From: Candidatus Palauibacter irciniicola
GTDB lineage: Bacteria > Gemmatimonadota > Gemmatimonadetes > Palauibacterales > Palauibacteraceae
Direction: 5' to 3'
Assembly (NCBI GenBank): GCA_009836005.1
Contig: VXWG01000053.1
Coordinates: 45,722 to 109,721 of the forward strand
Length of the DNA stretch: 64,000 nt
Notes under the pieces: generated by a model
What the model was told of the DNA's origin: nothing
The model's database searches: none
What the model saw: the letters and a program-made list of their open reading frames with translations, nothing else
Part shown: positions 1 to 64,000 of the stretch, in pieces
Position numbering within the stretch: position 1 is the first letter of the stretch
How the letters are laid out: each line of letters starts with the position of its first letter
Position numbers and translations under genes: made by a program

Positions 1-1
1 C

Positions 2-196
2 CGCTTCGGCCTCACGAACGAGGTCGATCCGCCGAGGGTGGAGAAGGACCTCCTGAGGGTGCTGCCGCGGGAGGAATGGCACCCCTTCGCGTGGCGCTCG
101 ATCCTGCACGGGCGCACCGTGTGCTACGCTCGAAAGCCGCGTTGCGCCGAGTGCCCGGTGGCCGATCTGTGCGCGAGTGCCGGGAAGTTCGGGTGA
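2..196 (+). CDS. nth: Endonuclease III (Nth), C-terminal fragment; the 5-prime end lies outside the window
   Basis: Frame-2 translation ...HGRTVCYARKPRCAECPVADLCASAGKFG* carries the C-x6-C-x2-C-x5-C [4Fe-4S] loop typical of the Nth/MutY C-terminus. The stop is at 194-196. Confidence 0.6.
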   Translation, partial: RFGLTNEVDPPRVEKDLLRVLPREEWHPFAWRSILHGRTVCYARKPRCAECPVADLCASAGKFG

Positions 197-1307
197 GGTG
201 ACCGTCGCCCGCGATGCCGCCGCGCTGAAGCGGGAGGTCCGCGCCGCCGCGCGGGCCGCCGGGTTCGACCAGGTGGGGTTCGCTCCGGCGGCGCCCCCGG
301 CGCACGCGGGCGCATACGAGGCCTGGCTCGCGAACGGCTACCACGGCGAGATGGCCTACATGGCGCGCGAGGACGCGGTGCGCCGCCGCCTCGATCCGCG
401 AGAGGCCCTTCCCGGCTGCCGGACGCTCATCGTCGTGAGCCTCCTGTACGGCTCGACGCCGGCCGGCACGGCGACGCCGGACCGGCGGCGCGTCGGCCGC
501 GGGGACGCCGCCCGGCGCCGCCGGCTGCCGGTCGTCGCCCGCTACGCGCTGGGCCGCGACTACCACGACGTGTTCGAGGAGCGGCTCGACGCGCTCTCCG
601 CCGCCATCGAGGACCTCTCTCCCGGCGCCCGCACGAAGCGCTACGTCGACTACGGCCCCGTCCTCGAGCGGGACCACGCCCAGCGCGCGGGCCTGGGCTG
701 GATCGGCAAGAACACGATGCTCCTCCACCCCGACCTCGGTTCCTACTTCATGCTGGGAGAGCTGCTCACGGACCTCGAGATCGAACCCGATCCCCCGTTC
801 GTCCACGACCGCTGCGGCACCTGCCGCCGCTGCATCGACGCCTGCCCGACGGACGCGATTCTGGACGGCCGGCTCCTCGATGCGCGGCTCTGCATCTCCT
901 ATCTGACGATCGAACTCCGGGGTCCCATCCCCGAGACGCTCCGCCCCGCGATCGGAAACCGGGTGTTCGGCTGCGACATCTGCCAGGAGGTGTGTCCCTG
1001 GAACGCCGAGGCGCCCGTGCCCGCGGAGGCGCCGTTCGCGCCCCGCCCCGGCCAGCCGATGCCGCCGGAGGATATGATTGCGTGGGCCAGGGAACTCGCC
1101 CCCCTCGACGCCGACGAGTTCCGCACGCGCTATCGGGGGACGGCGTTCAGCCGCCCCGGCCGCGAGGGGCTGCTCCGGAATCTGGCGGTCGGCCTCGGCA
1201 ACTCCGGCGGGCCCGGCGCGCGCTCCGTCCTGCGACGTCTGGCGGAGGACCCGTCGCCCCTCGTCCGGGAACACGCCCGGTGGGCGCTCGACGTACTCCA
1301 GCGTTAG
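177..1307 (+). CDS. queG: Epoxyqueuosine reductase QueG
   Basis: Two ferredoxin-type CxxCxxCxxxCP motifs (CGTCRRCIDACP, CDICQEVCPW) plus GLGWIGKN and a C-terminal HEAT-like region. Start is a GTG at 177 or 198, overlapping the nth stop. Confidence 0.85.
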   Translation: MPGSSGEVTVARDAAALKREVRAAARAAGFDQVGFAPAAPPAHAGAYEAWLANGYHGEMAYMAREDAVRRRLDPREALPGCRTLIVVSLLYGSTPAGTATPDRRRVGRGDAARRRRLPVVARYALGRDYHDVFEERLDALSAAIEDLSPGARTKRYVDYGPVLERDHAQRAGLGWIGKNTMLLHPDLGSYFMLGELLTDLEIEPDPPFVHDRCGTCRRCIDACPTDAILDGRLLDARLCISYLTIELRGPIPETLRPAIGNRVFGCDICQEVCPWNAEAPVPAEAPFAPRPGQPMPPEDMIAWARELAPLDADEFRTRYRGTAFSRPGREGLLRNLAVGLGNSGGPGARSVLRRLAEDPSPLVREHARWALDVLQR

Positions 1308-1352
1308 GTTGGAAGCCCGCAGGGAAACGCAGAGAACCGAGGAGAAAAACGC

Positions 1353-2405
1353 ATGCCGGGTTATGCGGTCCTGGGAGAACCGTGGTGGATCGCCCTCGTG
1401 TGGATTCTTGTCGCGGGGCACCTCACGAACATGGTCAACACGCTCTATCTGCACCGCTCGGCGACGCACGGCGGCGTCGTGTTTCATCCGGTCGTCGAAC
1501 ACGCCATGCGGTTCTGGTGCTGGCTCACGACCGGGATCGTGACGAAGGAGTGGGTCGCGATCCACCGAAAGCACCACGCCTACGCCGACCGCGAGGGCGA
1601 TCCCCATTCGCCGACGCTCGAGGGTCTCGCGAACATCGCGTTCGGCGGGCTCTTCTTCTATCGGAAGGCCGCGCAGGACGAGACGCTGCTCGAGAAATAC
1701 GGCAAGGGGACGCCCGACGACTGGGTCGAACGAAACGTCTACACCAGGCGCCGTGGCCTGGGGATCAGAATCATGCTCGTCCTCAATCTGTACCTGTTCG
1801 GGCTCATCCCCGGGCTCATCGTCTGGACGTGCATGGTGTTCTGGATGCCGCTCACGGGGAACATCATCAACGGCCTCGGACACGCGCTCGGCTACCGGAC
1901 CTTCGGGACGCGCGACGACAGCCACAATCTGTATCCGTGGGGGATCTGGATTCTCGGCGAGGAACTCCACAACAACCATCACGCGGACCCGCGCTCGGCC
2001 AAGTTCAAGGCGCACTGGTGGGAGTTCGACATCGGCTGGTTCTACATCCGGATCCTGAGCGTCCTGCGGCTCGCCAACGTGCTCTACGCGCGCACGGCGA
2101 CCCCCCGGGAATTCGCGGCGAAGTTCTACCGCGATTCGGCGGACCGCATGAACCGGCGTCTGGACAGGGCGCTGTCGCGCATCCAGCGGACCCGGGAGGC
2201 CGGACTGCGGCGCATCGAACGCGCCCGCGAGGAACAATCCCTCAAGCGTCTCGACCGCGCCGCCGCCAGAGCGCGGGCCCGGCTCGATCGGGTCCGGCCC
2301 GGCAAGTTCGCGCGCGTGGCCCGGGCGAAGGCCGAGGCCGGCGCCGAACTCGACCGGGCTCGGGAGGCGGCGCGCACCCGCATCCTCCGCGCCGCGGAAG
2401 CATGA
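1353..2405 (+). CDS. Acyl-CoA/acyl-lipid delta-9-type fatty acid desaturase
   Basis: Three His boxes (HRSATH, HRKHHAYADREGDPHSP, HNNHHADP) and membrane helices. The C-terminus is a charged coiled-coil-like tail. Confidence 0.8.
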   Translation: MPGYAVLGEPWWIALVWILVAGHLTNMVNTLYLHRSATHGGVVFHPVVEHAMRFWCWLTTGIVTKEWVAIHRKHHAYADREGDPHSPTLEGLANIAFGGLFFYRKAAQDETLLEKYGKGTPDDWVERNVYTRRRGLGIRIMLVLNLYLFGLIPGLIVWTCMVFWMPLTGNIINGLGHALGYRTFGTRDDSHNLYPWGIWILGEELHNNHHADPRSAKFKAHWWEFDIGWFYIRILSVLRLANVLYARTATPREFAAKFYRDSADRMNRRLDRALSRIQRTREAGLRRIERAREEQSLKRLDRAAARARARLDRVRPGKFARVARAKAEAGAELDRAREAARTRILRAAEA

Positions 2406-2505
2406 TCCTCGAAAACCGGCCCGCCACGGACTGACCCAGCTCACCGCCGACTGACCGGGCGCTTGTTGACGCCGCCCCGGGCTCCGTGCATCTTCCGAAA
2501 AATCA

Positions 2506-2525
2506 TTTTTAGCCTAGGCTAAAAA
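2506..2525. promoter_or_regulatory. 20-bp perfect AT-rich palindrome TTTTTAGCCTAGGCTAAAAA, flanked by AAAAATC direct repeats; candidate operator for the downstream copper-oxidase operon
   Basis: Seen directly in the sequence, 22 bp upstream of the 2547 start codon. It is strikingly AT-rich in a roughly 70% GC background. Confidence 0.5.
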
Positions 2526-2546
2526 TCGCTCCGGGCCGCGGCCCGG

Positions 2547-3683
2547 ATGGGCGTTCGGGGGAAAACCGGAGAACGAGTGAAGCCGGATAGGTTGAGTCGA
2601 CGCGACTGGCTGAAGCTTGGTGCCGCGGGGGTGGCCGGCGTATCGGGCGCGACGGTGCTGGACCTGGCGTCCCGGGGCGGCGCGCGAGATGCCCTGGCGG
2701 CCAGCGGCGCCATGCCGCGCGAGCCGGGAGCGGACGCCGCCGCCGCGGGCCCGCACGCGGGACACCAGGAGGCGATGGGGATCGTCGGCATGCCCGGGCC
2801 CGACGGAGCGTTCGATCCGGCGGCCTTCCTCACGGACTTCGACTACGGGGAGGTCACGACCCGCGCCGACGGCCGCGTCGTGCGACGCTGGCAGATGGTG
2901 GCGCTGGACCGGGAGATCGAGATCGCGCCCGGCGTCTTCTTCCCGGCGTGGACCTACAACGGGCAGGTGCCGGGCCCGACCCTGCGCTGCACCGAGGGGG
3001 ACATCCTCCAGGTCGAGTTTACGAACGCGGGCTCGCACCCCCACACCATCCATTTCCACGGCACGCACCCGCCGGAGATGGACGGCTTCGAACCCATCGT
3101 GGAGCCGGGGCAGCGTTTCACCTACGAGTTCGAGGCGAAGCCGTTCGGGCTCCACCTGTACCACTGCCACACGATGCCGCTCAAGCGGCACATCCATAAG
3201 GGTCTGTATGGGGCGTTCATCGTCGATCCGCCCGAAGGCCGGGAACCGGCGCGGGAGATGGTCATGGTGATGAACGCGTTCGACAGCAACCTGGACGGCG
3301 ACAACGAGGTGTACGCCGTCAACACGTCGGCGTTCTACTACCACCACCATCCCGTGCGCGTGGGCGTGAACGACCTGTGCCGCATCTATCTCGTGAACAC
3401 GACCGAGTTCGACCTCATCAACTCGTTCCACCTGCACGCGGGCATGTTCAAGGTGTTCCGGACCGGTACGCGGCCGGACCAGTACGAACTCACGGACACG
3501 ATCATGATGTGCCAGGGCGAGCGTCACGTCCTCGAGTTCCGGCTCGAGAACCCCGGCATGCACATGTTCCACGCGCACCAGAGCGAGTTCGCGGAACTGG
3601 GGTGGATGGGCTTCTTCGAGGCGGTCGAGCGGCTCGCCGCCGGCGAGGGCGTGCCCGTGGGCCCCGCGCCGAGCGATGTCTGA
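2547..3683 (+). CDS. Tat-exported two-domain cupredoxin / multicopper-oxidase family protein (NirK-like copper motifs)
   Basis: Twin-arginine signal RRDWLKLGAAG. Copper-ligand motifs HPHTIHFHG, YHCHTMP...HIH, HLHAG and MFHAHQ. Size (378 aa) fits a 2-domain MCO/NirK fold. Confidence 0.8.
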   Translation: MGVRGKTGERVKPDRLSRRDWLKLGAAGVAGVSGATVLDLASRGGARDALAASGAMPREPGADAAAAGPHAGHQEAMGIVGMPGPDGAFDPAAFLTDFDYGEVTTRADGRVVRRWQMVALDREIEIAPGVFFPAWTYNGQVPGPTLRCTEGDILQVEFTNAGSHPHTIHFHGTHPPEMDGFEPIVEPGQRFTYEFEAKPFGLHLYHCHTMPLKRHIHKGLYGAFIVDPPEGREPAREMVMVMNAFDSNLDGDNEVYAVNTSAFYYHHHPVRVGVNDLCRIYLVNTTEFDLINSFHLHAGMFKVFRTGTRPDQYELTDTIMMCQGERHVLEFRLENPGMHMFHAHQSEFAELGWMGFFEAVERLAAGEGVPVGPAPSDV

Positions 3684-4902
3684 CGAGCGGTCCGAAGCCG
3701 CTCCGCGCCGGAGCGGCCCGGCGCGCTGGGTCCTGGGCCTCTTCCCGCTCGCGCTGCTGGCGGGGCTCGTCGCGTTTTTCTTCGGCGCCGATCCCACGGC
3801 CCCCTTCCGGGACGCCTTCCCGCCCGTCGAGGACCTCACGATCGAACGCGTGAGCTTCCCGGAGAACGGCGTCATGCGCGTGCACGTCGTGAACGGCGGT
3901 CCCGAGGCGGCCACCATCGCGCAGGTGATCGTCGACGATGCCTACTGGCAGTTCGAGATCGATGGCGATCCGACCCTGCCGCGTCTCGCCCGCGCCACCC
4001 TCGAACTGGACTATCCCTGGGTCGAAGGTGAACTCCACGTCATCCGGCTGGTGACCTCCACGGGACTCACCTTCGACCGCGAGGTGGCGGTAGCGACGCT
4101 CTCGCCGCGCCCCAACGCGCTTTACCTGACCACTTTCGGGCTACTCGGCCTCTACGCGGGCGTGATCCCCGTCCTCGTCGGCCTGTTGTGGTATCCCTTC
4201 CTGCGCCGGATCGACCGCAAGTGGATCCACTTCTATCTCAGCCTCACCGTGGGCCTGCTGGCGTTCCTCGTCGTCGATGCGTTCGAGGACACGCTCGAGG
4301 CGTCGGCGCTCGTGCCGGAGGGATTTCAGGCCGCCGGGCTCATCGCCGTCGGGGTCATCGGCGCCATCGTCGGCCTCAGGGCCCTCGGTAACCTCGGACG
4401 CGGCCGGAGCGGCGGAGACTCCGCGGGCGCGGGCGGCGGTGGGCCGAGCCCCGGGCTCACGGTGGCGTACCTGATCGCCATCAGCATCGGACTGCACAAC
4501 CTCGGCGAGGGGCTCGCGATCGGGGCGGCCTTCTCCCTCGGCGAGATCGCGCTCGGAAGCTTCCTCGTCATCGGCTTCGCGCTCCACAACACGACGGAGG
4601 GGCTGGCGATCGTCGCCCCCGTCGCGGACCGGCGGCCGGCGCTGCGGCACTTCGCCTTCATGGGCGGCATCGCCGGACTGCCGACCGTCCTGGGGGCGTG
4701 GGCGGGCGGTTTCTCCTACTCGCCGACGCTGGCGACCTTCTTCCTCGCCCTCGGCGCCGGAGCCATCCTGCAGGTCATCGTCGAGGTCACCCGGCTGATC
4801 CGGAAGAGCTGGCCGCAGGGCCTGTTCACCCCCCTCAACGCCACGGGCCTCCTCCTCGGCCTGCTGGTCATGTACGGCACCGCGCTCATGGTGACCGCCT
4901 AG
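3676..4902 (+). CDS. ZIP-family metal transporter with an extra N-terminal TM helix plus roughly 130-aa extracytoplasmic domain
   Basis: ZIP signature helices GLHNLGEGLAIG and ALHNTTEGLAI, and a Gly-rich cytoplasmic loop. The start overlaps the MCO stop by 8 nt (translational coupling). Confidence 0.7.
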   Translation: MSDERSEAAPRRSGPARWVLGLFPLALLAGLVAFFFGADPTAPFRDAFPPVEDLTIERVSFPENGVMRVHVVNGGPEAATIAQVIVDDAYWQFEIDGDPTLPRLARATLELDYPWVEGELHVIRLVTSTGLTFDREVAVATLSPRPNALYLTTFGLLGLYAGVIPVLVGLLWYPFLRRIDRKWIHFYLSLTVGLLAFLVVDAFEDTLEASALVPEGFQAAGLIAVGVIGAIVGLRALGNLGRGRSGGDSAGAGGGGPSPGLTVAYLIAISIGLHNLGEGLAIGAAFSLGEIALGSFLVIGFALHNTTEGLAIVAPVADRRPALRHFAFMGGIAGLPTVLGAWAGGFSYSPTLATFFLALGAGAILQVIVEVTRLIRKSWPQGLFTPLNATGLLLGLLVMYGTALMVTA

Positions 4903-4946
4903 CCTGACGGCGTAGACCGGTGTGGTGTCACACCAAAGGAGGCACG

Positions 4947-5378
4947 ATGCTCGGCGGCAGAAACCCCGGCCTCGGTCTGGCCATCCTTCGCGTCGCGGTC
5001 GGACTGATCTTCGTGATGCACGGCTGGCCAAAGCTGGCCGGCGGCATCGAGGGCACCGCGGCCTTCCTCGGGTCGCTCGGCGTCCCGCTCTCGGCGATCG
5101 GGGCGTGGGGGATCGCGCTGGCCGAGACCCTGGGCGGCGCATGCCTGATCGCGGGCCTGTTCGTGACGCCCTTCGCCCTGCTCCTCGCCGCGCACATGCT
5201 GGCGGGGATCTTTCTCGTGCACCTGGCCAACGGCTTCTACGTCGTGGGCCCGGGCCAGGGAGGCTACGAGTTCAACCTGCTCCTGATCGCCGCCCTGCTG
5301 ACCCTCGTGCTGGCCGGATCGGGGATCGCGACGCTCAAGAGCCTCTTCACGAGCGACGTCGAGGTGGTGATCGACTGA
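4947..5378 (+). CDS. DoxX-family membrane protein
   Basis: Roughly 140 aa with four predicted TM helices and an N-terminus LGLAILRVAVGLIFVMHGWPKL typical of DoxX. The ORF track starts at 4920; the ATG at 4947 is preferred. Confidence 0.65.
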   Translation: MLGGRNPGLGLAILRVAVGLIFVMHGWPKLAGGIEGTAAFLGSLGVPLSAIGAWGIALAETLGGACLIAGLFVTPFALLLAAHMLAGIFLVHLANGFYVVGPGQGGYEFNLLLIAALLTLVLAGSGIATLKSLFTSDVEVVID

Positions 5379-5387
5379 GACTTGGCG

Positions 5388-5879
5388 TCAGTCGCCGGGC
5401 GGAGGGCCGAGCGGGCTCGGCTCGCAGTTCTCCGTCTCGCGGGTGTAGGCGATGCTGGAGATCTTCCAGCCGTCGCTCGTGCGCACGAGGCTCACCGCGT
5501 CGATCCCGCAGTGGCTGAACTCGCCGTCCACGTGGAAGTCGTAGGGCGTCCACACGACGGCGATCGGACCCTCGATCATCACGTGCGGTTCCCACATTCG
5601 CTCCAGCAGGGCGGGGCCCGGCTGACCGATGGAGGCGGCGAACTCGGTGCCGGTGCTCTCCCGGACCTGCACGCCGTCCGGGGTCTCCGCCGTAGCCACG
5701 AAGGTGGCGCCGTCGGTGAGCAGGCCGCGGATCGCATCGCCGTCGCGGGCCGCCATGGCGTCGAACAGGGCCTGCACGGCGGCGACCGCCCCCGCCTCGG
5801 CGTCATCCTGCGCGGCGGCGTACGCGGGCGCGGCGAGGGTCACCGCGGCGAGAAGCAACATGGCTTCGAACTTCTTCAT
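5388..5879 (-). CDS. Secreted NTF2-like (SnoaL/DUF4440-type) protein
   Basis: The C-terminal 163 aa of the 631-aa track ORF start MKKFEAMLLLAAVTLAAPAYA (signal peptide) and continue as an NTF2-like fold. The ATG at 5879 was located by codon arithmetic. The upstream part of that long ORF is GC-frame noise. Confidence 0.6.
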   Translation of the reverse strand: MKKFEAMLLLAAVTLAAPAYAAAQDDAEAGAVAAVQALFDAMAARDGDAIRGLLTDGATFVATAETPDGVQVRESTGTEFAASIGQPGPALLERMWEPHVMIEGPIAVVWTPYDFHVDGEFSHCGIDAVSLVRTSDGWKISSIAYTRETENCEPSPLGPPPGD

Positions 5880-5926
5880 GAGATTCTCCCGATTCCTGTG
5901 GTCGGTCGTCGTGGACTTTCCCGGCC

Positions 5927-7717
5927 TCAATACGCGGCCGTGCGAAACACCGGCTGGAAGAGTCGGGTGCGGTGCGCGCAGACGGGGTCCGCGGGGCACG
6001 CCGCGCAGTCGGGTTCCGTCATCTCCGGGCAACGCGTCCGGTTCTGAAAGAAGAACCAGTCCACGGCCCCCATGGAGCGCCCGCTCAGCCGCCGGACCTC
6101 GCCCACCACCTCGTAACAGGCGGCGCGCACGGCCTCCTCCTCCTCCGCGCTCACAACCTCCCGCTTCGCGAGCTTCGCGGCCAGCGTCTCGTCGTTCACG
6201 GAGACGACGCCGAGCCGCAGGCAACTGCGCTGGCAGTGATAGTCGACGATCGGCGGCACGTCCTCCGCCTTCCCGAGCCGCAGGAAGCGTTCCGGCCGCT
6301 GGTTGAGGATCGCCGCGAGGAGGGCGGACTTCTTCCGCCACGGGTCCTCCTTGTAGCCGCCGACCGCATCGAGACGCGCGAGGAAGCGGGCGAGGGGTCG
6401 CTCCGTGGCGTTGGCTTCGGCCAGGAGCGACGCCGGGGTCAGGCCGAGGCCCAGCATGTCGCGGCCGTACGCGCGCGCGCACGCCGGATGGAGGGTGCCC
6501 GCGGGGAGCGGGTTGTGCCCGCCGTCGTCCCGCAGGCGGTGATCGAAGTCCGCGTCGTCGAGAGCGGCCTGACCGGCGGGGGCGAGTTCGTCCGGGGCTT
6601 CGCGGGCCCAGCGCCGGTAGGCGGCCCACAGGTAATCGCTTCCCTTGCGGGTCCGGCCGTCCAGAGAGGCGATCATGGGTTCGCCGTAGCGGCCCGCGCG
6701 CTCGTGCCAGAAACCGAACTGCTGCACGGTCCCGGCGAAGAAGAAATCGAGCGCCGCCGGATCGCCGGGTTCCGGAAAGTCCGCGCCGGTGAAGTCGAAC
6801 GCCGCCGCCTCCGGGGCCGTCGCGATGACCCCGGCCACCCGCCGAAAACGGTCCCGGTCGAGGCGGACCCGAGCATCTCGCGGCGCCGGTGGAGGCGGAC
6901 TGTCCGAGAGGAGCGGCGCCGGACCGATGTCCGTCACCGTCTCCGCGGCACAGGCCGCCGCAACGCGCGCGGCGATGGCGGGATGGTCGCCGGCCGCGAC
7001 CCTGGCCAGCGCCGTCCCGCAGAAGGTGTCGCCGGCGCCCGTCGGATCCACCTGCTCGACCTCGGGGGCGGGGACGTCGATCGCGTGGTCGCCCAGGACG
7101 ACGCGAGCCCCGCGCGGTCCCCGGGTGACGAAGACCGCGCGCCCCGGCGCGACCGCCACCCGATCGAGCGACCCGAAGAGGAGACCGGCCTCCTCTTCGT
7201 TGCAGAAGAAGTAGTGGGACGCTTCCACGACGCGCTCGACGACCTCCGGGTGCGCGCGGATCCCCGGCGCGTACGTCCCGCACCCCACGCGCACGCCCGC
7301 CGCGGCCAGCCGCCGCGCGAACCCCAACTGCAGCTCCGGGTCGAGGAGGGGGACGACGTACGCGAAGGCCCCCGGCCCCGCGTCGGGGATGTCGCCGTAG
7401 CGGATGTCCCCCTCGGAACCGCGCACCGCCTGGCGATAGACGGTCCGGCCGTCGGGGAAGTACTCGATCTCGAAGTGCGGGAGCGCGGAGGGCGGCACCG
7501 GCGGCCCCCGCCAGTCGAGGAGGCGGTCCGCCGGCTCGAGTTCCGCCGGCATGGGATCGGGGCGCGGCGCGACGACCGTGACGGCGGCTCCGACCCGCTG
7601 CGCCGCGAGCGCGGTGTAGAGTCCCGCGCCTCCGGCGGACCGCACGGAGCGGCCGCCGAGGTGCAGGAGGTCCAGTGAGGGGCTCCCGACCACGAGGAGC
7701 CGTGGCCGGGCGCTCAT
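5927..7717 (-). CDS. PfkB-family (ribokinase-like) kinase fused to a roughly 300-aa Cys-rich C-terminal domain of uncertain function
   Basis: The N-terminal half has PfkB motifs (GGxxxN-like region, DPTGAGDTF anion hole). The C-terminal half (FFAGTVQQFGFW...DYHCQRSCLRLGVV...CPEMTEPDCAACPADPVC) matches no family I can name with confidence. Confidence 0.65.
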   Translation of the reverse strand: MSARPRLLVVGSPSLDLLHLGGRSVRSAGGAGLYTALAAQRVGAAVTVVAPRPDPMPAELEPADRLLDWRGPPVPPSALPHFEIEYFPDGRTVYRQAVRGSEGDIRYGDIPDAGPGAFAYVVPLLDPELQLGFARRLAAAGVRVGCGTYAPGIRAHPEVVERVVEASHYFFCNEEEAGLLFGSLDRVAVAPGRAVFVTRGPRGARVVLGDHAIDVPAPEVEQVDPTGAGDTFCGTALARVAAGDHPAIAARVAAACAAETVTDIGPAPLLSDSPPPPAPRDARVRLDRDRFRRVAGVIATAPEAAAFDFTGADFPEPGDPAALDFFFAGTVQQFGFWHERAGRYGEPMIASLDGRTRKGSDYLWAAYRRWAREAPDELAPAGQAALDDADFDHRLRDDGGHNPLPAGTLHPACARAYGRDMLGLGLTPASLLAEANATERPLARFLARLDAVGGYKEDPWRKKSALLAAILNQRPERFLRLGKAEDVPPIVDYHCQRSCLRLGVVSVNDETLAAKLAKREVVSAEEEEAVRAACYEVVGEVRRLSGRSMGAVDWFFFQNRTRCPEMTEPDCAACPADPVCAHRTRLFQPVFRTAAY

Positions 7718-7727
7718 GCCGCCGGCG

Positions 7728-9107
7728 TCAGTCGCCCTGCTGCTGGTCCGTCGTGATGCGCCCGGCGGCGCCGGCGGGCCCGTTGTCCCAGTCCTGGGCG
7801 CTGGAGATGTTCGGCACGCCCCAGTCGTCGCCGTTCCAGCCCTGGAAGCCCTCCATCCGGAAGGTCCACAGACCCGTCGTCATGTCGCTCACCACGATGA
7901 GCCCGTCCGCGTTCCGGATGTCGACCCCGAACGTGCCGTTGAAGACAGGGGTCCGGTCGACGTTCGGCGGCCCCAGGTAGGTGTCGTAGTGGCCCACCGT
8001 CATCGGGTTCTCCGGGTCCATCATGTTGAACACGACGAGCCCGTCCAGGTAGCCGGACACGAACACGAGCGGCCAACGCACCTCGTGGTTGTGCACGAGG
8101 TTCTTCCAGTTCGCCGTCCACGCCGCGATCGGGCGGTTGATCGCGGACACCTCGCCGTTCAGCCCCGGCCTGAGGTCGAAGATCCTGAGCGGCGCGTACT
8201 GATACTCCGTCTCGGCGATCGCGAAGTTGCCGTCCGGCGTGGGCGTGAACGTGTGGCCGCTCCGAATCCCGGAGACCCCGACGATCTGCGTCAGAAGCTG
8301 GGGATCCTGGAGATCCGACACGTCGTAGATGTAGTAGCCGCCGGTGCCGCCGCCGTAGAAGCGGTCCGTCCCGGTTTCCGGGTGGTAGCCGAGATAGAAG
8401 TCGTGGTATCCCCGCCGCCGGTTCCCCTCCATCCCCTGATCCGGGACCGGGATCTGCGCCACCATCTGGTCGCCGCGCCCGTCGACGAGGGCGCCGAGGT
8501 CGTAGACGGCCGCGTACGGTCCCGAGACCGTGGCGACGAGATACACGTTCATGTTCGAGTGCTTGTAGATGAAGATGTTGTGGAAGCCGCCGGGGAGATC
8601 GGGCTCCTTGATGCGGGCCACCTCGCGCACCGTCGAGGCGTCCGGCAGTCCCGTGACGTCGAGGACGACGGCCCCCATGTCGGAGTCCGGGCCGCCCTGC
8701 CCGAACTGGAGCGACTGCACGACGTAGTAGCGGTCGCCCCACTTGAAGTGCTTCACGTCCATCCCGCCGGTGCGCTGGTGGAGGTCCTGGTCCTCGATCC
8801 GCCACTCGTAGAGCACCTCGGGGTTCTCCGGGTCCTCGATCGAGACGATGTCCAGCCCTTTCGGGCCGACCGGTCCGTACTGCATGCGCGCCACGTACGC
8901 GTAGGGCCGGTGCATCTCCTGCTCGATGTCCATGTCCGCGATGCTGAGCCGGGGCCCGAGCGGAATGTGGCCGAGCACTTCCATGTTCCGGCTGCCGCGC
9001 TCGACCACCCCGTCGATGAGCTGCGCGCTCAGCGCGTGCGGCGCGGCGAGAGCCGCTCCGAGCACGGCGGCCGCCGAGAGTGTCAGGGTCCGATTTCCAA
9101 CCTTCAT
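7728..9107 (-). CDS. Secreted beta-propeller-like hypothetical protein
   Basis: Start MKVGNRTLTLSAAAVLGAALAAPHALSA (signal peptide) with a GGAGGAAAGA ribosome-binding site just upstream. The protein is Gly/Asp/Tyr-rich with repeats, consistent with a beta-propeller. No confident family assignment. Confidence 0.5.
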   Translation of the reverse strand: MKVGNRTLTLSAAAVLGAALAAPHALSAQLIDGVVERGSRNMEVLGHIPLGPRLSIADMDIEQEMHRPYAYVARMQYGPVGPKGLDIVSIEDPENPEVLYEWRIEDQDLHQRTGGMDVKHFKWGDRYYVVQSLQFGQGGPDSDMGAVVLDVTGLPDASTVREVARIKEPDLPGGFHNIFIYKHSNMNVYLVATVSGPYAAVYDLGALVDGRGDQMVAQIPVPDQGMEGNRRRGYHDFYLGYHPETGTDRFYGGGTGGYYIYDVSDLQDPQLLTQIVGVSGIRSGHTFTPTPDGNFAIAETEYQYAPLRIFDLRPGLNGEVSAINRPIAAWTANWKNLVHNHEVRWPLVFVSGYLDGLVVFNMMDPENPMTVGHYDTYLGPPNVDRTPVFNGTFGVDIRNADGLIVVSDMTTGLWTFRMEGFQGWNGDDWGVPNISSAQDWDNGPAGAAGRITTDQQQGD

Positions 9108-9141
9108 TCTTTCCTCCGTTTTCGAACTGGCGGCCCGCGAG

Positions 9142-10833
9142 CTAGCCGGGGTCCACCGTGAACAGCATGGACATGCCGGCCTCCAGGTGCTCCGCAATAT
9201 GGCAGTGCGCCATCCAGCGGCCAGAGTTGGAGGCCTCGAGCAGGATGTCGAACGTCGACCCGACCGGGATCACCATCGTGTCCTTCCATGCGAGATTGTC
9301 CGACGGCACCCCGTCCCTCGCGAGAATCAGGAAGCGCTGCCCGTGGATGTGGATCGGGTGCTGCATGGGGTGGAACGAACGGCGCTGGTTGTGGATCCGG
9401 ATCTTGAGGATGTCCCCCTCCGCGAAGCGCCAGTCGATGTCCCCGTTCTCCTTCCCCGTGCGCGTGTCGCGCATGATCCACGTCAGGTTCTCCGACGTCG
9501 AGAGGTAGTTCATCATCGGCATCGCGTCCGTCCATTCGACGGGCGGGAAGTACAGCGTGTCGATCGCCATCACGGCGACGATGTCGCTGGGCAGGTCCCC
9601 CACGCGTGCCGTGAGTTCGATCTCGTGGTCGACGGGCCGGTCGAACTCGGCGCGGTAACGGTCGATGTCCTCGATGACGTCCGCGTGTTCGCGCAGCGTG
9701 GAGAACGCGTCCCCGTGGTCCTCCGCGACCGGTTCGTCGAGGACGGTGATGATCCCGAGCGTGTCCGTCTGCGGATAGAAGCGGCCGTTGAAGTGGTCGA
9801 TGGCCTGGATGGGGTTGAGGAGCGCGTACGTGCCGGGTTCGTCGAACCGCGCATCCACGATGTACCGCTGGGCGGGGGCGAGGACGACGTTGGAGACGAA
9901 GCTCTCGCGCTCGAACTTGCTCACGTCGGCGCCCACCAGCTTCATCTCCGCGCCCACCAGGACGAGGTTGAAGGTGCGCGTGTTCGCGACGTTCGTGAGA
10001 TAGAGCCGGCGGACCTCGCCGCGGCGGACCGTGGCCTCCCAGCGCGGCTCGCCGTTCACGAGCAACTGGTTCCCGAACCGGCCCATCAGCGTCTGGATGG
10101 CGGCTTCGCGTCCCCAGGGGAAGAGTCCGCCTTCGTCGACGAGCAGGTCGTCGAGCATGAGGAAGTCCTCGCCGTTCGCGGGGCCGTAGTAGTCCGCGGC
10201 AGGCGCGTCGACCAGCATGTTCCCGTACAGGCCGAGGTCCTGCTGGATGTCCTCGCGGTGGTGCGGGTGGTACCAGTAAAGACCGGCGTCGGGGAAGTAG
10301 ACCCGGTACATGAACGACTCGCCCGGGGCGACCGGGTCCTGGGTGACGCCGGGCACGCCGTCGAACTCGTTCTCGAGTCGCAGGCCGTGCCAGTGGACCG
10401 CCGTGGGCAGGTCGATGTGGTTCGTGAACAGGACGATGATCTCCGCGCCCTGCGGGACGCGGATGAGGGGTCCGGGATACTGCCCGTTGAAGCCGTACAT
10501 GGTGAAGGTCCGCGTCCCGATCGTGCGCCGGACGAACCCGGCCTCGAGACGGAGCGTGTCGCCGTCGGCCATCTCCACGACCTCGCGGAAGACCGCCTCC
10601 GGAAGCATGGCGGGATCGTGGCCGGGGTCGGGCAGGTACGGGGTCACTCCGGGGACGGCGCCCATCAGGCCCGGGAGCATCATCGGCATCGGGATCGGCT
10701 GCGGCGGCATCCGCCACACGGCCCCGATGCTGTCCGTCGCCATCATGTGGCCCGCGTGCTGTTGCCCCGCGGCCGGGGCGAGGCCCAGCCACAGCGGTGC
10801 GGAGAGGGTCGCGGCGACGGCCAGGTAGCGCAC
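9142..10833 (-). CDS. Three-domain multicopper oxidase, CopA/CueO-like, with a Met-rich segment
   Basis: Copper motifs HWHG, WYHPH, HPIHIHG and HCHIAEHLEAGM. Met-rich stretch MPPQPIPMPMMLPGLMG. N-terminal signal peptide. A GTG start at 10833 is inferred from the 652-aa ORF. Confidence 0.8.
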   Translation of the reverse strand: MRYLAVAATLSAPLWLGLAPAAGQQHAGHMMATDSIGAVWRMPPQPIPMPMMLPGLMGAVPGVTPYLPDPGHDPAMLPEAVFREVVEMADGDTLRLEAGFVRRTIGTRTFTMYGFNGQYPGPLIRVPQGAEIIVLFTNHIDLPTAVHWHGLRLENEFDGVPGVTQDPVAPGESFMYRVYFPDAGLYWYHPHHREDIQQDLGLYGNMLVDAPAADYYGPANGEDFLMLDDLLVDEGGLFPWGREAAIQTLMGRFGNQLLVNGEPRWEATVRRGEVRRLYLTNVANTRTFNLVLVGAEMKLVGADVSKFERESFVSNVVLAPAQRYIVDARFDEPGTYALLNPIQAIDHFNGRFYPQTDTLGIITVLDEPVAEDHGDAFSTLREHADVIEDIDRYRAEFDRPVDHEIELTARVGDLPSDIVAVMAIDTLYFPPVEWTDAMPMMNYLSTSENLTWIMRDTRTGKENGDIDWRFAEGDILKIRIHNQRRSFHPMQHPIHIHGQRFLILARDGVPSDNLAWKDTMVIPVGSTFDILLEASNSGRWMAHCHIAEHLEAGMSMLFTVDPG

Positions 10834-10859
10834 TGTCCTCGGTCGCCGCCCGGGTGGAA

Positions 10860-11453
10860 TCAGAAGTAGAGTTGGCAGTTCATGGCCTCGAACGGGCCGT
10901 GGCCGGCCATCGTGTGCAGCCGGCCGGAGGGGGAGAGGCCGGTGAGCACGATCGGCCCCTGCCAGCGCTCGACGTCGGTCGACGCCTCCTCGCTCACGAA
11001 CACGAGGAACTGGTTCCACGCGAGCCGCGCCGTGAGCCGGTTCTCTTCGCCGAGCGTGCCGAGCTGCACCCACTCGTCGAGTTCGGGCTTCGCGGCCCAC
11101 GCGACGTAGACCGCCTCGCCGCGGCGGCGCAGCCGGTCGACCTGGATCTCGACGTCGAACGTCTGGAAGCCGCCGTCGTCCACGGTGATCTCGAACGGCG
11201 AGCCGGGCTGCGTGAGCGTCATCGACCCGCGGCTCCCGGGGGCGCTCTGCGTGCCCGAGAGGGGAACCACTTCGGGCGTGACGAGGCAGGCGTCGATCCG
11301 GGGCGTTGCGTCAACCCACGGCGCCGCGCCGGCTGGAGCCGGGATGTCACTCGGCCCGGCAGCCCGTGCCTCGCCCGATACGAGCGAGCCGAGGGCGATC
11401 GCGAAGACGGCGGTGGCGCCGATCGCGCCGGTGTGCGGTTTCATGCGCTTCAT
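10860..11453 (-). CDS. Small secreted hypothetical protein
   Basis: The C-terminal 197 aa of the 467-aa track ORF start MKRMKPHTGAIGATAVFAIALGSLVSGEARA (signal peptide), with an ATG at 11453. No recognizable domain. It lies between the dioxygenase and MCO genes. Confidence 0.5.
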   Translation of the reverse strand: MKRMKPHTGAIGATAVFAIALGSLVSGEARAAGPSDIPAPAGAAPWVDATPRIDACLVTPEVVPLSGTQSAPGSRGSMTLTQPGSPFEITVDDGGFQTFDVEIQVDRLRRRGEAVYVAWAAKPELDEWVQLGTLGEENRLTARLAWNQFLVFVSEEASTDVERWQGPIVLTGLSPSGRLHTMAGHGPFEAMNCQLYF

Positions 11454-11527
11454 GTTCGAAAGGTCGATTCCGGCGCCCCGCCTTGCAAGCGCCGGCGGCC
11501 GGGCGCGTGCACCCGGCGGTCGACCCC

Positions 11528-12358
11528 TCAGTCCGACGCGGGCCGCCCGGCCCTCCCGCGTCTGCCGCTGCGGCCGTCGGGCCGGCCGGTCTCGGCATCC
11601 GTGAGATCGAGGCCCAGGTCGAAGGTGGCCGCGTATCCGTGGTCCGTCTCGCTGACCCGGGCCATCAGGCTCTCGCCACCGTCGCGGCGAAAGATGCCGT
11701 CGTCCGCGTTGGTCACGGGGCGCCGCCCGCGCGCCGCGTACGGCGCCTGCGCGTGCACTTCGTCCGTGAGCGCCTCGTCGAAGTAGAGCTGCGAGGTGAA
11801 CTCGTACGGCTGGCCGGAGACGTCGGTGCGCACCTTGAAGTGTACGTGCACGGCGCGCCCGCGGTACCAGCCCGGAAAGATCGTCGTGAAACGGGCCAGC
11901 CCCTCCTCGTCCGTGCGCTGGTAGCCCCGGAGGAAGTGCCGTTCCCTCGCCGATTCGGGCGCGCCGTCGTCCTCCACGCCCGAGTACACGCCGTCGGCGT
12001 CGCACTGCCACACGTCGATCAGCGCGCCGGGAAGCGCCGAACAGTCGCCCCGGGAGATTTGCGAGAGGTTGAACCCGAGCGTCAGCGGGATGCCCTCGCT
12101 CACCGTTCCGGTCGACGGATCGGACCGAATGTCGGAGCGTTCGAGCCGCGCGTCGACGAAGAACGGCCCTTCGGTCTGTTCGGGCTTCGCCACGCAGGCG
12201 GGCAGCGCACGGGCGATCCCGTCCGCCTGGGCGGCGAGAGGGGTGCCCGTTCCCAGAACCCACCGACCGGCGGCCAGCGCCCCGCCCCCGACGCCGAGGG
12301 CGGCGAGAACCTCGCGCCGCGTCAGTACCCGACCCCGTTCAATGTCCTCGTGCTCCAT
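11528..12358 (-). CDS. Tat-exported intradiol ring-cleavage dioxygenase family protein
   Basis: Twin-arginine signal TRREVLAALGVGGG. Dioxygenase_C-type motifs PEQTEGPFF, LIDVWQCDADGVYS and HVHFKV. Confidence 0.75.
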   Translation of the reverse strand: MEHEDIERGRVLTRREVLAALGVGGGALAAGRWVLGTGTPLAAQADGIARALPACVAKPEQTEGPFFVDARLERSDIRSDPSTGTVSEGIPLTLGFNLSQISRGDCSALPGALIDVWQCDADGVYSGVEDDGAPESARERHFLRGYQRTDEEGLARFTTIFPGWYRGRAVHVHFKVRTDVSGQPYEFTSQLYFDEALTDEVHAQAPYAARGRRPVTNADDGIFRRDGGESLMARVSETDHGYAATFDLGLDLTDAETGRPDGRSGRRGRAGRPASD

Positions 12359-12396
12359 TGCCGCACCTCCAGAGTCTCCGGGTCCCGTCCCGGGCG

Positions 12397-12921
12397 TCAG
12401 TCGCCGTCCGGCTCGTTCTCCTCGATGATGACCTCCCGCCGCGAGGTCCGCGCCCCGCCGCCGCGCCCCGATCCGCCGGTCCCGGGGCGCGCCCCGAAGT
12501 TGCCGTACAGGCCGCTGAACCCGCCGCCGGATCCGCTCATCACCTGGATCGTGCCGCGCTCGATCTGGGCGTTGAGCCGCTCCCGGACCCGGGCGATGAG
12601 GCTCCGCCTCACCGGCGGGATGAGCAGCAGGATCCCGGCGATGTCCGTAATGACACCCGGGGTGATCAGCACGATGCCCGCGACGAGGATCAGGAGCGCA
12701 TGGACGAGCGACTCGCCCGGGAGCTGGCCGCCCTGGAGTTCGTCACGGACGGCCAGCCAGCCCCGCAGACCTTCGCGCCGGGCGAGCCACGCGCCGGCGA
12801 ACCCCGTCCCCATGACGAGCAGAAGCGTCGGCCCGAGCCCGAGCAGACCGCCGATTTGAATGAGGAGCGCAAGCTCCACGACGGGCACAATCGTGAACAG
12901 CAGGAACAGCCGCAGGAGCAT
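12397..12921 (-). CDS. fxsA: FxsA-family cytoplasmic membrane protein
   Basis: Two N-terminal TM helices and the FxsA-like segment LLLIPPVRRSLIARVRERL. The C-terminus is a Gly-rich tail. Confidence 0.65.
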   Translation of the reverse strand: MLLRLFLLFTIVPVVELALLIQIGGLLGLGPTLLLVMGTGFAGAWLARREGLRGWLAVRDELQGGQLPGESLVHALLILVAGIVLITPGVITDIAGILLLIPPVRRSLIARVRERLNAQIERGTIQVMSGSGGGFSGLYGNFGARPGTGGSGRGGGARTSRREVIIEENEPDGD

Positions 12922-12957
12922 GGTCAGAACCGCGGGGTCGTCAGAATCCGGACACCG

Positions 12958-13326
12958 TCAGAAGCCCATCATCGCCCGCACGGCCGGGTCGATCCTCTCG
13001 GGCGTCCAGAACGGCTTCCACACGAGGCTCACGACCGCCTCCTCCACCCCGTCCACGGACTCCGCCGCGTCCTTCGCGCCCCCGAGAATCTGTCCGCCCG
13101 CGGGGCAGCCGGGGCTCGTCAGCGTCATCGTGACCTTCGCCTCGCCCTCCTCGACCTCGACATCGTACACGAGTCCGAGATCCACGATGTTGATGCCGAG
13201 TTCGGGATCCGTCACGGTGCGAAGCGCGGTCCGCACCTTCTCCGCGATCTCCGGCGGGGCGTCGTCGGCCGAACCCATGCCGTCCATCGGGTCCCTCGTA
13301 TCCTTCGTTTCCATCGTATCCGTCAC
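12958..13326 (-). CDS. DUF59/SufT-like Fe-S cluster assembly protein (MIP18 family)
   Basis: DUF59 core VTDPELGINIVDLGLVYDVEV...TLTSPGCPAGG. Confidence 0.75.
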   Translation of the reverse strand: MTDTMETKDTRDPMDGMGSADDAPPEIAEKVRTALRTVTDPELGINIVDLGLVYDVEVEEGEAKVTMTLTSPGCPAGGQILGGAKDAAESVDGVEEAVVSLVWKPFWTPERIDPAVRAMMGF

Positions 13327-13353
13327 CTTTCAGCCGTGTCCGTCACCGATCCA

Positions 13354-14589
13354 CTATCCGACCAGCTCGCCGGGGCGCACGCCCGGCTTCTCGAATTCCT
13401 TCAACAGATCCTCCACCGTGGGGCGCGCGCGCACCAGCGCCCGGCAGTCCTCCATCGCGCCGGTCGCGTTGATGAGGATCGTGCCGGTGAGCCGGTTGTC
13501 CGTCACGCAGTACACGATCGACCGGCCGGAGCCGAGTTCGCCGGAGACGATCGTGCGGTCCACATCGGCCGTCTCTCCGAACACGTTGATGCTCAGGTCG
13601 AACACGTGCGTGAAGAAATAGGAGAGATGGTCGAACGTCTCCCTCGCGCCGGCCATGTTGCGGCCCGCATGGCGCCCGTGCGCGCGGGCGTGGTCCCAGT
13701 GCTCGAGGCGCGAAAGCCCGCCTCCCATGGGGTCCGGGAAGCGGGCCACGTCGCCCGCTGCGTAGATGTGGGCGGCCGTCGTCTCCGCGAACCCGTCCAC
13801 CACGATCCCGTCCTGGACCGCGAGGCCGGCCTGTGCGCCGAGCTCATCGTTCGGCGACATCCCGACGCCCACGATCGCGAGGTCGGCGGGAATCTCCTCG
13901 CCGCTGTCGAGCACGACCCGCGCGAGACGTCCCTCGCCTTCGAAGGCGGCCACGCTCGAACCCATCATGAACCGCACGCCGCGTTCCTCGAAGTAGCGGC
14001 GGAGGAAACCGGCGATCGTCTCCGGAAACACCCGGGCCCAGACGCGCGGCTCCACCTCCGCGACGACGGCATCCACATCGAACTTCGACAGCGATGAGGC
14101 GAGCTCCATCCCGATGAAGCCGGCGCCGACGAGCACGACGCGCGACGCCCCGTGGGCCATCTCGCGCAGCTGCTCGGAGTCGGCCGCGGTGCGGAGGGTC
14201 GACACGCCGGGGAGATGGCTTCCCGGCACCTCGAGCCGCTTCGCCCGCCCGCCGGTGGCAATCAGAATACGGCCGCCTCGAATCGCGTCGCCGCCGGCCG
14301 TGTGGACGGTCATGGAGCGGGCATCCAGACGCTCCACCGCCGCGTCCGTGAACAGCTTGAGCCCGTCCGCCCGCTCCTCGAACCAGCGCGCGGGCTTCAC
14401 GTGGAGCAGGGTCCGCGGCGCCCCCTCCGCCTGCAGGAACTCCTTCGACAGGGGGGGCCGGTGATAGGGAGGGTCCGGCTCCTCGGCGAACATGGCGATC
14501 GAGCCTTCGCGGTCGATCTCCCGGATCCCGTCCACCGCCGAGACCGCCGCGAGGCCGCCCCCCACGATGACGTAGTCGAAGGTCCGCAT
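13354..14589 (-). CDS. FAD-dependent pyridine nucleotide-disulfide oxidoreductase (ferredoxin/rubredoxin reductase-like)
   Basis: N-terminal FAD fingerprint VIVGGGLAA. Second Rossmann motif VVLVGAGFIGMELA. YAAGDVA motif and a C-terminal dimerization domain. Confidence 0.8.
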   Translation of the reverse strand: MRTFDYVIVGGGLAAVSAVDGIREIDREGSIAMFAEEPDPPYHRPPLSKEFLQAEGAPRTLLHVKPARWFEERADGLKLFTDAAVERLDARSMTVHTAGGDAIRGGRILIATGGRAKRLEVPGSHLPGVSTLRTAADSEQLREMAHGASRVVLVGAGFIGMELASSLSKFDVDAVVAEVEPRVWARVFPETIAGFLRRYFEERGVRFMMGSSVAAFEGEGRLARVVLDSGEEIPADLAIVGVGMSPNDELGAQAGLAVQDGIVVDGFAETTAAHIYAAGDVARFPDPMGGGLSRLEHWDHARAHGRHAGRNMAGARETFDHLSYFFTHVFDLSINVFGETADVDRTIVSGELGSGRSIVYCVTDNRLTGTILINATGAMEDCRALVRARPTVEDLLKEFEKPGVRPGELVG

Positions 14590-14595
14590 CGGTCG

Positions 14596-15120
14596 TCAGC
14601 CTCCTCCGTCTTCGGCCGACTGGTCGTGGACGATGAGCCAGGCCCCCTCCACGTTCAGCAGGACGAGCGTGAACGGTCCCGTCGACGTGACCGCCCCCTC
14701 GCGTTCGAGGACGTAACGCGCCGTCGCCACGCCGACCCGCTCATCCACCTCCCGAACCCGCAGGCCCTCGAAGCGGAGGCTGTCCCGCGCCGCGCCCTGC
14801 GCGAATCCCGGGGCGTATCGCTCCCGAATCCCGTCGTAGCCCTCGATGAGTCCCGTCGATCCGATATAGGTCGTCGTCGGAGATGGAGAGTAGGCGCTCA
14901 TGAAGCCGTCGAGGTCGCCCCCGTTCCACGCCGCCGCCTGCCGGTCGAGCAGGGAGGCGACCTGCTCGGCGAGATCGGGCCCCTCGTCCGGTGCCGGAGC
15001 GCCGTTGCTGTCCAGCCGCACGAAGCGGCAGCCCCCTGTCACGAGTCCGGCGGTCAGGGCGACCGCCGTCGCCGCCGCGAGCCCTGAACGTCGCCTCCGG
15101 CTCGATCGGTTTCGGGTCAT
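14596..15120 (-). CDS. DUF4440/NTF2-like lipoprotein
   Basis: The C-terminal 174 aa of the 362-aa track ORF start MTRNRSSRRRRSGLAAATAVALTAGLVTGGC (lipobox), followed by an NTF2-like fold (WNGGDLDGFMSAY...). ATG at 15120. Confidence 0.55.
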   Translation of the reverse strand: MTRNRSSRRRRSGLAAATAVALTAGLVTGGCRFVRLDSNGAPAPDEGPDLAEQVASLLDRQAAAWNGGDLDGFMSAYSPSPTTTYIGSTGLIEGYDGIRERYAPGFAQGAARDSLRFEGLRVREVDERVGVATARYVLEREGAVTSTGPFTLVLLNVEGAWLIVHDQSAEDGGG

Positions 15121-15125
15121 TCGTC

Positions 15126-16007
15126 TCACTCGAGTGCGCGCGTGAACAGTTCGACCGAGGCGTTGATCGCCTCGTCGAGTTGAGGCGTCGTCCCCGCGAA
15201 CGGGTGTCCCGCCTGGAACGTGTGCGTACCCCCTTCTACCCCGACGAGCCGCGCGAGGTCTCCTACCGCGTCGGCGATCCGCCAGGCGTCGCTGAACGGT
15301 ACGGACTCGTCGGCCGTCCCGTGCACCACGGCGACCGGAATCCGCAGGCTCGCGGCGCTGGCGAGCACGTCGAGGCGCTCCCGGTTCGCGCGCATGTCGT
15401 CGAGCACGTTTCGCTCGAGCGGCATGTCCTGCTTTGTGCGCGCGTTGGGGATGATCACGGTTTCCCCGGCGTCCCACCGGTCGGCGAAACTCTCGTAGCG
15501 CGTGACCGAGGAGATCGAGGCCCACGTGACGAGCGCCCGGACCTGCGACCGGAGGCCCGCCTTCAGGATGCAGGTGGCGCCGCCGCGGCTGTGTCCGAGC
15601 AGGCCGAAGCGCGTGGCCGCGGCAACCTTGACGTCTCCAAGCCGGCCGCTTGCGAGGCCGTCGAGGATGGCCTCGAGGTCCCACAGTTCGCGCGAGAAGG
15701 TGTTGTGGCTGAACGCCTCCAGGTCATCGAAGTCCGAGTCGCGTACGCCGGAGCCGTCGAAGTTGAAGGAGACGACGGAGATCCCGGTCATCTCGGCGAG
15801 TCGTTCGCAGAGATGGGGGAAGAAGCCCCAGTCCTTGAACCCCTTGAAGCCGTGGCAGACGACGATCGCGGCGTCGGTCGCGGCAGGACCGCCTTCGGTG
15901 GAAGCGGCGGCCGACCAGTAGTCGCCGCGGAGACCGGCGCCCGGCGGCGTGAGTCGAAACGGGGTGCGCGTCACGGTCCGCGGCATGTCTTCACCGTCCG
16001 CCTTCAT
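15126..16007 (-). CDS. Alpha/beta hydrolase family protein
   Basis: GHSRGG nucleophile elbow with downstream Asp/His candidates (VVHGTADESVP, GGTHTF). The start may be the internal ATG at MPRTV. Confidence 0.7.
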   Translation of the reverse strand: MKADGEDMPRTVTRTPFRLTPPGAGLRGDYWSAAASTEGGPAATDAAIVVCHGFKGFKDWGFFPHLCERLAEMTGISVVSFNFDGSGVRDSDFDDLEAFSHNTFSRELWDLEAILDGLASGRLGDVKVAAATRFGLLGHSRGGATCILKAGLRSQVRALVTWASISSVTRYESFADRWDAGETVIIPNARTKQDMPLERNVLDDMRANRERLDVLASAASLRIPVAVVHGTADESVPFSDAWRIADAVGDLARLVGVEGGTHTFQAGHPFAGTTPQLDEAINASVELFTRALE

Positions 16008-16635
16008 CCCGCTGCCGCTGCGGCAGCCACATCGCGTCCTCGCGGCCGGCGCGCCGGTTCGTGGCCCGGGCGAGGGTGAACAGCAGGTCGGAGAGACGGT
16101 TGATGTAGGGGACGACGACTTCGGCGAGGTCCGGCTGCTCGTCGAGGAGAGCCGTGACGCCCCGTTCGGCCCGCCGACAGACGGTGCGCGCGACGTGCAA
16201 CTGCGCGGCGAGGGGCGACCCGCCGGGCAGAACGAAGGCCTCGAGCGCGGGAAGCTCGGCGTCCAGCCCGTCGATCCAGGCCTCGAGCGCGTCGATCCGA
16301 TCGGCGGAGAGCGCGGGAATGGTGCCCTTCCGCAGCAACCGGTCGGGATTGGCGGCGGCGAGGCGGGCCCCGATCGTGAACAGGTCCTCCTGGACGGCGC
16401 CGAGGGCCGGCCCGGATTCGCCGAGCGTCGCGCCGTCCGGGTCGAGGGCGAGCGCCACCCCGATCACGGCGTTGAGTTCGTCGACGGTGCCGTACGCCGC
16501 GACCCGCGCATCGTCCTTCGGAACCCGCGCGCCGCCGAGGAGCGTGGTCTCTCCTCCGTCCCCGCCTTTGGTGTATATCTTCAATCGGGATCGGCCATCA
16601 TGAGATTTGGCCGCGTGCCGCGCGTCGTGCGCCAC
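15991..16635 (-). CDS. Cob(I)yrinic acid a,c-diamide / cob(I)alamin adenosyltransferase, PduO-type
   Basis: PduO/MMAB signature LKIYTKGGDGGETTLLGG. The true start is probably a non-ATG codon near 16584. Confidence 0.8.
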   Translation of the reverse strand: MAHDARHAAKSHDGRSRLKIYTKGGDGGETTLLGGARVPKDDARVAAYGTVDELNAVIGVALALDPDGATLGESGPALGAVQEDLFTIGARLAAANPDRLLRKGTIPALSADRIDALEAWIDGLDAELPALEAFVLPGGSPLAAQLHVARTVCRRAERGVTALLDEQPDLAEVVVPYINRLSDLLFTLARATNRRAGREDAMWLPQRQRDEGGR

Positions 16636-16718
16636 GCTGATGGGCGAACCTTAACAGCCCGCGGCGAAACGCCGCCACCGGGAGCCGCCATCGGGCACCG
16701 CCAACAGGGAGCCGTGAC

Positions 16719-18512
16719 GTGAAGACCGACCGAAGCGATGTCCGGCCCGAGGACCTTCAGTCACGAAGAGCCTTCATCGCGACGGCCGCGGCCGGGGTGG
16801 GTGCCGTCGCCGCGGGATCGCTCGGCGCGTGCAGTCCGGACGGCGAGGAGGCGGCCGCGGGCGCATCGGACAACGGAGCGCCGAACAACGGAGCGCGGGA
16901 CGCCGGCGGCGGGATCGTCGTGGCGCGCGGACCGATCGCTGTGGAGGCCGGAGTCGGGGCCCTCAGGCGCGGCGGCAACGCGATCGACGCGGCCATCGCG
17001 ACGGCGTTCGCGCAGTTCATCACGACGCCGTTCTCCGCCGGCGTGGGCGGCTTCGGCTGCATGGTCGTGTACGACGCGAGCACCGGACGCGCCACGTCCA
17101 TCGACTTCCACGGGCGCGCGGGGACCCGGGCCACCCCCGACATCTACCGCAGCGCCCTCGAGGGGCGGATCTACGGGCACGCCGACCGCTGGAAGGTGCG
17201 CGGCGACATCAACCAGATCGGCTACAAGGCCGTCGTCACGCCCGGTACGATCGCCGGCCTGTGGGAGGCGTGGAGCCGGTTCGGGACCCGGCCGTGGGCG
17301 GAACTCGTCGAGCCGGCGATCCGGCTCGCGTACGACGGGTTCGAGATCCCCGGCGCCCTGGCGCGCGGCTTCACGACCCGGACCGAGTCGTCCTCGGGCG
17401 TCGTCCCGTTCTTCACCAAAGTCCGGACGACCGAGGCCTCCGCGCGCATCTTCCTCAACGACGGCATGCCGTGGCGGGCGGGGGAACGGCTCGTGCAGCG
17501 GGACTACGGCCGCACGCTTGAACTCATCGCTGAGGGCGGCGCCGACGTGGTCTACCGGGGCGAGATCGCCGAGCGCATCGCGGCGGACTTCGAGCGCAAC
17601 GGGGGCCTCCTGACGATGGCCGACCTCGAGGCGTACGCGCCCGATGTCTACGACCCGGTGCACGGCACGTACCGCGGACACGACGTGTTCTCGAACGCTT
17701 TGCCCGGCAGCGGCGCCCAGGTCATCGAGATCCTGAACCTCCTCGAGGGCTACGACGTGCCGGGTCTCGAACACGGGAAGGCGGACCACGTGGAACTCCT
17801 GGGCCGCGCCCAGATCCTCTCCTTCATCGACCGGCGCCGGTACCACGGCGACCCGAAGTTCATCGACGATCCGACGGACATCCTGGTGTCGAAGGACCGC
17901 GCCGCCGAACTGAGGGGCTTCATCGACCGGCGCGAACTCCCGCCCGACGTCGTCGAGGAGCCACCGGAGGGACCGGACACGACGCACCTCTCGACCGCGG
18001 ACCGGGCCGGGAACTGCGTGGCGCTCACGCACACGCTGGGCTCCGCCTCGGGGGTCGTCACCGAAGGTCTCGGCTTCACGTGGAACAACTGCATGTTCCA
18101 GTTCAACCCGGTCGCCGGACGGCCGAACAGCATCGAACCCGGAAAGGCGCGCATCACGGGGATCTCGCCGGCCATCGTGCTGCGGGACGGACAGCCGATC
18201 CTGGTCACGGGCGCGGCGGGCGGCACCCGCATCCTGGGCGCCGTCCAGCACACGATCAGCAATACGGTGGACTTCGGCATGTCGGCGCTCGAGGCCGTCT
18301 CCGTCCCGCGCTGGCACTGGGAGGACCACCTGCTCGAGTTGGAGCCGCAACTGTTCCATCACCTGAGGGAGGAGTTGGAGGGACGCGGCCTGGAGGTCGC
18401 GAACGACGCCTTCGTCGCACAACTCCACGCGGTCGGAATCGACCCGGATACCGGGCGACTCACGGGAGGGCCGGACCCGCGCGGATGGGGCGGCGGATCG
18501 GCCACGGCATAG
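16719..18512 (+). CDS. ggt: Gamma-glutamyltransferase (Tat-exported)
   Basis: Tat signal SRRAFIATAAAG. GGT autoprocessing/catalytic region TTHLSTADRAGNCVALTHTLGSASG and GGTRI. Confidence 0.85.
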   Translation: MKTDRSDVRPEDLQSRRAFIATAAAGVGAVAAGSLGACSPDGEEAAAGASDNGAPNNGARDAGGGIVVARGPIAVEAGVGALRRGGNAIDAAIATAFAQFITTPFSAGVGGFGCMVVYDASTGRATSIDFHGRAGTRATPDIYRSALEGRIYGHADRWKVRGDINQIGYKAVVTPGTIAGLWEAWSRFGTRPWAELVEPAIRLAYDGFEIPGALARGFTTRTESSSGVVPFFTKVRTTEASARIFLNDGMPWRAGERLVQRDYGRTLELIAEGGADVVYRGEIAERIAADFERNGGLLTMADLEAYAPDVYDPVHGTYRGHDVFSNALPGSGAQVIEILNLLEGYDVPGLEHGKADHVELLGRAQILSFIDRRRYHGDPKFIDDPTDILVSKDRAAELRGFIDRRELPPDVVEEPPEGPDTTHLSTADRAGNCVALTHTLGSASGVVTEGLGFTWNNCMFQFNPVAGRPNSIEPGKARITGISPAIVLRDGQPILVTGAAGGTRILGAVQHTISNTVDFGMSALEAVSVPRWHWEDHLLELEPQLFHHLREELEGRGLEVANDAFVAQLHAVGIDPDTGRLTGGPDPRGWGGGSATA

Positions 18513-18570
18513 CCTTCGGGCGCCCGGTTTGAAGCGGCAGGCCGAAGCCGCGCCGGAAGCGGTTTCGAGG

Positions 18571-18599
18571 TTGACACTTTTCCCGTCCCTCTGTATCCT
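18571..18599 (+). promoter_or_regulatory. Sigma70-like promoter for the tRNA array: TTGACA, 17-nt spacer, TATCCT
   Basis: Perfect -35 hexamer and 17-nt spacer, with a -10 matching 4 of 6 positions, roughly 11 nt upstream of the first tRNA. Seen directly in the sequence. Confidence 0.45.
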
Positions 18600-18610
18600 G
18601 CGGGTCGCGC

Positions 18611-18684
<74 letters not shown>

Positions 18685-18689
18685 TCCCT

Positions 18690-18728
18690 CGCCTCGCCTC
18701 GCAAAGCTGCGGGGCGAGGCGTTTTGCT
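18690..18728 (+). terminator. GC-rich hairpin (CGCCTCGCC...GGCGAGGCG) followed by TTTTG, just after tRNA-fMet
   Basis: A 9-bp perfect inverted repeat followed by a T-run. Seen directly in the sequence. Confidence 0.35.
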
Positions 18729-18759
18729 CTCCGATCCCTTTTGCGGGACGGGGATACGA

Positions 18760-18832
18760 TCCGGGGTAGCTCAGTGGCCAGAGCGGGTGGCTGTTAACCA
18801 CTAGGTCGTGGGTTCGAATCCCACCCCCGGAG
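18760..18832 (+). tRNA. tRNA-Asn(GTT)
   Basis: Cloverleaf with anticodon loop CTGTTAA and T-arm GGTTCGAATCC. Confidence 0.8.
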
Positions 18833-18865
18833 TCGGGCAGCAGGGCTCTTGCCACGGGCTGCCAT

Positions 18866-18938
18866 GGCTGGGTAGCTCAGGCGGTAGAGCACGGCGCTGA
18901 AAACGCCGGTGTCGGCGGTTCGACTCCGCCCCCAGCCA
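18866..18938 (+). tRNA. tRNA-Phe(GAA)
   Basis: Cloverleaf with anticodon loop CTGAAAA. Confidence 0.8.
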
Positions 18939-18979
18939 TTGCCACGGGCCGCCGACGGCCGGTTCGCGGGAAGCGGCAG

Positions 18980-19052
18980 AGGGGCGTAGCTCAATTGGTA
19001 GAGCACCGGTCTCCAAAACCGGCGGTTGGGGGTTCGAGTCCCTCCGCCCCTG
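18980..19052 (+). tRNA. tRNA-Trp(CCA)
   Basis: Near-identical to E. coli tRNA-Trp, with anticodon loop CTCCAAA. Confidence 0.8.
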
Positions 19053-19055
19053 TCG

Positions 19056-19127
<72 letters not shown>

Positions 19128-19153
19128 TGGAGCAGCTTGGAACGGGATAGCGG

Positions 19154-19228
19154 GCGCCCGTAGCTCAGTTGGATCAGAGCACCGGCCTTCTAAGCCGGGG
19201 GTCCCAGGTTCGAGTCCTGGCGGGCGCG
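19154..19228 (+). tRNA. tRNA-Arg(TCT)
   Basis: Cloverleaf with anticodon loop CTTCTAA. Confidence 0.8.
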
Positions 19229-19255
19229 TGGCAAAAGGGGACGACAGCGGCACGA

Positions 19256-19327
19256 GCCCCCATCGTCCAACGGCTAGGACACCACTCTTTCAAGGTGGAG
19301 ATAGGGGTTCGATTCCCCTTGGGGGTA
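19256..19327 (+). tRNA. tRNA-Glu(TTC)
   Basis: Cloverleaf with anticodon loop CTTTCAA and a Glu-type D-arm GTCCAACGGCTAGGAC. Confidence 0.75.
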
Positions 19328-19389
19328 CTGGACGGAAGGCAGGACGGGACCGACGCCAGCCCGTCCGCGTGAAGCGACAGTCGAAGCGC

Positions 19390-19462
19390 GGGGCCGTAGC
19401 TCAGCTGGGAGAGCGCTGCAATGGCATTGCAGAGGTCAGGGGTTCGAATCCCCTCGGCTCCA
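19390..19462 (+). tRNA. tRNA-Ala(GGC)
   Basis: Cloverleaf with anticodon loop ATGGCAT and a G3:U70-compatible acceptor stem GGGGCCG/CGGCTCC. Confidence 0.8.
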
Positions 19463-19517
19463 TTTCGCGGCCCGCGGTTTGCCCGCCGAGGCCGCGAACG
19501 AGAGCTTTGAAGCTGTA

Positions 19518-19591
<74 letters not shown>

Positions 19592-19656
19592 TTCTCCAGC
19601 CCGCCTCCTCGTTCCGCCTGCCGCCTCGCCACGCTCACCCGGGGTCGGCTTGCGCC

Positions 19657-20745
19657 TTACCGGTTCTCGCGCTCCTGAGCGCGGGCGCCGAGCAGGACGT
19701 TCTCCAGGGCGTAGTTCGCCTCGTGGCAGGCGTACTCGTAGAGGAGGTCGTCCATCCTCACGAACGGGACCTCGCCGCCCCACGGGGTCTCCCACGTGTC
19801 CGGGTCGTCGATCAGGAACTCGTAGTTGATCGTGTTCGCGTCCACGCGCGTGAGCCGTTCCGTGATCTTCATGCTCGGACTCGCGCCGAAGAACTCGCGA
19901 TAGGCCATGAGCTGCTGCGGGTTGAGCTTCGTCGTCTCGATGACGAGCGTGTCGTCCTCCCACCACCCGCGGGAATCCCCGAACCAGGGCCGGATCTCCT
20001 CCGGAAACGCCGACGGTCCGTCGGCCTCGCCCGTGTCGCCGGAGTCCGGCGACACGCCGATCGGGATGATGCGGGTGTCGTGCACCATCTCCGTCATGAT
20101 CGCGACGTGGTCGGGGGTCTGCACGATGGTGTAATTGTTGTTGTAGAAGTAGTTGGGGAGCATCGGAGGGCCGGCGTTGGACCCGAACGAGACGATGCAG
20201 CGCTCGGAGAGGGGCCGGTTCTCGGGGTTGTCGTACTCGCCGTGCTGGCCGCGGGCGGCCATAAGCAGGCCGAGGCGCTGCTGCGCTTCCGGCGTGCGGG
20301 CGGGGATTCGGCCATCCTCCGGAATCATGAGGAGGGAACTGCGCGGTTCTCCGTTCACAACGGCGACCTGATCTCCCCGGTCCAGATAGAAGAGGTTGTA
20401 GCCGCCCGTGCCGCCGGCCGCCGCCTCCAGGATGAAGTCGCACCCGATGGTGGTGCCGCCCTCCGCCGGCGCGTCACGGTCCGGATCGCTGGATCCCGAG
20501 TGCGCCTCGATGCACTCCTGCCGGCCGCCTTCGATCTGGGCGACCTGCTCGGGCGTGAGCACGGCATCGAACCCCTGGGGCCGCTCGATGGGCGTGATGG
20601 TGCCGTTCGTCCAGTTCCCCTGCAGGTCGGGGCGCCCGTCCGGCGTGCGCGGCACCGCGCCGCCATCCTGCGCCCGCGTGACCGGGATCGACACGGCGGC
20701 GACCAGCGCCACCGCGACTGTTGCGCGCATCATGGTTACCTTCAT
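19657..20745 (-). CDS. Secreted hypothetical protein
   Basis: Signal peptide MKVTMMRATVAVALVAAVSIPVTRAQ, then 362 aa with no recognized domain. Convergent with the tRNA array. Confidence 0.5.
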   Translation of the reverse strand: MKVTMMRATVAVALVAAVSIPVTRAQDGGAVPRTPDGRPDLQGNWTNGTITPIERPQGFDAVLTPEQVAQIEGGRQECIEAHSGSSDPDRDAPAEGGTTIGCDFILEAAAGGTGGYNLFYLDRGDQVAVVNGEPRSSLLMIPEDGRIPARTPEAQQRLGLLMAARGQHGEYDNPENRPLSERCIVSFGSNAGPPMLPNYFYNNNYTIVQTPDHVAIMTEMVHDTRIIPIGVSPDSGDTGEADGPSAFPEEIRPWFGDSRGWWEDDTLVIETTKLNPQQLMAYREFFGASPSMKITERLTRVDANTINYEFLIDDPDTWETPWGGEVPFVRMDDLLYEYACHEANYALENVLLGARAQERENR

Positions 20746-20855
20746 CGGAACTTCCCTCGCGGTTCAGCGTCTCAGCGACACAAAAGGGTCGTCACTTTCT
20801 AATCATAGGGCTCGTTGCGCGATGGTTCACGGGGTGGCCGTCCGCCCGAGCCGGG

Positions 20856-21443
20856 ATGGAGATGCGGATGCCGGACTTCTCGTCCAACCGGGAGAGGCGC
20901 CTGTGGGTGTGGGCGCTGGCCGTGGTCGTGGCGATCTATGCGACGGCCGATCTCGCGCGGACGCTGGCCGACGCGCTCCGCGAGAGCGGGCTGCTCGAAC
21001 TGGTCCCCACGATGTTCAGCGCCGGCATGCTTCTGATCGCGGTGATGATCGTGGTGCAGGGGCTGAGGGAGCGCTCGCGCGGCGTGGAGGTCGGCTTCGC
21101 GCTGGGCGTCGCGGCGATCGCCATCATCGGTTTGGCCCGCGCGATCGATGCCGCGGAGCGTTCCCATCTCATCGAATACGCGGTGCTGGCGCTCATCATC
21201 CACGAGGCCCTGGTGGAACGGAAGGCCCACGGGAAGCGCGTCCCTGTGCCGGCCGTGCTGGCTATCGCCGTGACGACGGCGGTCGGCGTGGTGGACGAAT
21301 GCATCCAGTTCTTCGTGCCCAGCCGCACGTTCGACTGGTTCGACATCGGGTTCGATCTGCTGGCGAGCGTGCTCGCGGTCGGCTCGAGCGTCTCCATCCG
21401 CTGGGTCCGCCGCCTGATCGGAAGGTGGCGGCACCGGACCTAG
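20856..21443 (+). CDS. VanZ-like family membrane protein
   Basis: Four TM helices with a VanZ-like conserved stretch VVDECIQFFVPSRTFDWFDIGFDLLASVLAV. The start is taken at MEMRM rather than the upstream 20721, which would overlap the convergent gene. Confidence 0.6.
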   Translation: MEMRMPDFSSNRERRLWVWALAVVVAIYATADLARTLADALRESGLLELVPTMFSAGMLLIAVMIVVQGLRERSRGVEVGFALGVAAIAIIGLARAIDAAERSHLIEYAVLALIIHEALVERKAHGKRVPVPAVLAIAVTTAVGVVDECIQFFVPSRTFDWFDIGFDLLASVLAVGSSVSIRWVRRLIGRWRHRT

Positions 21444-21546
21444 TTCGAGGAACCGTGTTTGATCGCCCGGCCTCAGATACCCGTGTACCGGCGCGGTGCC
21501 AGTCGTTACGATGCCTCCCGTACTCGATCCGAATCAGGAGGTTCTC

Positions 21547-22833
21547 ATGCGGGGCATGATTCGCGCGCACCGTGGCGCGCTTTGGGCCGGACTTCTTGCC
21601 GTTTCAGCGACGGTCGCGTTTCCGGGCGTCGGGGCCGCGCAGTACCTGCCCGCGCGGGGGGACGCGTGGGAGACGCGCACTCCGGAGCAGGTGGGGATGA
21701 ACGCGGCGGGCGTCCAGGCGGCGGTCGAATACGCCCTCGAGCACGAGACGAGCCAGGCGCGAGACCGGGAGTTCCAGCACAGCCGGAGCTTCGGGCGCGA
21801 ACCGCTCGGGGAGGGGATCGGCCCCTTCAACGTGCGGGGCGGGCCGGCCGGGATGATCGTGCGGCACGGCTACATCGTCGCGGAGTGGGGGGACACGAAG
21901 CGGGTCGACATGACGTACAGCGTGACCAAGTCGTTCCTCTCGACATCCGTGGGACTCGCGTGGGACGAGGGGCTCATCGGCTCGCTCGACGACACGGTGC
22001 GCGAGTACATGGCCCCGATCGACGTGCCGCCGGGCGACGGGGAGCCGGGCGTCGACCGCATCGGCTTCGGGAAGCCCGATCCGACGACGATGTTCGAGTC
22101 CGAGCACAACCGCACGATCACGTGGGACGACCTCCTGCGGCAGACGTCCGACTGGGAGGGCACGCTGTGGGGCAAGCCGGACTGGGCCGACCGTCCGAGC
22201 GGCGACCCGGACACGTGGATGACCCGCGAGCGACACCCCTCGGGGACCGTATACGAGTACAACGACACCCGCGTGAACCTCCTCGCGCTCGCCGCGATGA
22301 GCGTCCTGCGGCGCCCGCTGCCCGAGGTCCTGCACGAACAGGTGATGGGACCGATCGGCGCCTCCCCGACCTGGCGCTGGAACGGCTACGAGAACTCGTG
22401 GGTCACGATCGACGGGCGTCGCGTGCAGTCGGTGAGCGGTGGCGGCCACTGGGGCGGCGGCATGTTCATCAGCGCCCGCGACCAGGCGCGCTTCGGCCTC
22501 TTCACGCTGCGGCGCGGGACGTGGGGAGACCGGCAACTCCTCTCCGAGGAATGGTTCGACCTCGCGACGACGCCGGGCCCGGCGAACGGCTCCTACGGGT
22601 TCATGAACTTCATGCTCAACGTCGCGGACGACGAGGGGAACAAGCGCTATCCGAGCGCGCCCGCGGAGGCGTGGGCCCACCTCGGAAACGGGACGAACAT
22701 GATCTACTGCGACCCGGTGAACGATCTCGTGGTGGTGGCGCGCTGGATCCCCGGAGGGGCGATCGACGGCCTGCTCGACCTCGTCATCGACTCGATCGAC
22801 GACACGGCCGCGACCTCATCCGGATCGCGCTGA
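21547..22833 (+). CDS. Secreted serine hydrolase of the beta-lactamase / transpeptidase-like family
   Basis: SxxK motif in YSVTKSF, plus a signal peptide after MRGMIRAHRGALWAGLLAVSATVAFPGVGAAQ. Confidence 0.75.
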   Translation: MRGMIRAHRGALWAGLLAVSATVAFPGVGAAQYLPARGDAWETRTPEQVGMNAAGVQAAVEYALEHETSQARDREFQHSRSFGREPLGEGIGPFNVRGGPAGMIVRHGYIVAEWGDTKRVDMTYSVTKSFLSTSVGLAWDEGLIGSLDDTVREYMAPIDVPPGDGEPGVDRIGFGKPDPTTMFESEHNRTITWDDLLRQTSDWEGTLWGKPDWADRPSGDPDTWMTRERHPSGTVYEYNDTRVNLLALAAMSVLRRPLPEVLHEQVMGPIGASPTWRWNGYENSWVTIDGRRVQSVSGGGHWGGGMFISARDQARFGLFTLRRGTWGDRQLLSEEWFDLATTPGPANGSYGFMNFMLNVADDEGNKRYPSAPAEAWAHLGNGTNMIYCDPVNDLVVVARWIPGGAIDGLLDLVIDSIDDTAATSSGSR

Positions 22834-22936
22834 ACCGAGTCGGGGTCGGCCCCGTGCGGCAGGTAGACGCTGGGCGCCGGTCCGATTAGATTGCCCGCGC
22901 GGCGCGTCGCCTCTTCCGGCGGCGCGTTTCGTGTCT

Positions 22937-23011
22937 GCGCCCGTAGCTCAGCCTGGATAGAGCGCTTGCCTCCGGAGCAAGAGGTCACAGGTTCGAATCC
23001 TGTCGGGCGCA
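22937..23011 (+). tRNA. tRNA-Arg(CCG)
   Basis: Cloverleaf with anticodon loop CTCCGGA. Confidence 0.8.
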
Positions 23012-23082
23012 CTCGTCCCGGCGGAGCCAGCGGCACCGGTTCTCGGGGGCGACTCCCCGGACCCGAGGGTTCAGGGGCGCAG

Positions 23083-23167
23083 GCTCGGGTGGCGGAAATG
23101 GCAGACGCGCAGGATTCAGGATCCTGTGGGATTAAACTCCCGTGGGGGTTCGACTCCCCCCCCGAGC
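23083..23167 (+). tRNA. tRNA-Leu(CAG)
   Basis: Type II tRNA with a long variable arm and anticodon loop TTCAGGA. The D-arm GGCGGAAATGGCAGACGC is Leu-like. Confidence 0.75.
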
Positions 23168-23173
23168 ATTTCA

Positions 23174-23259
23174 GGCCCAGGTGGCGGAACTGGCAGACGC
23201 GCTAGCTTGAGGGGCTAGTGTCCTTTTACGGACGTGGAGGTTCGAATCCTCTCCTGGGC
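23174..23259 (+). tRNA. tRNA-Leu(GAG)
   Basis: Type II tRNA with anticodon loop CTTGAGG. Similar to E. coli tRNA-Leu. Confidence 0.75.
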
Positions 23260-23300
23260 ATGCAGCACGACATCGCCGATCGCTGTACGACCGGCTCCGA

Positions 23301-23374
23301 GCGCCCGTAGCTCAACTGGATAGAGCACCTGACTACGGATCAGGAGGTTGGGGATTCGAATTCTCCCGGGCGCA
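23301..23374 (+). tRNA. tRNA-Arg(ACG)
   Basis: Cloverleaf with anticodon loop CTACGGA. Confidence 0.8.
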
Positions 23375-23614
23375 TGCTTTCCTTCCTTCGGAAGTCAAAC
23401 CTGCGCCCGCGAGAATTCGGGCGCTCGTGGAGCTTCGCTCCCCTTCGCTGGCCAAATTCTCCCGGGCACGTCCTTGTGGCACACGTGCCGGTCCGCGTTG
23501 TCCGTGGGCTCGCGAAGGGCTTCGCCCCTCTCGCCGAATCAGCGTTGTCCGGGCGATCGTTCACCGGGCGGTCGGTTGTTCAACACACTTCCTCGAGGAC
23601 AGGGGTGCCGTCAT

Positions 23615-24067
23615 ATGCGCGTAAGGCTGGCTGAACGGGGCGATGTGGATCGGCTGTTGGAGTTGATGCGGGGGCTGGCGCGGTTCGAGGAGTACATCGA
23701 CGACTTCGTGGTGACGCGGGAGAGCGTGCTCGAGCACGGGTTCGGGGACGCGCGGCTGTTCACGGCATTCGTGGCCGAGCAGGACGATGATCTCGTCGGG
23801 ATGGCCGTGGCCTACACGATTCCATGGACCTATACGCTGCGCCCGAAGGTCGTGCTCAAGGAGCTGTTCGTCGAAGAGAGTGCGCGCGACGCGGGGGCGG
23901 GGAAGGCCCTGATGGCGGCGGTGGTTTCGCACGCCACATCCATCGGTGCGGCCGAAGTGATCTGGACGGTCATGGACGGGAACCGCGCGGCCGAGGGCTT
24001 CTACAGATCCCTCGGTGCTCTGCCGGACCTCAAGTGGAACAACTGGTCCCTGAGCCTCGACGACTGA
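23615..24067 (+). CDS. GNAT-family N-acetyltransferase
   Basis: MRVRLAERGDVDRLLELM... with a GNAT fold. Acetyl-CoA motif region DAGAGKALMAAVVSHA. The ATG at 23615 was located by codon arithmetic. Confidence 0.7.
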   Translation: MRVRLAERGDVDRLLELMRGLARFEEYIDDFVVTRESVLEHGFGDARLFTAFVAEQDDDLVGMAVAYTIPWTYTLRPKVVLKELFVEESARDAGAGKALMAAVVSHATSIGAAEVIWTVMDGNRAAEGFYRSLGALPDLKWNNWSLSLDD

Positions 24068-24077
24068 ACCGGATCCG

Positions 24078-25694
24078 TCACCGCGTGCTCTGGCCCGAAG
24101 TCCGGGCCGGGGGGCGGCAGTCGGGCCACTGGGTGCCGGGCGGCATGGCGCGCCGGTCGCGGGGCATGCGGTCCGGGTCTTCGGAGGCCAGGTAGGCGAG
24201 CATCGCGGTCATCACGGCGTCGTCGCGCAGGTCCTCGAAGACGATCTTGTCGAAGGTGTCCCGGTTGGTGTGCCAGGTGTAGGTGCTCGTGTCCCAGCGG
24301 TTGTCGGCGATGTTCATCTCGCTCCGGCCGGCCCCGACGTGGAAGCTGAAGGCGGGCACTCCCGCGCACAGGAAGGAGGCGTGGTCGGTCCCGCCGGACT
24401 CGGGCATCCCGGGGACCTCGAGCGTGACTAGGTCGGAGAGTTCGCTGGGGATCTTCGCGAGCCAATCGCCGAAGCGCCCCGCGGCGCCGGCGAAGCCCTG
24501 CATGGGGATGAACGTGACCGGGCCGTTTCCGTGATCGACGTTGAACACGGTGTGGGTGCGCTCGAGGATATCGGGATGATCCTCGACGAAGGCGCGTGAG
24601 CCGTTCAGGCCCTGCTCCTCGCCGTTCCAGAGGGCGCCGATGATCGTGCGGCGGGGGTTCGGGACGGCGCTCTTCAGGATGCGCATCGCTTCCATGATCG
24701 CGACGGCGCCGGTGCCGTTGTCGAGCGCGCCGTCGGAGCCGTCCCAGGAGTCGTAGTGGCCTCCGAGGATCACGTACTCCTCGGGCTCGGCGCTGCCGGG
24801 GATGACGGCGAAGGCGTTGAAAACCGGCACCTCTCCCAGGAAGCGGGCCTGTGCGTCGACGCGCAGCGCCGGCCCCTGATCGTTCTCGGCCAGCCGGTAC
24901 AGGAGCCCGTAGGCCTCGCAGCTCAGGTCCAGGACCGGCGCCCGCTCCGCGCGGGTGCCGAAGATCTTGGTGACGCCCCAGCCCTCGGACCACTGCGAGC
25001 GGATGATCCCGGCGGGTTCGGCTGCGCTCAGCGCTTCCGGCAGCGAGCGCGCATCGAACCCCGTATTCCCCACGCGGTCGCTCCACTCCGCGATGGCGCG
25101 CTCCCGCTCCTCCGCCATGCGGGCCGTCGTCTCGGGCCGCGCGAACCACTCCAGGTTGTCGGGCGCACGGCAACTCGGCTCCGGGCGCGAGACGAGCACG
25201 AACTTGCCGCGCACCTCCGACAGCGCTGCCTCGAAGGCTCCGGGGCTGTCCGCGTCCGGCAGGATCACCACCTCCGCCTCGACGGGCCCGCCCGTGGCCG
25301 GGCTCCACGCGGCCGCCATGCCCTCGAGCGTGCGCATGCGCGGCGCGATGAGATCGATGTGGGTGATCCCCCGCTCCCATCCCCGCCAGGTGCCGTACTG
25401 CTCCTTGTACGCCTCGATGCCCCACCCCTCGTACTTCGCGAGCGCCCAGTCGTTGGCGCCGGCCATCGCGGGCGAGCCGGTCAGCCGCGGCCCGATCGAG
25501 TCCATCATCACCTGGCCGAGTTCGTAGACCTGGGAGCGCTCGACTCCCTCCTCCCAGATCGCCCGAATGACCGGATCGTCGGAGGGAAACGACTGCGCCG
25601 CCGCGCTCCGGGTTACGCCCGGAATCAGCGAAGCCGTCAGAGTGGCGAGGCATGCCAGCGAACAGGCGAGTTCGAGACGAACCGTGCGCTTCAT
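24078..25694 (-). CDS. Secreted M28-family zinc aminopeptidase
   Basis: Signal peptide MKRTVRLELACSLACLATLTASL. M28 zinc-ligand motifs GGHYDSWDGSDGALDNGTG and ALWNGEEQGLNGS. Confidence 0.8.
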   Translation of the reverse strand: MKRTVRLELACSLACLATLTASLIPGVTRSAAAQSFPSDDPVIRAIWEEGVERSQVYELGQVMMDSIGPRLTGSPAMAGANDWALAKYEGWGIEAYKEQYGTWRGWERGITHIDLIAPRMRTLEGMAAAWSPATGGPVEAEVVILPDADSPGAFEAALSEVRGKFVLVSRPEPSCRAPDNLEWFARPETTARMAEERERAIAEWSDRVGNTGFDARSLPEALSAAEPAGIIRSQWSEGWGVTKIFGTRAERAPVLDLSCEAYGLLYRLAENDQGPALRVDAQARFLGEVPVFNAFAVIPGSAEPEEYVILGGHYDSWDGSDGALDNGTGAVAIMEAMRILKSAVPNPRRTIIGALWNGEEQGLNGSRAFVEDHPDILERTHTVFNVDHGNGPVTFIPMQGFAGAAGRFGDWLAKIPSELSDLVTLEVPGMPESGGTDHASFLCAGVPAFSFHVGAGRSEMNIADNRWDTSTYTWHTNRDTFDKIVFEDLRDDAVMTAMLAYLASEDPDRMPRDRRAMPPGTQWPDCRPPARTSGQSTR

Positions 25695-25820
25695 GGGTCG
25701 CTCCCGCGGGAAGATGGAACCTGTTCGAAGGTAGGGGTGCCCACGCGCGTTGCGAATCCCTGTCCACGCCCGGACTTTGCCCACTCGGCATCACACGCGA
25801 ACTCGAATCCCGAATTCCCC

Positions 25821-26585
25821 ATGCGTCTTGACGGCAAGCGTGCTCTGGTTACCGGCGGCTCGCGGAGCATCGGTCGGGCGATCGCCCTCGGACTGGCCCG
25901 CGAGGGGGCGGACGTGGGGGTCAACTACCGGCGGAGTCGCGAGGATGCCGAGAGCGCCGTTCGTGACATCGAGGCGATGGGGCGCCGCGCGGTCGCCGTG
26001 CAGGGCTCGACGGACTCCCGTTCCGACGTCGAACGTTTCGTCGCGGAGGCGGACGACTTCCTGGGTGGCCTCGACATCCTCGCGAACAACGCGGGGATCC
26101 TGAGACGCACGCCCTTCCTCGAGATCGACGAAGGGGAGTGGGACGCCATTCAGGGCGTCAACCTGAAGGGATACTTCCTGGTGGGTCAGGCGGTGGCGCG
26201 CCGCATGGTCGAGGCGGGAACGGCAGGGGCGGTCGTCAACGTATCTTCCGCCGGACAGGCGGTGGCCGCGCCGAACCTCACGCACTACTGCGTGTCGAAG
26301 GCGGGGGTCGAGATGCTCACGAAGCAGATGGCGCTCGAACTCGCGCCGCACGGGATCCGGGTGAACGCTATCGCGCCGGGCCTGATCGAAACCGACCTGA
26401 ACCGCGCCGACATCGCGCGGGACGACTTCCGCGAGGGGCGCCTCGCCCGGATCCCGCTCCGGAAGATCGGCGCGCCGGACGACGTCGTGGGAGCCGTCGT
26501 CTACCTCGCGTCGAACGAGGAGGCGCGACTCGTGACGGGCGCCAGCCTGTTCATCGACGCTGGCCAGACGATCTGGGGTGCCTAG
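25821..26585 (+). CDS. SDR-family oxidoreductase (3-oxoacyl-ACP reductase-like)
   Basis: TGGSRSIGRAIA NAD(P)-binding motif, NNAG, and the catalytic YxxxK in HYCVSKAG. Confidence 0.85.
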   Translation: MRLDGKRALVTGGSRSIGRAIALGLAREGADVGVNYRRSREDAESAVRDIEAMGRRAVAVQGSTDSRSDVERFVAEADDFLGGLDILANNAGILRRTPFLEIDEGEWDAIQGVNLKGYFLVGQAVARRMVEAGTAGAVVNVSSAGQAVAAPNLTHYCVSKAGVEMLTKQMALELAPHGIRVNAIAPGLIETDLNRADIARDDFREGRLARIPLRKIGAPDDVVGAVVYLASNEEARLVTGASLFIDAGQTIWGA

Positions 26586-26588
26586 GTC

Positions 26589-27059
26589 GTGGACACGCGA
26601 GTCCGTGTAGACCGGGCGGGCGGCTTCGTCATGGCCCTGCCGGTTTCGGACGCGTTCCCGCTGTTCAGCGCGGAGGGTGAGCGGCGGTGGGTCGCAGGGT
26701 GGGACCCGCGCTACTTGTCTCCGAACGGGCCCCACGCGCGGGAAGGCCTGGTGTTCCAGACCATCAAGGAAGGCGTGGGAACGGCGACATGGGTCCAGAC
26801 ACGGCATGCGCCCGCCGCGGGCGTCGCTTCGTTCGTGTACATAGTTCCCGACCACCACACCGCCATGGTGGACGTTCGTGTGACTCCCGACAGTGACAAC
26901 CGAAGCCGGGCGTCTGTGAAGTATCGAATGACGTCGCTTTCGTCCGACGCGGACGATTTCGTGCGAGCGTTCGGCGAAGCCTTCGAGGACTTCATGGCCC
27001 AGTGGGCTCAGGCCATCCAGCGACACATCGTGGAAGGTGCCGCACTTACTCGGGAGTGA
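26589..27059 (+). CDS. SRPBCC-like small protein (tentative)
   Basis: Roughly 150 aa with the start/lipid-binding-fold pattern of alternating aromatics. No strong motif. Confidence 0.4.
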   Translation: MDTRVRVDRAGGFVMALPVSDAFPLFSAEGERRWVAGWDPRYLSPNGPHAREGLVFQTIKEGVGTATWVQTRHAPAAGVASFVYIVPDHHTAMVDVRVTPDSDNRSRASVKYRMTSLSSDADDFVRAFGEAFEDFMAQWAQAIQRHIVEGAALTRE

Positions 27060-28098
27060 AGGCGAGGACCTGAACCCTCGGCGCCAGAAGGGGGTGGGCC
27101 TCGGGCTGGCGGTAGCGGCGACGCTACTCGTGGCGTCCTGCGGTGCCCCTGTGCCCCGCGACTCCGAACCGCCTACCTGGGAGGTGCGCTTCTCCCACGT
27201 GCTCTCAACGGGCTCCGAGTTCCACCTCATGGCGGAGCGGTTCCGGGATCTCATGCTCGAGCGCACGGACGGACGGTTCCGGGTCGTCATCTATCCGTCC
27301 GGACAGCTCGGGGGCGAGCGCGTCGCCTTCGAGCAGATCCAGGTCGGCGCGGTGCACATGGCGATCACGGGCACACCGGTGCTCTCGGGCTGGGTGCCCG
27401 AGACGCAGGTATTCGATCTCCCCTTCCTGTTCGAGACGCGGGACCACGGGCTCGCAGCGATGAACGGCCAGGCGGGAGACGGGTGGCGCGACCTCCTCCT
27501 GGAACGCACCGGCGTCCGCTCGCTCGGATTTCTCGACTACGGCTTCCGCCACGTCTACAACACCCGCCGGCCCGTCGAGACGCCCTCGGATCTCGCCGGC
27601 CTCAAGCTCAGGGTCCTCCAGAACGCGACGTACCTGGCGGCCTATTCCGCGCTCGGCGTCCAGGCGACGCCGATGAACTACGGCGAGGTCTACTCCGCGC
27701 TCCAGCAGGGCGTGATCGACGGCGGGGAGGCGAACGCGATCGGCTTCGTGAGCAGCCGGCTCCACGAGGTGGCGAAGTTCTACAGCTTCACATCCATCAC
27801 CTACAACCCGATCACGCTTCTCGTGAACGAGCCGTTCTATCGGGGGCTTCCCGTCGAGATCCGGGAGACCGTCGACCGTTCCGCGGCCGAGGCGCTCGCC
27901 TACCAGAGCGAAGTCGCGCGCCGGATGGAGGCGGACGCCATCGAGGAGATGCGCGAGGCGGGCGTGGAGATCTCGCGCCCGGATCCGGCGCCGTTCGCCG
28001 CGGCCGTGAGACCGCACGTCCGGGATGAACTGGCAAAGCGGCTGCCGGACGGCGAAGCGCTGATCGCGAGGCTGGTGGCGGAAGCGGAGCGTCGGTGA
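27037..28098 (+). CDS. dctP: TRAP transporter solute-binding protein DctP family
   Basis: Lipoprotein signal ...LLVASCG and a DctP-like fold (GTPVLSGWVPE, LKLRV, ANAIGF). The true start is probably a GTG near 27091. Confidence 0.8.
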   Translation: MPHLLGSEGEDLNPRRQKGVGLGLAVAATLLVASCGAPVPRDSEPPTWEVRFSHVLSTGSEFHLMAERFRDLMLERTDGRFRVVIYPSGQLGGERVAFEQIQVGAVHMAITGTPVLSGWVPETQVFDLPFLFETRDHGLAAMNGQAGDGWRDLLLERTGVRSLGFLDYGFRHVYNTRRPVETPSDLAGLKLRVLQNATYLAAYSALGVQATPMNYGEVYSALQQGVIDGGEANAIGFVSSRLHEVAKFYSFTSITYNPITLLVNEPFYRGLPVEIRETVDRSAAEALAYQSEVARRMEADAIEEMREAGVEISRPDPAPFAAAVRPHVRDELAKRLPDGEALIARLVAEAERR

Positions 28099-28619
28099 CA
28101 AAGCGGCTGCGGTCGCTCGACCGGGTGCTGGTCACGCTCGAGACGTGCGCCGTCGGCGTCCTGCTGATCGCGGTCTGCGACGTCGTTCTCCTGCAGGTAC
28201 TGATGCGGTACCTCTTCGCCTGGCCGAATCCGTGGAGCGAGGAGGTGTCGCGCTTCTGCTTCATCTGGCTCTCGCTCCTCGGTGCGTCGCTGGCGGTGGC
28301 GCGGCGGTCTCACTTCAGTTTCGACCAGGTCACGGGGCGGCTGCCTCCGCTCGCGGAGAAGGCCGTGGAGAGGGTCGCGGCGGCGGTCGTGCTGCTGTTC
28401 GCGCTCGTCCTCATCGGCACGGGCATCGCCCTTATGGACCTCACGATGGGAGAGCGCTCCGCGGCGTTGAACCTGCCTGTCGCGCTCGTCTACGCCGCGG
28501 CGCCGGTGTCCGGCGTGCTGATGGTGATCCACCTGCTTGTCGGAGGGGCAGGCGAGGGTGGGAGGACGTCCGCGCCAGCCGTGGCCCGGCAACCGGGTTC
28601 GACCGGGGAGGTCGGCTGA
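28095..28619 (+). CDS. dctQ: TRAP transporter small permease DctQ
   Basis: Four TM helices of typical DctQ size. The stop overlaps the dctM start (ATGA). Confidence 0.75.
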   Translation: MTKRLRSLDRVLVTLETCAVGVLLIAVCDVVLLQVLMRYLFAWPNPWSEEVSRFCFIWLSLLGASLAVARRSHFSFDQVTGRLPPLAEKAVERVAAAVVLLFALVLIGTGIALMDLTMGERSAALNLPVALVYAAAPVSGVLMVIHLLVGGAGEGGRTSAPAVARQPGSTGEVG

Positions 28620-29893
28620 TGGGCGGGCTCCTCCTCGGCGTCTTCGGCCTCCTGGTGCTGGCGGCCGTGCCCATCGGATTCGCGCTCGCAATTGCGGCCG
28701 TCATCGCCATCGTGGTGGCGGATCTCCCGCTCGTCGTCATCCCGCAGCAGATCGTCGCGGGGATGGACTCGTTCCCCATGCTCGCGGTGCCCCTGTTCAT
28801 CCTCGCCGGCTATCTGATGGATGTCGGAGGGATCAGCCGCCGCCTGGTGACGCTGGCCCGCGCACTCGTGGGCCACCTCCCCGGAGGGCTCGGGCAGGTG
28901 GTCGTCATGGCCGAGGTGTTCTTTTCCGGCGTGTCGGGCTCGACGTCTGCGGACGCGGCCGCCGTCGGCGGCATCATGGTGCCCCAGTTGACCGCGAACG
29001 GGTACGGCCGGGCGCGCGCCACGGCGATTGTCTCGGCCGCGTGCGGCATGGGGATCCTCATCCCGCCCGCCATTGTGATGGTCGTCTACGGCGTCATCGG
29101 CAACGTCTCCATCGGCGCCCTGTTCGTCGCCTCGGTCGTGCCCGCGCTCCTCATCGCCACAGGCCTGATGGCGCAGATCGGGTGGCAGGCGCGGAGGGAA
29201 GGGTGGCCGCGCGGGGAGCGCGCCTCGATCGCCGAACTCCGCCGCGCGACGCTCGACGCGGTGCTCCCGCTCTTCATGATCGTCGTCATCCTGGGGGGCA
29301 TCCGCTTCGGACTCTTCACCCCCACGGAGGCCGCCGCCGTCGCCGTCGCCTACGCGCTGCTCCTGGCTGGACTCGTGTACCGATCCCTCACCCTCGCGGA
29401 GCTGTGGCAGAAGGTCGTCCAGACCGCCGTCGTGTCGGGGATGGTGCTGTTCGTCGTCGGCGCCGCGCATCTCCTCGGCTGGGTCCTCGCCGTCCTGCAG
29501 CTGCCACAGACGCTCGCGTCGACCGTCGTGGGGACCGGGGGCGGGCAGATCGGCTTCATGCTCCTCACAATCCTCGTCTTCCTTCCGCTCGGCGCCATCC
29601 TCGAGGGCGTGCCCGCGGTCGTCCTGCTGACGCCGATCCTGCTGCCCCTCGCGACGCAACTCGGGATCGACCCCGTGCACTACGGCGCCGTGATCGTCGC
29701 CACGCAGGGAATCTCCGTGTTCCTGCCGCCCGTCGGCGTGAGCCTGCTCGTGGCCTGTTCGGTGGGAGGCGTGGAGCCGGCCGAGGTCGCGCGCCCGCTC
29801 TGGCCCTACCTCGCGCTCATGCTGGCGCTCACAGTCGCCATCGCGTTCCTGCCCGACGTCGTCCTGTTCCTGCCGGAACTGCTCGGGTACTGA
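28619..29893 (+). CDS. dctM: TRAP transporter large permease DctM
   Basis: Begins MGGLLLGVFGLLVLAAVPIGFALAIAAV, with about 12 TM helices in the DctM pattern. The ATG at 28619 was located by codon arithmetic; the upstream part of the track ORF is frame noise. Confidence 0.85.
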   Translation: MGGLLLGVFGLLVLAAVPIGFALAIAAVIAIVVADLPLVVIPQQIVAGMDSFPMLAVPLFILAGYLMDVGGISRRLVTLARALVGHLPGGLGQVVVMAEVFFSGVSGSTSADAAAVGGIMVPQLTANGYGRARATAIVSAACGMGILIPPAIVMVVYGVIGNVSIGALFVASVVPALLIATGLMAQIGWQARREGWPRGERASIAELRRATLDAVLPLFMIVVILGGIRFGLFTPTEAAAVAVAYALLLAGLVYRSLTLAELWQKVVQTAVVSGMVLFVVGAAHLLGWVLAVLQLPQTLASTVVGTGGGQIGFMLLTILVFLPLGAILEGVPAVVLLTPILLPLATQLGIDPVHYGAVIVATQGISVFLPPVGVSLLVACSVGGVEPAEVARPLWPYLALMLALTVAIAFLPDVVLFLPELLGY

Positions 29894-29945
29894 AGGGTCT
29901 GAGCCACGGATCGTTTCGTGAACGGCATGACCCTGGGACCGGACG

Positions 29946-30491
29946 ATGGAGACACGAGAGTTCGAGATCAGAACGGAGCGGCTGCTGCTCCGGCCGCACC
30001 GTCTGGAAGACGTGGACGACATATTCGAGTTCGCCCGCGACCCGGAGTGGGCCCGATACCTGCCGGTGCCGGTGCCCTACCTCAGGGAACACGCGGAGGA
30101 GTTCGTCGCGCGGCGGATCCTCACGTCCCCGGACGAGTGGCCGGTGTGGGCGATCGTCCTGGCAGGCAAGGTCATCGGCGGCATCGGCATCAGGATCGAC
30201 GCCGAGCATGCGACGGGCGCACTGGGCTACTCGATCGCGAAGGAGCATTGGGGCCGAGGTCTGACCGTGGAGGCGGCCCGCGCCGTCGTCGACTGGGCGT
30301 TCCGCGAGCGCGGGCTCGCGAAGGTGTACGCGTACGCCGATGCGCGGAACACGTCGTCCCTGAGGGTGATGGAAAAGCTGGGCATGACCCGCGAGGGGAC
30401 GTTGCGCAGCCACCGGACGCTGCGGGAGGAGCGGGTCGACGACGTGTACTACGGACTCCTCAGGGAAGAGTGGGAGAGGGACGAACGCTAA
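29946..30491 (+). CDS. GNAT-family N-acetyltransferase (RimJ/RimL-like)
   Basis: N-terminus LLLRPHRLEDVDDIFEFARDPEWARYL and a GNAT core HWGRGLTVEAARAVVDWAF. Confidence 0.75.
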   Translation: METREFEIRTERLLLRPHRLEDVDDIFEFARDPEWARYLPVPVPYLREHAEEFVARRILTSPDEWPVWAIVLAGKVIGGIGIRIDAEHATGALGYSIAKEHWGRGLTVEAARAVVDWAFRERGLAKVYAYADARNTSSLRVMEKLGMTREGTLRSHRTLREERVDDVYYGLLREEWERDER

Positions 30492-30506
30492 GGTGGCTCG
30501 CGCCGC

Positions 30507-31315
30507 TCAAGGCATATCACCCAGCCCCGTGGCCATCCGCCCCACATATTCTACCACTGGATCCCATACCTCATCGAACTCCTCCTCAGCGCCCGGAGGG
30601 AGCAGGTGAGCCAGGTTGCGCTCCCAGTCAGCGTGGAACTCGTCCCTGCGCTCCAGCAGACGACCCGGGTCGATGACCCCCAATTCGACCTCTCTCGCCT
30701 GCAGTTTCCGCGGGAGGTTGACTCGTACCTTCCGCTCATCCACGTGCTCCAGGAGCGAGAAGATGTCGTACACATCTCTCGATACGGCGTGAAGCCGTTG
30801 ACCGAGAACGGCTCGGACCTTCTCGGACATGACTTCTTCCAAGGCATAACACGTCAACTCGCTCTCTCCGAGATCCTCGGCGTCGGAGAAGGGATGGAAT
30901 AGCGGGCGCGACACGGGGCTGAACGTCAGTACTTCGTTCCGCGTGATGTCGAGGCGAAGACCGGGCGGAGATCCGCCCGAAGCATGCGGTCCGCGCCAAT
31001 AGAGAGTGAACTTGAGGCTCTCGCGCCCGTACTCGTCGTCAATGACTCTCCGCTTCGGTTCCCGGGCCGCGAAGTCGATGCCGCTGGCCCCCTGAACCGC
31101 TGCGAATGCCTCGCCGACCGATTTCTCAAACTCCTCCCAACCAAACCACTGGGTTGCTGTGAAGTCGTCCCACCCTTGAAGATCAGCCGCTTCGCCAGAA
31201 AACGGTGTCCCGCGATTCCTCGGAGGGCCCATCCGAGCGCGTAATCCAACTCTACGATGCGAGGCTCGACACTCGCGGCTCGCGCGCGTCGGCGGATCTC
31301 CGCGTCCTGAATCAT
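30507..31315 (-). pseudogene. abiEii: AbiEii/AbiGii-family nucleotidyltransferase toxin (type IV TA), with the reading frame split between two overlapping ORFs
   Basis: The N-terminal NTase signature RIVELDYALGWALRGIAGHRFLAKRLIFKGGTT is in the frame of track ORF 30926..31441. The DUF1814-like body (SGIDFAAREP...KFTLYWRG...YALEEVMSEKVRAVLG...) is in the frame of track ORF 30507..31445. The junction lies between about 31080 and 31170. Confidence 0.5.
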
Positions 31316-32145
31316 GTCTGCTCGCGGAGCCCTTCCTCCGGGAGATTGATTTCGATGCGCCACCGAGTGGCGATCCGATGAGGCTTTCTCGGAGTGGACG
31401 GATCGAGTCGGCTGATGCCGGCAGTGAGGAGATCCAGCCATTCATTCAGCATCGCCTGCTTCGGAGCATGGGTCAGCTTAACGCTCTCGACAAGAAACCC
31501 GAGCCGCTTCACAACCGCGCCGGAGCCAAAGCGGCGCAGATAACTCGTCATGAGGTCCCAATCGAAGTCGCCATCTCCTCCGAGCAGTGCCTCGCTGACC
31601 TGGGCCACTCCTCCGCTTAGCTCGGGCCTGTCGAGGCAATCTATGATCGTTTTTTCGCGATCCGTGACCTTGACCCGGAATTGTCCGGCACGGTATGCGT
31701 GGCAACCGAAGAACTTCCGAGGCTTCACCCGGACGATCCGAAACCGCATCCCGAGAACCTGCGGTGTGCGGCGTTCCTTGCGGGCGGTCGTCTGCACGTA
31801 CGTAACACGGGGGATCTGTTCGGTGAGGTTCCAGTAGTTGAGGGCAGACCAGTAGCCGACCGTGGCGTGACTCACCAGGTGTCCCGCGATGACGTAGGTG
31901 TCCTCGGTCCAAGTGCGACTGGGGCCGGCCTCGAGTGGAACGATGAGGTACTTCCCCTTCTCAAGACGCTCCAGCCAGCCCTTATCAACGAGTCGTGCCA
32001 ACGCATCCCTGGTCGCCTTGCCTTCGCCAAGCACATCGTACGCATCCTTTGTTGCGAAGATCTGCTTCCCGCTCGCGGCCAAGGTGGTAAGGAATGACGC
32101 CTCGGTGTCGCTGAGGCTTATTATATTACGATACGTCATTACCAC
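31312..32145 (-). CDS. abiEi: AbiEi-family antitoxin / transcriptional regulator (type IV TA)
   Basis: N-terminal winged-helix pattern LARLVDKGWLERLEKGKYLIV. Size 277 aa. The stop overlaps the abiEii start. Lower GC than the flanking DNA. Confidence 0.6.
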   Translation of the reverse strand: MVMTYRNIISLSDTEASFLTTLAASGKQIFATKDAYDVLGEGKATRDALARLVDKGWLERLEKGKYLIVPLEAGPSRTWTEDTYVIAGHLVSHATVGYWSALNYWNLTEQIPRVTYVQTTARKERRTPQVLGMRFRIVRVKPRKFFGCHAYRAGQFRVKVTDREKTIIDCLDRPELSGGVAQVSEALLGGDGDFDWDLMTSYLRRFGSGAVVKRLGFLVESVKLTHAPKQAMLNEWLDLLTAGISRLDPSTPRKPHRIATRWRIEINLPEEGLREQT

Positions 32146-32147
32146 TC

Positions 32148-32219
32148 CTGCATGCGTTAATCACGTATCGAAATGTAATCGATATGGACAGCTTCCGCTA
32201 ATACCGTTCCTGCATGCAG
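32148..32219. promoter_or_regulatory. Nested dyad symmetry in the abiEi promoter: CTGCATGC ... TATCGA-N7-TCGATA ... GCATGCAG
   Basis: Seen directly in the sequence, 3-75 bp upstream of the abiEi start codon, in an AT-rich stretch. Confidence 0.4.
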
Positions 32220-32247
32220 AGCGCCCAAGACGCCGGCGCTGGATCCG

Positions 32248-32973
32248 TCAGTACTTGATGTCGGTTCGGCCGACCGTCATCCCGATGTTGCCGACCCGCC
32301 GGCCCATCGTGTAGTGCTCGCCGCTCCCGGCGGTCATCCCGAAGAAGTCCACGGCGGGCACGATCAGGCGGCCGGCGTCGTCGACCGCGCCCTCGATGGC
32401 GGTCGTCGCCACGACCTCCGCGAGGAAGATCTTCCGCTCGGGCGGCACCTCGAGGGAGTCGAAGATCCGGCACTCGCAGTGGATCGGGGACTCCTCCACC
32501 GTGGGCGCATCGACGACCGTCGCCTCGCCTCTCGTCAGCCCCGAGAGTTCGAACTTGTCGGCCACGCGTCCGGAGTTCATGTCGACGGTGTCGAACGCCT
32601 CGACCATCGATGCAAGCGGGACGTTCAGCACGAACTCGTCGTGGATCTCCAGGAGTTCCCTCGCCTGGTGCTCGAAGGCCGCGCTCACCCCGATCTGGGG
32701 CGGGTCGCCGCTCACGACGAACGTCCACAGCACCGAGATCTCGTCCGGGTCGCCGGGCCGGCCGTTCACGGTGAGCAGGATCGCCGGGACGGGCGGAAGC
32801 ATCGGACCCGGCTCCGCAAGCAACCGGCGAGCCCCGGTGAGCGGCGCCGGTGGCCTACCCCCGCCCACAGGCATCCCCTCGTCGGGTGCACATCCCCAAA
32901 CGGCGGCAACCGCGGCGGCCGCCGAGCCACTCCCCAGAAACCGTCTCCTCGACCAGCCGTCCGTTAATGGCAT
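32248..32973 (-). CDS. Flavin-reductase-like (FMN-binding split-barrel) protein with a Tat signal
   Basis: Tat signal SRRRFLGSGSAAAAVAA. Flavin_Reduct-like core ILLTVNGRPGDPDEISVLWTFVVSGDPPQIGVS. Confidence 0.5.
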   Translation of the reverse strand: MPLTDGWSRRRFLGSGSAAAAVAAVWGCAPDEGMPVGGGRPPAPLTGARRLLAEPGPMLPPVPAILLTVNGRPGDPDEISVLWTFVVSGDPPQIGVSAAFEHQARELLEIHDEFVLNVPLASMVEAFDTVDMNSGRVADKFELSGLTRGEATVVDAPTVEESPIHCECRIFDSLEVPPERKIFLAEVVATTAIEGAVDDAGRLIVPAVDFFGMTAGSGEHYTMGRRVGNIGMTVGRTDIKY

Positions 32974-33018
32974 CTTCTTCACCGCCTCCTCGCGCATAGC
33001 CTGCCGTGCGCCCGGGCA

Positions 33019-34158
33019 TCAATAGATGCCGGGGATGATCCGATATTTCACACGCGCCTGGTACTCGGCCCACTTCTCCGGGCCGTATTTTTCGGCGCAG
33101 TACTGGTCGTCGAAGCGCTGTCGGAAAATGAACAGTCCGACGATGAAGACGAAGTAGGTCCAGGCCCAGGGGTTGGCGAAGTAGCCGAACACGAGGGCGA
33201 TGGAGAGGGAGAAGAAGCCCTCGCCCAGGTAGTTGAAGTGGCGGGCGACGCCCCACAGGCCGCTGCACAGGATCTTGCGGTCGCCGGCCTCGATGTACTC
33301 GGGCTCGATGAGGCCGAGGAACTTGCGCTCGGGCCAGCGCTTGAAGGTGTACTTCTGCATGTTGGCGCCGCGCGTGATGCCCCATGCGATGAGGAACAGC
33401 GTGGGTGCGCCGATCAACCACACCTGTCTCCAGGGCGCCGCGAAGCCCGGGTCCGGGTACACGGCCAGGCCCCACAGCGGCAGGATATAGAGCCACCCGT
33501 ACACCATGATTCCGCCCCAGATCATCTTGAAGCCGAGCTTCTCGTGGATCACGTCGTACGTGTACAGCTGGACGCGCTCGAAGATGAAGTAGTCGAAGAC
33601 GTAGAACGTGAGGAACCCCGCGTACAGGAAGACGCCGGGGTTGGAGTCCGCGCCGAAGAGGCCGTAGTGGTACGCGGCTCCGGAGAGGGCGTTCAGCGAA
33701 AGCATGGTCCCGCCGACGACGTACAGGAACATCTTCACGTCGAAGCGTTCGTTGAAGAACGAAAGCTCGAGGACGCGGCCTTCCCAGAGGGCGGCGAGCG
33801 GGCGCTTCACCTTGCCGCGCGACCCTCCGAACACGGCGAGGAGGGCGAAGACCAGGCACATGACCGTGCCGCCCGCGACCTGGTAGACGGTGGACCGGTA
33901 GAACCAGTCTCGCGGCATCCCGGTGAGTTCGAGCGCCCACACAAGTTCCGCGAGCACGAACACCAGCAGGCCGTTCAGCCGGTAGCCGCGGGGCTCGCCG
34001 GTCTCCGCGTCGATGACGTAGCCGGGCACCCGCCTCCCCGGCAGCGCGAGTTGCACTACGAAGAACGCGGCGCAGATCGCGAGCGGGGCGAGGAAGCCGG
34101 CAAGCGCTTCGGTCCCGGAAAGCGCGAACAGGTGCCCGATGCCCAGCCATTCAATCAT
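33019..34158 (-). CDS. ERG4/ERG24-family sterol reductase homolog (7-dehydrocholesterol / C14 / C24(28) reductase-like)
   Basis: Signature LCSGLWGVARHFNYLGEGFFSLSIAL matching the GLWxxSRHPNYxGE family motif, with multiple TM helices. Starts MIEWLGIGHLF; ATG at 34158 by codon arithmetic. Confidence 0.7.
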   Translation of the reverse strand: MIEWLGIGHLFALSGTEALAGFLAPLAICAAFFVVQLALPGRRVPGYVIDAETGEPRGYRLNGLLVFVLAELVWALELTGMPRDWFYRSTVYQVAGGTVMCLVFALLAVFGGSRGKVKRPLAALWEGRVLELSFFNERFDVKMFLYVVGGTMLSLNALSGAAYHYGLFGADSNPGVFLYAGFLTFYVFDYFIFERVQLYTYDVIHEKLGFKMIWGGIMVYGWLYILPLWGLAVYPDPGFAAPWRQVWLIGAPTLFLIAWGITRGANMQKYTFKRWPERKFLGLIEPEYIEAGDRKILCSGLWGVARHFNYLGEGFFSLSIALVFGYFANPWAWTYFVFIVGLFIFRQRFDDQYCAEKYGPEKWAEYQARVKYRIIPGIY

Positions 34159-34481
34159 CAGAAAAGGTCCTCTCCCGGGAGTGCCGCTGCCTGCCGGAGC
34201 CAGCCTGTCAGGAGGTCCTCGTCCAGTGCGTCGTCCTCGTGGATGTGGAAGTAGCGCACCTGCTCCTGCTTCGATTCGACCGGCGGCGCGGGACGCAGCG
34301 AGGCGCCGTTGAGGAAGGTCACCTTGATGTACCGCGTGAAACAATGGAACGAGAGGAACCAGCCCTGGTTCTCGATGCCGTAGAAGGGCGAGTTCCAGCG
34401 GACCGCCCTGCGGACATCGGGCACGCTCCGCTCGATGAGCGCGTCGAGGCGGCGACCGACCTCGCGTTTCCAGCCCGGCAT
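34158..34481 (-). CDS. DUF1801 (YdhG-like) domain protein
   Basis: Pattern RWNSPFYGIENQGWFLSFHCFTRYIKVTFLNG. The stop overlaps the downstream start (TGATG). Confidence 0.6.
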   Translation of the reverse strand: MPGWKREVGRRLDALIERSVPDVRRAVRWNSPFYGIENQGWFLSFHCFTRYIKVTFLNGASLRPAPPVESKQEQVRYFHIHEDDALDEDLLTGWLRQAAALPGEDLF

Positions 34482-34570
34482 GGCCGTGATGTAGTCCTGT
34501 ACCGGCGCATCTCCGTCGCCCTTCGGAATCTGGGGATTGCCGCCGGAGAGGAGTCGCGCGGCCAGGCCCG

Positions 34571-36037
34571 CTATCCCTCCGTCCGCGCGAACCGCAGGTT
34601 CCTGACCCGCCCGGCGTCCACCATCAGCGCCTCGTACCGGCCGCCGACGAGTTCGGAGAAGCGGAGGGTCGGCCCGTCCTCGGTCGTGAGTTGTCCGTCG
34701 GCTTCGGCCACGAGTGCGACGGGGTCCCGCCGCCCAACGTGCAGCATGAGCCCGGAGGCGCCTTCCTCCACGATCCGATACGTGGCGTGCAGTTCCGGGC
34801 TGTAGAAGGATCCGGCGTAGCGCGCGCGATTCGGAACGTCGTGGTCCGGCGGAGCCTCCCCGGCAGCCTCTTCCTCCGCAGCCTCCTCGTCCTCGCCTTC
34901 CGCGACGTCCTCGGGCGGGGCCATCGCGTCTTCCAGGTAGATCTCGGCCGTGCTCGCGATCAGGGACATGGGATCGCTCCGCGACCGGTTACACAGGGCG
35001 ACGAACGAGTAGCCGGCGTCAGGATAGCGGGACATGCCCGTGCGGTAGCCGACCCACGAGCCGCTGTGCCCGACGGTGGCCAGCCCCCGGTGCTCGCCGT
35101 GCGAGAGACCGAAGGCGTAGGGAATCGTGTCGCCGGAAGTGAGCACGCCCCGTTCGTGCATCAGCGCGACCCATTCGGGCCCGCCGACCGTGCCCTCGGT
35201 GAGGTTGCGGTCCCATGCGGGCCACTCCTCCACCGAAGTGTAGATGCCGCCGTCTCCGACGACGTCGAGCGTCGTCATGTTGATCCGGAAGCCGTCATCG
35301 GTGGGCGAATAACCGGTCGCCCGGCCGGGGACGACTTCGTTGTGGTCGTCGTGGAAGTGCGTGCGCGGCATGCCCAGAGGATCGAAGAACTCGGTCCGGG
35401 CGAACTCCCTCAGGCTTTGTCCCGAAACCTCGGCCACGATCTCGGCGAGCAGGACGTAGCCGGAGTTGCTGTACAGGTACTCGGAGCCCGGAGGAAAGTT
35501 GAGTTCGCGCTGTCGGTGGATCGCGTCGAGGATGTCCTGATTCGTGATGAAATCCTCGCTCCGGTTCCCCGCCAGGGTGAAGAGCCCGAGGTAGTCGCGC
35601 ACGCCGGACGTGTGGTGGATCAGGTGTCGGACGGTGGGAGAGTCGGCGTAGTCGGGGAATTCGGGGACGTAGCGCTGGACGGGAGCATCCAGATCCACCT
35701 CTCCCCGGAGGGCGAGCAGGGCGACCGCGCCGGCCGTGAACTGCTTGGAGACGGACGCGATGCGGTAGATGGTCTCGGGGCCGTTCGGGATGCCGTGGTC
35801 GAGGTTGGCGGTGCCGTAGCCGGCCGCATGGACAAGGCGGCCGTCCCGGATCACGCCCAGGGAGCAGCCGGGTCCGTCGGCGCTGGCGTAGTCGGCGAAG
35901 ACCGCGTCGACCCGGGCCGACAGCCCGGCGTCCCCGTCGGGGGCGCAGCCTGCGAGTGCGCCCACCAGGACCGCGGCGATCACGGCCACGCCGGTCGGAT
36001 GACGGCAGACGCCCCGCGACTGCGTGGTCAGGATCAC
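34571..36037 (-). CDS. Lipoprotein serine hydrolase of the beta-lactamase family
   Basis: Lipobox ...VAVIAAVLVGALAGC, SxxK in ASVSKQF, a YxN-like YSNSGY motif and HSGSWVGY near the C-terminus. A GTG start at 36037 overlaps the HD gene stop. Upstream of that, the 762-aa track ORF is noise. Confidence 0.7.
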   Translation of the reverse strand: MILTTQSRGVCRHPTGVAVIAAVLVGALAGCAPDGDAGLSARVDAVFADYASADGPGCSLGVIRDGRLVHAAGYGTANLDHGIPNGPETIYRIASVSKQFTAGAVALLALRGEVDLDAPVQRYVPEFPDYADSPTVRHLIHHTSGVRDYLGLFTLAGNRSEDFITNQDILDAIHRQRELNFPPGSEYLYSNSGYVLLAEIVAEVSGQSLREFARTEFFDPLGMPRTHFHDDHNEVVPGRATGYSPTDDGFRINMTTLDVVGDGGIYTSVEEWPAWDRNLTEGTVGGPEWVALMHERGVLTSGDTIPYAFGLSHGEHRGLATVGHSGSWVGYRTGMSRYPDAGYSFVALCNRSRSDPMSLIASTAEIYLEDAMAPPEDVAEGEDEEAAEEEAAGEAPPDHDVPNRARYAGSFYSPELHATYRIVEEGASGLMLHVGRRDPVALVAEADGQLTTEDGPTLRFSELVGGRYEALMVDAGRVRNLRFARTEG

Positions 36038-36717
36038 CCCCTCGGCCAGAGGCTGAACGGTTCGCGCGCGAAGATCCGGCGGACCATCGGTTCGAAGAAC
36101 TCGAGCGGCAGCGACTCGTAGTCGGGGTCGAACGAGGACTGGTCCCAGCGGTGGCAGAAGTCCACCGCGTCCTGGTACCAGGGGTGGTCGCGGTATCGGT
36201 CGCGCGCGTTGCGGTCGCGGCCCAGGTGGTGGGCGTAGTAGACGAGCTGGAACAGGCCGTGGTGCCGGACGATCCAGTGCGTGCGCTCGGTGACGAAGGG
36301 GCGGAGCAGCAGGGCGGCCAGTTCGCCGTGGCTGTGCGGAGCCAGCAGATCGTCGATGTCGTGCAGGAGTGCGGCCACGACCATCTCCTCGTCCGCACCG
36401 TCCCGGTGGGCGCGGGTCGCGCTCTGCAGGGAATGTTCCAGCCGGTCGACCTGGTAGCCGCCGACGGAGCCGGACAGCTGGCGGAGGTGCGCCAGTACGC
36501 GGTCGGCGGTGCGCGCGGCGAACTCGTCCTCGAGGCGCGAGAGCAGTTCGTAGTCCTCGCGGGTGCCGTCCTCCATGCGGGTGAAGCTCACGACGGGGCC
36601 GCTCGGCTCTGTGCCGGCCTCCGTGCTCGTCCCGGCCGTACGGGGCATGCCGGTCACTCTCCGCTGAGGGTTCGATCGGGGATTCCTCGCCGCAGCGTCG
36701 GCCCAAGCGAAGGGCAT
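36034..36717 (-). CDS. HD-domain protein with extra His ligands (PhnZ/TmpB/MIOX-like candidate diiron oxygenase)
   Basis: HD motif LLHDIDD plus upstream H (EHSLQ, AHRDG) and downstream H/HH/D series (PHSHGE, THWIVRHHG, YAHH, DHP, HRWD). Roughly 200-228 aa; start is ambiguous (TTG 36723, ATG 36717 or ATG 36648). Confidence 0.6.
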   Translation of the reverse strand: MPFAWADAAARNPRSNPQRRVTGMPRTAGTSTEAGTEPSGPVVSFTRMEDGTREDYELLSRLEDEFAARTADRVLAHLRQLSGSVGGYQVDRLEHSLQSATRAHRDGADEEMVVAALLHDIDDLLAPHSHGELAALLLRPFVTERTHWIVRHHGLFQLVYYAHHLGRDRNARDRYRDHPWYQDAVDFCHRWDQSSFDPDYESLPLEFFEPMVRRIFAREPFSLWPRG

Positions 36718-36785
36718 TGTCAAGATCGCTCGGGCGTCCGTAGCGTTCGCTGCAGGCCGGTAACCACGGACTGGGAGGATCGACC

Positions 36786-37901
36786 ATGGGTGCCTCGATC
36801 AGCAGCCTCGCGCAGAATGGCGACGCCCTGACGGCGGTCTGGAGCGACGGCGAACGCACCGATCTCCCCTACCTCTGGCTGCGGGACAACTGCGGCTGCG
36901 GCGAGTGCTGCGTGGAGCAGACCACGGAGAAACGGTTCCATGTCTTCCGCGTCCCCAGCGACCTGAAGCCGTCGAAGGTCGAGATCGAAGCCGCCGGATC
37001 CGACGACGAGGCGATTTCCATCGCGTGGCCGGACGGACACCGCACGCGCCACCGGTCGAGCGACGTCCGCGGCCTCCTGAGCCGGCCTCGTCTCGAGTTG
37101 CAGTACTGGGACGGGCAGTTCCAGCCGCGGAGGTTCAACTACCAGCGGTTCCTGGCGGACGACAGCGCGGCGGCGGAGTTGATCGAGGAGTTTCTGCGCA
37201 CCGGGGTCTGCGTGCTGGTCGACGCCCCCACCGAACCGGATTCGCTGGAGGAACTCGCGCCCCGGCTGGGTCCGGTCCGGGAGGTCCTGTTCGAGCGCAT
37301 CCACAACGTCAAGCTCGATCCGAAGGGATACAACATCGCGCACACGGCTCTGGCCGTCGGCGTGCACAACGACTTCACCAGCTACACGTGGCCCCCGAGC
37401 GTGCAGGCGTTGCACATGCTGGTGAACGAGTGCGAGGGCGGCGCGTCGACGGTCGTGGACGGCTTCGGCCTGCTCGAGGCGCTACGGAGCGAGCACCCGG
37501 ACAAGTTCGACGTGCTGTGCTCGGTGCAGGTGCCGTTCCGCATCTTCAGCGACGAATACGAGTGCTACGCGGCCAATCCCATGGTCGACCTCGACAGCGA
37601 CGGGGAGATCAGGATGATCCGCTTCAACACGGCGCAGATGCAGGCCGTTCCCCTGTCGGAGCCCCGGCTGGGCGAGTTCTATGCCGCCTACCACGAACTG
37701 TCGAGCCGCGTCAACGACCCCGGTGCCCAGGTGACCTTCCGGCTGGAGGGCGGGATGATCCTGCTGTGTGCCGGGCACCGCGTCCTCCACGGCCGGACCG
37801 AGATGGTGTCGAACGGGGCGCGCCACCTGCAGGACGCCTACTTCGAACACGACAACGTCCGCACCCACCTCAGGCTCCTCCGCCGCACCGGCCGCGCCTG
37901 A
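36786..37901 (+). CDS. Gamma-butyrobetaine-hydroxylase-like Fe(II)/2-oxoglutarate dioxygenase (TauD/TfdA fold) with an N-terminal Cys-rich DUF971-type domain
   Basis: N-terminus WLRDNCGCGECC (Zn-ribbon-like). The C-terminal TauD-like region contains HNDFTSYTW...D and HRVLHGR. Confidence 0.7.
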   Translation: MGASISSLAQNGDALTAVWSDGERTDLPYLWLRDNCGCGECCVEQTTEKRFHVFRVPSDLKPSKVEIEAAGSDDEAISIAWPDGHRTRHRSSDVRGLLSRPRLELQYWDGQFQPRRFNYQRFLADDSAAAELIEEFLRTGVCVLVDAPTEPDSLEELAPRLGPVREVLFERIHNVKLDPKGYNIAHTALAVGVHNDFTSYTWPPSVQALHMLVNECEGGASTVVDGFGLLEALRSEHPDKFDVLCSVQVPFRIFSDEYECYAANPMVDLDSDGEIRMIRFNTAQMQAVPLSEPRLGEFYAAYHELSSRVNDPGAQVTFRLEGGMILLCAGHRVLHGRTEMVSNGARHLQDAYFEHDNVRTHLRLLRRTGRA

Positions 37902-37953
37902 GAACCCGGGTCAGCCCAATGCACGGACCAATACCATGCCGAAGGAGAGTCTC

Positions 37954-38892
37954 ATGAAGAGTCCGGGCGATACGACACGCCGCGACTTCCTGTCTTGCCT
38001 GGCGGGGGCCGGCGCCGTGCTGGCTGCCCCGCGCGCCCTGTTCGGGAGCACGCCCCCGGTCCAGGAGACGCTTCCCACGCGCCCCATCCCGGGAACGGAG
38101 GAGACGCTGCCCATCGTGGGCTTCGGCTCCTCGAAGCCCGTGCTCGAGATCCCGACCGAAGGGACGGAGCCCGTGGCGAACGTGATCCGCATGCTCCTCG
38201 AGCATGGGGGCCGCGTCGTCGATACCTCGCCGCGCACGCCGGAGATCGACGCGGAGTTCGGCACGGTCCTGACGGCGCCGGAGTTCAGCGGCCGCCTCTT
38301 CGTCGCGACGAAGATCAACACGGACGGGGAAGCCTCGGGCATCGAACAGATGCGGCAGAACCAGCGGCTCGTCGGCAGCCGCACCCTGGACCTGCTCGAG
38401 GTCGAGAGCATGCGCGACCTGGAGGTGCACTGGCCCAACGTGCTCCGCTGGAAGGACTCGGGCGAGGCGCGCTACATCGGCGTCACCACGTCCAGCATCC
38501 CCCAGCACGAGGCGTTCGAGTCGTTCATGCGGACGCAGCCCCTCGACTTCGTGCAGGTCAACTACTCGGTGATGGAACCGAACGCGGAGGATCGTCTCCT
38601 GCCGCTCGCGCAGGATCTCGGGCTCGCCGTCCTCATCAACCGTCCGTTCATGAACGGTACCTACTTCCCCCGCGTGAGCGGACACGAGCTGCCCGAATGG
38701 GCGGCCGAGTTCGACTGCGCGAGCTGGGCGCAGTTCTCCCTCAAGTACATCCTCGCCCATCCCGCCGTGACGTGCGCCCTCACGGAGACGACGAATCCGG
38801 ATCACATGGCGGAGAACATCGGCGCTGCCTTCGGCCGCCTGCCGGACGAGGCCACCAAGCGCCGCATGCGGGAACTGGTTCAGGACTTCTGA
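37954..38892 (+). CDS. Aldo/keto reductase with a Tat signal
   Basis: Tat signal TRRDFLSCLAGAGAVLAAP. AKR fold (LLEHGGRVVDTSP, WKDSGEARYIGVTTSS). A GGAGAG ribosome-binding site sits 5 nt before the ATG at 37954. Confidence 0.7.
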   Translation: MKSPGDTTRRDFLSCLAGAGAVLAAPRALFGSTPPVQETLPTRPIPGTEETLPIVGFGSSKPVLEIPTEGTEPVANVIRMLLEHGGRVVDTSPRTPEIDAEFGTVLTAPEFSGRLFVATKINTDGEASGIEQMRQNQRLVGSRTLDLLEVESMRDLEVHWPNVLRWKDSGEARYIGVTTSSIPQHEAFESFMRTQPLDFVQVNYSVMEPNAEDRLLPLAQDLGLAVLINRPFMNGTYFPRVSGHELPEWAAEFDCASWAQFSLKYILAHPAVTCALTETTNPDHMAENIGAAFGRLPDEATKRRMRELVQDF

Positions 38893-38904
38893 GCCCTCGT
38901 CCGT

Positions 38905-39867
38905 TCAGCGGTCGGCCGGGATCTTTCCCCCGCAGAGGACGAGTTCGTCGTCGATCCAGACCGTGGGCGTGCGGTTGACGGCGTCGAAATGGGTTTTGGC
39001 GGAGACGGTGCCGCCGAGGTTGGCGGAGGTGCCGATGCCGATGTGGACGGTGCCGTTCACGCCCTCGTCGTTGAGCATCTCGCCGGTGAACTCGGTGCAG
39101 GCGGGATTCAGGCCGAAGGCGAACTGGGCGAGGTTGTAAACCCAGGGGTCGTCCTGTCTGGCCAGCAGGTCCGCGAGGAAGTCGGCCTGGTCGCCGCCCT
39201 CGATGTCGGTGACGAAGCCCTTCGAGACGCGGAACGTCACGGGTTCGCGGATCGGGCCCACGCCGTAGTACGGGATGCTCCCATCGCACACGAACACGCC
39301 TTCGGCGGTGCCCTGTGCCGGAGCGCAGTTCGCTTCGATGTTGGGGACGGCCGAGAAGCCGGGGCCGTCCAGCAGGCAGGCGTGGCTGTTCCCGGCGACG
39401 CCTTCGAGGCTCATGGTGAGATCGGTGCCGGCGGGGTTCGTCACCCGCAGGCGCTCGCCAGCCGTGAGCTTCGCCGCGATGGCGTCGCACAGCGGCTTGC
39501 GCGCTCGGAAGTCCGTGAACAGCCCGCCCTCGCGCATCATCCGCTCGGTGAACGCGGTCATGGAGAGAACTCGGGCTCCGGCGGCTATGGCCTCGCGGAC
39601 CGCGCGGGTGTGCGCCAGCGCCAGCGTCACGGGCAGGAAGGCGACGTCGGCGGCCGAGAGCGCCGCGGCCACCGCGGGTCCCGGCTCCTCGTTATCGATC
39701 GACCGCTCGGGCGGGACGACGATACTCGCGACGGCGCCGGCCTCTAGCGCAGCGTCGGCGACGGCCCGCGCGATCGCCATCCGCTCCGGATCCGTGACGA
39801 TGACCACGTCCTCAGCGGGCCGCACGTTGGCGCAGGTCCGCACCAGGATCTCCGCGCCTCGTCTCAT
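38905..39867 (-). CDS. M29 (aminopeptidase T/NicX)-like family protein, paralog 2 (tentative family)
   Basis: C-terminal EMLNDEGVNGTVHIGIGTS...KTHFDAV fits the E..E..H / HxD ligand pattern of Peptidase_M29. The ATG at 39867 overlaps the stop of paralog 1 (ATGA). Confidence 0.45.
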   Translation of the reverse strand: MRRGAEILVRTCANVRPAEDVVIVTDPERMAIARAVADAALEAGAVASIVVPPERSIDNEEPGPAVAAALSAADVAFLPVTLALAHTRAVREAIAAGARVLSMTAFTERMMREGGLFTDFRARKPLCDAIAAKLTAGERLRVTNPAGTDLTMSLEGVAGNSHACLLDGPGFSAVPNIEANCAPAQGTAEGVFVCDGSIPYYGVGPIREPVTFRVSKGFVTDIEGGDQADFLADLLARQDDPWVYNLAQFAFGLNPACTEFTGEMLNDEGVNGTVHIGIGTSANLGGTVSAKTHFDAVNRTPTVWIDDELVLCGGKIPADR

Positions 39868-40826
39868 GCCAGAACCTGCTTGGCGCGCTGGACGACGCGC
39901 CCGTCGACGGTGATGGTCGGTTCCCACATCAGCAGGTCGTAGTGGGTCGGGGCCACGATCTCGCCTCCGAGGGTATGGCTCGTTCCGATGCCGATGTGGA
40001 TCGTGCCCATGACGCCCTCGTCCTCGAGCATCTCTCCGGTGAGGCGGGCGTTCGGGTTCAGGCCGACGCCGAGTTCCGCGACGTTGAAGCAGTGCGGATC
40101 CCCGAAGGATTCCAGGTGCTCGCGCAGGAAATCGGCCTGCGGACCGCCGGCCATCTCCACGATGGCGCCTTCGCGCACGGAGCAGACGATGGGCTCCTCC
40201 AGGATGCCGATGCCGAGGTAGGGGACCGAGGCATCGAAGATGAGCGTGCCCTCGGCCGAACCGGTCACCGGCACGACGTTGACCTCGATGTCGGGGACGG
40301 GAGCGAGTTCTCCGGGATCGGGGATGTTGGTCAGCACGTTCGCGACGCGACCTGCGATCCCGAAGCGGAGATCCGTGCCGCGGGGTGAAGTGAGCCGCAC
40401 GGACTCGCCTTCCGTGAACGCCGCGCCGAGGCGGCGGCAGACATCGGCCTGCGCCTCGAAGTCGGTCTCGAGCAGGGCGGGGCTGGTCATGATCGCGTCG
40501 GTGTACGCCGTCATCATGCAGACGCGCGCGCCCGCCTCGAGGGCGGCCCGCATCGCGCGCGTGTGGGTGATCGAGATGCGCACGGGGGAGAAAATCACGG
40601 CGGCCTCGGCCATGGCCCGGGCGACCGGAGGGGGCGGCTCCTGCCCGTCCTGGTCCCGCATGGGAATAATGCACACGGTGACGTCGGCGCCGGCGTCGCG
40701 GGCGGCCGTGGCCACGGCATCCGCGTACCGCCCCATCGTCGGGTCCGCCACGATCACGACGACTTCACCCGGTCGCACCCGTCCGTTCACGTGCACGAGC
40801 CGCCGCGCGCCGGGCGAGAGATCCAT
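39864..40826 (-). CDS. M29 (aminopeptidase T/NicX)-like family protein, paralog 1 (tentative family)
   Basis: Co-linear with paralog 2 (EMLEDEGVMGTIHIGIGTS...PTHYDLL). Start is near MDLSPGARRLVHVNG. Confidence 0.45.
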   Translation of the reverse strand: MDLSPGARRLVHVNGRVRPGEVVVIVADPTMGRYADAVATAARDAGADVTVCIIPMRDQDGQEPPPPVARAMAEAAVIFSPVRISITHTRAMRAALEAGARVCMMTAYTDAIMTSPALLETDFEAQADVCRRLGAAFTEGESVRLTSPRGTDLRFGIAGRVANVLTNIPDPGELAPVPDIEVNVVPVTGSAEGTLIFDASVPYLGIGILEEPIVCSVREGAIVEMAGGPQADFLREHLESFGDPHCFNVAELGVGLNPNARLTGEMLEDEGVMGTIHIGIGTSHTLGGEIVAPTHYDLLMWEPTITVDGRVVQRAKQVLA

Positions 40827-40848
40827 CCCCGCCTCAGCCACGGCCCCG

Positions 40849-42036
40849 TCAGCCACGGTCCCTCGCGAAGAACTCATCGAAGCGGCCGTCGAAGATGATC
40901 GCGGTGTAGCCATCTCCGGTCGTGTTGGTCGCCGTGCGCAGCATGTCGGGGATGCCGCCGGAGAGCGCGATCCAGCTCGCGATGAACTCGCCCTGAGCCT
41001 GACCTTCCAGTCCCAGCATGCTCGCGAACAGCGTCGCGCTCCACAGCGCCGTCCCCATCCCGGCCGGGAGCCCGGGAGCCGCGATCGTGAACAGGACGAC
41101 GGCGGGCCACGCGGCGAGCATCATCATCCAGCTCAATTCCAGGCCGAACACGTAGCTGACGACGAAGGGTCCGTACGCGACGTAGGCCAGCGCGCTCGCG
41201 TCCAGGTTCGCGACGGCGCCGAACGGGAGGACGAAGTCGGCCACCTCGTCGCGGACACCGACCTTCTTCGCGTTCCCGAGGTTGACGGGGAGCGTCGCCA
41301 GCGAGGAACACGTGCCCGCGGCGAAGACCGCGGTGGGCACGTAGTACCCGCTCAGGACGGGCCCCACCGGCCGGCGTCCGACCCTCCGCACGAGCACGAA
41401 CGTGTAGAACGCCCACCAGATGAGGACGAGGGCGCCGGTGTAGGCGGCCATCGTCAGATAGTGGGAGAGCCCCAGGCTCGCGCCGAAGCGCACGCCCAGC
41501 GTGATCCCGAAGGCGAGGATGAGCGGGAGCATGACGTAGGCCAGCTTGCCGCCCGCCTTCTCGATCGAGTCGGCGACTCGTCGAAGTACGCGGTAGGTCG
41601 GATCGTGCCGGGCGCCGAAGGCTCCGAGCAGGACTCCGGCGAGGATCGCGAGCAGCGGCCAGGAGGCCCCGCCGTCGCCGAGGCTCCGCAGCATGGCCGC
41701 GGCTTCGGTCCACACCCCCCGGTCCCCGGTGGTCAGCGGGATGCGAAAGATCGTGGCGGAAGTCACGACGGCGATGAGCCCGGCGACCGTCGACGTGAAG
41801 ACGTACCAGAGGACGACCGCGCCGGCGAAGCGCCCGGCAAGCCCGCGACGAATCAGGGTCGCGATGGCCGGGCTGAGGGCCGCGAGGATCAGCAGCGGCA
41901 CGACGGCGACAACCCAGGCGATAAGCGTGCCCGTGGCGTCGGCCACCGGCGCCAGCGGCACGGGGAGGGACCCGCCGGCGGCCAGGCCCGCCACCAGCGC
42001 CAGCAGGGTCCACACATACGTCGGAACCCTGCGCAT
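40849..42036 (-). CDS. Dicarboxylate/amino acid:cation symporter (DAACS / GltP family)
   Basis: Begins MRRVPTYVWTLLALVAGLAAG with 8 or more TM helices and reentrant loops, including LPVNLGNAKKVG-type segments. ATG at 42036 by codon arithmetic. Confidence 0.75.
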   Translation of the reverse strand: MRRVPTYVWTLLALVAGLAAGGSLPVPLAPVADATGTLIAWVVAVVPLLILAALSPAIATLIRRGLAGRFAGAVVLWYVFTSTVAGLIAVVTSATIFRIPLTTGDRGVWTEAAAMLRSLGDGGASWPLLAILAGVLLGAFGARHDPTYRVLRRVADSIEKAGGKLAYVMLPLILAFGITLGVRFGASLGLSHYLTMAAYTGALVLIWWAFYTFVLVRRVGRRPVGPVLSGYYVPTAVFAAGTCSSLATLPVNLGNAKKVGVRDEVADFVLPFGAVANLDASALAYVAYGPFVVSYVFGLELSWMMMLAAWPAVVLFTIAAPGLPAGMGTALWSATLFASMLGLEGQAQGEFIASWIALSGGIPDMLRTATNTTGDGYTAIIFDGRFDEFFARDRG

Positions 42037-42199
42037 GACCCCCGGCGTCACTCCTCGGCGTGTCGGTGAACTCGGGCGCGCAACGTCTCGAAGCAGGGCG
42101 AGATGTTGATGGTGTTCATGGCGGAAGCGTAGTGTCTTCAGGAAAATGAAGGCAACGCCAAGCGCAGTCTGTATTGCCCCGCTAAGCCCGGAGGGCCCA

Positions 42200-43468
42200 A
42201 TGGATCGCCCGTCATCACCGCTCCCGCGCCGCCGCTTTCTCCACCTGACCGGTGCCGCCCTGGGCCTCGCCGCGACCTCCGGCTGCGCAACCGCCGGGAG
42301 GACGCGCAGTACGGGGGCCGGCCTGCTGTCTGCCGGTGCAGCCACGGACCGCACCTGGACTCCCGATCGCTTCGATCCGTGGATCGAACTCGACCGCGCC
42401 GCCTGGGCCCACAACGTCCGCGAGGCCGCGCGGCTGGCGGGCGGCCGCCCCATCCTCGCGGTCGTGAAGAACAACGCCTACGGCCTGGGGGATCGTGCGG
42501 TCGGGCCGCTCCTCGCCGGGATGCCCGAGGTGGGCGGCATCGCCGCCGTGCGCGCCGAGGAGGCGCTCGCCATGCGGGAGGCGGGCGTGACCAAGCCGAT
42601 CGTGGTCATGGCCGAGGGATCCGAGGCCGAGATCGAGGAGCTGGCGAGGCGCGACGTGCTCCCGTCCGTGTGGCTGGACGATGCGCCCGCGCGGCTGCGG
42701 AGCGTGTCCAGGCGACTCGGCCGTCCCGTGCCCGTCCAGCTCTTCATCGATACGGGGATGAACCGGGAGGGGATGCCGTACACCCGCGCCCGCGGCTGGA
42801 TCGAGGAGCTGGTGCAGAGCGAATACGTCGACGTGAACGGCACCTACACCATGTTCATTCACGATCTCGACTTCAATCGGGAGCAGCTCGCGCGCTTCGA
42901 GGAACTCCTCGCCTGGGCCCGCGGGAAGAACCTTCCCCTCGGCACCCTCCACGCTTCACCCTCCTTCGAGCTGTTCAACTTGCCCGAGGCGCACTACGAC
43001 ATGGTGCGTCCCGGGAACGCACTGTTCGGGAACCACCTTTCCGGCGGCGAGGGCGCCCGGGAGATGGCCGACCTCAGGCCCGTGTTTCGCATGAACGCGC
43101 GCGTGGTGCGGGTCGAACGCCTGGAGCCGGGCGACGGCGCGGGCTTCCGTCACACCTTCACCGCCGACCGGGCGACCTGGGTCGCACTGCTGCCGGTCGG
43201 CCGCACCGACGGCTATCCGTCCGAAGCAAACGGGACCTGCGAGGTGCTGATCAACGGCCGTCTGTATCCGGTCGCCGGAGGCGTCAACTCCGCGCACACG
43301 ATTCTCGACATCGGTCCGGAGAAGACGGTCGAGGTCGGCGATGTCGCGACCCTCATCGGCCCCGACCATCCATCCGTGCTTCCCCACACCGTCGCCGAGC
43401 GGACGGGCCGCGGCTTCCTCGGCATCATCCAGTCCATGAATCCGCGGCTCCCGAGACGGGTGGTGTAA
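42200..43468 (+). CDS. Alanine-racemase-family PLP enzyme with a Tat-lipoprotein signal (periplasmic racemase, BsrV-like)
   Basis: Tat plus lipobox PRRRFLHLTGAALGLAATSGC. PLP-Lys motif AVVKNNAYGLG and a C-terminal beta domain. A GGAGGG ribosome-binding site precedes the ATG at 42200. Confidence 0.75.
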   Translation: MDRPSSPLPRRRFLHLTGAALGLAATSGCATAGRTRSTGAGLLSAGAATDRTWTPDRFDPWIELDRAAWAHNVREAARLAGGRPILAVVKNNAYGLGDRAVGPLLAGMPEVGGIAAVRAEEALAMREAGVTKPIVVMAEGSEAEIEELARRDVLPSVWLDDAPARLRSVSRRLGRPVPVQLFIDTGMNREGMPYTRARGWIEELVQSEYVDVNGTYTMFIHDLDFNREQLARFEELLAWARGKNLPLGTLHASPSFELFNLPEAHYDMVRPGNALFGNHLSGGEGAREMADLRPVFRMNARVVRVERLEPGDGAGFRHTFTADRATWVALLPVGRTDGYPSEANGTCEVLINGRLYPVAGGVNSAHTILDIGPEKTVEVGDVATLIGPDHPSVLPHTVAERTGRGFLGIIQSMNPRLPRRVV

Positions 43469-43477
43469 GGCCCCTCC

Positions 43478-44770
43478 CTATCGGCAGCGCTCCACGATGG
43501 CCGCGATCGCGGTGTCGATCTCGTCGCGGGTGTTGAAGAAGTGGATGGATAGCCGGAAGTCGCGCTCCTCCCGGACGGGAGAGGCGAGGATCTCTTCGTC
43601 TTCGCGCAAGTCGCTGTAGAGCTGCGTGGCGTCGCACCCCTCCGGGAGTTGCACGACGAACACGCCCGAGCGGTCCGGGCGCGCCCGCGGAGACGACACG
43701 TCCAGCCCTTCCGTGCGGTCGACAATCTCGATCGCGTGGTCGACGAGCGACTGAATCCGGCCCTCGATCCTCTCCAGGCCGACATCCTCCATCCACGCCA
43801 CCGCGCGGGCGAAGCCGGCGAAGTCCGCCAGCGCTCGAGTGCCGAACTCGTACCTCGCGGCGCTGGGGAGCAGGGTGTAGGCACCCTCGTAGTCCATCGT
43901 CGCGTGGCTGTGGGAACCGGCCCAGCTGAGCTGCACGTCGTCCAGCATTTCGTGACGCACGAAGAGCGCGCCGGTGCCCTTTGGGCCGAGCAGCCACTTG
44001 TGGCCGCAGGTCGAATAGCCGTCGCAGCCGAGCGCGCGGAAGTCGGTCGCGACGCAGCCGGGGCCCTGTGCGCCGTCGAGGTGGTAGCGCACGCCGCGGG
44101 AGCGCAGCAGGTCGCCCAGTTCGGCGGACTCGTCGGTCCGCAGCGTCCGCCCGTTGTTCCGCGACACGTGACTGATACTCACCATCCGCGTGCGGTCGGA
44201 GAGTTGGCCGCGAACCTCGTCGATGAGTCCGGTGCCGGGGCTCAGGTCGATCTCGCGGATCGCGATCCCGAACCGGTCCCGCAGGACGTACCACGGGACG
44301 ACGTTGGCGGGGTGTTCCGTGTTGGAGATCACGACCTCGTCGCCCGGCTCCCAGTTCAGGCTCCAGGCGAGGATGGAGATCCCCTCGGAGGTGCTGTGCG
44401 TGAGCGCGACTTCCTCCGTCTCGGCCCCGAATACGCGCCCCAACTGCGCCCGCAGGTCGGGCTCGATCCGCGCCATCTCGTCCGAGATGCGGGGCTCGGC
44501 CGGACTCCGGTTCTGGAAGGCGAGCCGTTCATGGACGTGGTCGATGACGGCGTTCGGAGCGGGGCCGATCCCGCCCGTCTGGAAATAAAGGCTCTCCGTC
44601 GAGGCGGGGATCTCGGCGCGCGCGCGGGCCACCCAGGCTTCCTGCGGGCGACTCGAATCAGCGGGCCGGGAAGCCGGATCGGCCAGGGCGAGCCGCCCGA
44701 CGGGCACGATCGGGGCCAGCGCCAGCGCGCTCGCGGACCGGCGGAGGAAGTGGCGTCGACTCGTGTTCAT
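43478..44770 (-). CDS. Class V aminotransferase-fold PLP enzyme (cysteine desulfurase / isopenicillin-N-epimerase-like) with a Tat signal
   Basis: Tat signal SRRHFLRRSASALALAP. PLP-Lys motif STCGHKWLLGPKGTGALFV. ATG at 44770 by codon arithmetic; it overlaps the APC permease stop. Confidence 0.7.
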   Translation of the reverse strand: MNTSRRHFLRRSASALALAPIVPVGRLALADPASRPADSSRPQEAWVARARAEIPASTESLYFQTGGIGPAPNAVIDHVHERLAFQNRSPAEPRISDEMARIEPDLRAQLGRVFGAETEEVALTHSTSEGISILAWSLNWEPGDEVVISNTEHPANVVPWYVLRDRFGIAIREIDLSPGTGLIDEVRGQLSDRTRMVSISHVSRNNGRTLRTDESAELGDLLRSRGVRYHLDGAQGPGCVATDFRALGCDGYSTCGHKWLLGPKGTGALFVRHEMLDDVQLSWAGSHSHATMDYEGAYTLLPSAARYEFGTRALADFAGFARAVAWMEDVGLERIEGRIQSLVDHAIEIVDRTEGLDVSSPRARPDRSGVFVVQLPEGCDATQLYSDLREDEEILASPVREERDFRLSIHFFNTRDEIDTAIAAIVERCR

Positions 44771-46227
44771 TCCGGCTCCTCGTCGCTGAGGATGAGCCAG
44801 CGGAGCCTCCTGTCGCTCACCTCGCGGCGGAGGGGCGCGGCGGCGCGGTAGAAGACGAGCCCCAGCGCCGCCCAGACGACGAGGACGATCCACTCGGCGG
44901 GGATCCGGCCGCCCGCGCCATGGAAGGGTTCCCAGATCGAAGCTCCGAGCAGCCCCAGCGCGATGACGGCACTGAGAACCAGGAAGCCCCGGCCGCCGGG
45001 CACGGTGTAGGGACGTGGATGGTCGGGGCGCGTCTTCCGCAGCCGCAGGACGCCCAGCACGACGACGAGGAAGACGATCATGGCCGAGATCGCGGCGCCT
45101 CCGACGATGACGAGGATGGCGTTGCGGCCGAACAGCGCCCCGACGCTCCCCATGACGGCCACGAAGATGACCGCGGCGGACGGCGAGCCGTAGCGGTCGT
45201 GCACCCTGGCGAGGCGGTGGGGGATCATGTGCGCGCGAGCCATGGCGAAGACGATCCGCGTGGAGGCGAAGAAGATCGCGTTCCACGTCGTGATGAGTCC
45301 GCAGAGTCCGGCGAACAGCACGATCCGGCCCAGGAACGGCGAGCCGAGCGCGGCCTCGATCGCCGCCGCGGCCGGAAGCTCGGAGGCGAGCAGTTCCGCG
45401 CGGGGCATGCTCATGGCCGTCGCCAGAATCACGAGACAGTAGAAGACGAGCGCGAACAGGATCGAGGCACCCATGACGCGGGGCAGGAGCCGCAGCTTCG
45501 CGCCCTCCTCCACCTCCTCCATCGCCTGGGGAATCGTGTCGAAGCCGGCGAACCAGAACGCGGCGGTCCCGAGCACGATGCCCACGCCGACGAGGGCCGC
45601 CCCCGGCGTCGTCCCGCTGAACATGGGCTCCAGGTTCGCGACGCTGCCGCCCACGACCCCCGCGACGACGAAGATGAGGGTGAGGATGATGAGTCCGGCC
45701 GTCATCAGGTCCTGGAACCAGGCGGCCGTCTTTCCGCCGCGGTAGTTGATGAACGTGATCGCGGCCATCACGGCGAGTCCGAGGGCGAGGCTCCACAGCC
45801 GCACCTCCTGCCCCAGCAGCGTGTAGATGACCGGACCGCCGAACCCCGGGACGAGAGCCGACACGACCCATTCCACGGAGATCGCCTCGAAGGAGGTCGT
45901 GAAGATGTAGGAGAAGGCGAGGAACCACGCGGCGGCGAAACTCCAGCGCGCTCCCCACGCCTCGAACACGTACGCGACCTCGCCGCCGGTGACCGGGTAC
46001 GCGGCCGCCATCTCCGAGTAGCAGAGCCCGATCGCGAGAATGCCGAGGCCGCCGAGCACGAACGCGATGATGGCCCCGACCGCGCCGGCGCCGCTCAGCC
46101 ACGCCCCCATGACCGTGATCCAGCCGACGCCGATGATGGTGCCGAAGGCGAGCGAGAAGAGCGACCGGAGCCGGATCCCTCGCCCGAGTTCCTCGCGCCC
46201 GCCCTTTGCCCCCGGCTGGCCCGACAC
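44767..46227 (-). CDS. APC-family amino acid permease
   Basis: 12 TM helices with an N-terminal LFSLAFGTIIGVGW APC signature. A GTG start near 46227 overlaps the kce stop. Confidence 0.8.
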   Translation of the reverse strand: MSGQPGAKGGREELGRGIRLRSLFSLAFGTIIGVGWITVMGAWLSGAGAVGAIIAFVLGGLGILAIGLCYSEMAAAYPVTGGEVAYVFEAWGARWSFAAAWFLAFSYIFTTSFEAISVEWVVSALVPGFGGPVIYTLLGQEVRLWSLALGLAVMAAITFINYRGGKTAAWFQDLMTAGLIILTLIFVVAGVVGGSVANLEPMFSGTTPGAALVGVGIVLGTAAFWFAGFDTIPQAMEEVEEGAKLRLLPRVMGASILFALVFYCLVILATAMSMPRAELLASELPAAAAIEAALGSPFLGRIVLFAGLCGLITTWNAIFFASTRIVFAMARAHMIPHRLARVHDRYGSPSAAVIFVAVMGSVGALFGRNAILVIVGGAAISAMIVFLVVVLGVLRLRKTRPDHPRPYTVPGGRGFLVLSAVIALGLLGASIWEPFHGAGGRIPAEWIVLVVWAALGLVFYRAAAPLRREVSDRRLRWLILSDEEPE

Positions 46228-47186
46228 TAGCTGTACCGTGTCGGCGTGGCCGAGAGCCCGAGCATTTCGCGCGCCTGCGCGGGCGTGGCGACCTCGCGGT
46301 TCAGTTCGTGCGCGATCCGGACGGCGCGCTCCACGAGCTGGCGGTTGCTCGCCACCTTCTGGCCGCGACGGTAGTAGATGTTGTCCTCGAGGCCGACGCG
46401 GACATGGCCTCCCATGAGGGTGGCGAGCGTGGTCATGGGAAGCTGGTGCGGCCCGATGCCGGAGCACAGCCAGACGGAACCCTCCGGGAACTCCCGGACC
46501 ATGTTCACGACGTTGTCGACGGTCGGCCAGCTCGACGTCTGGTAGCCCATCACGGTCTGGACCCAGTAGGGCGCCTCGATGAGGCCCTGCGCCATCAGGT
46601 CCCGGATCACCCACCCGCAGCCGGGGTGGTAGGTCTCGAGTTCGGGCTTGATGCCGCGCGCCTTCATCTCCGCCGCGAAGTGCGCGATCTGCCTGTAGGA
46701 GAACGGCGTGCAGTCGTCGAAGTCGATCGCGGGGCGCGGGTGCGTGTACTCCTCTCCCCGCGGCTTCAGTTTGAACTTGCCCATGTCCGGGGCGAGGTTC
46801 AGCGACGCGACCTCGGGGTTGGCGTCGAGGCAGGACAGGCGCTGTTCATCGTCCATCCACAGGTCGCCGCCGGTCGTGTTGTTGATGATGATCTCGGGGC
46901 AGCGCTCGCGCAGGCGGCGGTTCGCCTCCAGCCACACCTCCGTCGTCGTCGCCCCCTTCCACAGCGTCTCGGGGTTGCGGGCGTGGATGTGCACCATCGA
47001 GGCGCCCGCGTCGTATGCCTCGCCGACGGATTCGGCGAGTTCCTCGGACGTCTCCGGGAGGGCCTCGTTATACTCCTTGCCCTGGATGCCGCCGTTCGCG
47101 GCCAGGCAGATGATGACGGGGGGCATGCCGCCGGCGACCCTGTCCATGTAGGCGTAGGGGTCGCCGTAGTTCCAGGTCGTGGTCAT
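46227..47186 (-). CDS. Beta-keto acid cleavage enzyme (BKACE/DUF849; 3-keto-5-aminohexanoate cleavage enzyme Kce-like)
   Basis: Starts MTTTWNYGDPYAYMDRVAGGMPPVIICLAANGG. TIM-barrel BKACE signatures HIHARNPE and GLEDNIYY. Confidence 0.75.
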   Translation of the reverse strand: MTTTWNYGDPYAYMDRVAGGMPPVIICLAANGGIQGKEYNEALPETSEELAESVGEAYDAGASMVHIHARNPETLWKGATTTEVWLEANRRLRERCPEIIINNTTGGDLWMDDEQRLSCLDANPEVASLNLAPDMGKFKLKPRGEEYTHPRPAIDFDDCTPFSYRQIAHFAAEMKARGIKPELETYHPGCGWVIRDLMAQGLIEAPYWVQTVMGYQTSSWPTVDNVVNMVREFPEGSVWLCSGIGPHQLPMTTLATLMGGHVRVGLEDNIYYRRGQKVASNRQLVERAVRIAHELNREVATPAQAREMLGLSATPTRYS

Positions 47187-47278
47187 GTGCTCCTCGGCGG
47201 GCTGTTGTCGTCTCGGGAGGCTGTTCTCGTTTCGTCTGGGACGCTCGGCCATCTCACACCGATTCACAAGAGGATGCC

Positions 47279-48175
47279 ATGTCCGGTACGGAACGCGTCG
47301 CAGGGATCGTAGCCATCATCGGCGCGGGAACGATGGGGCGACGGATCGCCTACGGCTGTGCGGTGCGGGGGGTGCCCGCGCGGCTGCACGATATCTCGGA
47401 GGAGGCGCTCGCCGGAGCGATCGAAGACGTGCGCGCGCTGCTCGAGGCCGCGGACGACGGGCACGGGGCCGGCGCGACACATGGCGTCGTGGAGGCGTGC
47501 GGGGATCTCGAGGACTGCGTGCGGGAGGCGGACTGGGTCATCGAGACGGTCCACGAAGACCTCGAACTGAAACGCGTCGTCCTCGGGCGAATCGGCGCGG
47601 CGGCGCCGCCGGAGGCGTTCATCGCCTCCAACACCTCCTCGCTGCCGGGTTCGTGGATGGCGGAGTCGACGGGCCGTCCCGGGCGGTTCACGAACATGAA
47701 CTTCGGCCCGCCGGAGGACCTCAAGGTCGAGGTCATGGGGCACCCCGGTACCGACCCCGCGACGGTCGATGCGGCGAAGCGGTTCCTGCGCGGGCTCGGC
47801 CTCGTGCCGATCGTCGCCCGTCGCGAGATCCAGGGCTATCCGACGAACCGGATCTGGCGCGCCATCAAGAAGGAGTCGCTGCACCTGGTCGCCGGCGGAT
47901 ACCTGAGCGCCGAAGAGATCGACCGGGCGTGGATGCTCGACTGGGGCACGCCGATTGGGCCGTGCGGACTCATGGATGTGGTCGGACTCGACGTCGTGCG
48001 TGACATCGAGAACGTGTACTACGAGGCCTCCGGTGACCCGTCCGACAAGCCGCCCGGCTTCCTCGACCGGATGGTCGAGCGCGGGGAACTGGGCGTGAAG
48101 TCGGGGAAGGGGTTCTACACCTACCCGTCGCCCGCCTTCGAGCGGGACGGTTGGCTCACGGCCTCCGACGACTGA
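47279..48175 (+). CDS. 3-hydroxyacyl-CoA dehydrogenase family protein (L-carnitine / 3-hydroxybutyryl-CoA dehydrogenase-like)
   Basis: Rossmann motif IIGAGTMGRRIA, NTSSL, and a C-terminal 3HCDH_C domain. Confidence 0.8.
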   Translation: MSGTERVAGIVAIIGAGTMGRRIAYGCAVRGVPARLHDISEEALAGAIEDVRALLEAADDGHGAGATHGVVEACGDLEDCVREADWVIETVHEDLELKRVVLGRIGAAAPPEAFIASNTSSLPGSWMAESTGRPGRFTNMNFGPPEDLKVEVMGHPGTDPATVDAAKRFLRGLGLVPIVARREIQGYPTNRIWRAIKKESLHLVAGGYLSAEEIDRAWMLDWGTPIGPCGLMDVVGLDVVRDIENVYYEASGDPSDKPPGFLDRMVERGELGVKSGKGFYTYPSPAFERDGWLTASDD

Positions 48176-48178
48176 CGC

Positions 48179-48616
48179 CTACCAGGTCACGACGCCGTCG
48201 CGGCCGACCCGCAGTTCGTCGCCGGTCTCGACCCGGTCGAGCAGTTCGGGCCCCAGCCGATCCACGCACACGATCGCCGTGTCGAGCCAGACATCGGCCA
48301 GGATCAGGCCGCCGGCCGTGAGCGGATCCACCTCCCCGGGCAGGAGGAGTCCGGCGGGGGCGAGACCGAGTTCCGCGATGCGCTCCCAGCAGGGCCCGGC
48401 GGACGTCGAGCCCACGCAGAAGGGCGCGAGGACGATCCGTCCGGTGAGCGGTTCGCCGAAGAGTTCGGTGTTCTGCGGATCCCCGCACACGGCCGCGTCG
48501 ATCCCTCCGTCGAACTGGTCGCAGAAGCTCGCGAAGGGGTTGAACCCGACCCGGGATACGGCGGCGGGCGCCGCGACCTCCCCGCCGATGACCGCCCGGC
48601 CCTGGAGGCGGGGCAT
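48179..48616 (-). CDS. Aconitase X swivel-domain small subunit (DUF126)
   Basis: Roughly 145 aa. Adjacent to and overlapping the DUF521 gene (its start overlaps the large-subunit stop). Confidence 0.55.
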   Translation of the reverse strand: MPRLQGRAVIGGEVAAPAAVSRVGFNPFASFCDQFDGGIDAAVCGDPQNTELFGEPLTGRIVLAPFCVGSTSAGPCWERIAELGLAPAGLLLPGEVDPLTAGGLILADVWLDTAIVCVDRLGPELLDRVETGDELRVGRDGVVTW

Positions 48617-49974
48617 CAGGCGTGACTCCCGGAGGAGGTCCCCGAGGGGCCCGTCGTGGAGGCCGCGGCGGCACCCTCCGTGCCGCCTGTCACCATCACC
48701 CGGAGGAGTGCCTCATCGTCGAGCATGTACACGTTGCGACTGTAGTAGCGAAGCTTGTTCGAATTCGTGACGACGCAGGCGGGCGCGAGGATCGGGTCCT
48801 GCATGAACGCCTCCAGGCAGAAGGACCCCACGTGTCCTCCCGCGACGGCGAGGGTCGCGAAGCCCGGATGTTCGGCGCGGAAGCGGGACACCACGTCGGG
48901 GGCCGCGACGAAGACCGTCTCCACCGCGAGGCGGTCGCGTCCGGCGCGCGCGAGTTCGCCCTCCACCGCATCGGTCCACGCGCACAACTGGTCGTAGGTG
49001 AGGTGTGGGCAGCCGAGCAGGACCTTGTTCGGCCGCAGTTCCTCGACCGGGCGGTCGGCGCGCAGCGACGCTCCGACCGACTCGATCTGTCCCTCGTCGA
49101 TCGTCAGCCGGCGAGCGTCGTCGCGGATGAGCCGCCGGCCGTACCGCTTCGCCTCCACGGTGACGCCTTCCACGTGGAAGAGGCCGACCCCGCCCCCCAC
49201 GGAAGCGTTCGTCCCGAAGTCGCGCAGGAACTTCCCGCTGGCCGGGTGTTCGCCACCTTCGAGCATGTCCGCGAGGCCCGTCAACCAGGGGATCCCGGCT
49301 CCGACTTCCCGCCCGACGATGTAGCCGAGCACCTGGCCGTTGATCGGCCCCGCCGCCTCGACCTCGACGAGCCAGCTCGCGCGCCGCCCCTCGTCCGTCA
49401 GCAGACCGGCGAGCGGCGTCTTGCCGACGACGTTGGAGATGAGATCGAGGATCCCGGGATTCCGGTGCGTGCGCGCGCCGATGACGGAGTTCGCGTACAC
49501 CACCGCGGAGGATTCCGCCCACGCCACGATCTGGCCGTACGAGGGCCGGTTCGCGACCTCCTCGAACCACGGCGTGCAGGTCAGGCCGCCCGCGTCGCGC
49601 AGGCCCAGCTTCGTGAGCGCCTCCCGGTAGCGCACCTCGGTTGGGTAGGCGCGGGCGAGCCGCTTCCGCTGGTCGTCTGTCAGATCCGACAGCGTCTCGT
49701 TGAGGATCGTGGCCGGGTCGGCCGTGAAGGGAAGCGCGGCCCGGACCCCGGCGTCGACGAGCGACTCGAGAAACTCCGTCCGCGCCCCGACCCCGGGCTT
49801 GGACTCCGGAATCACGAGGTGCCCCGGACCCTCCACCGGCACGAGCCGCTCCGCATCCATCGCCTCGCCGAAGCGGACCATGGTGAGGAGGAGCTTCCGG
49901 GGGATCTCCCCTCGGCTCCCGTCGAGGACCTCTCGCTCGTCTCGGGTCAGATCCATCGTACCGTCGGCTGTCAC
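48616..49974 (-). CDS. Aconitase X catalytic large subunit (DUF521; cis-3-hydroxy-L-proline dehydratase-like)
   Basis: Roughly 450 aa with a Cys-containing AcnX-like core. The pair with the DUF126 gene is diagnostic of type II AcnX. Confidence 0.65.
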   Translation of the reverse strand: MTADGTMDLTRDEREVLDGSRGEIPRKLLLTMVRFGEAMDAERLVPVEGPGHLVIPESKPGVGARTEFLESLVDAGVRAALPFTADPATILNETLSDLTDDQRKRLARAYPTEVRYREALTKLGLRDAGGLTCTPWFEEVANRPSYGQIVAWAESSAVVYANSVIGARTHRNPGILDLISNVVGKTPLAGLLTDEGRRASWLVEVEAAGPINGQVLGYIVGREVGAGIPWLTGLADMLEGGEHPASGKFLRDFGTNASVGGGVGLFHVEGVTVEAKRYGRRLIRDDARRLTIDEGQIESVGASLRADRPVEELRPNKVLLGCPHLTYDQLCAWTDAVEGELARAGRDRLAVETVFVAAPDVVSRFRAEHPGFATLAVAGGHVGSFCLEAFMQDPILAPACVVTNSNKLRYYSRNVYMLDDEALLRVMVTGGTEGAAAASTTGPSGTSSGSHA

Positions 49975-50125
49975 CTCTTTGGACGTTCTCGGCCGTTCCC
50001 GGAGGCTCGGTCGCGGGCTGCGGATTCACAAGGCCGGCGCATGGTACGAAGATCTTCGTTGACAGGGCGGGCCGAACCACGTATCCTTTCGTACGAAGAT
50101 ATTCGTACATGCTTGCGCGGGGACG

Positions 50126-50521
50126 TTGCCAGGAGGGGGTGAAGCCTTGAGGGATCCGACATTCAGCGACCGGGAGCTGGACATCATGAGTGTCCTGTGG
50201 CGCCGCGGGTCCGGCTCCGTGAGCGAGGTCATGGAGGCGCTCGAGGACGAGGTCGGCTATACGACCGTTCTCAAGTTCCTTCAGATCCTCGAAAAGAAAG
50301 GTGCCGTCCGGCACGAGGCGGAGGGCCGCGCGTATCGGTACTTCCCGCTCGTCGCCTCCGAAACGGCGGGGGAGACGGCCCTGGCCCGGATCCGGGACAA
50401 GATCTTCGGCGGGTCGGCGGAACTCGTCCTCGCCCAACTCATCTCGGGCCGGGAGGTGTCGCCGGAGGAACTGGAGCGCATGCGGCGGATCCTCGATGAA
50501 CTGGAGGAGGGCGAGCCATGA
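50126..50521 (+). CDS. BlaI/MecI/CopY-family transcriptional repressor
   Basis: Winged-helix pattern DIMSVLWRRGSGSVSEVMEAL...YTTVLKFLQILEKKGAV. Start is probably a non-ATG codon. Confidence 0.7.
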   Translation: MPGGGEALRDPTFSDRELDIMSVLWRRGSGSVSEVMEALEDEVGYTTVLKFLQILEKKGAVRHEAEGRAYRYFPLVASETAGETALARIRDKIFGGSAELVLAQLISGREVSPEELERMRRILDELEEGEP

Positions 50522-52041
50522 CTCTCGCCACGATGATGTACGGGTTGATCGTCGCCGTCCTCGTCGCCGGGGCCGCGTGGTGCCTCGACCGGGGTCTGCG
50601 GACCCACGGGCGGCCGACCCGGTGGGTCTGGCTCGGCGCCCTCGGGGTCGGCGCGCTGGCGCCGTTTCTTCCCCGATTCCTTCCGGCCGCGGCAACCGCC
50701 GCCGGTCCCGGACCCTTCGCCCTTCCCGTCGGCGTCCTGTACGAACTCGGAACGGCGGCTCCCTCGCTTCCCGTGCAGGGCGGGAGCCTCCTCGCGGGGA
50801 TCGGGATCGAGGACGTCCTCGGAGCCCTGTGGGTCGTGGGTTCCGCCGTCGTCCTCATCCTCTTCGTTCTGATCTGCCTCCGGCTGCGGCGCCTGCGCGC
50901 GGCGTGGGAGCCTCGGGACGTCTGCGGCGAGGAGGTGCTGCGCTCGAAGCGGTTCGGGCCGGCCGTCGTGGGGCTCATCCGGTCACGGATCGTCCTTCCG
51001 TCGTGGGCCTTCGGCCTCGGCGAGAAGGAACTCGAGATGGTCGTGCTGCACGAGCGGGAACACGTGCGGGCGCGCGATCCGGTCCTCCTGACGGCGGGGC
51101 TCCTGCTCGCGGCGCTCTCGCCCTGGAATCCGGCGGTCTGGTGGTCGCTCGCCAGGCTCCGGCTCGCCGTGGAAGGGGACTGCGATCGCCGCGTCCTGGC
51201 CCGCGGCGCCTCCGCGCGGAGCTACGCGCGCCTTCTCTTGACAGTCGCCGCCGGATCCCGGCACACCCCGGAGCCGGCGCCTGCCCTGATTCGCGGCGGC
51301 CCCTCGGTAATCGAAAGGAGACTCATGATGATCAGGACCGCGACGAGGAAGCCTCGAATCCGGGCTTCCATCCTCACCGCCGCCGCCGGGTTGGGCCTGT
51401 TCGCCCTGGCTTGCGACACCCCAATTCCGCAGAGCCCGACCGACCCCGAGCGCGCCTCGCGCGTGGAGGGTGTCGTCGGTTCGGAAGGCGTCGTCAGCGT
51501 GGAGGGCGTCATCGGCTCCGAAGCTGCCGCCGGCCTGGAAGCAGCGGTCGGTCTGCAAGCGGAGATCGGGTACGTGGACGAAGATGGAACCTACCGGGTC
51601 CACGCGGGGAAATGGGCGGTGGACCCGGAAGCAGGCTTCGGATACGTGGACGAAGACGGGATCTTCCAGGCGGTCGATCTCGACCCGGAAGCCAAGGCGC
51701 GCATCCGCGCGACGGTCGAGCGCCTCGAGCACGCCAAGCGGGAAATCGAAATCACGCGCGAGAGGCTCGACCAGCGCCTGCAATCGGGCGAAATCACGGA
51801 AAAGGAGATCCCCAGGGATCTGTGGCTGCGTCTGGGAAATGTGACGGAGCAGCTCGAGGAGTTGCCGGATATTGAGTGGGAGGAATGGGAGGAGATTATG
51901 ACCGAGTTGGCCATGGAGGTCCGGCGGCTCCACGCGGCCTTCGAGGCAGGCGAGATCACGCGCGACGAGGCGGAGCAAATGCTACGGACCCACATGGAGG
52001 CCCGTAGCGCCCGTCTGCGGTGGCCCGACAGGCCGCGCTGA
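50518..52041 (+). CDS. BlaR1/MecR1-like M56 peptidase-domain signal transducer with a non-canonical C-terminal domain
   Basis: Four N-terminal TM helices, a HExxH zinc motif (VVLHEREHVRARD), then a C-terminus with tandem repeats (EGVVGSEGVVSVEGVIGSE; GYVDEDGTYRV / GYVDEDGIFQAV) and coiled coil. The start overlaps the BlaI stop (ATGA). Confidence 0.7.
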   Translation: MTLATMMYGLIVAVLVAGAAWCLDRGLRTHGRPTRWVWLGALGVGALAPFLPRFLPAAATAAGPGPFALPVGVLYELGTAAPSLPVQGGSLLAGIGIEDVLGALWVVGSAVVLILFVLICLRLRRLRAAWEPRDVCGEEVLRSKRFGPAVVGLIRSRIVLPSWAFGLGEKELEMVVLHEREHVRARDPVLLTAGLLLAALSPWNPAVWWSLARLRLAVEGDCDRRVLARGASARSYARLLLTVAAGSRHTPEPAPALIRGGPSVIERRLMMIRTATRKPRIRASILTAAAGLGLFALACDTPIPQSPTDPERASRVEGVVGSEGVVSVEGVIGSEAAAGLEAAVGLQAEIGYVDEDGTYRVHAGKWAVDPEAGFGYVDEDGIFQAVDLDPEAKARIRATVERLEHAKREIEITRERLDQRLQSGEITEKEIPRDLWLRLGNVTEQLEELPDIEWEEWEEIMTELAMEVRRLHAAFEAGEITRDEAEQMLRTHMEARSARLRWPDRPR

Positions 52042-52183
52042 TCCCCGACCCCGGCGCCGGAGACCGTTGCGGCCCGGCGTCCCCGGCGGCACCGTAACTC
52101 CGTTCGGTTGCGCCTCCGAGCCCTGACCCGAGGGTCGGGCCCGGAGGCGCCAGTCGCGGGACACTCCGACCCGGGGAACTCAC

Positions 52184-53713
52184 ATGACTCCGTCGCGCCG
52201 CCTCGCGGTTTCGTCCGCCGCCGTCCTGACCCTGACCGCCTTCGCTCCCGCCCCCACGGTCGACCTCGTCCCCGCCCTCGCGTGCGATGAACTGACCGCC
52301 ATGTCCTGGAGCGGTTTCACGCTGGACGAGGTGTCGGAGGTCGAGGCCGGAGCCAACGACCCGGCGCACTGCCGCGTGCGCGGGACGATCGACGAGGAGA
52401 TCCACTTCGAACTCCTCCTCCCGCTGGCCGAAGACTGGAACGGCCGCTTCCTCATGGGCGGCGGCGGTGGGTTCGTGGGGAGCGTACAGAACCAGGCGCT
52501 CCAGTTCGCGGGGCCGGTCTCGGTCCTGACCCGAGGGTTCGCCACGGTGGGGACGGACACGGGACACCAGGGCCCGGGCATCGACGCGAGCTGGGCGCTG
52601 AACCGGCCCGACCGCGAGGTGAACTTCGGCCACCGGGCGGTGCACGTGACGGCGGAAACGGCGAAGACGATCGTCCGCCTCTTCTACGGCCGCGACATCG
52701 AATACTCCTACTTCATCGGCTGCTCGCGCGGCGGGGGCCAGGCGATGATGTCGTCGCAGCGCTACCCGGACGACTTCGACGGCATCGTGTCCGGGGCGCC
52801 GGCCTACGACTGGCCCGGCCTCGGCGCCTTCTTCCTCCAGACCCAGCAGGCCCTGTATCCCGATCCGAACGACCTCGCGACCCCGGTGATCACCGACGAG
52901 GCGGCGGCCATCCTCGAAGCCGCGATTCTCGAGGCGTGCGACGCGAACGACGGCGTGGAGGACGGGTTCATGACGAACCCTCTGGCATGCGATATCGACA
53001 TCGCTTCGATCGAGGGACTGACCGACGAACAGCGGGCGGCCGCGGAAGTGGTCTACGGCGGCGCCCGCGTGGGAGATCGGCACGTTTACCCCGGCTTCCC
53101 GTTCGGGGGCGAGACCGACCAGGGCGGATGGAGGAGTTGGGTCACGGGGCGCGAGATGCAGCTGGGTCCGGCCGGACCCAACCTCCACTACGCCTTCGGC
53201 ACGCAGATGTACAAGTACATCATCTTCGACGACCCGGAGTTCGACTACTCCACGTACGACTTCAGCGACTACTTCTCGTGGGAGGAGGACACGCGCCGCG
53301 CCCGCGCGATCCTGAACGCGACGGACACGGACCTGAGCGGCTTCAAGACGGCGGGTGGGAAGCTGATCCTGTGGACCGGCTGGTCGGACTCGGCGATTCC
53401 CGCCAGCGGCACGATCGCCTACTACGAGAGCGTGGCCGCGGGCGACGAGGAGGCGGACGACTACACGCGGCTGTTCATGCTGCCCGGTGTGCTGCACTGC
53501 GCGGGTGGCCCGGGTCCCGACTTCGTCGACTGGATCGCCGCCATCCAGTCGTGGGTGGAGGAGGACGAGGCCCCCGAGCGGCTCGTCGCGTCGAAGTTCG
53601 GCGAGTCCGGCGTCGAGATGCAGCGGCCCGTGTGCCCGTGGCCGGCCTACGCCGCCTACAACGGCACCGGAGACCCGAAGCAGGAGGACAGCTTCGAATG
53701 CGTCGCACCGTGA
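52184..53713 (+). CDS. Secreted tannase / feruloyl-esterase family alpha/beta hydrolase
   Basis: Signal peptide. GCSRGG nucleophile motif in the tannase-family context, plus Cys residues typical of the lid disulfide. Confidence 0.7.
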
Positions 53714-54165
53714 TTACGCTCAGAGTGAATGGCGAGACGCACTCGCTGGACGTGGAACCCTCGACCCCGCTGCTCTACGTCCTCCGGAACGACCTCGGAC
53801 TCAGGGGGCCCCGGTTCGGCTGCGGCCTCGGCCAGTGCGGGACGTGCACGGTCCTCATGGACGGCCGCGCCATCCGCTCGTGCATGCGGCCGGTGTCCCG
53901 CGCGGAGGGCGAGATCACCACGCTCGAGGGACTCTCTGCCGACGGAGAGCTGGATCCCGTGCAGCAGGCGTGGATCGACGAGCAGGTGCCGCAGTGCGGG
54001 TACTGCCAGAACGGCCAGATTCTCACGGCCAAGGCGCTCCTCGACCGCAATCCGGACCCGAGTGACGAGGAGATTCGGCAGGGGATGAACGGCGCCCTCT
54101 GCCGCTGCATGACGTACTACCGGATCCAGTCCGCCGTGAGACGCGCCGCGGAGGCGAACCGATGA
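53698..54165 (+). CDS. [2Fe-2S]-binding small subunit of a molybdenum hydroxylase (IorA/CoxS-like)
   Basis: Plant-type ferredoxin cluster [12 protein letters not shown] and a second cluster QCGYCQNGQ...CRCMTY. Overlaps the tannase stop by 16 nt. Confidence 0.8.
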
Positions 54166-56564
54166 AGCGCCCCGAGGAGTTCCCGGCGGGGATGGAAGAG
54201 GCCCTCGTCCCGTGGGAGGGAAGCACCTCCCGCCGTGACTTCGTCAAGACGTCGGGGCTCTTCGTCCTCGGCTTCAGCAGCGTGGGCTTCAGCGGCGTGG
54301 GCGGCATCGGCCGGAACGGGTCCGGCGACCCCGGCGAGGCGAACCCGTATCCGGACCCGGATTATCTCCAGCTCGACTCGTGGCTCGTCGTGCACGAGGA
54401 CGGCACGGCCACCTTCTACGTCGGCAAGACCGACGGCGGGCAGGGGACCGGGACCGCCATGCGCCAGATGATGTGCGACGAACTCGACCTCGCCTACGAC
54501 CGGGCCACGCTCGTCATGGGCCGCACGGACATGACGGTGGACCAGGGCGGTTCGGGCGGTTCGGACGCGATCGAGCGGGATGCCCTGGCGGCGCGGCGGG
54601 TCGCGGCGGAGGCGCGCCGTGTCCTGCTGGAACTGGCTTCGGAGCGCTTCGAGGTCCCCGCCGACGAACTTGCCGTCAGCGAAGGCGTCATCTCCGTGGC
54701 CGCGGAGCCCGCCCGCACGGCCACGTACGGCCAGCTGATCGGCGGCCGACGCTTCGATGTTGCCCTCACGGGAAGGAACGTCAACGAGACGACCGGCCTC
54801 GCGGCCGTGAAGCCGGTCCGGGAACTGAAGATCGTCGGGCAGTCCGTCCCGCGGTACGACATCCCCGCCAAGGTCGACGGATCGCTCGAGTGGGCGGTCG
54901 ACGTGCGGCTCCCCGGCATGGTCCACGCGCGGAACGTGCGGCCGCCCTTCGCGGGCGCGCGGCTCGTCTCCATCGACGAATCTTCGGTGCGCGACATCCC
55001 CGGCTTCATCCGCGTCTTCCGTGAGGGGAACTACGTCGCGGTCGTCTGCGAGCGGGAGGAACAGGCGATCCAGGCGGCGGAGAGCCTCGCCCTCGAGTGG
55101 GAGCAGCCGGAAACGGCGCCGTTCCCGTCCTCCGAGGACCTTTTCGACTACATGCGGGGCGCGACCCCGGTCGGCGCGGGGACCGGAACATCTCCTCGTC
55201 CCCGCGTGGAGGGGGATCCCGACGCGGCGCTGGCGGGCGCGGCGTCGGTCGTTGAAGCCGGCTACGACATCCCCTTCCAGGGACACACGGCGATCGGGCC
55301 CGCCCACGCCGTGGCCGACCCCTCGGACGGGCAGATGACGGTCTACACGAACGACATGAAGCCCTACAGCCACCGCACAGGGATCGCCGAGTTCCTCGGC
55401 ATGCCGCCGGAGCGGGTGCGGGTGATCTGGATGGAGGGTCCGCAGCTCTACGGGCGCACGGCGGCGGACGACGCGGGCTTCGAGGCGGCGTACCTGGCCC
55501 GCGAGCTGGGCCGCCCCGTGCGGATGCAGTGGATGCGGCACGAGGAGACGGCCTGGGACACGAAGGGCCCGGCCTTCGCCATCGACCTGCGCGGGGGGCT
55601 GGACGACGCCGGCAACGTGGTCGCGCTCGACTATCGCGCCCGGATCGCGAACTACGCGCACGTCGGCTACAACCAGGCCGACACGGTGCTCATCGCCCAG
55701 CTCATGGGCATCCGGCCCGAGCGGCCGTCTCCCGGCGGCGGCCGGGGCCCGGACGAGATGTACCACATCCCGAACCGGCGGGAGGAGACGCGGGCCGTCC
55801 GCTTCCCGCTCGCCTTCGAGACGCCGCTCCGCACCGGCAACCTGCGCGACCCCAACGGGCCGCAGACGACCTTCGCCGGCGAATCGTTCATCGATGAGAT
55901 GGCCGCGGCCGCGAACGCGGACCCGGTCGAGTTCCGCCTCCGTCTCCTGCGCGGGACGACGGAGGACGACGCGACGTTCCGCCGGGCCCGCTCCATCGCC
56001 GTCGTCGAGGCGGCGGCCGAGGCGTTCGGCTGGGAGCCGCGACCCTCGCCCCGGGAGCCGGGCGACGGGCCCATCCTCACCGGGCGCGGCATCTCCTACG
56101 GGTACCGCGTACAGACGGCCGTCGCGACGGTCGCGGAGGTGGAGGTCGACCGGGAGAGCGGGCGCGTGTGGGTCAAGCGCATGGTGTGTGCGCACGACTG
56201 CGGCCTCGTGATCAACCCCGACGGTCTTGAAAGCACGATCCAGGGGAACCTCCTGCACGGGATCAGCCGGACCCTGTACGAGGAGGTGCAGTTCGACGGC
56301 GAGCGGGTGACCAGCGTCGACTGGCGCACGCACCCGACGCTGACGCACCGGGACGCGCCCGAGCAGATCGATGTCGTGATCGTGAACGGCGACCCGAACC
56401 CGGACCGGCCGGACCTGCCGCACTACGGAGCGGGGGAGCCCTCGCACCGCACGGTCCCCGCGGCGATCGCGAACGCGATCCACGACGCGACCGGCGTGCG
56501 CATGCGCCGCATCCCGCTGCGCCCGGAGCGTGTGCTCGCGGAACTCACGGCGGCGGGAGCGTAG
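54162..56564 (+). CDS. Molybdopterin-binding large subunit of a xanthine-dehydrogenase-family oxidoreductase (IorB / aldehyde oxidoreductase-like), Tat-exported
   Basis: Tat signal [15 protein letters not shown] with MoCo-binding domains. ATGA overlap with the small-subunit stop. No FAD subunit present. Confidence 0.8.
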
Positions 56565-56579
56565 GTTCTCCCGCGCAGG

Positions 56580-57665
56580 TCAGATCTTGATGTAGATGCG
56601 GCGGCGGTGAAGGACCCACATGATGCCCAGCCAGAAGGTGACCTGGGCCAGCGCCATCGCGAGCGATCCACCGTAGTCGCCCGCCCACGACCGGAACGCG
56701 TTCTCGTACAGCCACGCGCTCAGCGGCATGCCCCCGTCGCCCCCGACCCGGATCCGGGCCAGCGTCTTGGCGAACATGCCGGAGGCGACGAACACGGCGA
56801 TCGAGTTCATTCCGTAGATGACGAAGGGCGTCACCCACCCCCCGCGCAGCCGCTTCACGTCGATGAGCCAGTACATGGCGCCGAACAGGAGGAGCGCCGT
56901 CCCAGCCGTGAAGAGGACGTAGGAACTCGACCACAGGTTCTTGTTGATCGGGAACACCGTGTCCCACAGGAATCCCAGCACGACGAGCCAGGCGCCGACG
57001 ATCCACATTCCGCGCGAGAGCTCCCCGCCGGAGCGGTCCGACCGCAGCCACTCGCCGCAGAAGATCCCCAGGAGGCACGTCCCGATGGCCGGTAGCGTCG
57101 AGAGGAGTCCCTCCGGATCCCACGTTCCCTGCCACAGCCGGTCGCCCATGAGGAACCGGTCGATCCGGGCCCCGAGATTCCCGTCCGGCGTCAGGTCTCC
57201 CGCGACGAGGGCCCAGTACCCGAAGAGGAGCACCCCCACCGCGATCCACCGCACGCGCGCGGAGCCCCACAGGTAGAGCGCCGCCGCCGCGCAGTAGACG
57301 AGGCCGATCCGCTGCAGCACACCGTAGAGGCGCATGTCGAACAGGTCGAAGTCGGGAATCGCCCGCATCGCGAGCCCGAGCCCGATGAGGATGAGCGAGC
57401 GCCGGACCACGTGCCGGAACAGCCGACCCCGTCCGGCGCCCTCCGCGAGGCGGCGCGAGAAGGAGAAGGGGATGGCGACGCCGACGATGAAGAGGAAGTA
57501 GGGGAAGATGAGGTCGGTCGGGGTCCACCCGTGCCATTCCGCGTGGGCCAGTGGCGCGTAGACGTAGGCCCAACTGCCGGGGTTGTTGACGAGGATCATC
57601 GCCGCGATCGTCAGGCCCCGGAACGCGTCCAGCGAGACGACGCGCCCGCCTGTCGGTTCGGTCAT
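56580..57665 (-). CDS. DUF1624 / acyltransferase-3-like membrane protein (HGSNAT-like)
   Basis: 10-11 TM helices with the N-terminal motif VVSLDAFRGLTIAAMILVNNPG. Confidence 0.6.
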   Translation of the reverse strand: MTEPTGGRVVSLDAFRGLTIAAMILVNNPGSWAYVYAPLAHAEWHGWTPTDLIFPYFLFIVGVAIPFSFSRRLAEGAGRGRLFRHVVRRSLILIGLGLAMRAIPDFDLFDMRLYGVLQRIGLVYCAAAALYLWGSARVRWIAVGVLLFGYWALVAGDLTPDGNLGARIDRFLMGDRLWQGTWDPEGLLSTLPAIGTCLLGIFCGEWLRSDRSGGELSRGMWIVGAWLVVLGFLWDTVFPINKNLWSSSYVLFTAGTALLLFGAMYWLIDVKRLRGGWVTPFVIYGMNSIAVFVASGMFAKTLARIRVGGDGGMPLSAWLYENAFRSWAGDYGGSLAMALAQVTFWLGIMWVLHRRRIYIKI

Positions 57666-57701
57666 GACGACCCCCGCGCTATGCCGGAAGCTCTCTTCGG
57701 G

Positions 57702-60548
57702 CTACCTGCGGAAGCGGTCTCCGCCGCGATCCCTGCCACCCCCGCCGGCCATCGAACGGTTCCCGAGATACCAGGTGAAGTTCAGCATCACGTACTGCGT
57801 AAGCGACTCGACCCGGCGCTCCTGGATGAAGCCGGGCGAGTTCGTGTACGTCACCCCCTGATTCTGGCCCAGAAGGTCGAACGCCACCAGCCGGATCTCG
57901 GCCTGGTCGTTGAGGATGCGGCGCTGCAACGAAGCCTCCCACAGCGCGACGTTCCGCCCCGGGCCGAACAGATCCTGGTCGTAGAGCCGCCACTGGAACT
58001 CCGTACCCAGCGTCCACGCACCGAGGTAGAAGTCGGCGCTCCCGTACAGCGTCGAGTTGACGTAGTCCTCGTTCAACTCCTCGTTCAGGGAATAGCTGAC
58101 GTCGCTGAGCGTCAGCTTGGCGCCGCCGCGCACGTCGTAGTCCTCCTTGGCGCGGTTCTCGAGCTCGATCCCGAACGTGTGCGACAGCGACCGGCTCCGG
58201 TTCTCGACCTGGTTCACGAACTCGTTCGAACTGGAGTAGCGGAGATCGTAGTTCAGGTCCACCTGCCCGCCCAGCCAGCGCAGCGGCCGCCCGAAGCTTC
58301 CGCCGCCGTTCGCCGACCACGCGTTCCCGAGGTTCACCGGCGAGATCGTCTGGAGTCCCCGCTGCGTCACCGTGCGGGACTGGGCGATGTCGTTCGTCGT
58401 GACGCTGACGTTCGCCCACGTGAACAGGTTGACGAAGCTGAACGTGTCGAAGAAACGGTACTCCGTCCGCAGGCGGTGTGTGTATTCGGGCTGCAGGTCC
58501 GGGTTCCCCACCCGGATCCGCAGCGGGTCGCGGTTGTCGACGAAGGGCTGGAGATCCGTCATGCGCGGTTCGCGCGTCGACGTCGAGTACCGGAACTGGA
58601 GCGTGCGCATGTCGTCGACCTGCATCCGGTATTCGGCGTTGGGCAGGACGTGCGTGTACCCGTTGGCGATCTCCTCGCTCCGGTCGAGGATCGTCCCCTC
58701 CAGATTCGAGCCCTGCAGGCGCAGTCCGAGCACGAACCGTCCGGCCTCGCTCGTGCGGTTGAAGCGAAAACCTCCGCGCAGATAGCTGTACGTCCGCTCG
58801 AACCCGGAGGTGAGCAGAGGGTTCAGCGTGCGGCCGTCAGGCCCGATGTCGAACACCGACTGGTTCTCGTCCTCGGCGGTCGCGCTCCGCTCGCCGTAGA
58901 CCTCGAGCATGGATTCCCAGGGCATGGGCTGGGTCATCGAGAGGCGGACGGAGTGCGTCAGCGTCTGACCGACATTCGTCTGCTCCTGCAGTACGTCGCC
59001 GGCCCGTGCCCGCGGGTTCTCCACGTTGCCCTCGATCGACGACGCGAGGTTCGTCAGACGGTCCGAATCGCTGAGGTTCACCCGGGCCTCCGCGAAGAGG
59101 CTCCGCCCGCTGTCGTCGAGCCGCTTGCGCCACGTGAGCCGGGCATCGCCGCCCACATCATCGCTGTCCACGTCGTAGTTCGTCGCCGCGGCCGTGAGAA
59201 ACTGCCCGGTGCCGGAGCGCGTGTCCTGGAAGTCGACGCGGTCGAGGAGCGAGGCGCGGGCGTTCAGATTTCCGCGCAGCCGCAGTTCGTGGCCCTCGGC
59301 GAGCGTGAACTGGGAGTTCAGGTTGACGCGGTGCGACGAGTTCTCGGTGTCCGTGCGCGTGGCTCGGTCGACGAGGGATGACGCGCTCGTGCCGAGGAGT
59401 TGCTCCTGCTGTCGCGTCTCGTTCTGGAAGTTGTCGAGCGTGCTGATGCGGTAGCTCGTCCGGATCCAGTGGTCGTCGTTCCCGCCGAAGTCGTGGTTGA
59501 CGTTGAACGCCAGCATGCGGGTCTCGGTGAGCCCGTCGTCGCCCCCGCCGCCTCGACCGAAATCCCGTCCGCCGAACGACATGGCGTCGCCCCACCCGAA
59601 CCCGGCCTGGTTCACGTTGTTCGCGCTCCCGAGGAGGGCAAGCTGCGTGGTGGGCGAAAAGCGGTTGATCGACACGGCGCCCGCGTACGGAATCCCGCCG
59701 GCCACCGTCCCGGATTCGCCGCCGGCCAGCCGCCGCGCGGCCACCGACTCGCCGAATCCGGGCGCCGCGGACGCGTTGTCCACGTCCGCCCCGAGTCCGC
59801 CCGACGTGCGGCCGAAGTAGCCCGAGCGCGCCTCTTCCTTGAGTTCCAGGTTGATCGTCCGCTCTTCCTCGCCATCGGCGATGCCCGTGAACTCGGCCAT
59901 GTCCGACTCTTTGTCGTAGACCTCCACCTTCTCCACGGCCTCGGCGGGCAGGTTCTGGGTCGCCATCGTGGGGTCGCCCCCGAAGAACTCCCGCCCGTCG
60001 ACGAGGACGTTCTCGACCTCTTCGCCCTGCGCCGTGATCGATCCGTCGGTCTCGACCTCGATCCCCGGAAGCTGCCGGAGGAGGTCCTCCACCGTGGCGT
60101 TGGGCCGGGTCCGGAAGGCGAGCGCGTTGTACCCGAGGGTGTCCCGCCGGTTCAGGAAGGGGACGTGGTCGAGGGTGACGACGAGCGGGTCCACCTCCAC
60201 CGCCATCACCTCGAGGTTGATCGTGCCGACGTTCACGTCCTCGCCCGCCAGGGAGAGGTCCTGCCGCACCGTGCCGTATCCGAGCAGGGTGACCTGCAGG
60301 ATGTATTCCCCGGGTCCGAGATCTCCGAGGGCGAAGACGCCGTCTCCGTTGGAGGTCGTGAACCGGGTGAGGACCGAGTCGGGTTTCGCCAGCGCCACGA
60401 CCATGGCGCCGTTCAGCCCCGCGCCGTCCGTGTCGGCGATCACGCCGCTCACGGTGTACTCGGCCTGGGCCTCCGCGGCGCGGGGCGAGACCGCCGCGAA
60501 CGCCACCCCGATCGCGAGCAGCGCCAGGATCCGTGCCGGCCGCCTCAT
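57702..60548 (-). CDS. TonB-dependent outer-membrane receptor with an N-terminal carboxypeptidase-regulatory-like domain
   Basis: Signal peptide MRRPARILALLAIGVAFAAVSPRAAEAQA. CarbopepD_reg-like beta-sandwich, a plug domain (DLLRQLPGIEV) and a long beta-barrel ending in an aromatic residue. ATG at 60548 by codon arithmetic. Confidence 0.8.
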   Translation of the reverse strand: MRRPARILALLAIGVAFAAVSPRAAEAQAEYTVSGVIADTDGAGLNGAMVVALAKPDSVLTRFTTSNGDGVFALGDLGPGEYILQVTLLGYGTVRQDLSLAGEDVNVGTINLEVMAVEVDPLVVTLDHVPFLNRRDTLGYNALAFRTRPNATVEDLLRQLPGIEVETDGSITAQGEEVENVLVDGREFFGGDPTMATQNLPAEAVEKVEVYDKESDMAEFTGIADGEEERTINLELKEEARSGYFGRTSGGLGADVDNASAAPGFGESVAARRLAGGESGTVAGGIPYAGAVSINRFSPTTQLALLGSANNVNQAGFGWGDAMSFGGRDFGRGGGGDDGLTETRMLAFNVNHDFGGNDDHWIRTSYRISTLDNFQNETRQQEQLLGTSASSLVDRATRTDTENSSHRVNLNSQFTLAEGHELRLRGNLNARASLLDRVDFQDTRSGTGQFLTAAATNYDVDSDDVGGDARLTWRKRLDDSGRSLFAEARVNLSDSDRLTNLASSIEGNVENPRARAGDVLQEQTNVGQTLTHSVRLSMTQPMPWESMLEVYGERSATAEDENQSVFDIGPDGRTLNPLLTSGFERTYSYLRGGFRFNRTSEAGRFVLGLRLQGSNLEGTILDRSEEIANGYTHVLPNAEYRMQVDDMRTLQFRYSTSTREPRMTDLQPFVDNRDPLRIRVGNPDLQPEYTHRLRTEYRFFDTFSFVNLFTWANVSVTTNDIAQSRTVTQRGLQTISPVNLGNAWSANGGGSFGRPLRWLGGQVDLNYDLRYSSSNEFVNQVENRSRSLSHTFGIELENRAKEDYDVRGGAKLTLSDVSYSLNEELNEDYVNSTLYGSADFYLGAWTLGTEFQWRLYDQDLFGPGRNVALWEASLQRRILNDQAEIRLVAFDLLGQNQGVTYTNSPGFIQERRVESLTQYVMLNFTWYLGNRSMAGGGGRDRGGDRFRR

Positions 60549-61384
60549 CGGAGCCCTCCGTCGAAGGGACGGCGCCGGTTGCCGGCCCCGCGCGTGGCCC
60601 GGATCTCCTCGAGCTTCTCCGCCACTAGGGCTTCGTACTCCTCGCGCGTGACCATCTCCCCGTCCGTCGGCGGGGCGATCGCGACATCGCCGAGGCCATC
60701 GAGGTTCACCTCGGTCGCCGAGTAGAGGAGGTCTCCACCGTCGACCGTGAGCACGAGGATGAGGCCGGGGAGCCCGCCGTACTGGCCGGGGCCCGCCTGC
60801 ACCGGGATCTGGGGCGTGAACCAGGCTTCGATCTCCGATCCGTCGTGGACGGCCGTCGCCTGCTGCACCATGTAGCCGAGGAACTCGCGCTGTTCGGTTC
60901 CGAGCTTCCATGCATACGCAGGCCGGTCTCCGGCGATCAGGAACGTGCGCCCCATGAACTCGCGGGTCTCCGTCATCGCGCCGCTCCCGAAGTCCACATA
61001 GGCCTGAACCACATCCTCCTGGTCGCTGCGGGAGGCCGAGCCCATTCTGAGCCGCATCGCCAGCCCGAGGGCGCGGCGATCCATGCGGTCGGAGTCGCGA
61101 GCGCCGCCGCGGGGGGCCGCCGCTTCCTCATCGGGGTCCGGCATCATGATGGATCGGGCGCCGTCGAAGCGGAGGACCATGGAGGCCGTGTTCTGCGCCG
61201 CAAGGCGGTCGCGGAACGCCGCCATGCGCTCCGGCACCTCGAAGTCGAACTGCACCGAACGCAGGTAGTGAACATTCCCCGCCTGCGCGCCGAGCGCCGC
61301 CGGCGCGAAGCCCGCAACGGCCACCGGGAGGGCCGCCCGAAGGGAGAATTGGAACCGTTGCCGCAACCGTCGTCGTGTACTCAT
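60545..61384 (-). CDS. GLPGLI-family protein
   Basis: Contains the literal GLPGLI motif (YGGLPGLILVLTVDGGDLLYSATEV) and a signal peptide. The stop overlaps the receptor start (ATGA). Confidence 0.65.
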   Translation of the reverse strand: MSTRRRLRQRFQFSLRAALPVAVAGFAPAALGAQAGNVHYLRSVQFDFEVPERMAAFRDRLAAQNTASMVLRFDGARSIMMPDPDEEAAAPRGGARDSDRMDRRALGLAMRLRMGSASRSDQEDVVQAYVDFGSGAMTETREFMGRTFLIAGDRPAYAWKLGTEQREFLGYMVQQATAVHDGSEIEAWFTPQIPVQAGPGQYGGLPGLILVLTVDGGDLLYSATEVNLDGLGDVAIAPPTDGEMVTREEYEALVAEKLEEIRATRGAGNRRRPFDGGLR

Positions 61385-61438
61385 GAAATCCGTCGCTTGT
61401 CGTCCGTCATCCATTAGATCGGACACACGGCGCTACGG

Positions 61439-62800
61439 TCACGTTGTAGAGTCGATGGCCACCCGGCGCACCTCGCGGCCGAGGACTCGACGCAGGCGGG
61501 CGAAGAGGAGGACGGCCACGACGGCGAGTCCGGCGGCCAGGCCCCACCACAGGCCGCGCGGGCCCCAGTCGGCACGGAAGGCGAGGAAGTAGCTGACCGG
61601 GACGCCGAGCAGCCAGAAGCCGAGGGCGTTGACCAGGAAGGGCGTGAAGGTGTTTCCGGCGCCGCGAAAGACGCCGGCCGCGACGGTCTGGAGGCCATCG
61701 GCGACCTGGAAGACGCCGGCGATCGGGATCAGGGAGGCCGCGATCGCGATGACCGCGAGATCGTGCGAGTAGAGGCCGGCCCAGAAGCGCGGGAAGGCGA
61801 GAAAGGCGCCCGCGGTCGCGAGCATGAAGACGCCGCTGAGCTGGATCCCCGCGGCGGCGGCCCGCCGCGCCCCGTCCATGTCCTCCTGTCCGACCGCGTG
61901 TCCCACGCGTACGGCGGAAGCGGCCGCGATCCCGAACGGCACCATGAAGGTGAGCGCGGCGAGGTTGAGCGCGATCTGGTGCCCCGCCATCGCCTCGGTG
62001 CCCAGCCAGCCCATCATGACGCCGATCACGGCGAACGCGCCGAACTCGAGTTGCTGCTGGAAGCCGATCGGGGTGCCGAGCCGCACCATGCGCACGAGCG
62101 CGCCCCGATCGAGCGCCTCGCGCCGGAACCGGCCCAGATAGGGACGCATGGAGGACCAGGACAGCCAGAGAAGCGCGACCGCCATGCACCAGCGCGCCAG
62201 GCTCGACCCCCACGCCGAGCCCACGGCCCCCAACCGCGGAACCCCGAGATTGCCGTAGATCAGCACCCAGTTGAGGAAGGCGTTCAGGACGTTCGCCCCC
62301 GCGATCGTCCACACGATCGGCGCCACGCGATGCATCGCCTGCAGACTCTGCCGGAGCACGACGAACGCGTAGAAGGGGAGCATCCCGAGGATCGACCCCA
62401 GCGCGTATCCGCCGGCCACGGGCACGACATCCGCGGGCTGCCGCAGCAGGGCGAACACGCGCGCCGCGGGCAGGAAGAGCAGGGACGTGATCGCCGTCAG
62501 AAACAGGGTGAGGACGAACGCCCGCTGAATCCCCCGGGCGGCGGCTTCATGGTCCCCCGCCCCCACGCCCTGCGCGACGATGGGATCGAGGGACATGAGC
62601 ACGCCCATCCCGAACACGGCGATCTGGAAGAAGTAGATGTTGCCCAGGCCGACGGCGGCGAGATCGGTCGCCGACAGGCGGCCGACCATGAGCGTGTCCA
62701 CGACGCCCAGCATCATGATGCCGACCTGAACCGTCACGATCGGGAGGGCCAGATCCAGCATGCGCGCGAGGTCCGCGCGGCGGGGGGTGAGGTTCATCGC
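61439..62800 (-). CDS. MATE-family efflux transporter
   Basis: 12 TM helices with MATE N-terminal pattern LALPIVTVQVGIMMLGVVDTLMVGRL. ATG at 62800 preferred. Confidence 0.8.
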   Translation of the reverse strand, partial: AMNLTPRRADLARMLDLALPIVTVQVGIMMLGVVDTLMVGRLSATDLAAVGLGNIYFFQIAVFGMGVLMSLDPIVAQGVGAGDHEAAARGIQRAFVLTLFLTAITSLLFLPAARVFALLRQPADVVPVAGGYALGSILGMLPFYAFVVLRQSLQAMHRVAPIVWTIAGANVLNAFLNWVLIYGNLGVPRLGAVGSAWGSSLARWCMAVALLWLSWSSMRPYLGRFRREALDRGALVRMVRLGTPIGFQQQLEFGAFAVIGVMMGWLGTEAMAGHQIALNLAALTFMVPFGIAAASAVRVGHAVGQEDMDGARRAAAAGIQLSGVFMLATAGAFLAFPRFWAGLYSHDLAVIAIAASLIPIAGVFQVADGLQTVAAGVFRGAGNTFTPFLVNALGFWLLGVPVSYFLAFRADWGPRGLWWGLAAGLAVVAVLLFARLRRVLGREVRRVAIDSTT

Positions 62801-62994
62801 GCCATCATCGCGGGGCGCCTCGCGGCGCGCAAATCCGTGAAGATCCGCCGAAATTCCGTTGCCGCCCCGCAGCGCCGCGGATAGACTCCGCCTCACCCGC
62901 CGGAGCACCGCTCGAACGCAGCGGGGCTCTTGCCACCGGCTGCTGGATCGAGGGGGAGAACATCGAGATTCTGACGTTCACAGGCGGACCTTTC

Positions 62995-63612
62995 GTGCAG
63001 AACACGCTGCTTGTGGTGTGCGAGGACGGCCGCACCGGGCTTCTGGTCGATCCCGGAGCCGCGACACCCGAGGCGCTGGCCGAGGCGCGCGCCCGCGACC
63101 TGGACATCGCGGCACTCCTCGTCACACACGCCCACCTGGATCACATCGATGGCTTGAAGGAGGCGAAGGCGGAGACCGGGGCCCCCATCTACCTCCACCC
63201 GCTGGACCGGCCGCTCTACGACAACATCGCGAACCAGGCCCTCGCGTTCGGCGTGCCCTGCGTGGAGCCGCCGCCGCCCGACATCGACCTGGTCCCCGGC
63301 ACGAACATCGTCTTCGGAGGCTCGGAATTCGAGGTCCTGTTCGCGCCCGGCCACGCGCCCGGGCACGTGATCTTCGTCTCCACGTTGCACCCCGTCGCGC
63401 TCGTGGGCGACGTGATCTTCCGCGGGTCGATCGGACGGACGGATCTCCCGAACGGGAACTACGGCGTGCTCATGGAGTCCATCCGGTCGCAGGTGCTGAC
63501 GCTACCGCCCGAGACCCGCCTCTACCCCGGCCACGGCCCGGAGACCACCGTGGCGCTGGAGCGCGATACCAACCCCTTCGTCCTCCAACTCCACGGCGGC
63601 CGCTGGGTCTGA
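62995..63612 (+). CDS. MBL-fold metallo-hydrolase (glyoxalase II-like)
   Basis: THAHLDH motif, FAPGHAPGH, and RTDLPNGN. The in-frame upstream sequence ENIEILTFTGGPF looks like the true N-terminus, but no canonical start codon is present there. Confidence 0.7.
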   Translation: MQNTLLVVCEDGRTGLLVDPGAATPEALAEARARDLDIAALLVTHAHLDHIDGLKEAKAETGAPIYLHPLDRPLYDNIANQALAFGVPCVEPPPPDIDLVPGTNIVFGGSEFEVLFAPGHAPGHVIFVSTLHPVALVGDVIFRGSIGRTDLPNGNYGVLMESIRSQVLTLPPETRLYPGHGPETTVALERDTNPFVLQLHGGRWV

Positions 63613-63646
63613 CCCTAGCTGGACCCGACCCCGGTGCCGTGTGGCG

Positions 63647-64000
63647 TCAGGGGTTCGTGGCGACGGGTTCGAACGCCTTGAGGACCTCCCGCGTCATGTC
63701 CCACCGGTCGAAGCCCTGCCGGCCGTAATCGAGCCCTCGCCGGACGATGACGACGTCGTGCGACGGGACGATGACGACGAACTGGCCGCGGTTGCCGGCG
63801 GTGGAGTAGGCGTCCTTCGGCACGTCCGTGCGGTCGTCCGGCACGAGCCAGAACTGGCCGCCGTAGAAGTTGCCGGTCTCGGAGGTGGCGGGGGCCGGCG
63901 TCCGCACGAAGTCGATCCACTCCTCGGAGATCAGGCGCTCGTCCTTCCACATCCCGTTCTGCGCGTAGAGGAGCCCGAAGCGGGCCAGGTCCCGGGCCGT
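63647..64000 (-). CDS. Serine hydrolase (beta-lactamase family), C-terminal part; the 5-prime end lies outside the window
   Basis: The in-frame translation continues past the track start to the window edge: ...ARDLARFGLLYAQNGMWKDERLISEEWIDFVRTP..., a typical class-C-like C-terminal region. Confidence 0.5.
   Translation of the reverse strand, partial: TARDLARFGLLYAQNGMWKDERLISEEWIDFVRTPAPATSETGNFYGGQFWLVPDDRTDVPKDAYSTAGNRGQFVVIVPSHDVVIVRRGLDYGRQGFDRWDMTREVLKAFEPVATNP

What the first reader, a model, noticed from the sequence alone, without database searches (positions are those of the whole stretch)
32248..34481. Bacterial ERG4/ERG24-type sterol reductase homolog coupled to DUF1801, next to a Tat-signal flavin-reductase-like protein
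The LCSGLWGVARHFNYLGE signature places this protein in the eukaryote-type sterol C14 / C24(28) / 7-DHC reductase family, which is rare in bacteria. Its start overlaps the stop of a DUF1801 gene (TGATG). Immediately downstream is a flavin-reductase-like protein carrying a twin-arginine signal, which is odd for an NAD(P)H:flavin reductase. Together these hint at a lipid (sterol or hopanoid-like) modification function with an unusual redox partner.
Basis: partly seen in the sequence, partly recalled or inferred. Interest (0 to 1): 0.5.

Follow-up and report, generated by a model that had tools for sequence, protein, structure and literature searches.

The report
Second sterol-reductase paralogue of sponge symbionts
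The gene is a real, intact membrane reductase of the sterol-reductase (ERG4/ERG24) superfamily. It belongs to a very conserved, horizontally spread family in sponge-associated bacteria that sits beside sterol-synthesis genes in related genomes, but the DUF1801 and exported flavoprotein neighbours look like local bystanders rather than partners.

Summary
All three genes exist as described on the minus strand: DUF1801 (34158-34481), a 379-aa ERG4/ERG24 protein (33019-34158, TGATG overlap) and a Tat-signal Flavin_Reduct protein (32248-32997). The reductase ("ERG-379") has the Methylomicrobium sterol-reductase fold (AF2 pLDDT 94; TM 0.80 to 4QUV). It keeps the NADPH residues and the predicted catalytic Tyr; the predicted catalytic Asp is Glu.

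It is not rare. Family-specific motifs occur in 534 species genomes. The best 80 span at least 10 phyla at 70-97% identity, and most are sponge or coral MAGs.

It is not the canonical C14 reductase. Two genomes carry both ERG-379 and a separate 363-368-aa ERG24 inside an OSC-CYP51 sterol cluster. In one Palauibacter genome that cluster lies directly beside the DUF1801-ERG-379-flavoprotein genes. Other loci place ERG-379 next to CYP51, sterol methyltransferases, GPP34-P450 fusions or sterol-sensing transporters.

DUF1801 and flavoprotein linkage is largely confined to Palauibacter and close relatives. In the two flavoprotein loci outside that group that I examined, no ERG gene was nearby; one sits by a TRAP transporter.

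Best reading: a second NADPH-dependent sterol C=C reductase of unknown regiochemistry (side-chain Δ24(28)/Δ24(25), or Δ7). The window itself holds no OSC, CYP51 or SMT.

The parts
33019..34158 (-). ERG-379: a 379-aa integral-membrane ERG4/ERG24-superfamily reductase, the core of the finding
   Evidence: PF01222, E 8.4e-35. PDB 4quv (MaSR1), E 4.6e-35 over residues 29-379. AF2 pLDDT 94.4 and Foldseek TM 0.80 to 4quv. N309 and R346 match the MaSR1 NADPH residues N359 and R395; Y186 matches Y241; E313 replaces D363. Homologues are 379 aa and at least 74% identical across phyla.
34158..34565 (-). DUF1801 (YdhG-like) gene. Annotated as 34158-34481 (107 aa) but probably starts at CTG 34565 (or ATA 34574). 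Its stop overlaps the reductase start (TGATG).
   Evidence: PF08818, E 6.5e-18. The overlap is read directly from the sequence. The upstream 25 codons are conserved at the protein level, mostly through synonymous changes, in 10 loci. Relatives use ATG (L013) or GTG (L019) further upstream. Adjacency to ERG-379 occurs only in Palauibacter-like loci.
32248..32997 (-). Tat-signal, probably lipid-anchored, flavoredoxin-like FMN-binding protein (Flavin_Reduct domain). The likely true start is ATG 32976.
   Evidence: PF01613, E 6.8e-17. TIGR01409 scores 16.3 bits against a 16.7 cut-off. Best PDB matches are flavoredoxin 3bnk (3.8e-13) and FMN-binding protein 1eje. An RR motif (typically WSRRRFLE...AAVWGC) is present in 97 of 120 homologues, with a following [GAS]-Cys in 94. 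It lies downstream of ERG-379 only in L006-L013, L076 and L079. In L092 it sits next to DctPQM; in L093 there is no ERG neighbour either.
34571..36037 (-). Context only: beta-lactamase-fold serine hydrolase (D-aminopeptidase-like) with a lipoprotein-type signal (LAGC), directly upstream in the same gene string
   Evidence: PF00144, E 3.4e-55. NCBIfam D-aminopeptidase, 2e-47, below its cut-off. Found next to ERG-379 in Gemmatimonadota-like loci.
36034..36648 (-). Context only: HD-domain PhnZ/TmpB-like oxygenase, first gene of the minus-strand string. Its stop overlaps the hydrolase start by 4 nt.
   Evidence: Phn-HD TIGR03276, 5.4e-10, and TmpB NF049941, 3.9e-08, both below their cut-offs.

Best explanation
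The central gene encodes a polytopic inner-membrane, NADPH-dependent reductase of a carbon-carbon double bond in a sterol. It is a member of a distinct bacterial clade, called ERG-379 here, within the ERG4/ERG24 superfamily.

By homology with MaSR1 and ERG24, the mechanism would be as follows. NADPH binds in a cytoplasm-facing pocket (N309, R346). The sterol enters laterally from the bilayer. A Tyr/acid pair (Y186/E313) protonates the alkene, and hydride is delivered from the nicotinamide.

ERG-379 is not the C14 reductase of the pathway. Sterol-producing sponge symbionts carry a separate 363-368-aa ERG24 next to CYP51 and OSC for that step. ERG-379 is an additional reductase that has spread by horizontal transfer among sponge and coral symbionts of many phyla.

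I infer that it saturates another double bond. The most likely target is a side-chain bond left by, or competing with, the sterol methyltransferases (Δ24(28) or Δ24(25)). The alternative is Δ7. The substrate could be made by the symbiont or taken from the host.

Shown: family membership, fold, conserved cofactor residues, paralogy with the cluster ERG24, recurrent linkage to sterol genes, and cross-phylum conservation.

Inferred: the sterol substrate, the regiochemistry, and activity in this particular strain.

The DUF1801 and Tat-flavoprotein genes are probably co-transcribed neighbours without a role in the reaction.
For: Family and fold:
- PF01222 scores 120.8 bits, DUF1295 23.7 bits.
- 4quv matches at 4.6e-35.
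- The AF2 model has pLDDT 94.4 and pTM 0.92. TM-score to 4quv is 0.80; the next fold, SRD5A2, is 0.36.

Residues:
- MaSR1 N359 and R395 (NADPH pocket; PMC4951196) correspond to N309 and R346.
- The predicted catalytic Y241 and D363 (PMC12489058) correspond to Y186 and E313. Glu is also present at this position in the cluster-type ERG24.
- All 11 superfamily-invariant columns are kept.

Paralogy:
- In L013 (Ca. Palauibacter sp.) a 368-aa ERG4_ERG24 (PF01222 2e-71; 4quv 8e-70) lies in a string of 3β-HSD, Rieske, ERG24, CYP51 (4e-106 to 7jj1) and OSC (DCTAE motif). This string is directly and divergently adjacent to DUF1801-ERG-379-flavoprotein.
- In a Binatia genome, one 4.8-Mb contig holds a full cluster: ERG24 of 363 aa, CYP51, an SE-OSC fusion, 2 SMTs, GPP34-P450, Rieske proteins and 3β-HSD. 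The same contig carries ERG-379 about 2.6 Mb away (L085).
- The two cluster ERG24s are 80% identical to each other and 39-40% to MaSR1, but only 31-34% to ERG-379.

Other sterol linkage:
- CYP51 (1.9e-104) lies divergently next to ERG-379 in L012.
- An SMT with a Sterol_MT_C domain lies within 5 kb in L010 and L011, and next to ERG-379 in L029, L064/L067 and L088 (a truncated SMT fragment also lies at the L025 contig end). GPP34-P450 fusions, Rieske/KshA_C proteins and MMPL/sterol-sensing transporters accompany some of these.

Spread:
- 534 species genomes carry the motifs.
- Between-phylum identity averages 79% (range 70-97%), against 83.5% within phyla.

Literature: TM7SF2/ERG24, SMT, LSS and CYP51 are enriched in Ircinia symbionts and horizontally transferred, with some ERG24 copies 'scattered' (PMC9531527).
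Against: - There are no biochemical data for any member of this clade.
- The 64-kb window has no OSC, CYP51, SMT or squalene-synthesis gene. The rest of this MAG could not be searched, so this strain may lack a sterol pathway.
- Most of the 80 loci show no sterol gene within 8 kb, and there is no universal neighbour.
- The second PROSITE-type sterol-reductase motif, as I recall it (HR-x2-RD), reads FRQRFD here, and the Arg position varies within the family.
- The family scores only half as well as the cluster ERG24 against PF01222 and 4quv.
- In L012, CYP51 is the immediate neighbour and no cluster-type ERG24 lies within 8 kb. That fits a C14 role there.
- The regiochemistry (Δ24(28), Δ24(25) or Δ7) rests only on which double bonds remain and on SMT linkage.
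Confidence: 0.6

Rival explanations
1. ERG-379 is simply the bacterial sterol C14 reductase (ERG24/TM7SF2 orthologue). It would reduce the Δ14 bond left by CYP51.
For: The nearest characterised relatives are Δ14 reductases: 4quv and 9l5r, and representatives that a source names 'delta14-sterol reductase'. CYP51 is the divergent immediate neighbour in L012, with no other ERG24 within 8 kb. The predicted catalytic Tyr is kept.
Against: Genomes from two phyla carry a dedicated ERG24 of 363-368 aa beside CYP51 and OSC in addition to ERG-379. That ERG24 matches MaSR1 far better (8e-70 against 4.6e-35). ERG-379 is only 31-34% identical to it. ERG-379 groups apart from the MaSR1-type clade in the distance tree.
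Confidence: 0.15
2. ERG-379 reduces a non-sterol membrane lipid, such as a polyprenol, another isoprenoid or an unsaturated lipid. The occasional sterol-gene neighbours would then be coincidental co-location on mobile DNA.
For: NCBI names the family 'DUF1295 domain-containing protein'. Most loci, this window included, have no sterol gene nearby. The sterol-reductase signature motifs are only partly kept. Relatives in the wider fold class (SRD5A3, TECR, ICMT) act on non-sterol lipids (general knowledge).
Against: PF01222 scores far above DUF1295. The whole-chain fold matches MaSR1 (TM 0.80), not SRD5A or ICMT (0.28-0.40). Independent linkage to SMT, CYP51, OSC and sterol-sensing transporters occurs in Gemmatimonadota, Dehalococcoidia and Thermodesulfobacteriota/Dadabacteria.
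Confidence: 0.17
3. One reading: DUF1801, the reductase and the Tat flavin-reductase-like protein form one functional lipid-modifying module, with the flavoprotein as an unusual redox partner.
For: The genes are tightly packed (1-nt overlap; a 21-42-nt gap) with no terminator-like site on the coding strand. The ERG-379/flavoprotein pair recurs in L076 and in a second copy in Ca. P. rhopaloidicola (L079).
Against: DUF1801 linkage is restricted to Palauibacter-like loci. It is absent in L005/L015 and split by CYP51 in L012. The flavoprotein is separated by about 6 kb of IS elements in L005. Its homologues in L092 and L093 have no ERG neighbour, and the L092 copy sits by DctPQM. It is predicted to be exported by Tat and lipid-anchored, whereas the NADPH pocket of this fold faces the cytoplasm. 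None of the other phyla carrying ERG-379 has either neighbour.
Confidence: 0.05

Closest known systems
MaSR1, the Δ14-sterol reductase of Methylotuvimicrobium alcaliphilum (PDB 4QUV), and eukaryotic ERG24/TM7SF2/LBR
   Same: Same Pfam family (PF01222). Whole-chain fold match (TM 0.80). The NADPH-pocket Asn and Arg and the predicted catalytic Tyr are conserved. The C-terminal KYG...Y...PxxY region is conserved.
   Different: Only 29-33% identical. About 50 residues shorter at the N-terminus. The predicted catalytic Asp is Glu. HR-x2-RD reads FRQRFD, TWD reads TYD, and GWMLxWGD reads GFKMIWGG. ERG-379 coexists with a closer MaSR1 homologue in the same genomes, so it probably acts on a different double bond.
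The sponge-symbiont sterol gene cluster (CSG of Kelly et al. 2022, PMC9531527; the msb cluster of a Melophlus symbiont, PMC7074536) and its ERG24/MsbC reductase
   Same: Same hosts and the same set of phyla. The same pattern of high cross-phylum identity and horizontal transfer. Physically adjacent to ERG-379 in L013, and on the same chromosome in a Binatia genome.
   Different: The cluster reductase is 363-368 aa and always lies beside CYP51 and OSC. ERG-379 is a separate paralogue (31-34% identity) that usually lies elsewhere. The published work does not, as far as I could read, separate the two paralogues.
Fungal ERG4 (sterol C24(28) reductase) and Coxiella burnetii Δ24 sterol reductase CBU1206 (my own knowledge: Gilk et al. 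2010)
   Same: Same superfamily. They are the precedent for a second ERG4/ERG24-type enzyme that saturates the side chain after methyl transfer, and for bacteria that modify sterols they do not make. ERG-379 is repeatedly linked to SMT genes.
   Different: No sequence comparison with ERG4 or CBU1206 could be run here because I had no reliable sequences for them. Functional equivalence is only a hypothesis.
DUF1295 (PF06966), steroid 5α-reductase and ICMT-type membrane enzymes
   Same: Distantly related fold core, and a weak Pfam hit (23.7 bits) over the C-terminal half.
   Different: Far weaker sequence and structure similarity (TM 0.28-0.40). These have 7-8 TM architectures, against the MaSR1-type architecture here.

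Membership tests
ERG4/ERG24 superfamily (Pfam PF01222) | Score above the curated Pfam gathering threshold over most of the model | tested here: met
   120.8 bits against a cut-off of 27, covering profile positions 78-432 of 432.
ERG4/ERG24 superfamily (Pfam PF01222) | MaSR1-type polytopic fold | tested here: met
   AF2 pLDDT 94.4, pTM 0.92. Foldseek against 4quv_A: TMq 0.80, TMt 0.77, rmsd 3.5 Å over 376 columns.
ERG4/ERG24 superfamily (Pfam PF01222) | NADPH-pocket residues (MaSR1 N359 and R395, equal to LBR N547 and R583) | tested here: met
   N309 and R346 are invariant in the family and nearly invariant or invariant across 63 superfamily sequences.
ERG4/ERG24 superfamily (Pfam PF01222) | Predicted catalytic Tyr/Asp pair (MaSR1 Y241 and D363) | tested here: inconclusive
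   Y186 is kept. The acid is Glu313, not Asp. The cluster-type ERG24 of the same genomes also has Glu.
ERG4/ERG24 superfamily (Pfam PF01222) | PROSITE-type signature 2, [LIVM]2-[HR]-R-x2-R-D-x3-C-x2-K-Y-G (pattern recalled from memory) | tested here: not met
   The sequence is FIFRQRFDDQYCAEKYG. The [HR] position is F, and the second R is F, L, D or I within the family. The C...KYG part is kept.
Sterol Δ14-reductase orthologue (ERG24/TM7SF2/MaSR1) | Being the closest homologue of MaSR1 in its genome, and linked to CYP51/OSC | tested here: not met
   L013 and a Binatia genome carry a different ERG24 (363-368 aa; 8e-70 to 4quv) beside CYP51 and OSC. ERG-379 scores 4.6e-35 to 4quv and is 31-34% identical to that ERG24.
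Sterol Δ14-reductase orthologue (ERG24/TM7SF2/MaSR1) | NADPH-dependent reduction of Δ8,14-diene sterols | not testable with these tools
   Needs an enzyme assay or yeast erg24Δ complementation.
DUF1295 (PF06966) | Best-scoring family for the protein | tested here: not met
   23.7 bits (cut-off 20.4) over residues 210-370 only, against 120.8 bits for PF01222. NCBI's name 'DUF1295 domain-containing protein' reflects this weaker hit.
Tat-exported protein (downstream flavoprotein) | Twin-arginine signal (S/T-R-R-x-F-L-K-type motif followed by a hydrophobic stretch) | tested here: inconclusive
   TIGR01409 scores 16.3 bits against a 16.7 cut-off. An RR motif is present in 97 of 120 homologues, with a following [GAS]-Cys in 94. 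No dedicated signal-peptide predictor was available.
NAD(P)H:flavin reductase (Flavin_Reduct, PF01613) | Domain present; NAD(P)H-dependent flavin reduction | tested here: inconclusive
   The domain is present (6.8e-17). The closest solved relatives are flavoredoxins and FMN-binding proteins (3bnk, 1eje, 2d5m). Activity is not testable here.
DUF1801 (PF08818) | Score above the Pfam threshold | tested here: met
   65.4 bits against a cut-off of 27.2. The function of the family is unknown.

The most novel reading that the evidence does not exclude
ERG-379 is the missing side-chain reductase of the bacterial sterol-alkylation route. Working after the symbiont sterol methyltransferases, it would saturate Δ24(28)- or Δ25-type bonds. 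Sponge symbionts, or symbionts acting on host sterols, could then produce saturated 24-alkyl sterols, including 24-isopropylcholesterol. This bears directly on whether 24-isopropylcholestane is a reliable sponge biomarker. Its spread at 70-97% identity through more than 10 phyla would mark it as a niche-defining gene of the sponge holobiont.
Probability: 0.25. Interest if true: 0.75.

Novelty: new variant of a known kind. Interest (0 to 1): 0.5.

Why it matters
Sterols and their fossil steranes are used as markers of eukaryotes. 24-isopropylcholestane in particular is used as evidence for the earliest sponges.

Sponge symbionts are now known to carry OSC-CYP51-ERG24 clusters and methyltransferases that can build the 24-isopropyl side chain (PMC9531527, PMC10070321). 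No bacterial enzyme has been assigned to saturating the resulting side-chain double bonds.

ERG-379 is a concrete, testable candidate for that step, or for remodelling host sterols. It is a second, very conserved reductase paralogue that travels horizontally with the sterol toolkit.

The finding also shows that current annotation ('DUF1295 domain-containing protein', or a blanket 'delta14-sterol reductase') merges two functionally distinct paralogues. For the window itself the result is more modest: one intact copy of this family in a Palauibacter-like symbiont, with no sterol genes nearby.

Tried and rejected
- AF2 on a shallow alignment of 16 near-identical homologues gave an unusable model (pLDDT 45). 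It was replaced by a 63-sequence alignment.
- NCBIfam had no model for the reductase or for DUF1801.
- De novo clustering of neighbours in 80 loci found no universal partner. The largest non-self clusters were antisense artefacts or lineage-specific genes.
- The contexts of the nearest outgroup proteins P0125 and P0129 were uninformative. P0131 (42% identical) lies in an SDR, SRPBCC and Rieske/KshA_C operon.
- Two other '379-aa' genes near homologues (in L092 and L086) were checked and are unrelated.
- The promoter and terminator scan of 31900-37000 gave nothing above the shuffled background.
- I searched the window for SMT, P450, sterol-sensing RND and amine oxidase by tblastn, and ran Pfam on 29 of its ORFs. 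No sterol gene turned up.
- The original MaSR1 paper was not available. Residue roles were taken from PMC4951196 and PMC12489058.
- Names for representative proteins were mostly absent, so a labelled ERG4/ERG24/DHCR7 phylogeny could not be built. The tree is a simple neighbour-joining tree on the C-terminal 245 residues.
- I considered whether ERG-379 is itself the reductase of the published cluster, because the gene lengths are similar. I rejected this once L013 and L096 showed a different reductase in that position.
Full report
**1. The observation**

The window has about 69% G+C. It is identical to NCBI GCA_009840115.1 contig VXOJ01000007.1. Its closest named relatives are Candidatus Palauibacter species (Gemmatimonadota), whose epithets (irciniicola, rhopaloidicola, poriticola) name sponge and coral hosts.

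Three minus-strand genes lie at the stated coordinates.
- DUF1801, 34158-34481: PF08818, 6.5e-18.
- A 379-aa ERG4_ERG24 protein, 33019-34158: PF01222, 8.4e-35, 120.8 bits. DUF1295 scores only 23.7 bits.
- A Flavin_Reduct protein, 32248-32997: PF01613, 6.8e-17.

The TGATG stop/start overlap is real. The twin-arginine motif is real. It scores just under the TIGR01409 cut-off (16.3 against 16.7 bits). An RR motif, typically WSRRRFLE...AAVWGC, occurs in 97 of 120 homologues, and a [GAS]-Cys follows it in 94 of those. This suggests a Tat-exported lipoprotein.

Two corrections apply.
- The DUF1801 frame is conserved at the protein level for about 25 codons upstream of the annotated ATG. The changes between relatives there are mostly synonymous, and no canonical start codon is available. 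The gene therefore probably starts at CTG 34565 or ATA 34574.
- The flavoprotein probably starts at ATG 32976.

**2. What the reductase is**

The only solved relatives are the bacterial Δ14-sterol reductase MaSR1 (4quv, 4.6e-35 over residues 29-379) and a 592-residue chain deposited as Delta(14)-sterol reductase (9l5r).

With a diverse 63-sequence alignment, AlphaFold gave a confident model (pLDDT 94.4, pTM 0.92). The model superposes on MaSR1 over nearly the whole chain (TM 0.80). SRD5A2, PbSRD5A and ICMT are far behind (TM 0.28-0.40).

The NADPH-pocket residues MaSR1 N359 and R395 (LBR N547 and R583; PMC4951196) correspond to N309 and R346. Both are invariant in the family. Of the predicted catalytic pair Y241/D363 (PMC12489058), the Tyr is kept (Y186) and the Asp is Glu (E313). 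All 11 positions that are invariant across the 63 superfamily sequences are present.

The protein is therefore a credible active NADPH-dependent membrane reductase of the sterol-reductase fold. It is not a DUF1295/ICMT-type protein.

**3. A distinct, very conserved and horizontally spread family**

A search of 5.8 billion proteins gave 1156 homologues. The best 120 are nearly all 376-397 aa and at least 74% identical. Where a source names them, they are 'DUF1295 domain-containing protein' from Gemmatimonadetes, Gammaproteobacteria, Acidimicrobiaceae and Dadabacteria MAGs.

In one genome per species, the motifs DYF[IV]FERV and WGG..YGW matched 559 stretches, of which 534 encode a relative. The best 80 come from Gemmatimonadota, Dehalococcoidia/SAR202, Thermodesulfobacteriota, Nitrospirales, Nitrospinota, Acidobacteriota, Binatia, Latescibacterota, Opitutales and others. 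Their isolate labels (SB066x, RHO, COS, APA, Plut, jk18x, and the UUID-named assemblies that I take to be from a symbiosis genome project) are, to my knowledge, sponge and coral MAG series. That attribution is an inference from names, not a tool result.

Mean identity between phyla is 79% (range 70-97%), against 83.5% within phyla. The gene's G+C follows that of each host genome. This pattern means repeated horizontal transfer plus strong purifying selection.

Against 1.84 billion 50%-identity representatives, the family collapses into a single full-length cluster (P0121). The next full-length relatives are 49% and 42% identical. Eukaryote-type representatives, where named 'delta14-sterol reductase', match only residues about 135-379, at 36-45% identity. 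In a distance tree the family groups with a few short bacterial proteins, apart from the large clade that includes MaSR1.

Motif comparison shows a mixed character:
- Tyr186 and D189-Y190, as in the MaSR1 type;
- LYTYD, NYLGE and the loss of the second Arg of HR-x2-RD, as in the other large clade.

**4. Is it linked to sterols?**

Not in this window. Pfam scans of 29 ORFs and tblastn with sterol-cluster proteins found no OSC, CYP51, SMT or related gene in the 64 kb. Related loci tell a different story.

(a) L013, a complete Ca. Palauibacter sp. chromosome with ERG-379 89% identical. A full sterol cluster lies on the opposite strand, directly upstream of DUF1801-ERG-379-flavoprotein. It comprises:
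- a 3β-HSD/epimerase-family SDR;
- a Rieske/VanA_C oxygenase;
- a 368-aa ERG4_ERG24 (PF01222 2e-71; 4quv 8e-70);
- a genuine CYP51 (4e-106 to 7jj1);
- an OSC with the DCTAE motif.

This is the gene order of the published 'CSG' and msb clusters (PMC9531527; PMC7074536).

(b) L012, another Palauibacter genome. A CYP51 (1.9e-104) lies between DUF1801 and ERG-379, divergent from the latter.

(c) L010 and L011 (ERG-379 93-94% identical). A methyltransferase with the Sterol_MT_C domain (6.8e-21) lies 4.7 kb upstream.

(d) Dehalococcoidia (L029), Thermodesulfobacteriota (L064/L067), a Dadabacteria-labelled contig (L088/89) and a Gemmatimonadota MAG (L025). Here ERG-379 lies among several of the following:
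- SMT with Sterol_MT_C;
- GPP34-P450 fusions;
- Rieske/KshA_C proteins;
- MMPL/sterol-sensing RND transporters;
- TP_0789-like proteins;
- an amine-oxidase-family flavoprotein.

(e) A Binatia genome. One 4.8-Mb contig carries a large cluster: FA_hydroxylase, Rieske/KshA_C, GPP34-P450, a 363-aa ERG4_ERG24, CYP51, an SE-OSC fusion, two SMTs, Rieske, 3β-HSD and an amine oxidase. The same contig carries ERG-379 about 2.6 Mb away (L085). This shows that the GPP34-P450 and Rieske/KshA_C neighbours seen in (d) are bona fide members of the sterol cluster.

The cluster-type reductases of Palauibacter and Binatia are 80% identical to each other and 39-40% to MaSR1, but only 31-34% to ERG-379. ERG-379 is thus a second paralogue in sterol-producing symbionts, not the cluster's C14 reductase.

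The CYP51 family shows the same cross-phylum identity pattern (69-81%). This agrees with the horizontal transfer reported by Kelly et al..

**5. The neighbours proposed as partners**

*DUF1801.* It precedes ERG-379 only in about nine Palauibacter-like loci. It is absent in L005/L015 and separated by CYP51 in L012.

*The flavoprotein.* It follows ERG-379 in the same loci and also in L076 and L079. L079 is a second ERG-379 copy in Ca. P. rhopaloidicola, so the pair can move together. Several points argue against a partnership.
- In L005 the flavoprotein lies about 6 kb away, behind IS elements.
- Its homologues in L092 and L093 have no ERG neighbour. The L092 copy sits beside the DctPQM TRAP transporter. 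In the window the flavoprotein is likewise near DctPQM, separated from it by an inserted AbiEi/AbiEii module and a GNAT gene.
- Its closest structures are flavoredoxins and FMN-binding proteins, not NAD(P)H:flavin reductases.
- It is predicted to be exported, whereas this reductase fold binds NADPH on the cytoplasmic side.

I therefore regard both genes as co-transcribed bystanders. In the window they belong to a tight five-gene string: HD-oxygenase, β-lactamase-fold hydrolase, DUF1801, ERG-379 and flavoprotein. The junctions are overlaps of 1-4 nt or gaps of at most 42 nt, and there is no terminator-like site on that strand.

**6. Mechanism and rivals**

The best-supported reading is a second NADPH-dependent sterol C=C reductase (confidence 0.6).

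The regiochemistry is inferred only. The cluster already supplies the Δ14 reductase, and SMTs are the most frequent sterol neighbour. A side-chain bond (Δ24(28) after methyl transfer, as for fungal ERG4, or Δ24(25), as reported for Coxiella CBU1206; both from my own knowledge) is therefore the leading candidate. Δ7 is possible where an FA_hydroxylase-type desaturase is present.

The substrate may be symbiont-made or host-derived. Many loci lack sterol genes nearby, and some carry sterol-sensing transporters, which leaves room for the host-derived option.

The rivals are:
- a plain C14 reductase (0.15);
- a non-sterol lipid reductase (0.17);

**7. Comparison with what is known, and novelty**

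Enrichment of 'TM7SF2/ERG24' in sponge symbionts and the ERG24-CYP51-LSS cluster are published (PMC9531527, PMC7074536). Bacterial SMTs from sponge symbionts have been characterised (PMC10070321). What I did not find described is a second, more conserved reductase paralogue with its own motif set that usually lies outside the cluster. A full-text search for GPP34-P450 fusions in bacteria also found nothing.

I class the finding as a new variant of a known kind. It is of moderate interest because it gives a specific candidate for an unassigned step in bacterial sterol side-chain chemistry.

For this particular window the claim must stay modest. It holds one intact copy of the family, with no sterol genes within 64 kb and no experimental data.

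Noticed in passing
window 36786-37901 (+) and 36034-36648 (-): A divergent pair: a TauD/GBBH-family dioxygenase (TmpA-like, NF049936 1.4e-69; gamma-butyrobetaine dioxygenase TIGR02409 3.4e-71) and an HD-domain PhnZ/TmpB-like oxygenase. All hits are below the curated cut-offs. This looks like an oxidative C-P or quaternary-amine cleavage pair, as in 2-(trimethylammonio)ethylphosphonate catabolism. The pair is conserved next to the hydrolase and ERG-379 in Palauibacter-like loci.
   Followed up: partly
window 34482-34574 (-): The DUF1801 gene seems to use a non-canonical start (CTG 34565 or ATA 34574, the latter overlapping the stop of the upstream hydrolase). About 25 upstream codons are conserved as protein, mostly through synonymous changes, in 10 loci. 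Gene callers start at the internal ATG.
   Followed up: partly
window 30507-32145 (-): An AbiEi antitoxin and AbiEii nucleotidyltransferase toxin module in the lowest-G+C stretch of the window (0.63 against about 0.69). It is inserted between the flavoprotein and the GNAT/DctPQM genes. It is present in only some related loci.
   Followed up: partly
L088 3239-5257 and 5629-7647 (-); L029 10803-12854 (+); L096 5851-7878 (+); also L025, L064, L067: Proteins of 672-683 aa that fuse an N-terminal GPP34 (Golgi phosphoprotein 3, phosphoinositide-binding) domain to a cytochrome P450. The P450 part is only distantly CYP51-like (6e-22). They are embedded in symbiont sterol clusters. No paper in the searched library mentions such fusions in bacteria.
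   Followed up: partly
L013 1-7513 (-), L012 6441-7829 (-), L010 2226-3338 (+): Within the genus Palauibacter, the spot upstream of ERG-379 holds different sterol genes in different genomes. One has a full OSC-CYP51-ERG24-Rieske-SDR cluster, one a lone CYP51 (79% identical to the other one), and one an SMT. This suggests an insertion hot spot or repeated independent acquisitions.
   Followed up: yes
window 32248-32997 (-) and homologues P0296-P0415: A whole family of roughly 240-aa Flavin_Reduct/flavoredoxin-like proteins carries a conserved Tat motif, followed by an invariant Cys in an atypical lipobox (A-V-W-G-C). This implies periplasmic, lipid-anchored FMN proteins in Gemmatimonadota and Acidobacteriota. 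One examined copy (L092) sits next to a DctPQM TRAP transporter.
   Followed up: partly
L091 4774-10133 (+): A more distant ERG4/ERG24 relative (P0131, 361 aa, 42% identical) sits in an apparent operon with three SDRs, a Polyketide_cyc2/SRPBCC protein, a Rieske/KshA_C oxygenase, a sulfotransferase and a TP_0789-like protein. This is another uncharacterised steroid-like tailoring cluster.
   Followed up: no
window 2547-3683 (+) and 9142-11100 (-): Two multicopper oxidase genes, plus a dioxygenase (11528-12358), a tannase/feruloyl esterase (52184-53713) and a molybdopterin oxidoreductase (54162-56564) elsewhere in the window. Together these suggest aromatic or phenolic compound metabolism.
   Followed up: no

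What the first reader, a model, noticed from the sequence alone, without database searches (positions are those of the whole stretch)
42146..47267. Two Tat-exported PLP enzymes (racemase-like and class-V epimerase/desulfurase-like) embedded with permeases and a BKACE gene
- **Racemase:** the alanine-racemase-fold protein carries a twin-arginine signal plus lipobox, so it should act in the periplasm, like the broad-spectrum racemase BsrV that makes non-canonical D-amino acids.
- **Class-V PLP enzyme:** convergent and 10 bp away is a second PLP enzyme of the class-V fold. That family includes isopenicillin-N epimerase and cysteine desulfurases. It also has a Tat signal.
- **Unusual operon:** the class-V enzyme is the last gene of a tightly overlapping operon kce(BKACE) - APC permease - Tat-PLP enzyme. 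Mixing cytoplasmic, membrane and exported components this way is unusual. Periplasmic PLP chemistry paired with a dedicated permease suggests an extracytoplasmic amino-acid modification or salvage route.
Basis: partly seen in the sequence, partly recalled or inferred. Interest (0 to 1): 0.6.

Follow-up and report, generated by a model that had tools for sequence, protein, structure and literature searches.

The report
Two exported PLP enzymes, one miscalled racemase
A sponge-associated Gemmatimonadota bacterium encodes two neighbouring vitamin-B6 enzymes that carry conserved export signals, but they are not a conserved pair, and the one annotated "alanine racemase" lacks a catalytic residue that every canonical racemase compared here has.

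Summary
An alanine-racemase-fold gene (42200-43468, +) carries a twin-arginine motif and a lipobox. It converges, 9 bp apart, on a class-V PLP gene (43478-44770, -) with a Tat signal. That gene is the last of a BKACE / APC permease / class-V run with overlapping stop and start codons.

- **Not a conserved pair:** the adjacency exists only in the genus Ca. Palauibacter. Elsewhere each gene sits in other contexts. Tat-like N-termini occur on about 8 of 49 genes in this window, so adjacency alone says little.
- **Class-V enzyme:** it is not a cysteine desulfurase, because the persulfide cysteine is replaced by leucine. Tat-exported PLP enzymes already have precedents in PvdN and PtaA.
- **"Racemase":** it belongs to a large, uncharacterised, Tat-signal-bearing branch of the alanine-racemase fold. 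Its subclade has an invariant Phe where the second catalytic base, Tyr265', should be (110 of 110 homologs). His166, Met312'/Asp313' and Tyr354 are also replaced. A BsrV-like two-base racemase is therefore doubtful.

Both substrates remain unknown. I rate this a new variant of a known kind, of moderate interest.

The parts
42200..43468 (+). Alanine-racemase-fold PLP protein, 422 aa, predicted Tat-exported lipoprotein. The PLP Lys is K90. F316 stands in place of the catalytic Tyr.
   Evidence: - Pfam PF01168 + PF00842.
- Homologs are 420-422 aa and start MDRP.
- AF2 pLDDT 84.4, with a full Alr fold: TM 0.75-0.78 to Mtb Alr, BsrV and VanTG.
- Active-site substitutions.
42200..42286 (+). Signal region of the Alr-like protein: the twin-arginine motif (PRRRFLHL), a hydrophobic stretch and the lipobox ATSGC (Cys29).
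   Evidence: - RR motif plus lipobox Cys in 108 of 120 homologs.
- The AF2 model shows a helix at residues 10-26, then a disordered stretch at 27-58 that could act as a tether.
- No hit to TIGR01409 or PF10518.
43478..44770 (-). Class-V (SufS-fold) PLP enzyme, 430 aa, with a Tat signal. The PLP Lys is K258 (CGHKW). Arg406 aligns with a SufS Arg that I take, from memory, to be the alpha-carboxylate-binding Arg379. Leu395 stands in place of the SufS persulfide Cys.
   Evidence: - Pfam PF00266.
- TIGR01409 passed for residues 3-30.
- Alignment to SufS shows HHCAQP aligned with EILASP.
- Family invariants.
- Foldseek top hits are SufS, TM about 0.70.
44767..46227 (-). APC-family amino-acid permease. 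Its stop overlaps the class-V start (ATGA), and its GTG start overlaps the BKACE stop (TAGTG).
   Evidence: - Pfam PF13520 and PF00324.
- Junction sequences.
46227..47186 (-). BKACE (beta-keto acid cleavage enzyme) family protein, 319 aa, the first gene of the three-gene run.
   Evidence: - PF05853 at 276.6 bits.
- The best NCBIfam model is Kce at 231 bits against a cut-off of 382, so it is not an equivalog.
- Start ATG 47186 with GAGGAG upstream.
47279..48175 (+). 3-hydroxyacyl-CoA-dehydrogenase-family oxidoreductase, divergent from BKACE. Probably the partner dehydrogenase that supplies the beta-keto acid.
   Evidence: - PF02737 + PF00725.
- Conserved next to BKACE in the Palauibacter loci.
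38905..42051 (-). SDF-family symporter (40849 to about 42051) followed by two NicX/M29-like paralogs (39864-40856 and 38905-39867). In other Longimicrobiales this unit lies directly downstream of the class-V gene on the same strand.
   Evidence: - Pfam.
- L001 annotation PF26233 NicX.
- Arrangement class-V > SDF > NicX in L017-L029, L072, L075 and L076.

Best explanation
The region encodes two separately conserved, Tat-exported PLP enzymes of sponge- and coral-associated Gemmatimonadota (Ca. Palauibacter). They are neighbours through a genus-specific rearrangement and are not an obligate pair.

**1. The Alr-fold protein**
- *Inferred location:* it is exported already folded, with PLP bound, and is lipid-anchored on the periplasmic side through Cys29 and a roughly 30-residue flexible tether.
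- *Shown:* it belongs to a large uncharacterised branch of alanine-racemase-fold proteins that carry Tat signals and have lost the His166 and Met-Asp active-site residues.
- *Shown:* its subclade has also replaced the second catalytic base Tyr265' by Phe and the specificity residue Tyr354 by Leu.
- *Inferred:* it is most likely not a canonical two-base racemase. It is more likely a Lys-only PLP enzyme acting on an extracytoplasmic amino acid. Candidate reactions are D-specific elimination, retro-aldol cleavage or transamination, or at best an atypical racemisation.

**2. The class-V enzyme**
- *Shown:* it has a SufS-like fold. It keeps the PLP lysine and an Arg (R406) that aligns with a SufS Arg I take, from memory, to be the alpha-carboxylate-binding one. 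It lacks the persulfide cysteine.
- *Inferred:* it acts in the periplasm on a free alpha-amino acid as a lyase, decarboxylase or epimerase-type enzyme, in the manner of PvdN or C-DES.
- *Inferred:* its product or remaining substrate is taken up by the transporter encoded beside it. In Palauibacter that is the APC permease, and cytoplasmic BKACE and HCDH chemistry follows.

Neither substrate is known.
For: **Export**
- TIGR01409 is passed by the class-V N-terminus.
- The RR motif is conserved across homologs of 69-95% identity from two phyla.
- RR plus lipobox is present in 108 of 120 Alr-like homologs.
- The AF2 models leave residues 1-40 (class-V) and 27-58 (Alr-like) disordered, as expected for a signal and linker.
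- Precedents for Tat export of PLP enzymes: PvdN and PtaA (PMC6206403).

**Not a desulfurase**
- SufS HHCAQP aligns with EILASP, and L395/A396/S397/P398 are invariant or nearly so.
- All desulfurase NCBIfam models score far below their cut-offs.

**Not a canonical racemase**
- Gap-free alignments to VanTG, Mtb Alr and 4bhy place F316 on the catalytic Tyr.
- F316 is invariant in 110 of 110 homologs, and no neighbouring Tyr is conserved.
- M218, S364, A365 and L407 (in place of His166, Met312', Asp313' and Tyr354) are invariant. R335, in place of Tyr284', is R in 95 and H in 14 of 110.
- An NJ tree separates cytoplasmic H-Y-MD-Y racemases from the Tat-bearing clades.

**Not a pair**
- The class-V gene has four different neighbourhood types, and the racemase-like gene is adjacent only in Palauibacter.
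- Alr-like homologs at 68-83% identity sit in unrelated contexts.
- Tat-like N-termini are common in the window.

**Coupling to uptake**
- A transporter or membrane-protein gene flanks the class-V gene on the same strand in all four types: APC, SDF, NCS2 permease, or an unnamed polytopic protein.
Against: - No signal-peptide predictor (SignalP or TatP) was available. The Alr-like N-terminus did not hit TIGR01409 or PF10518.
- The class-V hydrophobic region (LALAPVVPVGRLA) is unusually conserved for a cleaved signal. It could be an uncleaved anchor.
- The Alr-like protein exceeds the curated TIGR00492 "alr" cut-off (179.5 against 168). Another residue, for example the invariant His366, could act as the second base, so racemase activity is not excluded.
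- The class-V AF2 model is only of medium quality (pLDDT 69.9).
- The transporter next to the class-V gene belongs to a different family in each lineage. That weakens any substrate-specific enzyme-transporter pairing.
- Whether Palauibacter genomes hold a separate canonical alr could not be checked.
Confidence: 0.6

Rival explanations
1. A BsrV-like periplasmic broad-spectrum racemase and a periplasmic class-V epimerase or lyase form one extracytoplasmic amino-acid modification or salvage route. The route is served by the adjacent permeases and by BKACE.
For: - Both genes are adjacent and exported.
- The arrangement is conserved in 14 Palauibacter loci.
- A periplasmic broad-spectrum racemase that feeds a catabolic route exists in P. 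putida (PMC6034422).
Against: - The catalytic Tyr is absent from the "racemase".
- The adjacency is limited to one genus. In sister lineages the class-V gene is followed directly by SDF-NicX, and the racemase-like gene lies elsewhere.
- The two genes are convergent, so they are not co-transcribed.
- Tat proteins are frequent in this window.
Confidence: 0.15
2. The Alr-like protein is still a genuine exported racemase, broad-spectrum or specialised. It uses a different second base, such as the invariant His366 or a water network, in place of Tyr265'.
For: - The full Alr fold is kept, with the PLP Lys, Tyr43, Arg136 and Arg219 equivalents.
- It passes the TIGR00492 cut-off.
- An invariant His366 appears where canonical enzymes have Met or Gln next to the Met-Asp motif. 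A His at this position is shared by most of the Tat clade (my reading of the sequences).
Against: - Tyr265' is the acid/base for the L-isomer in the accepted mechanism (PMC4542195).
- Tyr was present in every cytoplasmic Alr compared here.
- Its hydrogen-bond partner His166 is lost at the same time. That looks like dismantling of the second-base site rather than drift.
Confidence: 0.25
3. In Palauibacter the class-V enzyme is an integral step of the BKACE / HCDH / GBBH-like catabolic island. The island would degrade a carnitine-, gamma-butyrobetaine- or beta-hydroxy-amino-acid-type sponge metabolite. The class-V enzyme would trim or convert the substrate in the periplasm before APC-mediated uptake.
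For: - Overlapping stop and start codons link BKACE, APC and class-V.
- HCDH lies next to the run, and a GBBH-like TauD dioxygenase lies about 8.5 kb beyond it, on the far side of the racemase-like gene.
- The organisation is conserved across Palauibacter.
Against: - In three Palauibacter loci (L013, L015, L070) a small extra gene, one of them antitoxin-like, sits between APC and class-V.
- Outside the genus the class-V gene never accompanies BKACE, HCDH or APC.
- BKACE and HCDH do not reach any equivalog cut-off, including those for carnitine dehydrogenase and Kce.
Confidence: 0.25
4. The N-terminal RR motifs are not export signals, and both enzymes are cytoplasmic.
For: - No dedicated predictor was run.
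- The Alr-like N-terminus has no TIGR01409 or PF10518 hit.
Against: - The RR motif, a hydrophobic stretch and (for one protein) the lipobox Cys are conserved, while the surrounding residues vary.
- TIGR01409 is passed by the class-V protein.
- In the NJ tree the cytoplasmic-type Alr sequences lack these extensions.
Confidence: 0.05

Closest known systems
PvdN (and PtaA) of fluorescent pseudomonads: Tat-exported periplasmic PLP enzymes
   Same: - PvdN is a class-V-fold PLP enzyme with a twin-arginine signal. It is exported folded, with PLP bound, and acts on an amino-acid moiety in the periplasm (PMC6206403).
- The window protein aligns with the PvdN model over its full length, signal included: residues 2-423 against 4-422 of 425.
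- PDB 5i90 aligns from residue 4.
   Different: - Only 88.7 bits against the PvdN cut-off of 650.
- No pyoverdine genes nearby.
- It is closer in sequence to SufS and C-DES (121 and 112 bits) than to PvdN (80 bits).
- The substrate is unknown.
SufS / CsdA group-II cysteine desulfurases and the cystine lyase C-DES
   Same: - Best sequence and structure matches: 6wci at 121 bits, Foldseek TM about 0.70.
- The PLP Lys, the His stacking residue, the DGAQ motif and an Arg (R406) aligning with a conserved SufS Arg are kept.
- The GHKW motif is shared with C-DES.
   Different: - The persulfide Cys is replaced by Leu.
- It carries a Tat signal.
- No SufE, SufU or SufBCD genes are among the annotated neighbours.
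- Model scores are far below the cut-offs.
BsrV / Bar / P. putida Alr: periplasmic broad-spectrum racemases
   Same: - The two-domain Alr fold, TM about 0.75 to BsrV.
- An extracytoplasmic location.
- The P. putida enzyme works in the periplasm in a catabolic role (PMC6034422).
   Different: - From memory, BsrV and its relatives use ordinary signal peptides; the papers read here do not state the route. This protein has a Tat motif plus a lipobox.
- The catalytic Tyr is Phe. His166, the Met-Asp motif and Tyr354 are replaced.
- NF009879 scores 116 against a cut-off of 434.
- It is no closer to Bsr than to Alr or VanT.
Cytoplasmic alanine racemase (Alr/DadX) and VanT serine racemase
   Same: - Pfam architecture.
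- TIGR00492 cut-off passed.
- VanTG is the best PDB hit at 135 bits.
- Like VanT, it lacks Tyr354 (PMC4542195).
   Different: - It is exported and lipid-anchored.
- It lacks the Tyr265' base, which Alr, VanT and all 21 cytoplasmic-type (H-Y-MD-Y signature) sequences compared here keep.

Membership tests
Alanine racemase (Alr, TIGR00492 equivalog) | PF01168 + PF00842 architecture, and a score above the TIGR00492 cut-off | tested here: met
   PF01168 at 146 bits and PF00842 at 79 bits. TIGR00492 scores 179.5 against a cut-off of 168.
Alanine racemase (Alr, TIGR00492 equivalog) | PLP-binding catalytic Lys (BsAlr Lys39) | tested here: met
   K90 in AVVKNNAYG, invariant in 110 of 110 homologs.
Alanine racemase (Alr, TIGR00492 equivalog) | Second catalytic base Tyr265' (motif G-x-x-V-G-Y) | tested here: not met
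   F316 (GDGAGF) aligns gap-free with the catalytic Tyr of VanTG, Mtb Alr, 4bhy and E. coli Alr. It is invariant Phe in 110 of 110 homologs, and position +1 is variable.
Alanine racemase (Alr, TIGR00492 equivalog) | His166, Met312'-Asp313' and Tyr354 active-site residues | tested here: not met
   M218, S364-A365 and L407 stand in their place, all invariant in the clade. One MAFFT run aligned the nearby H221 to His166 instead.
Broad-spectrum racemase (BsrV/Bar family) | Extracytoplasmic targeting signal | tested here: met
   A conserved RR motif plus lipobox. This is a Tat/lipoprotein type; from memory, the Bsr enzymes use ordinary signal peptides.
Broad-spectrum racemase (BsrV/Bar family) | Score at family level (NF009879 PRK13340-type model) and the two-base Lys/Tyr site | tested here: not met
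   116.3 bits against a cut-off of 434. The Tyr is replaced by Phe.
Broad-spectrum racemase (BsrV/Bar family) | The published Bsr residue fingerprint (Espaillat et al. 2014), and multi-substrate racemase activity | not testable with these tools
   The paper that defines the fingerprint is not held. Activity needs an enzyme assay.
Cysteine desulfurase (SufS/CsdA/IscS) | Class-V fold with the PLP Lys | tested here: met
   PF00266 at 168 bits. K258 is invariant. Foldseek TM is about 0.70 to SufS.
Cysteine desulfurase (SufS/CsdA/IscS) | Active-site persulfide-forming Cys (SufS HHC motif) | tested here: not met
   It aligns with L395 in EILASP. L395, S397 and P398 are invariant and A396 nearly so.
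Cysteine desulfurase (SufS/CsdA/IscS) | Family model cut-off, and sulfur-acceptor partner genes nearby | tested here: not met
   TIGR01979 scores 151.7 against 475, and NF006791 scores 121 against 661. The neighbours are permease, BKACE and racemase-like genes. In Acidobacteriota an IscA-like gene lies two genes upstream. I noted that but did not interpret it.
PvdN (NF051467) | Tat signal on a class-V PLP enzyme | tested here: met
   TIGR01409 scores 18.3 against 16.7. The alignment to the PvdN model includes the N-terminus.
PvdN (NF051467) | Equivalog score, and a pyoverdine gene context | tested here: not met
   88.7 bits against a cut-off of 650. No pyoverdine genes in the neighbourhood.
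Tat-dependent lipoprotein | S/T-R-R-x-F-L motif, a hydrophobic stretch, and a lipobox with an invariant Cys | tested here: met
   PRRRFLHL...LAATSGC. R10, R11 and C29 are invariant in the alignment of 34 sequences, and 108 of 120 homologs have both features. There is no predictor or experimental confirmation.
BKACE (PF05853) / Kce equivalog | Pfam domain; equivalog cut-off for 3-keto-5-aminohexanoate cleavage enzyme | tested here: inconclusive
   The PF05853 domain is met at 276.6 bits. NF052387 scores 231 against a cut-off of 382, which is not met. It is a BKACE-family member of unknown substrate.

The most novel reading that the evidence does not exclude
A widespread clade of Tat-exported, lipid-anchored alanine-racemase-fold proteins, found in Gemmatimonadota and relatives, has lost the Tyr265' base and the His166 and Met-Asp residues. 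It has evolved a new periplasmic PLP reaction, for example a D-amino-acid-specific lyase, aldolase or transaminase. Thousands of database entries annotated "alanine racemase" would then be misannotated. Together with the cysteine-less Tat class-V family next door, this would point to a much larger repertoire of periplasmic PLP chemistry than the PvdN, PtaA and Bsr examples known today.
Probability: 0.35. Interest if true: 0.65.

Novelty: new variant of a known kind. Interest (0 to 1): 0.45.

Why it matters
- **Few characterised examples.** I know of only a handful of characterised periplasmic PLP enzymes: the Bsr racemases, PvdN and PtaA. PLP has to be carried out with the folded protein, as shown for PvdN (PMC6206403).
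- **Two new families.** Two further well-conserved families with Tat signals occur in uncultured sponge and coral symbionts. That suggests extracytoplasmic amino-acid chemistry is more common than assumed.
- **Misleading annotation.** The invariant Tyr-to-Phe change gives a concrete, testable reason to distrust the "alanine racemase" label on this clade. A one-base Alr fold may carry out a different reaction.
- **Symbiont biology.** The genes sit among transporters, peptidase-like genes and a BKACE/HCDH/GBBH-like island. That fits scavenging of host-derived nitrogenous compounds.

Tried and rejected
- **SufS ortholog:** rejected. The Cys is Leu, model scores are below their cut-offs, and there are no Suf partners.
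- **PvdN ortholog:** rejected on score and context.
- **BsrV-family member:** rejected on the catalytic Tyr and the model score.
- **A Tyr shifted by one residue (GFY in many homologs) as the real base:** rejected. Position 317 is N, Y, S, R or K, and in the window it is R.
- **Conserved two-enzyme module:** rejected by the neighbourhood survey of 80 genome loci and by six contig look-ups on close homologs.
- **Fingerprint residues of the Bsr family:** the defining paper is not held, so this was left untested.
- **Neighbourhoods of the more distant Tat-Alr relatives P0243 and P0245:** the contigs are too short to be informative.
- **Homologs of the Acidobacteriota or type-C partner genes (c3, c8, c23, c19, c39, c5) in the window:** none found.
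- **A second, canonical alr in the window:** none found. The whole genome could not be searched.
- **Fold searches:** they added nothing beyond confirming the SufS-like and Alr-like folds.
- **Literature search for Tat-dependent racemases:** nothing relevant turned up.

Full report
**What is in the sequence**

The window is about 70% G+C. I called genes from a third-position GC frame plot and checked them with Pfam. Around the finding the order is as follows.

| Coordinates | Strand | Gene |
|---|---|---|
| 36786-37901 | + | GBBH-like/TauD dioxygenase |
| 37936-38892 | + | aldo-keto reductase with its own Tat-like N-terminus |
| 38905-39867 and 39864-40856 | - | two NicX/M29-like paralogs |
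| 40849 to about 42051 | - | SDF-family symporter |
| 42200-43468 | + | Alr-fold gene |
| 43478-44770 | - | class-V PLP gene |
| 44767-46227 | - | APC permease |
| 46227-47186 | - | BKACE |
| 47279-48175 | + | 3-hydroxyacyl-CoA-dehydrogenase-family gene |
| 48179-49974 | - | AcnX small and large subunits |

The same order, with Pfam labels, is found in Ca. Palauibacter soopunensis (GCA_028874535.1). Its Alr-like protein is 97% identical to the window's. The organism is therefore a Palauibacter-type Gemmatimonadota, a group abundant in sponges and marine sediments (PMC10469786).

**Checking the observation**

- The Alr-like gene most likely starts at ATG 42200. It has a GGAGG upstream, and its homologs are 420-422 aa and all begin MDRP.
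- BKACE most likely starts at ATG 47186.
- The two PLP genes converge with 9 nt between their stop codons.
- BKACE and APC overlap by one base (TAGTG). APC and class-V overlap by four (ATGA).

The class-V N-terminus, MNTSRRHFLRRSASALALAPIVPVGRLALA-DP, passes the curated TIGR01409 Tat-signal model at 18.3 bits against a cut-off of 16.7. The RR motif is kept in every full-length homolog I sampled, down to 69% identity, in Gemmatimonadota and Acidobacteriota.

The Alr-like N-terminus, MDRPSSPLPRRRFLHLTGAALGLAATSGC, did not hit the short Tat models. However, an RRxFL motif followed by a lipobox cysteine is present in 108 of 120 homologs, and the exceptions sampled are N-terminally truncated gene calls or fragments. 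R10, R11 and C29 are invariant while the residues between them vary.

The AlphaFold models agree with this. The Alr-like protein has an N-terminal helix (residues 10-26), a disordered stretch at 27-58, and then a confident two-domain fold (pLDDT 84.4). The class-V protein is disordered over residues 1-40.

What is not remarkable is the adjacency itself. A simple motif-plus-hydrophobicity scan finds Tat-like N-termini on 7 genes, and the class-V gene, which that filter missed, brings the total to about 8 of 49 coding ORFs in this window. Three of them have a lipobox. One adjacent pair is about what chance predicts.

**The class-V enzyme**

- Its best sequence and fold matches are group-II cysteine desulfurases: 6wci at 121 bits, and Foldseek TM of about 0.70 to E. 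coli SufS. C-DES (112 bits) and PvdN (80 bits) follow.
- It keeps the PLP lysine (K258, CGHKW), the His that stacks on PLP (TEHPAN) and DGAQ. It also keeps an Arg (R406, FRLSIHFFNT) that aligns with a conserved SufS Arg, which I take, from memory, to be the alpha-carboxylate-binding residue.
- The SufS persulfide cysteine (HHCAQP) aligns with Leu in an invariant ILASP. Every desulfurase model scores far below its cut-off.
- It is therefore not a desulfurase.
- The PvdN model aligns over the whole length including the signal, but at 88.7 bits against a cut-off of 650.
- PvdN and PtaA show that Tat export of folded, PLP-loaded enzymes is an established mechanism (PMC6206403). The principle is not new. 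This family and its substrate are.

**The racemase-like protein**

- It has the full Alr fold, with TM of 0.75-0.78 to Mtb Alr, BsrV and VanTG. It even passes the TIGR00492 "alr" cut-off (179.5 against 168), which explains its database name.
- In gap-free alignments to VanTG (GESVGY), Mtb Alr (GEGVSY) and another Alr (GEPVGY), the catalytic Tyr aligns with Phe in GDGAGF. Alignment with E. coli Alr gives the same result.
- F316 is invariant in 110 of 110 full-length homologs of 63-97% identity. The next position is variable (N, Y, S, R or K), so no shifted Tyr is conserved.
- Other substitutions are conserved too: His166 to Met218, Tyr284' to Arg or His, Met312'-Asp313' to Ser364-Ala365, Ile222 to Asn273, and Tyr354 to Leu407.
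- In the accepted mechanism, Lys and Tyr265' are the two acid/base catalysts, and Tyr354 restricts the substrate to alanine (PMC4542195).
- A search of 1.8 billion cluster representatives gave 9,921 relatives at E <= 1e-10. Among the closest full-length ones, cytoplasmic sequences have the H-Y-MD-Y signature. The nearest relatives of the window protein form Tat-signal-bearing clades that lack His166 and the Met-Asp motif.
- Most of those relatives keep the Tyr. The window clade, its sister P0243, and P0250 have Phe. Two others have Cys or Ala.
- The window protein is thus a derived member of an uncharacterised exported branch of the Alr fold. A BsrV-like two-base racemase is doubtful. The Bsr-type model also fails, at 116 bits against a cut-off of 434.
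- From memory, a Tyr265-to-Ala mutant of the Geobacillus enzyme loses racemase activity and gains D-specific retro-aldolase activity (Seebeck and Hilvert 2003). That shows what a Lys-only Alr scaffold can do. It is a lead, not evidence.

**Are the genes a functional unit?**

A scan of one genome per species found 80 loci encoding relatives of the class-V protein. Nearly all came from sponge, coral or marine MAGs. I searched the flanks with the window's proteins and clustered all flanking ORFs. Four contexts emerged.

| Type | Lineage and identity | Gene order around the class-V gene |
|---|---|---|
| A | Palauibacter, 14 loci | HCDH< BKACE> APC> classV> Alr-like< SDF> NicX> NicX> |
| B | other Longimicrobiales, 81-87% | classV> SDF> NicX>, sometimes with a toxin-antitoxin or AAA-ATPase gene inserted |
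| C | Longimicrobiales, 76-80% | NCS2 permease> classV> S15 X-Pro dipeptidyl-peptidase> |
| D | Acidobacteriota, 66-74% | unnamed polytopic membrane protein> classV> zinc-ribbon membrane protein> (an IscA-like gene lies two genes upstream) |

- In type A the Alr-like gene lies, in the opposite orientation, between the class-V gene and the SDF-NicX unit that follows it directly in type B. The arrangement looks like an insertion.
- Alr-like homologs at 68-83% identity sit in unrelated neighbourhoods: next to an S15 peptidase, an FmdA/AmdA amidase, a glyoxalase-like gene or others.
- In three Palauibacter loci a small extra gene separates APC from class-V. One of these genes looks like an antitoxin.
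- The pairing of the two PLP enzymes, and the BKACE-APC-class-V operon, are therefore genus-level features.
- What does recur is a transporter or membrane-protein gene flanking the class-V gene on the same strand, from a different family each time. This fits a generic "convert in the periplasm, then import" logic. It does not identify a substrate.

**Most likely mechanism**

Shown:
- folds, cofactor-binding residues, the missing catalytic residues, conserved export motifs, codon overlaps and neighbourhood patterns.

Inferred:
- Both proteins bind PLP in the cytoplasm and cross the membrane folded via Tat.
- The Alr-like protein is then lipidated at Cys29 and hangs from the membrane on a tether of about 30 residues.
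- The Alr-like protein performs Lys-only PLP chemistry on an extracytoplasmic amino acid.
- The class-V enzyme performs lyase-, decarboxylase- or epimerase-type chemistry on a free alpha-amino acid, and a neighbouring transporter takes up the product.
- In Palauibacter, BKACE and the divergent HCDH-family dehydrogenase then handle a beta-hydroxy or beta-keto acid in the cytoplasm. The GBBH-like dioxygenase nearby hints at a carnitine- or gamma-butyrobetaine-like compound. None of these proteins reaches an equivalog cut-off.

**Verdict**

The features are real. It is wrong, or at least unsupported, on the BsrV analogy, the joint route and the unusual operon. Relative to known systems this is a new variant of a known kind, Tat-exported PLP enzymes. 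Its most interesting element is an exported Alr-fold clade that has lost the second catalytic base while still being annotated as alanine racemase. Interest is moderate, at 0.45.

Noticed in passing
window 37936-38892 (+): An aldo-keto reductase (PF00248) has its own Tat-like N-terminus (TTRRDFLSCLAGAGAVLA). It scores below both cut-offs: PF10518 16.7 against 22.7, and TIGR01409 14.3 against 16.7. This would be a third candidate exported enzyme in the same cluster.
   Followed up: partly
window 36786-37901 (+), 46227-47186 (-), 47279-48175 (+): A GBBH-like/TauD dioxygenase, a BKACE and an HCDH-family dehydrogenase lie together. The combination recalls hydroxylation, oxidation and beta-keto cleavage of gamma-butyrobetaine or carnitine. 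None of the three reaches an equivalog cut-off.
   Followed up: partly
window 38905-42051 (-); loci L017-L029, L072, L075, L076: An SDF symporter plus NicX/M29-like protein(s) follows the class-V gene on the same strand in non-Palauibacter Longimicrobiales. That unit looks like the older partner of the class-V gene. Its function is unknown, and no NCBIfam model matches the NicX-like proteins.
   Followed up: partly
window near 12319 (-), 16761 (+), 32949 (-), 52193 (+), 54228 (+): Five further Tat-like N-termini occur in the window. Those at 16761 and 32949 have lipobox-like cysteines, which suggests that Tat-dependent lipoproteins are common in this lineage. I did not identify the proteins.
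   Followed up: no
window 48179-49974 (-): Separate AcnX small (swivel) and large subunit genes overlap by 1 nt. The best named relative is cis-3-hydroxy-L-proline dehydratase, at 138 bits against a cut-off of 700.
   Followed up: no
window 50126-52041 (+): A BlaI/BlaR-like pair (Penicillinase_R repressor and Peptidase_M56 sensor) sits next to the catabolic cluster, followed by a tannase/feruloyl-esterase-family gene at 52184-53713. These labels come from the L001 annotation.
   Followed up: no
loci L007, L010-L012, L015-L029, L070 (flanks of the class-V gene): Toxin-antitoxin-like genes (PIN/VapBC-like and ParDE-like by my reading of the sequences; no family search was run on them) and an ATPase-like gene are repeatedly inserted between cluster genes in related MAGs. 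This indicates frequent local rearrangement.
   Followed up: partly
protein P0244 (763 aa): A relative from the representative library consists of two tandem Alr-like domains in one polypeptide. It was not examined further.
   Followed up: no
loci L003, L004, L044-L069 (Acidobacteriota): In these loci the class-V gene lies two genes downstream of an IscA/HesB-like Fe-S assembly gene. It is also flanked by an unnamed polytopic membrane protein and a zinc-ribbon membrane protein, both conserved across about 20-25 loci. The meaning is unexplained.
   Followed up: partly

Follow-up and report, generated by a model that had tools for sequence, protein, structure and literature searches.

A putatively autoregulated BlaI/BlaR1-family module without a transpeptidase domain, located upstream of a tannase and molybdenum hydroxylase operon in Candidatus Palauibacter

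Gene content and organization of the locus

The 64-kb stretch of DNA analyzed here (the window) belongs to Candidatus Palauibacter, an uncultured marine Gemmatimonadota bacterium, and carries a block of five genes on the plus strand. The first gene encodes a winged-helix repressor of the BlaI family (50147..50521; PF03965, E 6e-28), whose sequence matches in the PDB are BlaI, MecI, and the BlaI of Mycobacterium tuberculosis. Its open reading frame begins at 50126, but the TTG at 50147, which is preceded by AGGAGG (50131–50136), is the likelier start and yields a protein of 124 aa; the orthologues are called at 123–124 aa. The second gene encodes an M56 protein (50518–52041; PF05569, E 1.6e-24) and overlaps blaI by an ATGA (50518–50521), which bears out the coupling of a BlaI-type repressor to an HExxH protease proposed in the first-pass annotation.

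After a spacer of 142 nt follow the genes of a hydrolase of the tannase/feruloyl-esterase family (52184..53713; PF07519, E 2e-100), the [2Fe-2S] small subunit of a molybdenum hydroxylase (53698..54165; PF00111 and PF01799), and a molybdopterin-binding (MoCo) large subunit with a twin-arginine signal (54162..56564; PF20256 and PF02738; Tat motif STSRRDFVK). The Pfam matches thus recovered the entire gene set of the first-pass annotation, and because the next gene (56580–57665) is located on the opposite strand, the operon also lacks an FAD subunit, as stated there. Its description as tightly overlapping holds for the window, where the tannase and [2Fe-2S] genes share 16 nt and the [2Fe-2S] and molybdopterin genes 4 nt, but not for several orthologous loci, where the 16-nt overlap is replaced by a gap of 30–100 nt, nor for the junction with the M56 gene. 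The tannase has a signal peptide and the GCSxG and HC motifs common to the PF07519 family (GCSRG at residue 179, HC at 438). A [2Fe-2S] small subunit, a MoCo large subunit with a Tat signal, and the lack of an FAD subunit are shared with the IorAB type, which comprises two-subunit, isoquinoline 1-oxidoreductase-like molybdenum hydroxylases. The locus differs from characterized IorAB-type and PF07519 systems in that the NCBIfam matches of its [2Fe-2S] and molybdopterin subunits are all below the equivalog cut-offs.

A conserved protease domain with a variable periplasmic tail

The M56 membrane zinc-protease domain (residues 1–299, 50518..51414; PF05569) has four transmembrane helices, as predicted by hydropathy and the positive-inside rule, and its catalytic motifs HEREH (residues 178–182, 51049–51063) and EGDCD (residues 219–223, 51172–51186) form invariant columns across 28 homologues. 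At the periplasmic exit of the fourth helix (51358–51414) lies the near-invariant juxtamembrane motif ACDTPIPQ (51409..51432), one of the two best-conserved peptides with which loci were located; alignment A1 shows no variation at A298, C299, P302, P304, and Q305, and conservation of at least 90% at D300 and T301. Profile searches of the M56 protein gave no match to the penicillin-binding domain PF00905, and similarity to canonical BlaR1 is confined to residues 158–282 (residues 180–308 of Staphylococcus aureus BlaR1 in the PDB; E 0.18).

The tail (residues 300–507 and the stop codon, 51415..52041) is acidic (48 D/E versus 25 K/R in 208 residues) and consists of repeats of 18 and 72 nt as well as helices. 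The presence of tandem short repeats, already noted in the first-pass annotation, was confirmed at both the DNA and the protein level: 18-nt repeats (2.8 copies at 51461–51510 and 2.3 copies at 51520–51560) encode the 6-aa repeats EGVVGS/EGVVSV/EGVIGS and EAAAGL/EAAVGL, and are followed by two GYVDEDG units (51568–51660) and by helices that carry GEIT motifs (at 51787 and 51949) and show weak matches to the SHOCT clan. AF2 predicts disorder for residues 300–365, small hairpins, and four helices, with long helices at residues 390–501. A fold search of the tail against the PDB returned no match, neither to a beta-lactam sensor nor to any other structure, in agreement with the earlier view that the extracytoplasmic domain is not penicillin-binding.

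A search among 1.84 billion representatives yielded eight matches to the tail, all from the same clade (one full-length orthologue and seven short, apparently truncated products), and no homologue outside of it. The description of a novel sensor domain in the first-pass annotation was nevertheless overstated, because M56 proteins with an unassignable, often unstructured C-terminus represent the most abundant BlaR architecture, and penicillin-binding sensors are present in only about 6% of BlaR proteins (PMC13492132, 2026). Judging from the models and the alignment, the tail is a lineage-specific, repeat-built appendage, largely disordered and helical, which is weakly constrained and has no ligand-binding fold of a known kind.

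Such a tail might be merely a spacer or oligomerization appendage, with the signal (e.g., stress at the membrane or envelope, or a partner protein) received by the membrane part or ACDTPIPQ, or with BlaI being turned over constitutively. This would agree with the high conservation of the N-domain and ACDTPIPQ even in paralogues with different tails, with the high dN/dS of the tail (0.59, versus 0.12–0.23 for neighboring genes and 0.23 for the M56 domain), with the predicted disorder, with the weak resemblance of the GEIT helices to SHOCT-type motifs, and with the many indels by which whole repeat units were gained or lost between orthologues (zero to four copies of GYVDEDG; some tails of only ~150 residues). 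However, the clade as a whole retains the last ~50 residues (ELAMEVRRL..EAGEIT..EAEQML), and the 43–45% outgroups again show a GEMT motif, so some part of the tail must be under selection; moreover, if the protein works like BlaR1, its extracytoplasmic C-terminus would be the sensor. We consider a tail without sensory function unlikely.

Putative autoregulation of the blaI–M56 pair

The upstream region of blaI is divergent except for a single conserved island, which consists of a sigma-70-like promoter (TTGACA-17 nt-TATCCT, plus strand, 50059..50087; 10 of 12 positions match) bracketed by two dyads with the consensus TACGAA-N4-TTCGT(A/T). The dyads were identified by motif search and conservation; OP1 (TACGAAGATCTTCGTT, 50045..50060) overlaps the −35 hexamer, and OP2 (TACGAAGATATTCGTA, 50092..50107) covers the expected transcription start. 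All four strand-matches in the window (0.34 expected) are located 5' of blaI, and no further copy was found elsewhere in the window or in 16 orthologous loci. OP1 is kept in 14 of the 15 Palauibacter loci whose blaI upstream region is present, and the motif, with a variable center, recurs in about 12 distant Gemmatimonadota loci. Among 120 metagenome matches to the dyad, 27 lie 20–80 nt 5' of BlaI homologues, on contigs that span 37–71% G+C. At the sequence level, autoregulation of the pair is well supported, and a repressor whose sole visible target in the window and the orthologous loci is itself implies the existence of further targets elsewhere.

Autoregulation as the only visible regulatory link, together with a weak M48 co-match of one M56 paralogue, would also be expected if there were no signaling switch and the protein acted mainly as a membrane quality-control protease related to M48/HtpX, with BlaI merely setting its level. 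This is highly improbable, given that linkage to a BlaI gene is reported for about 96% of M56 proteins and that the characterized members are signal transducers (PMC13492132); moreover, the coupled pair and its dyads are kept across distant Gemmatimonadota, and the dyad recurs over the wide range of G+C contents given above.

Relationship of the pair to the tannase operon

The first-pass annotation had interpreted the pair as a switch that controls the degradation of aromatic esters or N-heterocycles. Accordingly worded, the pair would sense such compounds (including tannins) or their products in the periplasm and turn on the tannase operon, with read-through from the derepressed blaI promoter as the likeliest route. 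All but one of the 14 informative loci located via M56 retain the co-directional order blaI–M56–tannase, and M56 and tannase are adjacent on the same strand in 13 of 15 Palauibacter genomes; the order of the five-gene block holds although the flanking genes vary on both sides. A canonical U-tract terminator was not found between M56 and tannase, and read-through could therefore couple the two genes. In the only detached pair with a readable M56 gene (L005), codon 419 is a premature stop, a single case that could be a sequencing error. In CenIR of Clostridioides difficile, a characterized atypical BlaIR member, regulation acts most strongly on a neighboring gene, which is controlled via its own promoter (PMC13492132). 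Order conservation, the lack of a U-tract terminator, and the CenIR precedent also count against the pair being a separate unit.

Against control of the tannase operon stands the absence of the blaI dyad 5' of tannase in the window (including 52041–52184, where operators had been suspected), in the 16 orthologous loci, and within 8 kb of tannase in L040. Instead, the spacer contains a nearly invariant non-coding block (52059..52100, plus strand; mean JC distance 0.029, versus a dS of 0.33–0.42 in the flanking genes), which is not a dispersed repeat and holds a bipartite motif, CGTTGCGG-N12-GGCGGCACCGTAA (consensus of the second half, GGCGGCACCGTrA). The motif is also kept 5' of tannase in L040 and L163, two genomes in which the tannase block has been inverted and lies behind a MatE gene; the second instance of the MatE–tannase order came to light via its tannase. 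Between this block and the tannase start lies a very stable, GC-rich hairpin without a U-tract (52110..52150, plus strand; −41.1 kcal/mol for the folded stretch 52100–52165, z −3.4), which shows only one covarying pair, has no match in Rfam, and is not kept in sequence in L040 or L163. The repeat turnover and relaxed constraint of the tail and its lack of a ligand-binding fold likewise disagree with a sensor of aromatic compounds; blaI and tannase have dN/dS values of only 0.16 and 0.13.

The synteny seen in Palauibacter is limited to this genus, both from the side of the tannase and from that of the pair. Outgroup tannases (64–74% identity) have neither a BlaI–M56 pair immediately 5' nor adjoining [2Fe-2S] and molybdopterin genes, and of all examined loci, only those of Palauibacter link these three genes. 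Conversely, distant blaI–M56 loci contain no tannase or molybdopterin genes; other blaI–M56 pairs are followed by convergent genes, and distant relatives of the two modules never co-occur. Among outgroup M56 proteins with GEMT-repeat tails, the gene neighborhood was read for P0063 only, and it contains no tannase. Control of the tannase operon by the pair is not supported, and we regard it as rather unlikely. What endures of the first-pass interpretation is a module for regulated proteolysis with a sensor other than a beta-lactam-binding domain.

An atypical BlaIR module and its putative mechanism

The pair is a new but ordinary member of the atypical BlaIR class, a type that is common but poorly understood. 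We consider it probable that it represents an autoregulated, transpeptidase-less module of the BlaI/BlaR1 family that is separate from the tannase–[2Fe-2S]–molybdopterin operon. Conserved dyads and family knowledge suggest that BlaI dimers bind both operators, over the −35 region and the start site, and repress blaI–M56. The M56 protein would reside in the inner membrane, with its HEREH...EGDCD site predicted to be cytoplasmic and its tail periplasmic. By analogy to BlaR1/MecR1, some envelope or periplasmic cue may act on the tail or ACDTPIPQ and activate the protease, which would then cleave BlaI and presumably derepress the promoter. Transcription of the tannase operon would start from the conserved element that precedes it, and the operon's position after M56 may simply reflect a genus-level gene order that is inverted in some genomes.

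The canonical BlaI/BlaR1 and MecI/MecR1 systems of S. aureus and Bacillus licheniformis share with the pair the winged-helix repressor, the autoregulated operon, a promoter surrounded by two palindromic operators that end in TAC...GTA, and a four-helix zinc protease with a (here predicted) cytoplasmic active site. The pair differs from these systems by the lack of a PF00905 sensor, by the gene order (blaI, then the ATGA-coupled blaR), and by the lack of a divergent or adjacent target gene with an operator. In the atypical systems (CenIR, BlaIR of M. tuberculosis and Mycobacterium abscessus, and PvmSR of Pseudomonas aeruginosa; bioRxiv 10.64898/2026.08.03.742534), as here, a BlaI gene adjoins an M56 protease with HExxH/ExxxD motifs and no penicillin-binding domain, and the C-terminal region of CenR likewise has no identifiable domain and is predicted to be largely unstructured. 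By contrast, the present pair belongs to a different phylum, its tail of tandem repeats and GEIT helices is unrelated in sequence, and, unlike in CenIR, the promoter region of the neighboring gene has no operator.

The closest paralogues are M56 proteins with TonB_C, Plug, or CarboxypepD_reg tails (35–55% identity over the M56 domain), the nearer of which (L017–L027 and L030; 43–54%) also share the ACDTPIPQ region and the same blaI operator, whereas profile searches detected neither TonB_C nor Plug in the tail described here. Proteins with TonB_C, Plug, or CarboxypepD_reg tails represent the second commonest M56 architecture and are abundant in Gemmatimonadota and Bacteroidota.

Gene layout and placement within the BlaI/BlaR1 family

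Gene calls and Pfam profiles of the window place five genes on the plus strand between 50126 and 56564. They encode a BlaI-type repressor (PF03965, E = 6e-28, residues 14–125), an M56 membrane metalloprotease of 507 amino acids (PF05569, E = 1.6e-24), a protein of the tannase/feruloyl-esterase family (PF07519, E = 2e-100), a [2Fe-2S] subunit, and a molybdopterin-binding subunit with a twin-arginine motif (STSRRDFVK). The ATG of the M56 gene overlaps the blaI stop codon as ATGA (50518–50521), and a spacer of 142 nt separates the M56 gene from the tannase gene, which in turn overlaps the [2Fe-2S] gene by 16 nt; the overlap between the genes of the two hydroxylase subunits is 4 nt. The BlaI protein more likely starts at the TTG at 50147 than at 50126, judging from the preceding AGGAGG (50131–50136) and from its orthologues, which are called at 123–124 amino acids. 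The tannase possesses both catalytic motifs (GCSRG at residue 179, containing the GCSxG serine, and HC at residue 438). The gene following that of the molybdopterin subunit lies on the opposite strand, and the operon therefore lacks an FAD-binding subunit. The combination of a small [2Fe-2S] subunit and a large molybdenum cofactor subunit with a Tat signal is that of the two-subunit, FAD-less molybdenum hydroxylases; such a Tat-exported enzyme is of the IorAB type and not unusual. The gene and domain calls thus agree with the first-pass annotation, which had described a BlaI repressor, an ATGA-coupled M56 protease, a tannase, and the two hydroxylase subunits, and had correctly noted both the 16-nt overlap and the missing FAD subunit. 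The 16-nt overlap is not kept in orthologous loci. The G+C content of the window is about 70%, and close homologues carry the annotation Candidatus Palauibacter, Gemmatimonadota.

The blaI–M56 pair shows every testable feature of the broad BlaI/BlaR1 (BlaIR) family, and the locus is a predicted proteolytic switch of this kind. Repressor and protease genes are adjacent, with the ATGA overlap and two conserved palindromic operators at their promoter. The hallmarks of the canonical beta-lactam systems, namely a PF00905 sensor and an adjacent, operator-bearing target gene of the blaZ or mecA type, were not found. Among roughly 15,000 M56 proteins surveyed, the most common architecture is an M56 domain followed by a C-terminus without an identifiable domain; a transpeptidase domain is present in only about 6%, and about 96% are encoded near a BlaI gene (PMC13492132). 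The locus therefore falls into a known, largely uncharacterised kind of atypical BlaIR systems, to which it adds a member. Such systems are numerous, and the signal or regulon is known for almost none of them.

Operators and autorepression of blaI

BlaI contains a Penicillinase_R winged-helix domain, with PDB matches to BlaI, MecI, and 2g9w. Two operator dyads upstream of its gene, TACGAAGATCTTCGTT at 50045–50060 and TACGAAGATATTCGTA at 50092–50107, bracket a sigma-70-like promoter (TTGACA-17-TATCCT). When the window was aligned with 15 Palauibacter loci, the dyads and both promoter hexamers formed a single conserved island, whereas the rest of the upstream region could not be aligned, as the genes there vary from locus to locus. 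About a dozen distant Gemmatimonadota loci likewise have these dyads ahead of blaI, spaced 44–47 nt apart and with a variable 4-nt centre. Among 120 metagenome matches to TACGAAGANNTTCGTA, 27 have a BlaI or M56 homologue nearby, and the sites that could be placed lie 20–80 nt ahead of a BlaI homologue (30–45% identity), on contigs with 37–71% G+C. The scan pattern of 14 bases is too unspecific to identify regulon members and is informative only for enrichment beside BlaI genes; the 93 matches without a BlaI neighbour are uninterpretable. Together, the conserved island, the distant loci, and the metagenome matches render a putative autorepression by BlaI at the two dyads well supported on comparative grounds. 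The presence of the operator beside such divergent BlaI homologues, across such a range of G+C contents, suggests that a single operator type, TACGAA-N4-TTCGTA, is used by a BlaI subfamily that is large and spans many taxa. The operator directly upstream of the BlaI homologues (30–45% identity) in the metagenome loci L043–L162 reads TACGAAGAnnTTCGTA.

Elsewhere in the 64-kb window, a search allowing up to three mismatches to the dyad query recovered no further sites, and looser patterns yielded only weak sites inside coding sequences. The genes for the large and swivel subunits of an aconitase-X (AcnX; 48179–49974, minus strand) are transcribed divergently from blaI. Among the orthologous loci, only L001–L003, L010, and L011 contain them, so that the locus boundary on the blaI side is also variable. 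AcnX as a target of BlaI in a blaZ-type arrangement was rejected, because its genes are missing from many orthologous loci in which the operators persist; beyond the shared blaI sites, no dyad was found upstream of AcnX.

The M56 protease and its periplasmic tail

The motifs HEREH (residues 178–182) and EGDCD (219–223) are invariant among 28 homologues (H178, E179, H182, E219, and D223), and a PDB sequence match aligns the active-site region with the HEYAH/EVEAD region of Staphylococcus aureus BlaR1. Hydropathy predicts transmembrane helices at residues 5–23, 37–55, 103–121, and 281–299. The stretch 122–280 contains 29 lysine and arginine residues, residues 56–88 contain none, and the C-terminal tail is acidic. 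Together with the positive-inside rule, this predicts a topology of the BlaR1 type, with four transmembrane helices, a basic cytoplasmic loop (122–280), and an extracytoplasmic tail (300–507). The protein thus resembles S. aureus BlaR1 in predicted topology and active-site region but lacks its PF00905 sensor.

In none of the 28 homologues does the tail match a Pfam domain above threshold, PF00905 included, and the NCBIfam model blaR1_generic, with 40.9 bits, falls short of its cut-off of 400, consistent with the earlier statement that the extracytoplasmic domain is not a penicillin-binding fold. It has no sequence match in the PDB, and its matches among 1.84 billion representative proteins number only eight, of which one is a full-length orthologue and seven are short products that appear to be truncated. 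The tandem short repeats noted earlier are indeed present: 18-nt DNA repeats at 51461–51510 and 51520–51560 encode units of the EGVVGS type and EAAxGL units, followed by two 24-residue GYVDEDG units. Orthologous tails vary by whole repeat units, with zero to four copies of GYVDEDG and lengths of about 150–220 residues, and only the last 50 or so residues (ELAMEVRRL...EAGEIT..EAEQML) are well kept. The GEIT helices give weak, sub-threshold scores with SHOCT-type profiles (PF09851, PF08044, and PF22746; the best has E = 0.002 and 18.2 bits, where the cut-off is 27), with 14 such matches to these three families among the 28 homologues.

AlphaFold2 modelling from the alignment of orthologues (mean pLDDT 51) yielded disorder at residues 300–365, small hairpins at 366–385, and four helices at 390–501; a single-sequence run of residues 360–507 gave a concordant picture (pLDDT 66.7). 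The structural check proposed in the first-pass annotation thus produced no known beta-lactam sensor, and Foldseek found no PDB match to the tail model better than E = 1.5, although the low to moderate confidence of the models means that such fold searches carry little weight. Pairwise Nei–Gojobori estimates for 15 sequences (the window and 14 loci) gave a dN/dS of 0.59 for the tail and 0.23 for the N-terminal domain (residues 1–299), with 0.16 for BlaI, 0.15 for the [2Fe-2S] subunit, 0.13 for the tannase, and 0.125 for the molybdopterin subunit; the tail-averaged value could hide positively selected sites. Because Pfam, PDB sequence, and Foldseek searches returned no penicillin-binding or other known sensor fold, and in view of the repeat turnover and the dN/dS values, the tail is no beta-lactam sensor, nor does it resemble a folded ligand-binding domain. 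In being unassignable and largely unstructured, it is similar to the tails of most M56 proteins, including CenR, the protease of the atypical CenIR system of Clostridioides difficile (PMC13492132).

The sequence ACDTPIPQ (residues 298–305; 51409–51432) at the periplasmic end of the fourth transmembrane helix is essentially invariant. Distant Gemmatimonadota matches run through it and stop at about residue 304–311, with the onset of divergence between the tails; possible roles are those of a cleavage site, a lipidation-like site, or a signal relay. The M56 orthologue of locus L005 (8001–9503), whose genome has an inverted gene order, carries an in-frame stop at codon 419 (GERL*AGEIT) in an otherwise intact frame. 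The stop removes the conserved C-terminal helices; the gene could have become a pseudogene recently, or the 9x long-read assembly could be wrong at this position. Another Palauibacter genome (L166, 5001–9430) encodes a tandem of M56–TonB_C, BlaI, and a second M56–TonB_C; the genus therefore harbours several BlaIR-type modules that are paralogous and differ in their tails.

Control of the tannase operon

The co-directional adjacency of M56 and tannase genes is frequent within the genus, and no U-tract or canonical terminator was found in the spacer between them. Both features favour a link between the switch and the tannase/molybdenum operon, for instance a coupling by read-through from a derepressed blaI promoter, as does the CenIR system, whose main target is a neighbouring gene (PMC13492132). 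Such coupling is unlikely, however, because the tannase has a separate conserved upstream element that stays with it in both gene orders, because the association of the two modules is limited to the genus, and because the BlaI operator dyads sought between M56 and tannase are absent from the spacer (52042–52183) and from the region upstream of the tannase in every orthologous locus. The orthologous locus L040 lacks a BlaI dyad within 8 kb. Of the original interpretation, the predicted proteolytic switch stands, and no evidence was found for its control of the esterase/molybdenum operon. It is unlikely that the tail acts as a sensor after all and changes rapidly because it follows a variable external cue, such as sponge host or phage molecules, and/or that blaI read-through couples the operon; if true, read-through coupling would be the first demonstrated case of a BlaIR system in control of aromatic-ester catabolism.

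The element upstream of the tannase is a bipartite motif, CGTTGCGG-N12-GGCGGCACCGTrA (52059–52100), which is nearly invariant in both gene orders. The mean Jukes–Cantor distance is 0.10 for the spacer and 0.029 for this block, with a dS of 0.33–0.42 for the flanking genes. The motif recurs at 7915–7955 in L040 and at about 5905–5945 in the orthologous locus L163, with variable spacing between its halves; the left half, CCCGGAGACCGTTGCGG, is present in two to three tandem copies in L001 and L011. None of the spacings inspected by eye fits a sigma-70, sigma-54, or ECF promoter, and a dispersed REP-like repeat was rejected because the block is single-copy in the window. The spacer can form a hairpin of −41 kcal/mol with only one covarying pair. 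A Moco riboswitch (RF01055) or other Rfam RNA in the spacer was dismissed for want of a covariance-model match, with only chance-level matches in 51950–52250 at E values up to 10.

The locus is a case in which plain adjacency to a catabolic operon misleads; the neighbour was moved by inversion and is preceded by a conserved control element of its own. The main by-products of the analysis are this bipartite element and the definition of the TACGAA-N4-TTCGTA operator, which could be sought in complete genomes to predict what atypical BlaIR systems regulate.

Gene orders and wider synteny

The gene order of the window is common to 13 loci. In L040 and L163, the tannase–FeS–Mo genes instead adjoin a MatE gene, downstream of it. 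The MatE gene of the window lies at about 61439–62797 on the minus strand, beyond a TonB-dependent receptor gene and a gene of the Porph_ging family. A block of about 9 kb (52184–61375), comprising the tannase–FeS–Mo genes, an HGSNAT-like gene, and the receptor and Porph_ging genes, is therefore inverted between the M56 and MatE flanks relative to L039, L040, and L163. Inversion via long inverted repeats was rejected, as none were found at the block ends, and a 10-nt stretch (GTGTCCGATC) common to L040 and the MatE flank of the window was treated as chance because it is missing from L163. Separate from the regulatory claim, the tannase–FeS–Mo operon and the neighbouring, convergent TonB-dependent receptor operon may form one unit for the uptake and degradation of an aromatic substrate in sponge-associated Gemmatimonadota.

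The association of BlaI–M56 with the tannase is confined to the genus, and the synteny with the esterase operon expected among relatives does not extend further. Tannase homologues of 64–74% identity have other neighbours, none with BlaI–M56 immediately upstream or FeS/Mo genes beside them; at one such locus (L165), an unrelated-looking BlaI–M56 pair lies on the opposite strand at a distance of about 4 kb. Among outgroup M56 proteins with GEMT-repeat tails, the neighbourhood was read for one, P0063, and downstream of its gene lies a convergent HicAB pair. Convergent genes also adjoin other blaI–M56 pairs downstream. At gathering thresholds, the Rfam search of the window returned nothing but tRNAs; two clusters of tRNA genes, with nine genes at 18611–19591 and four at 22937–23374, lie entirely on the plus strand.
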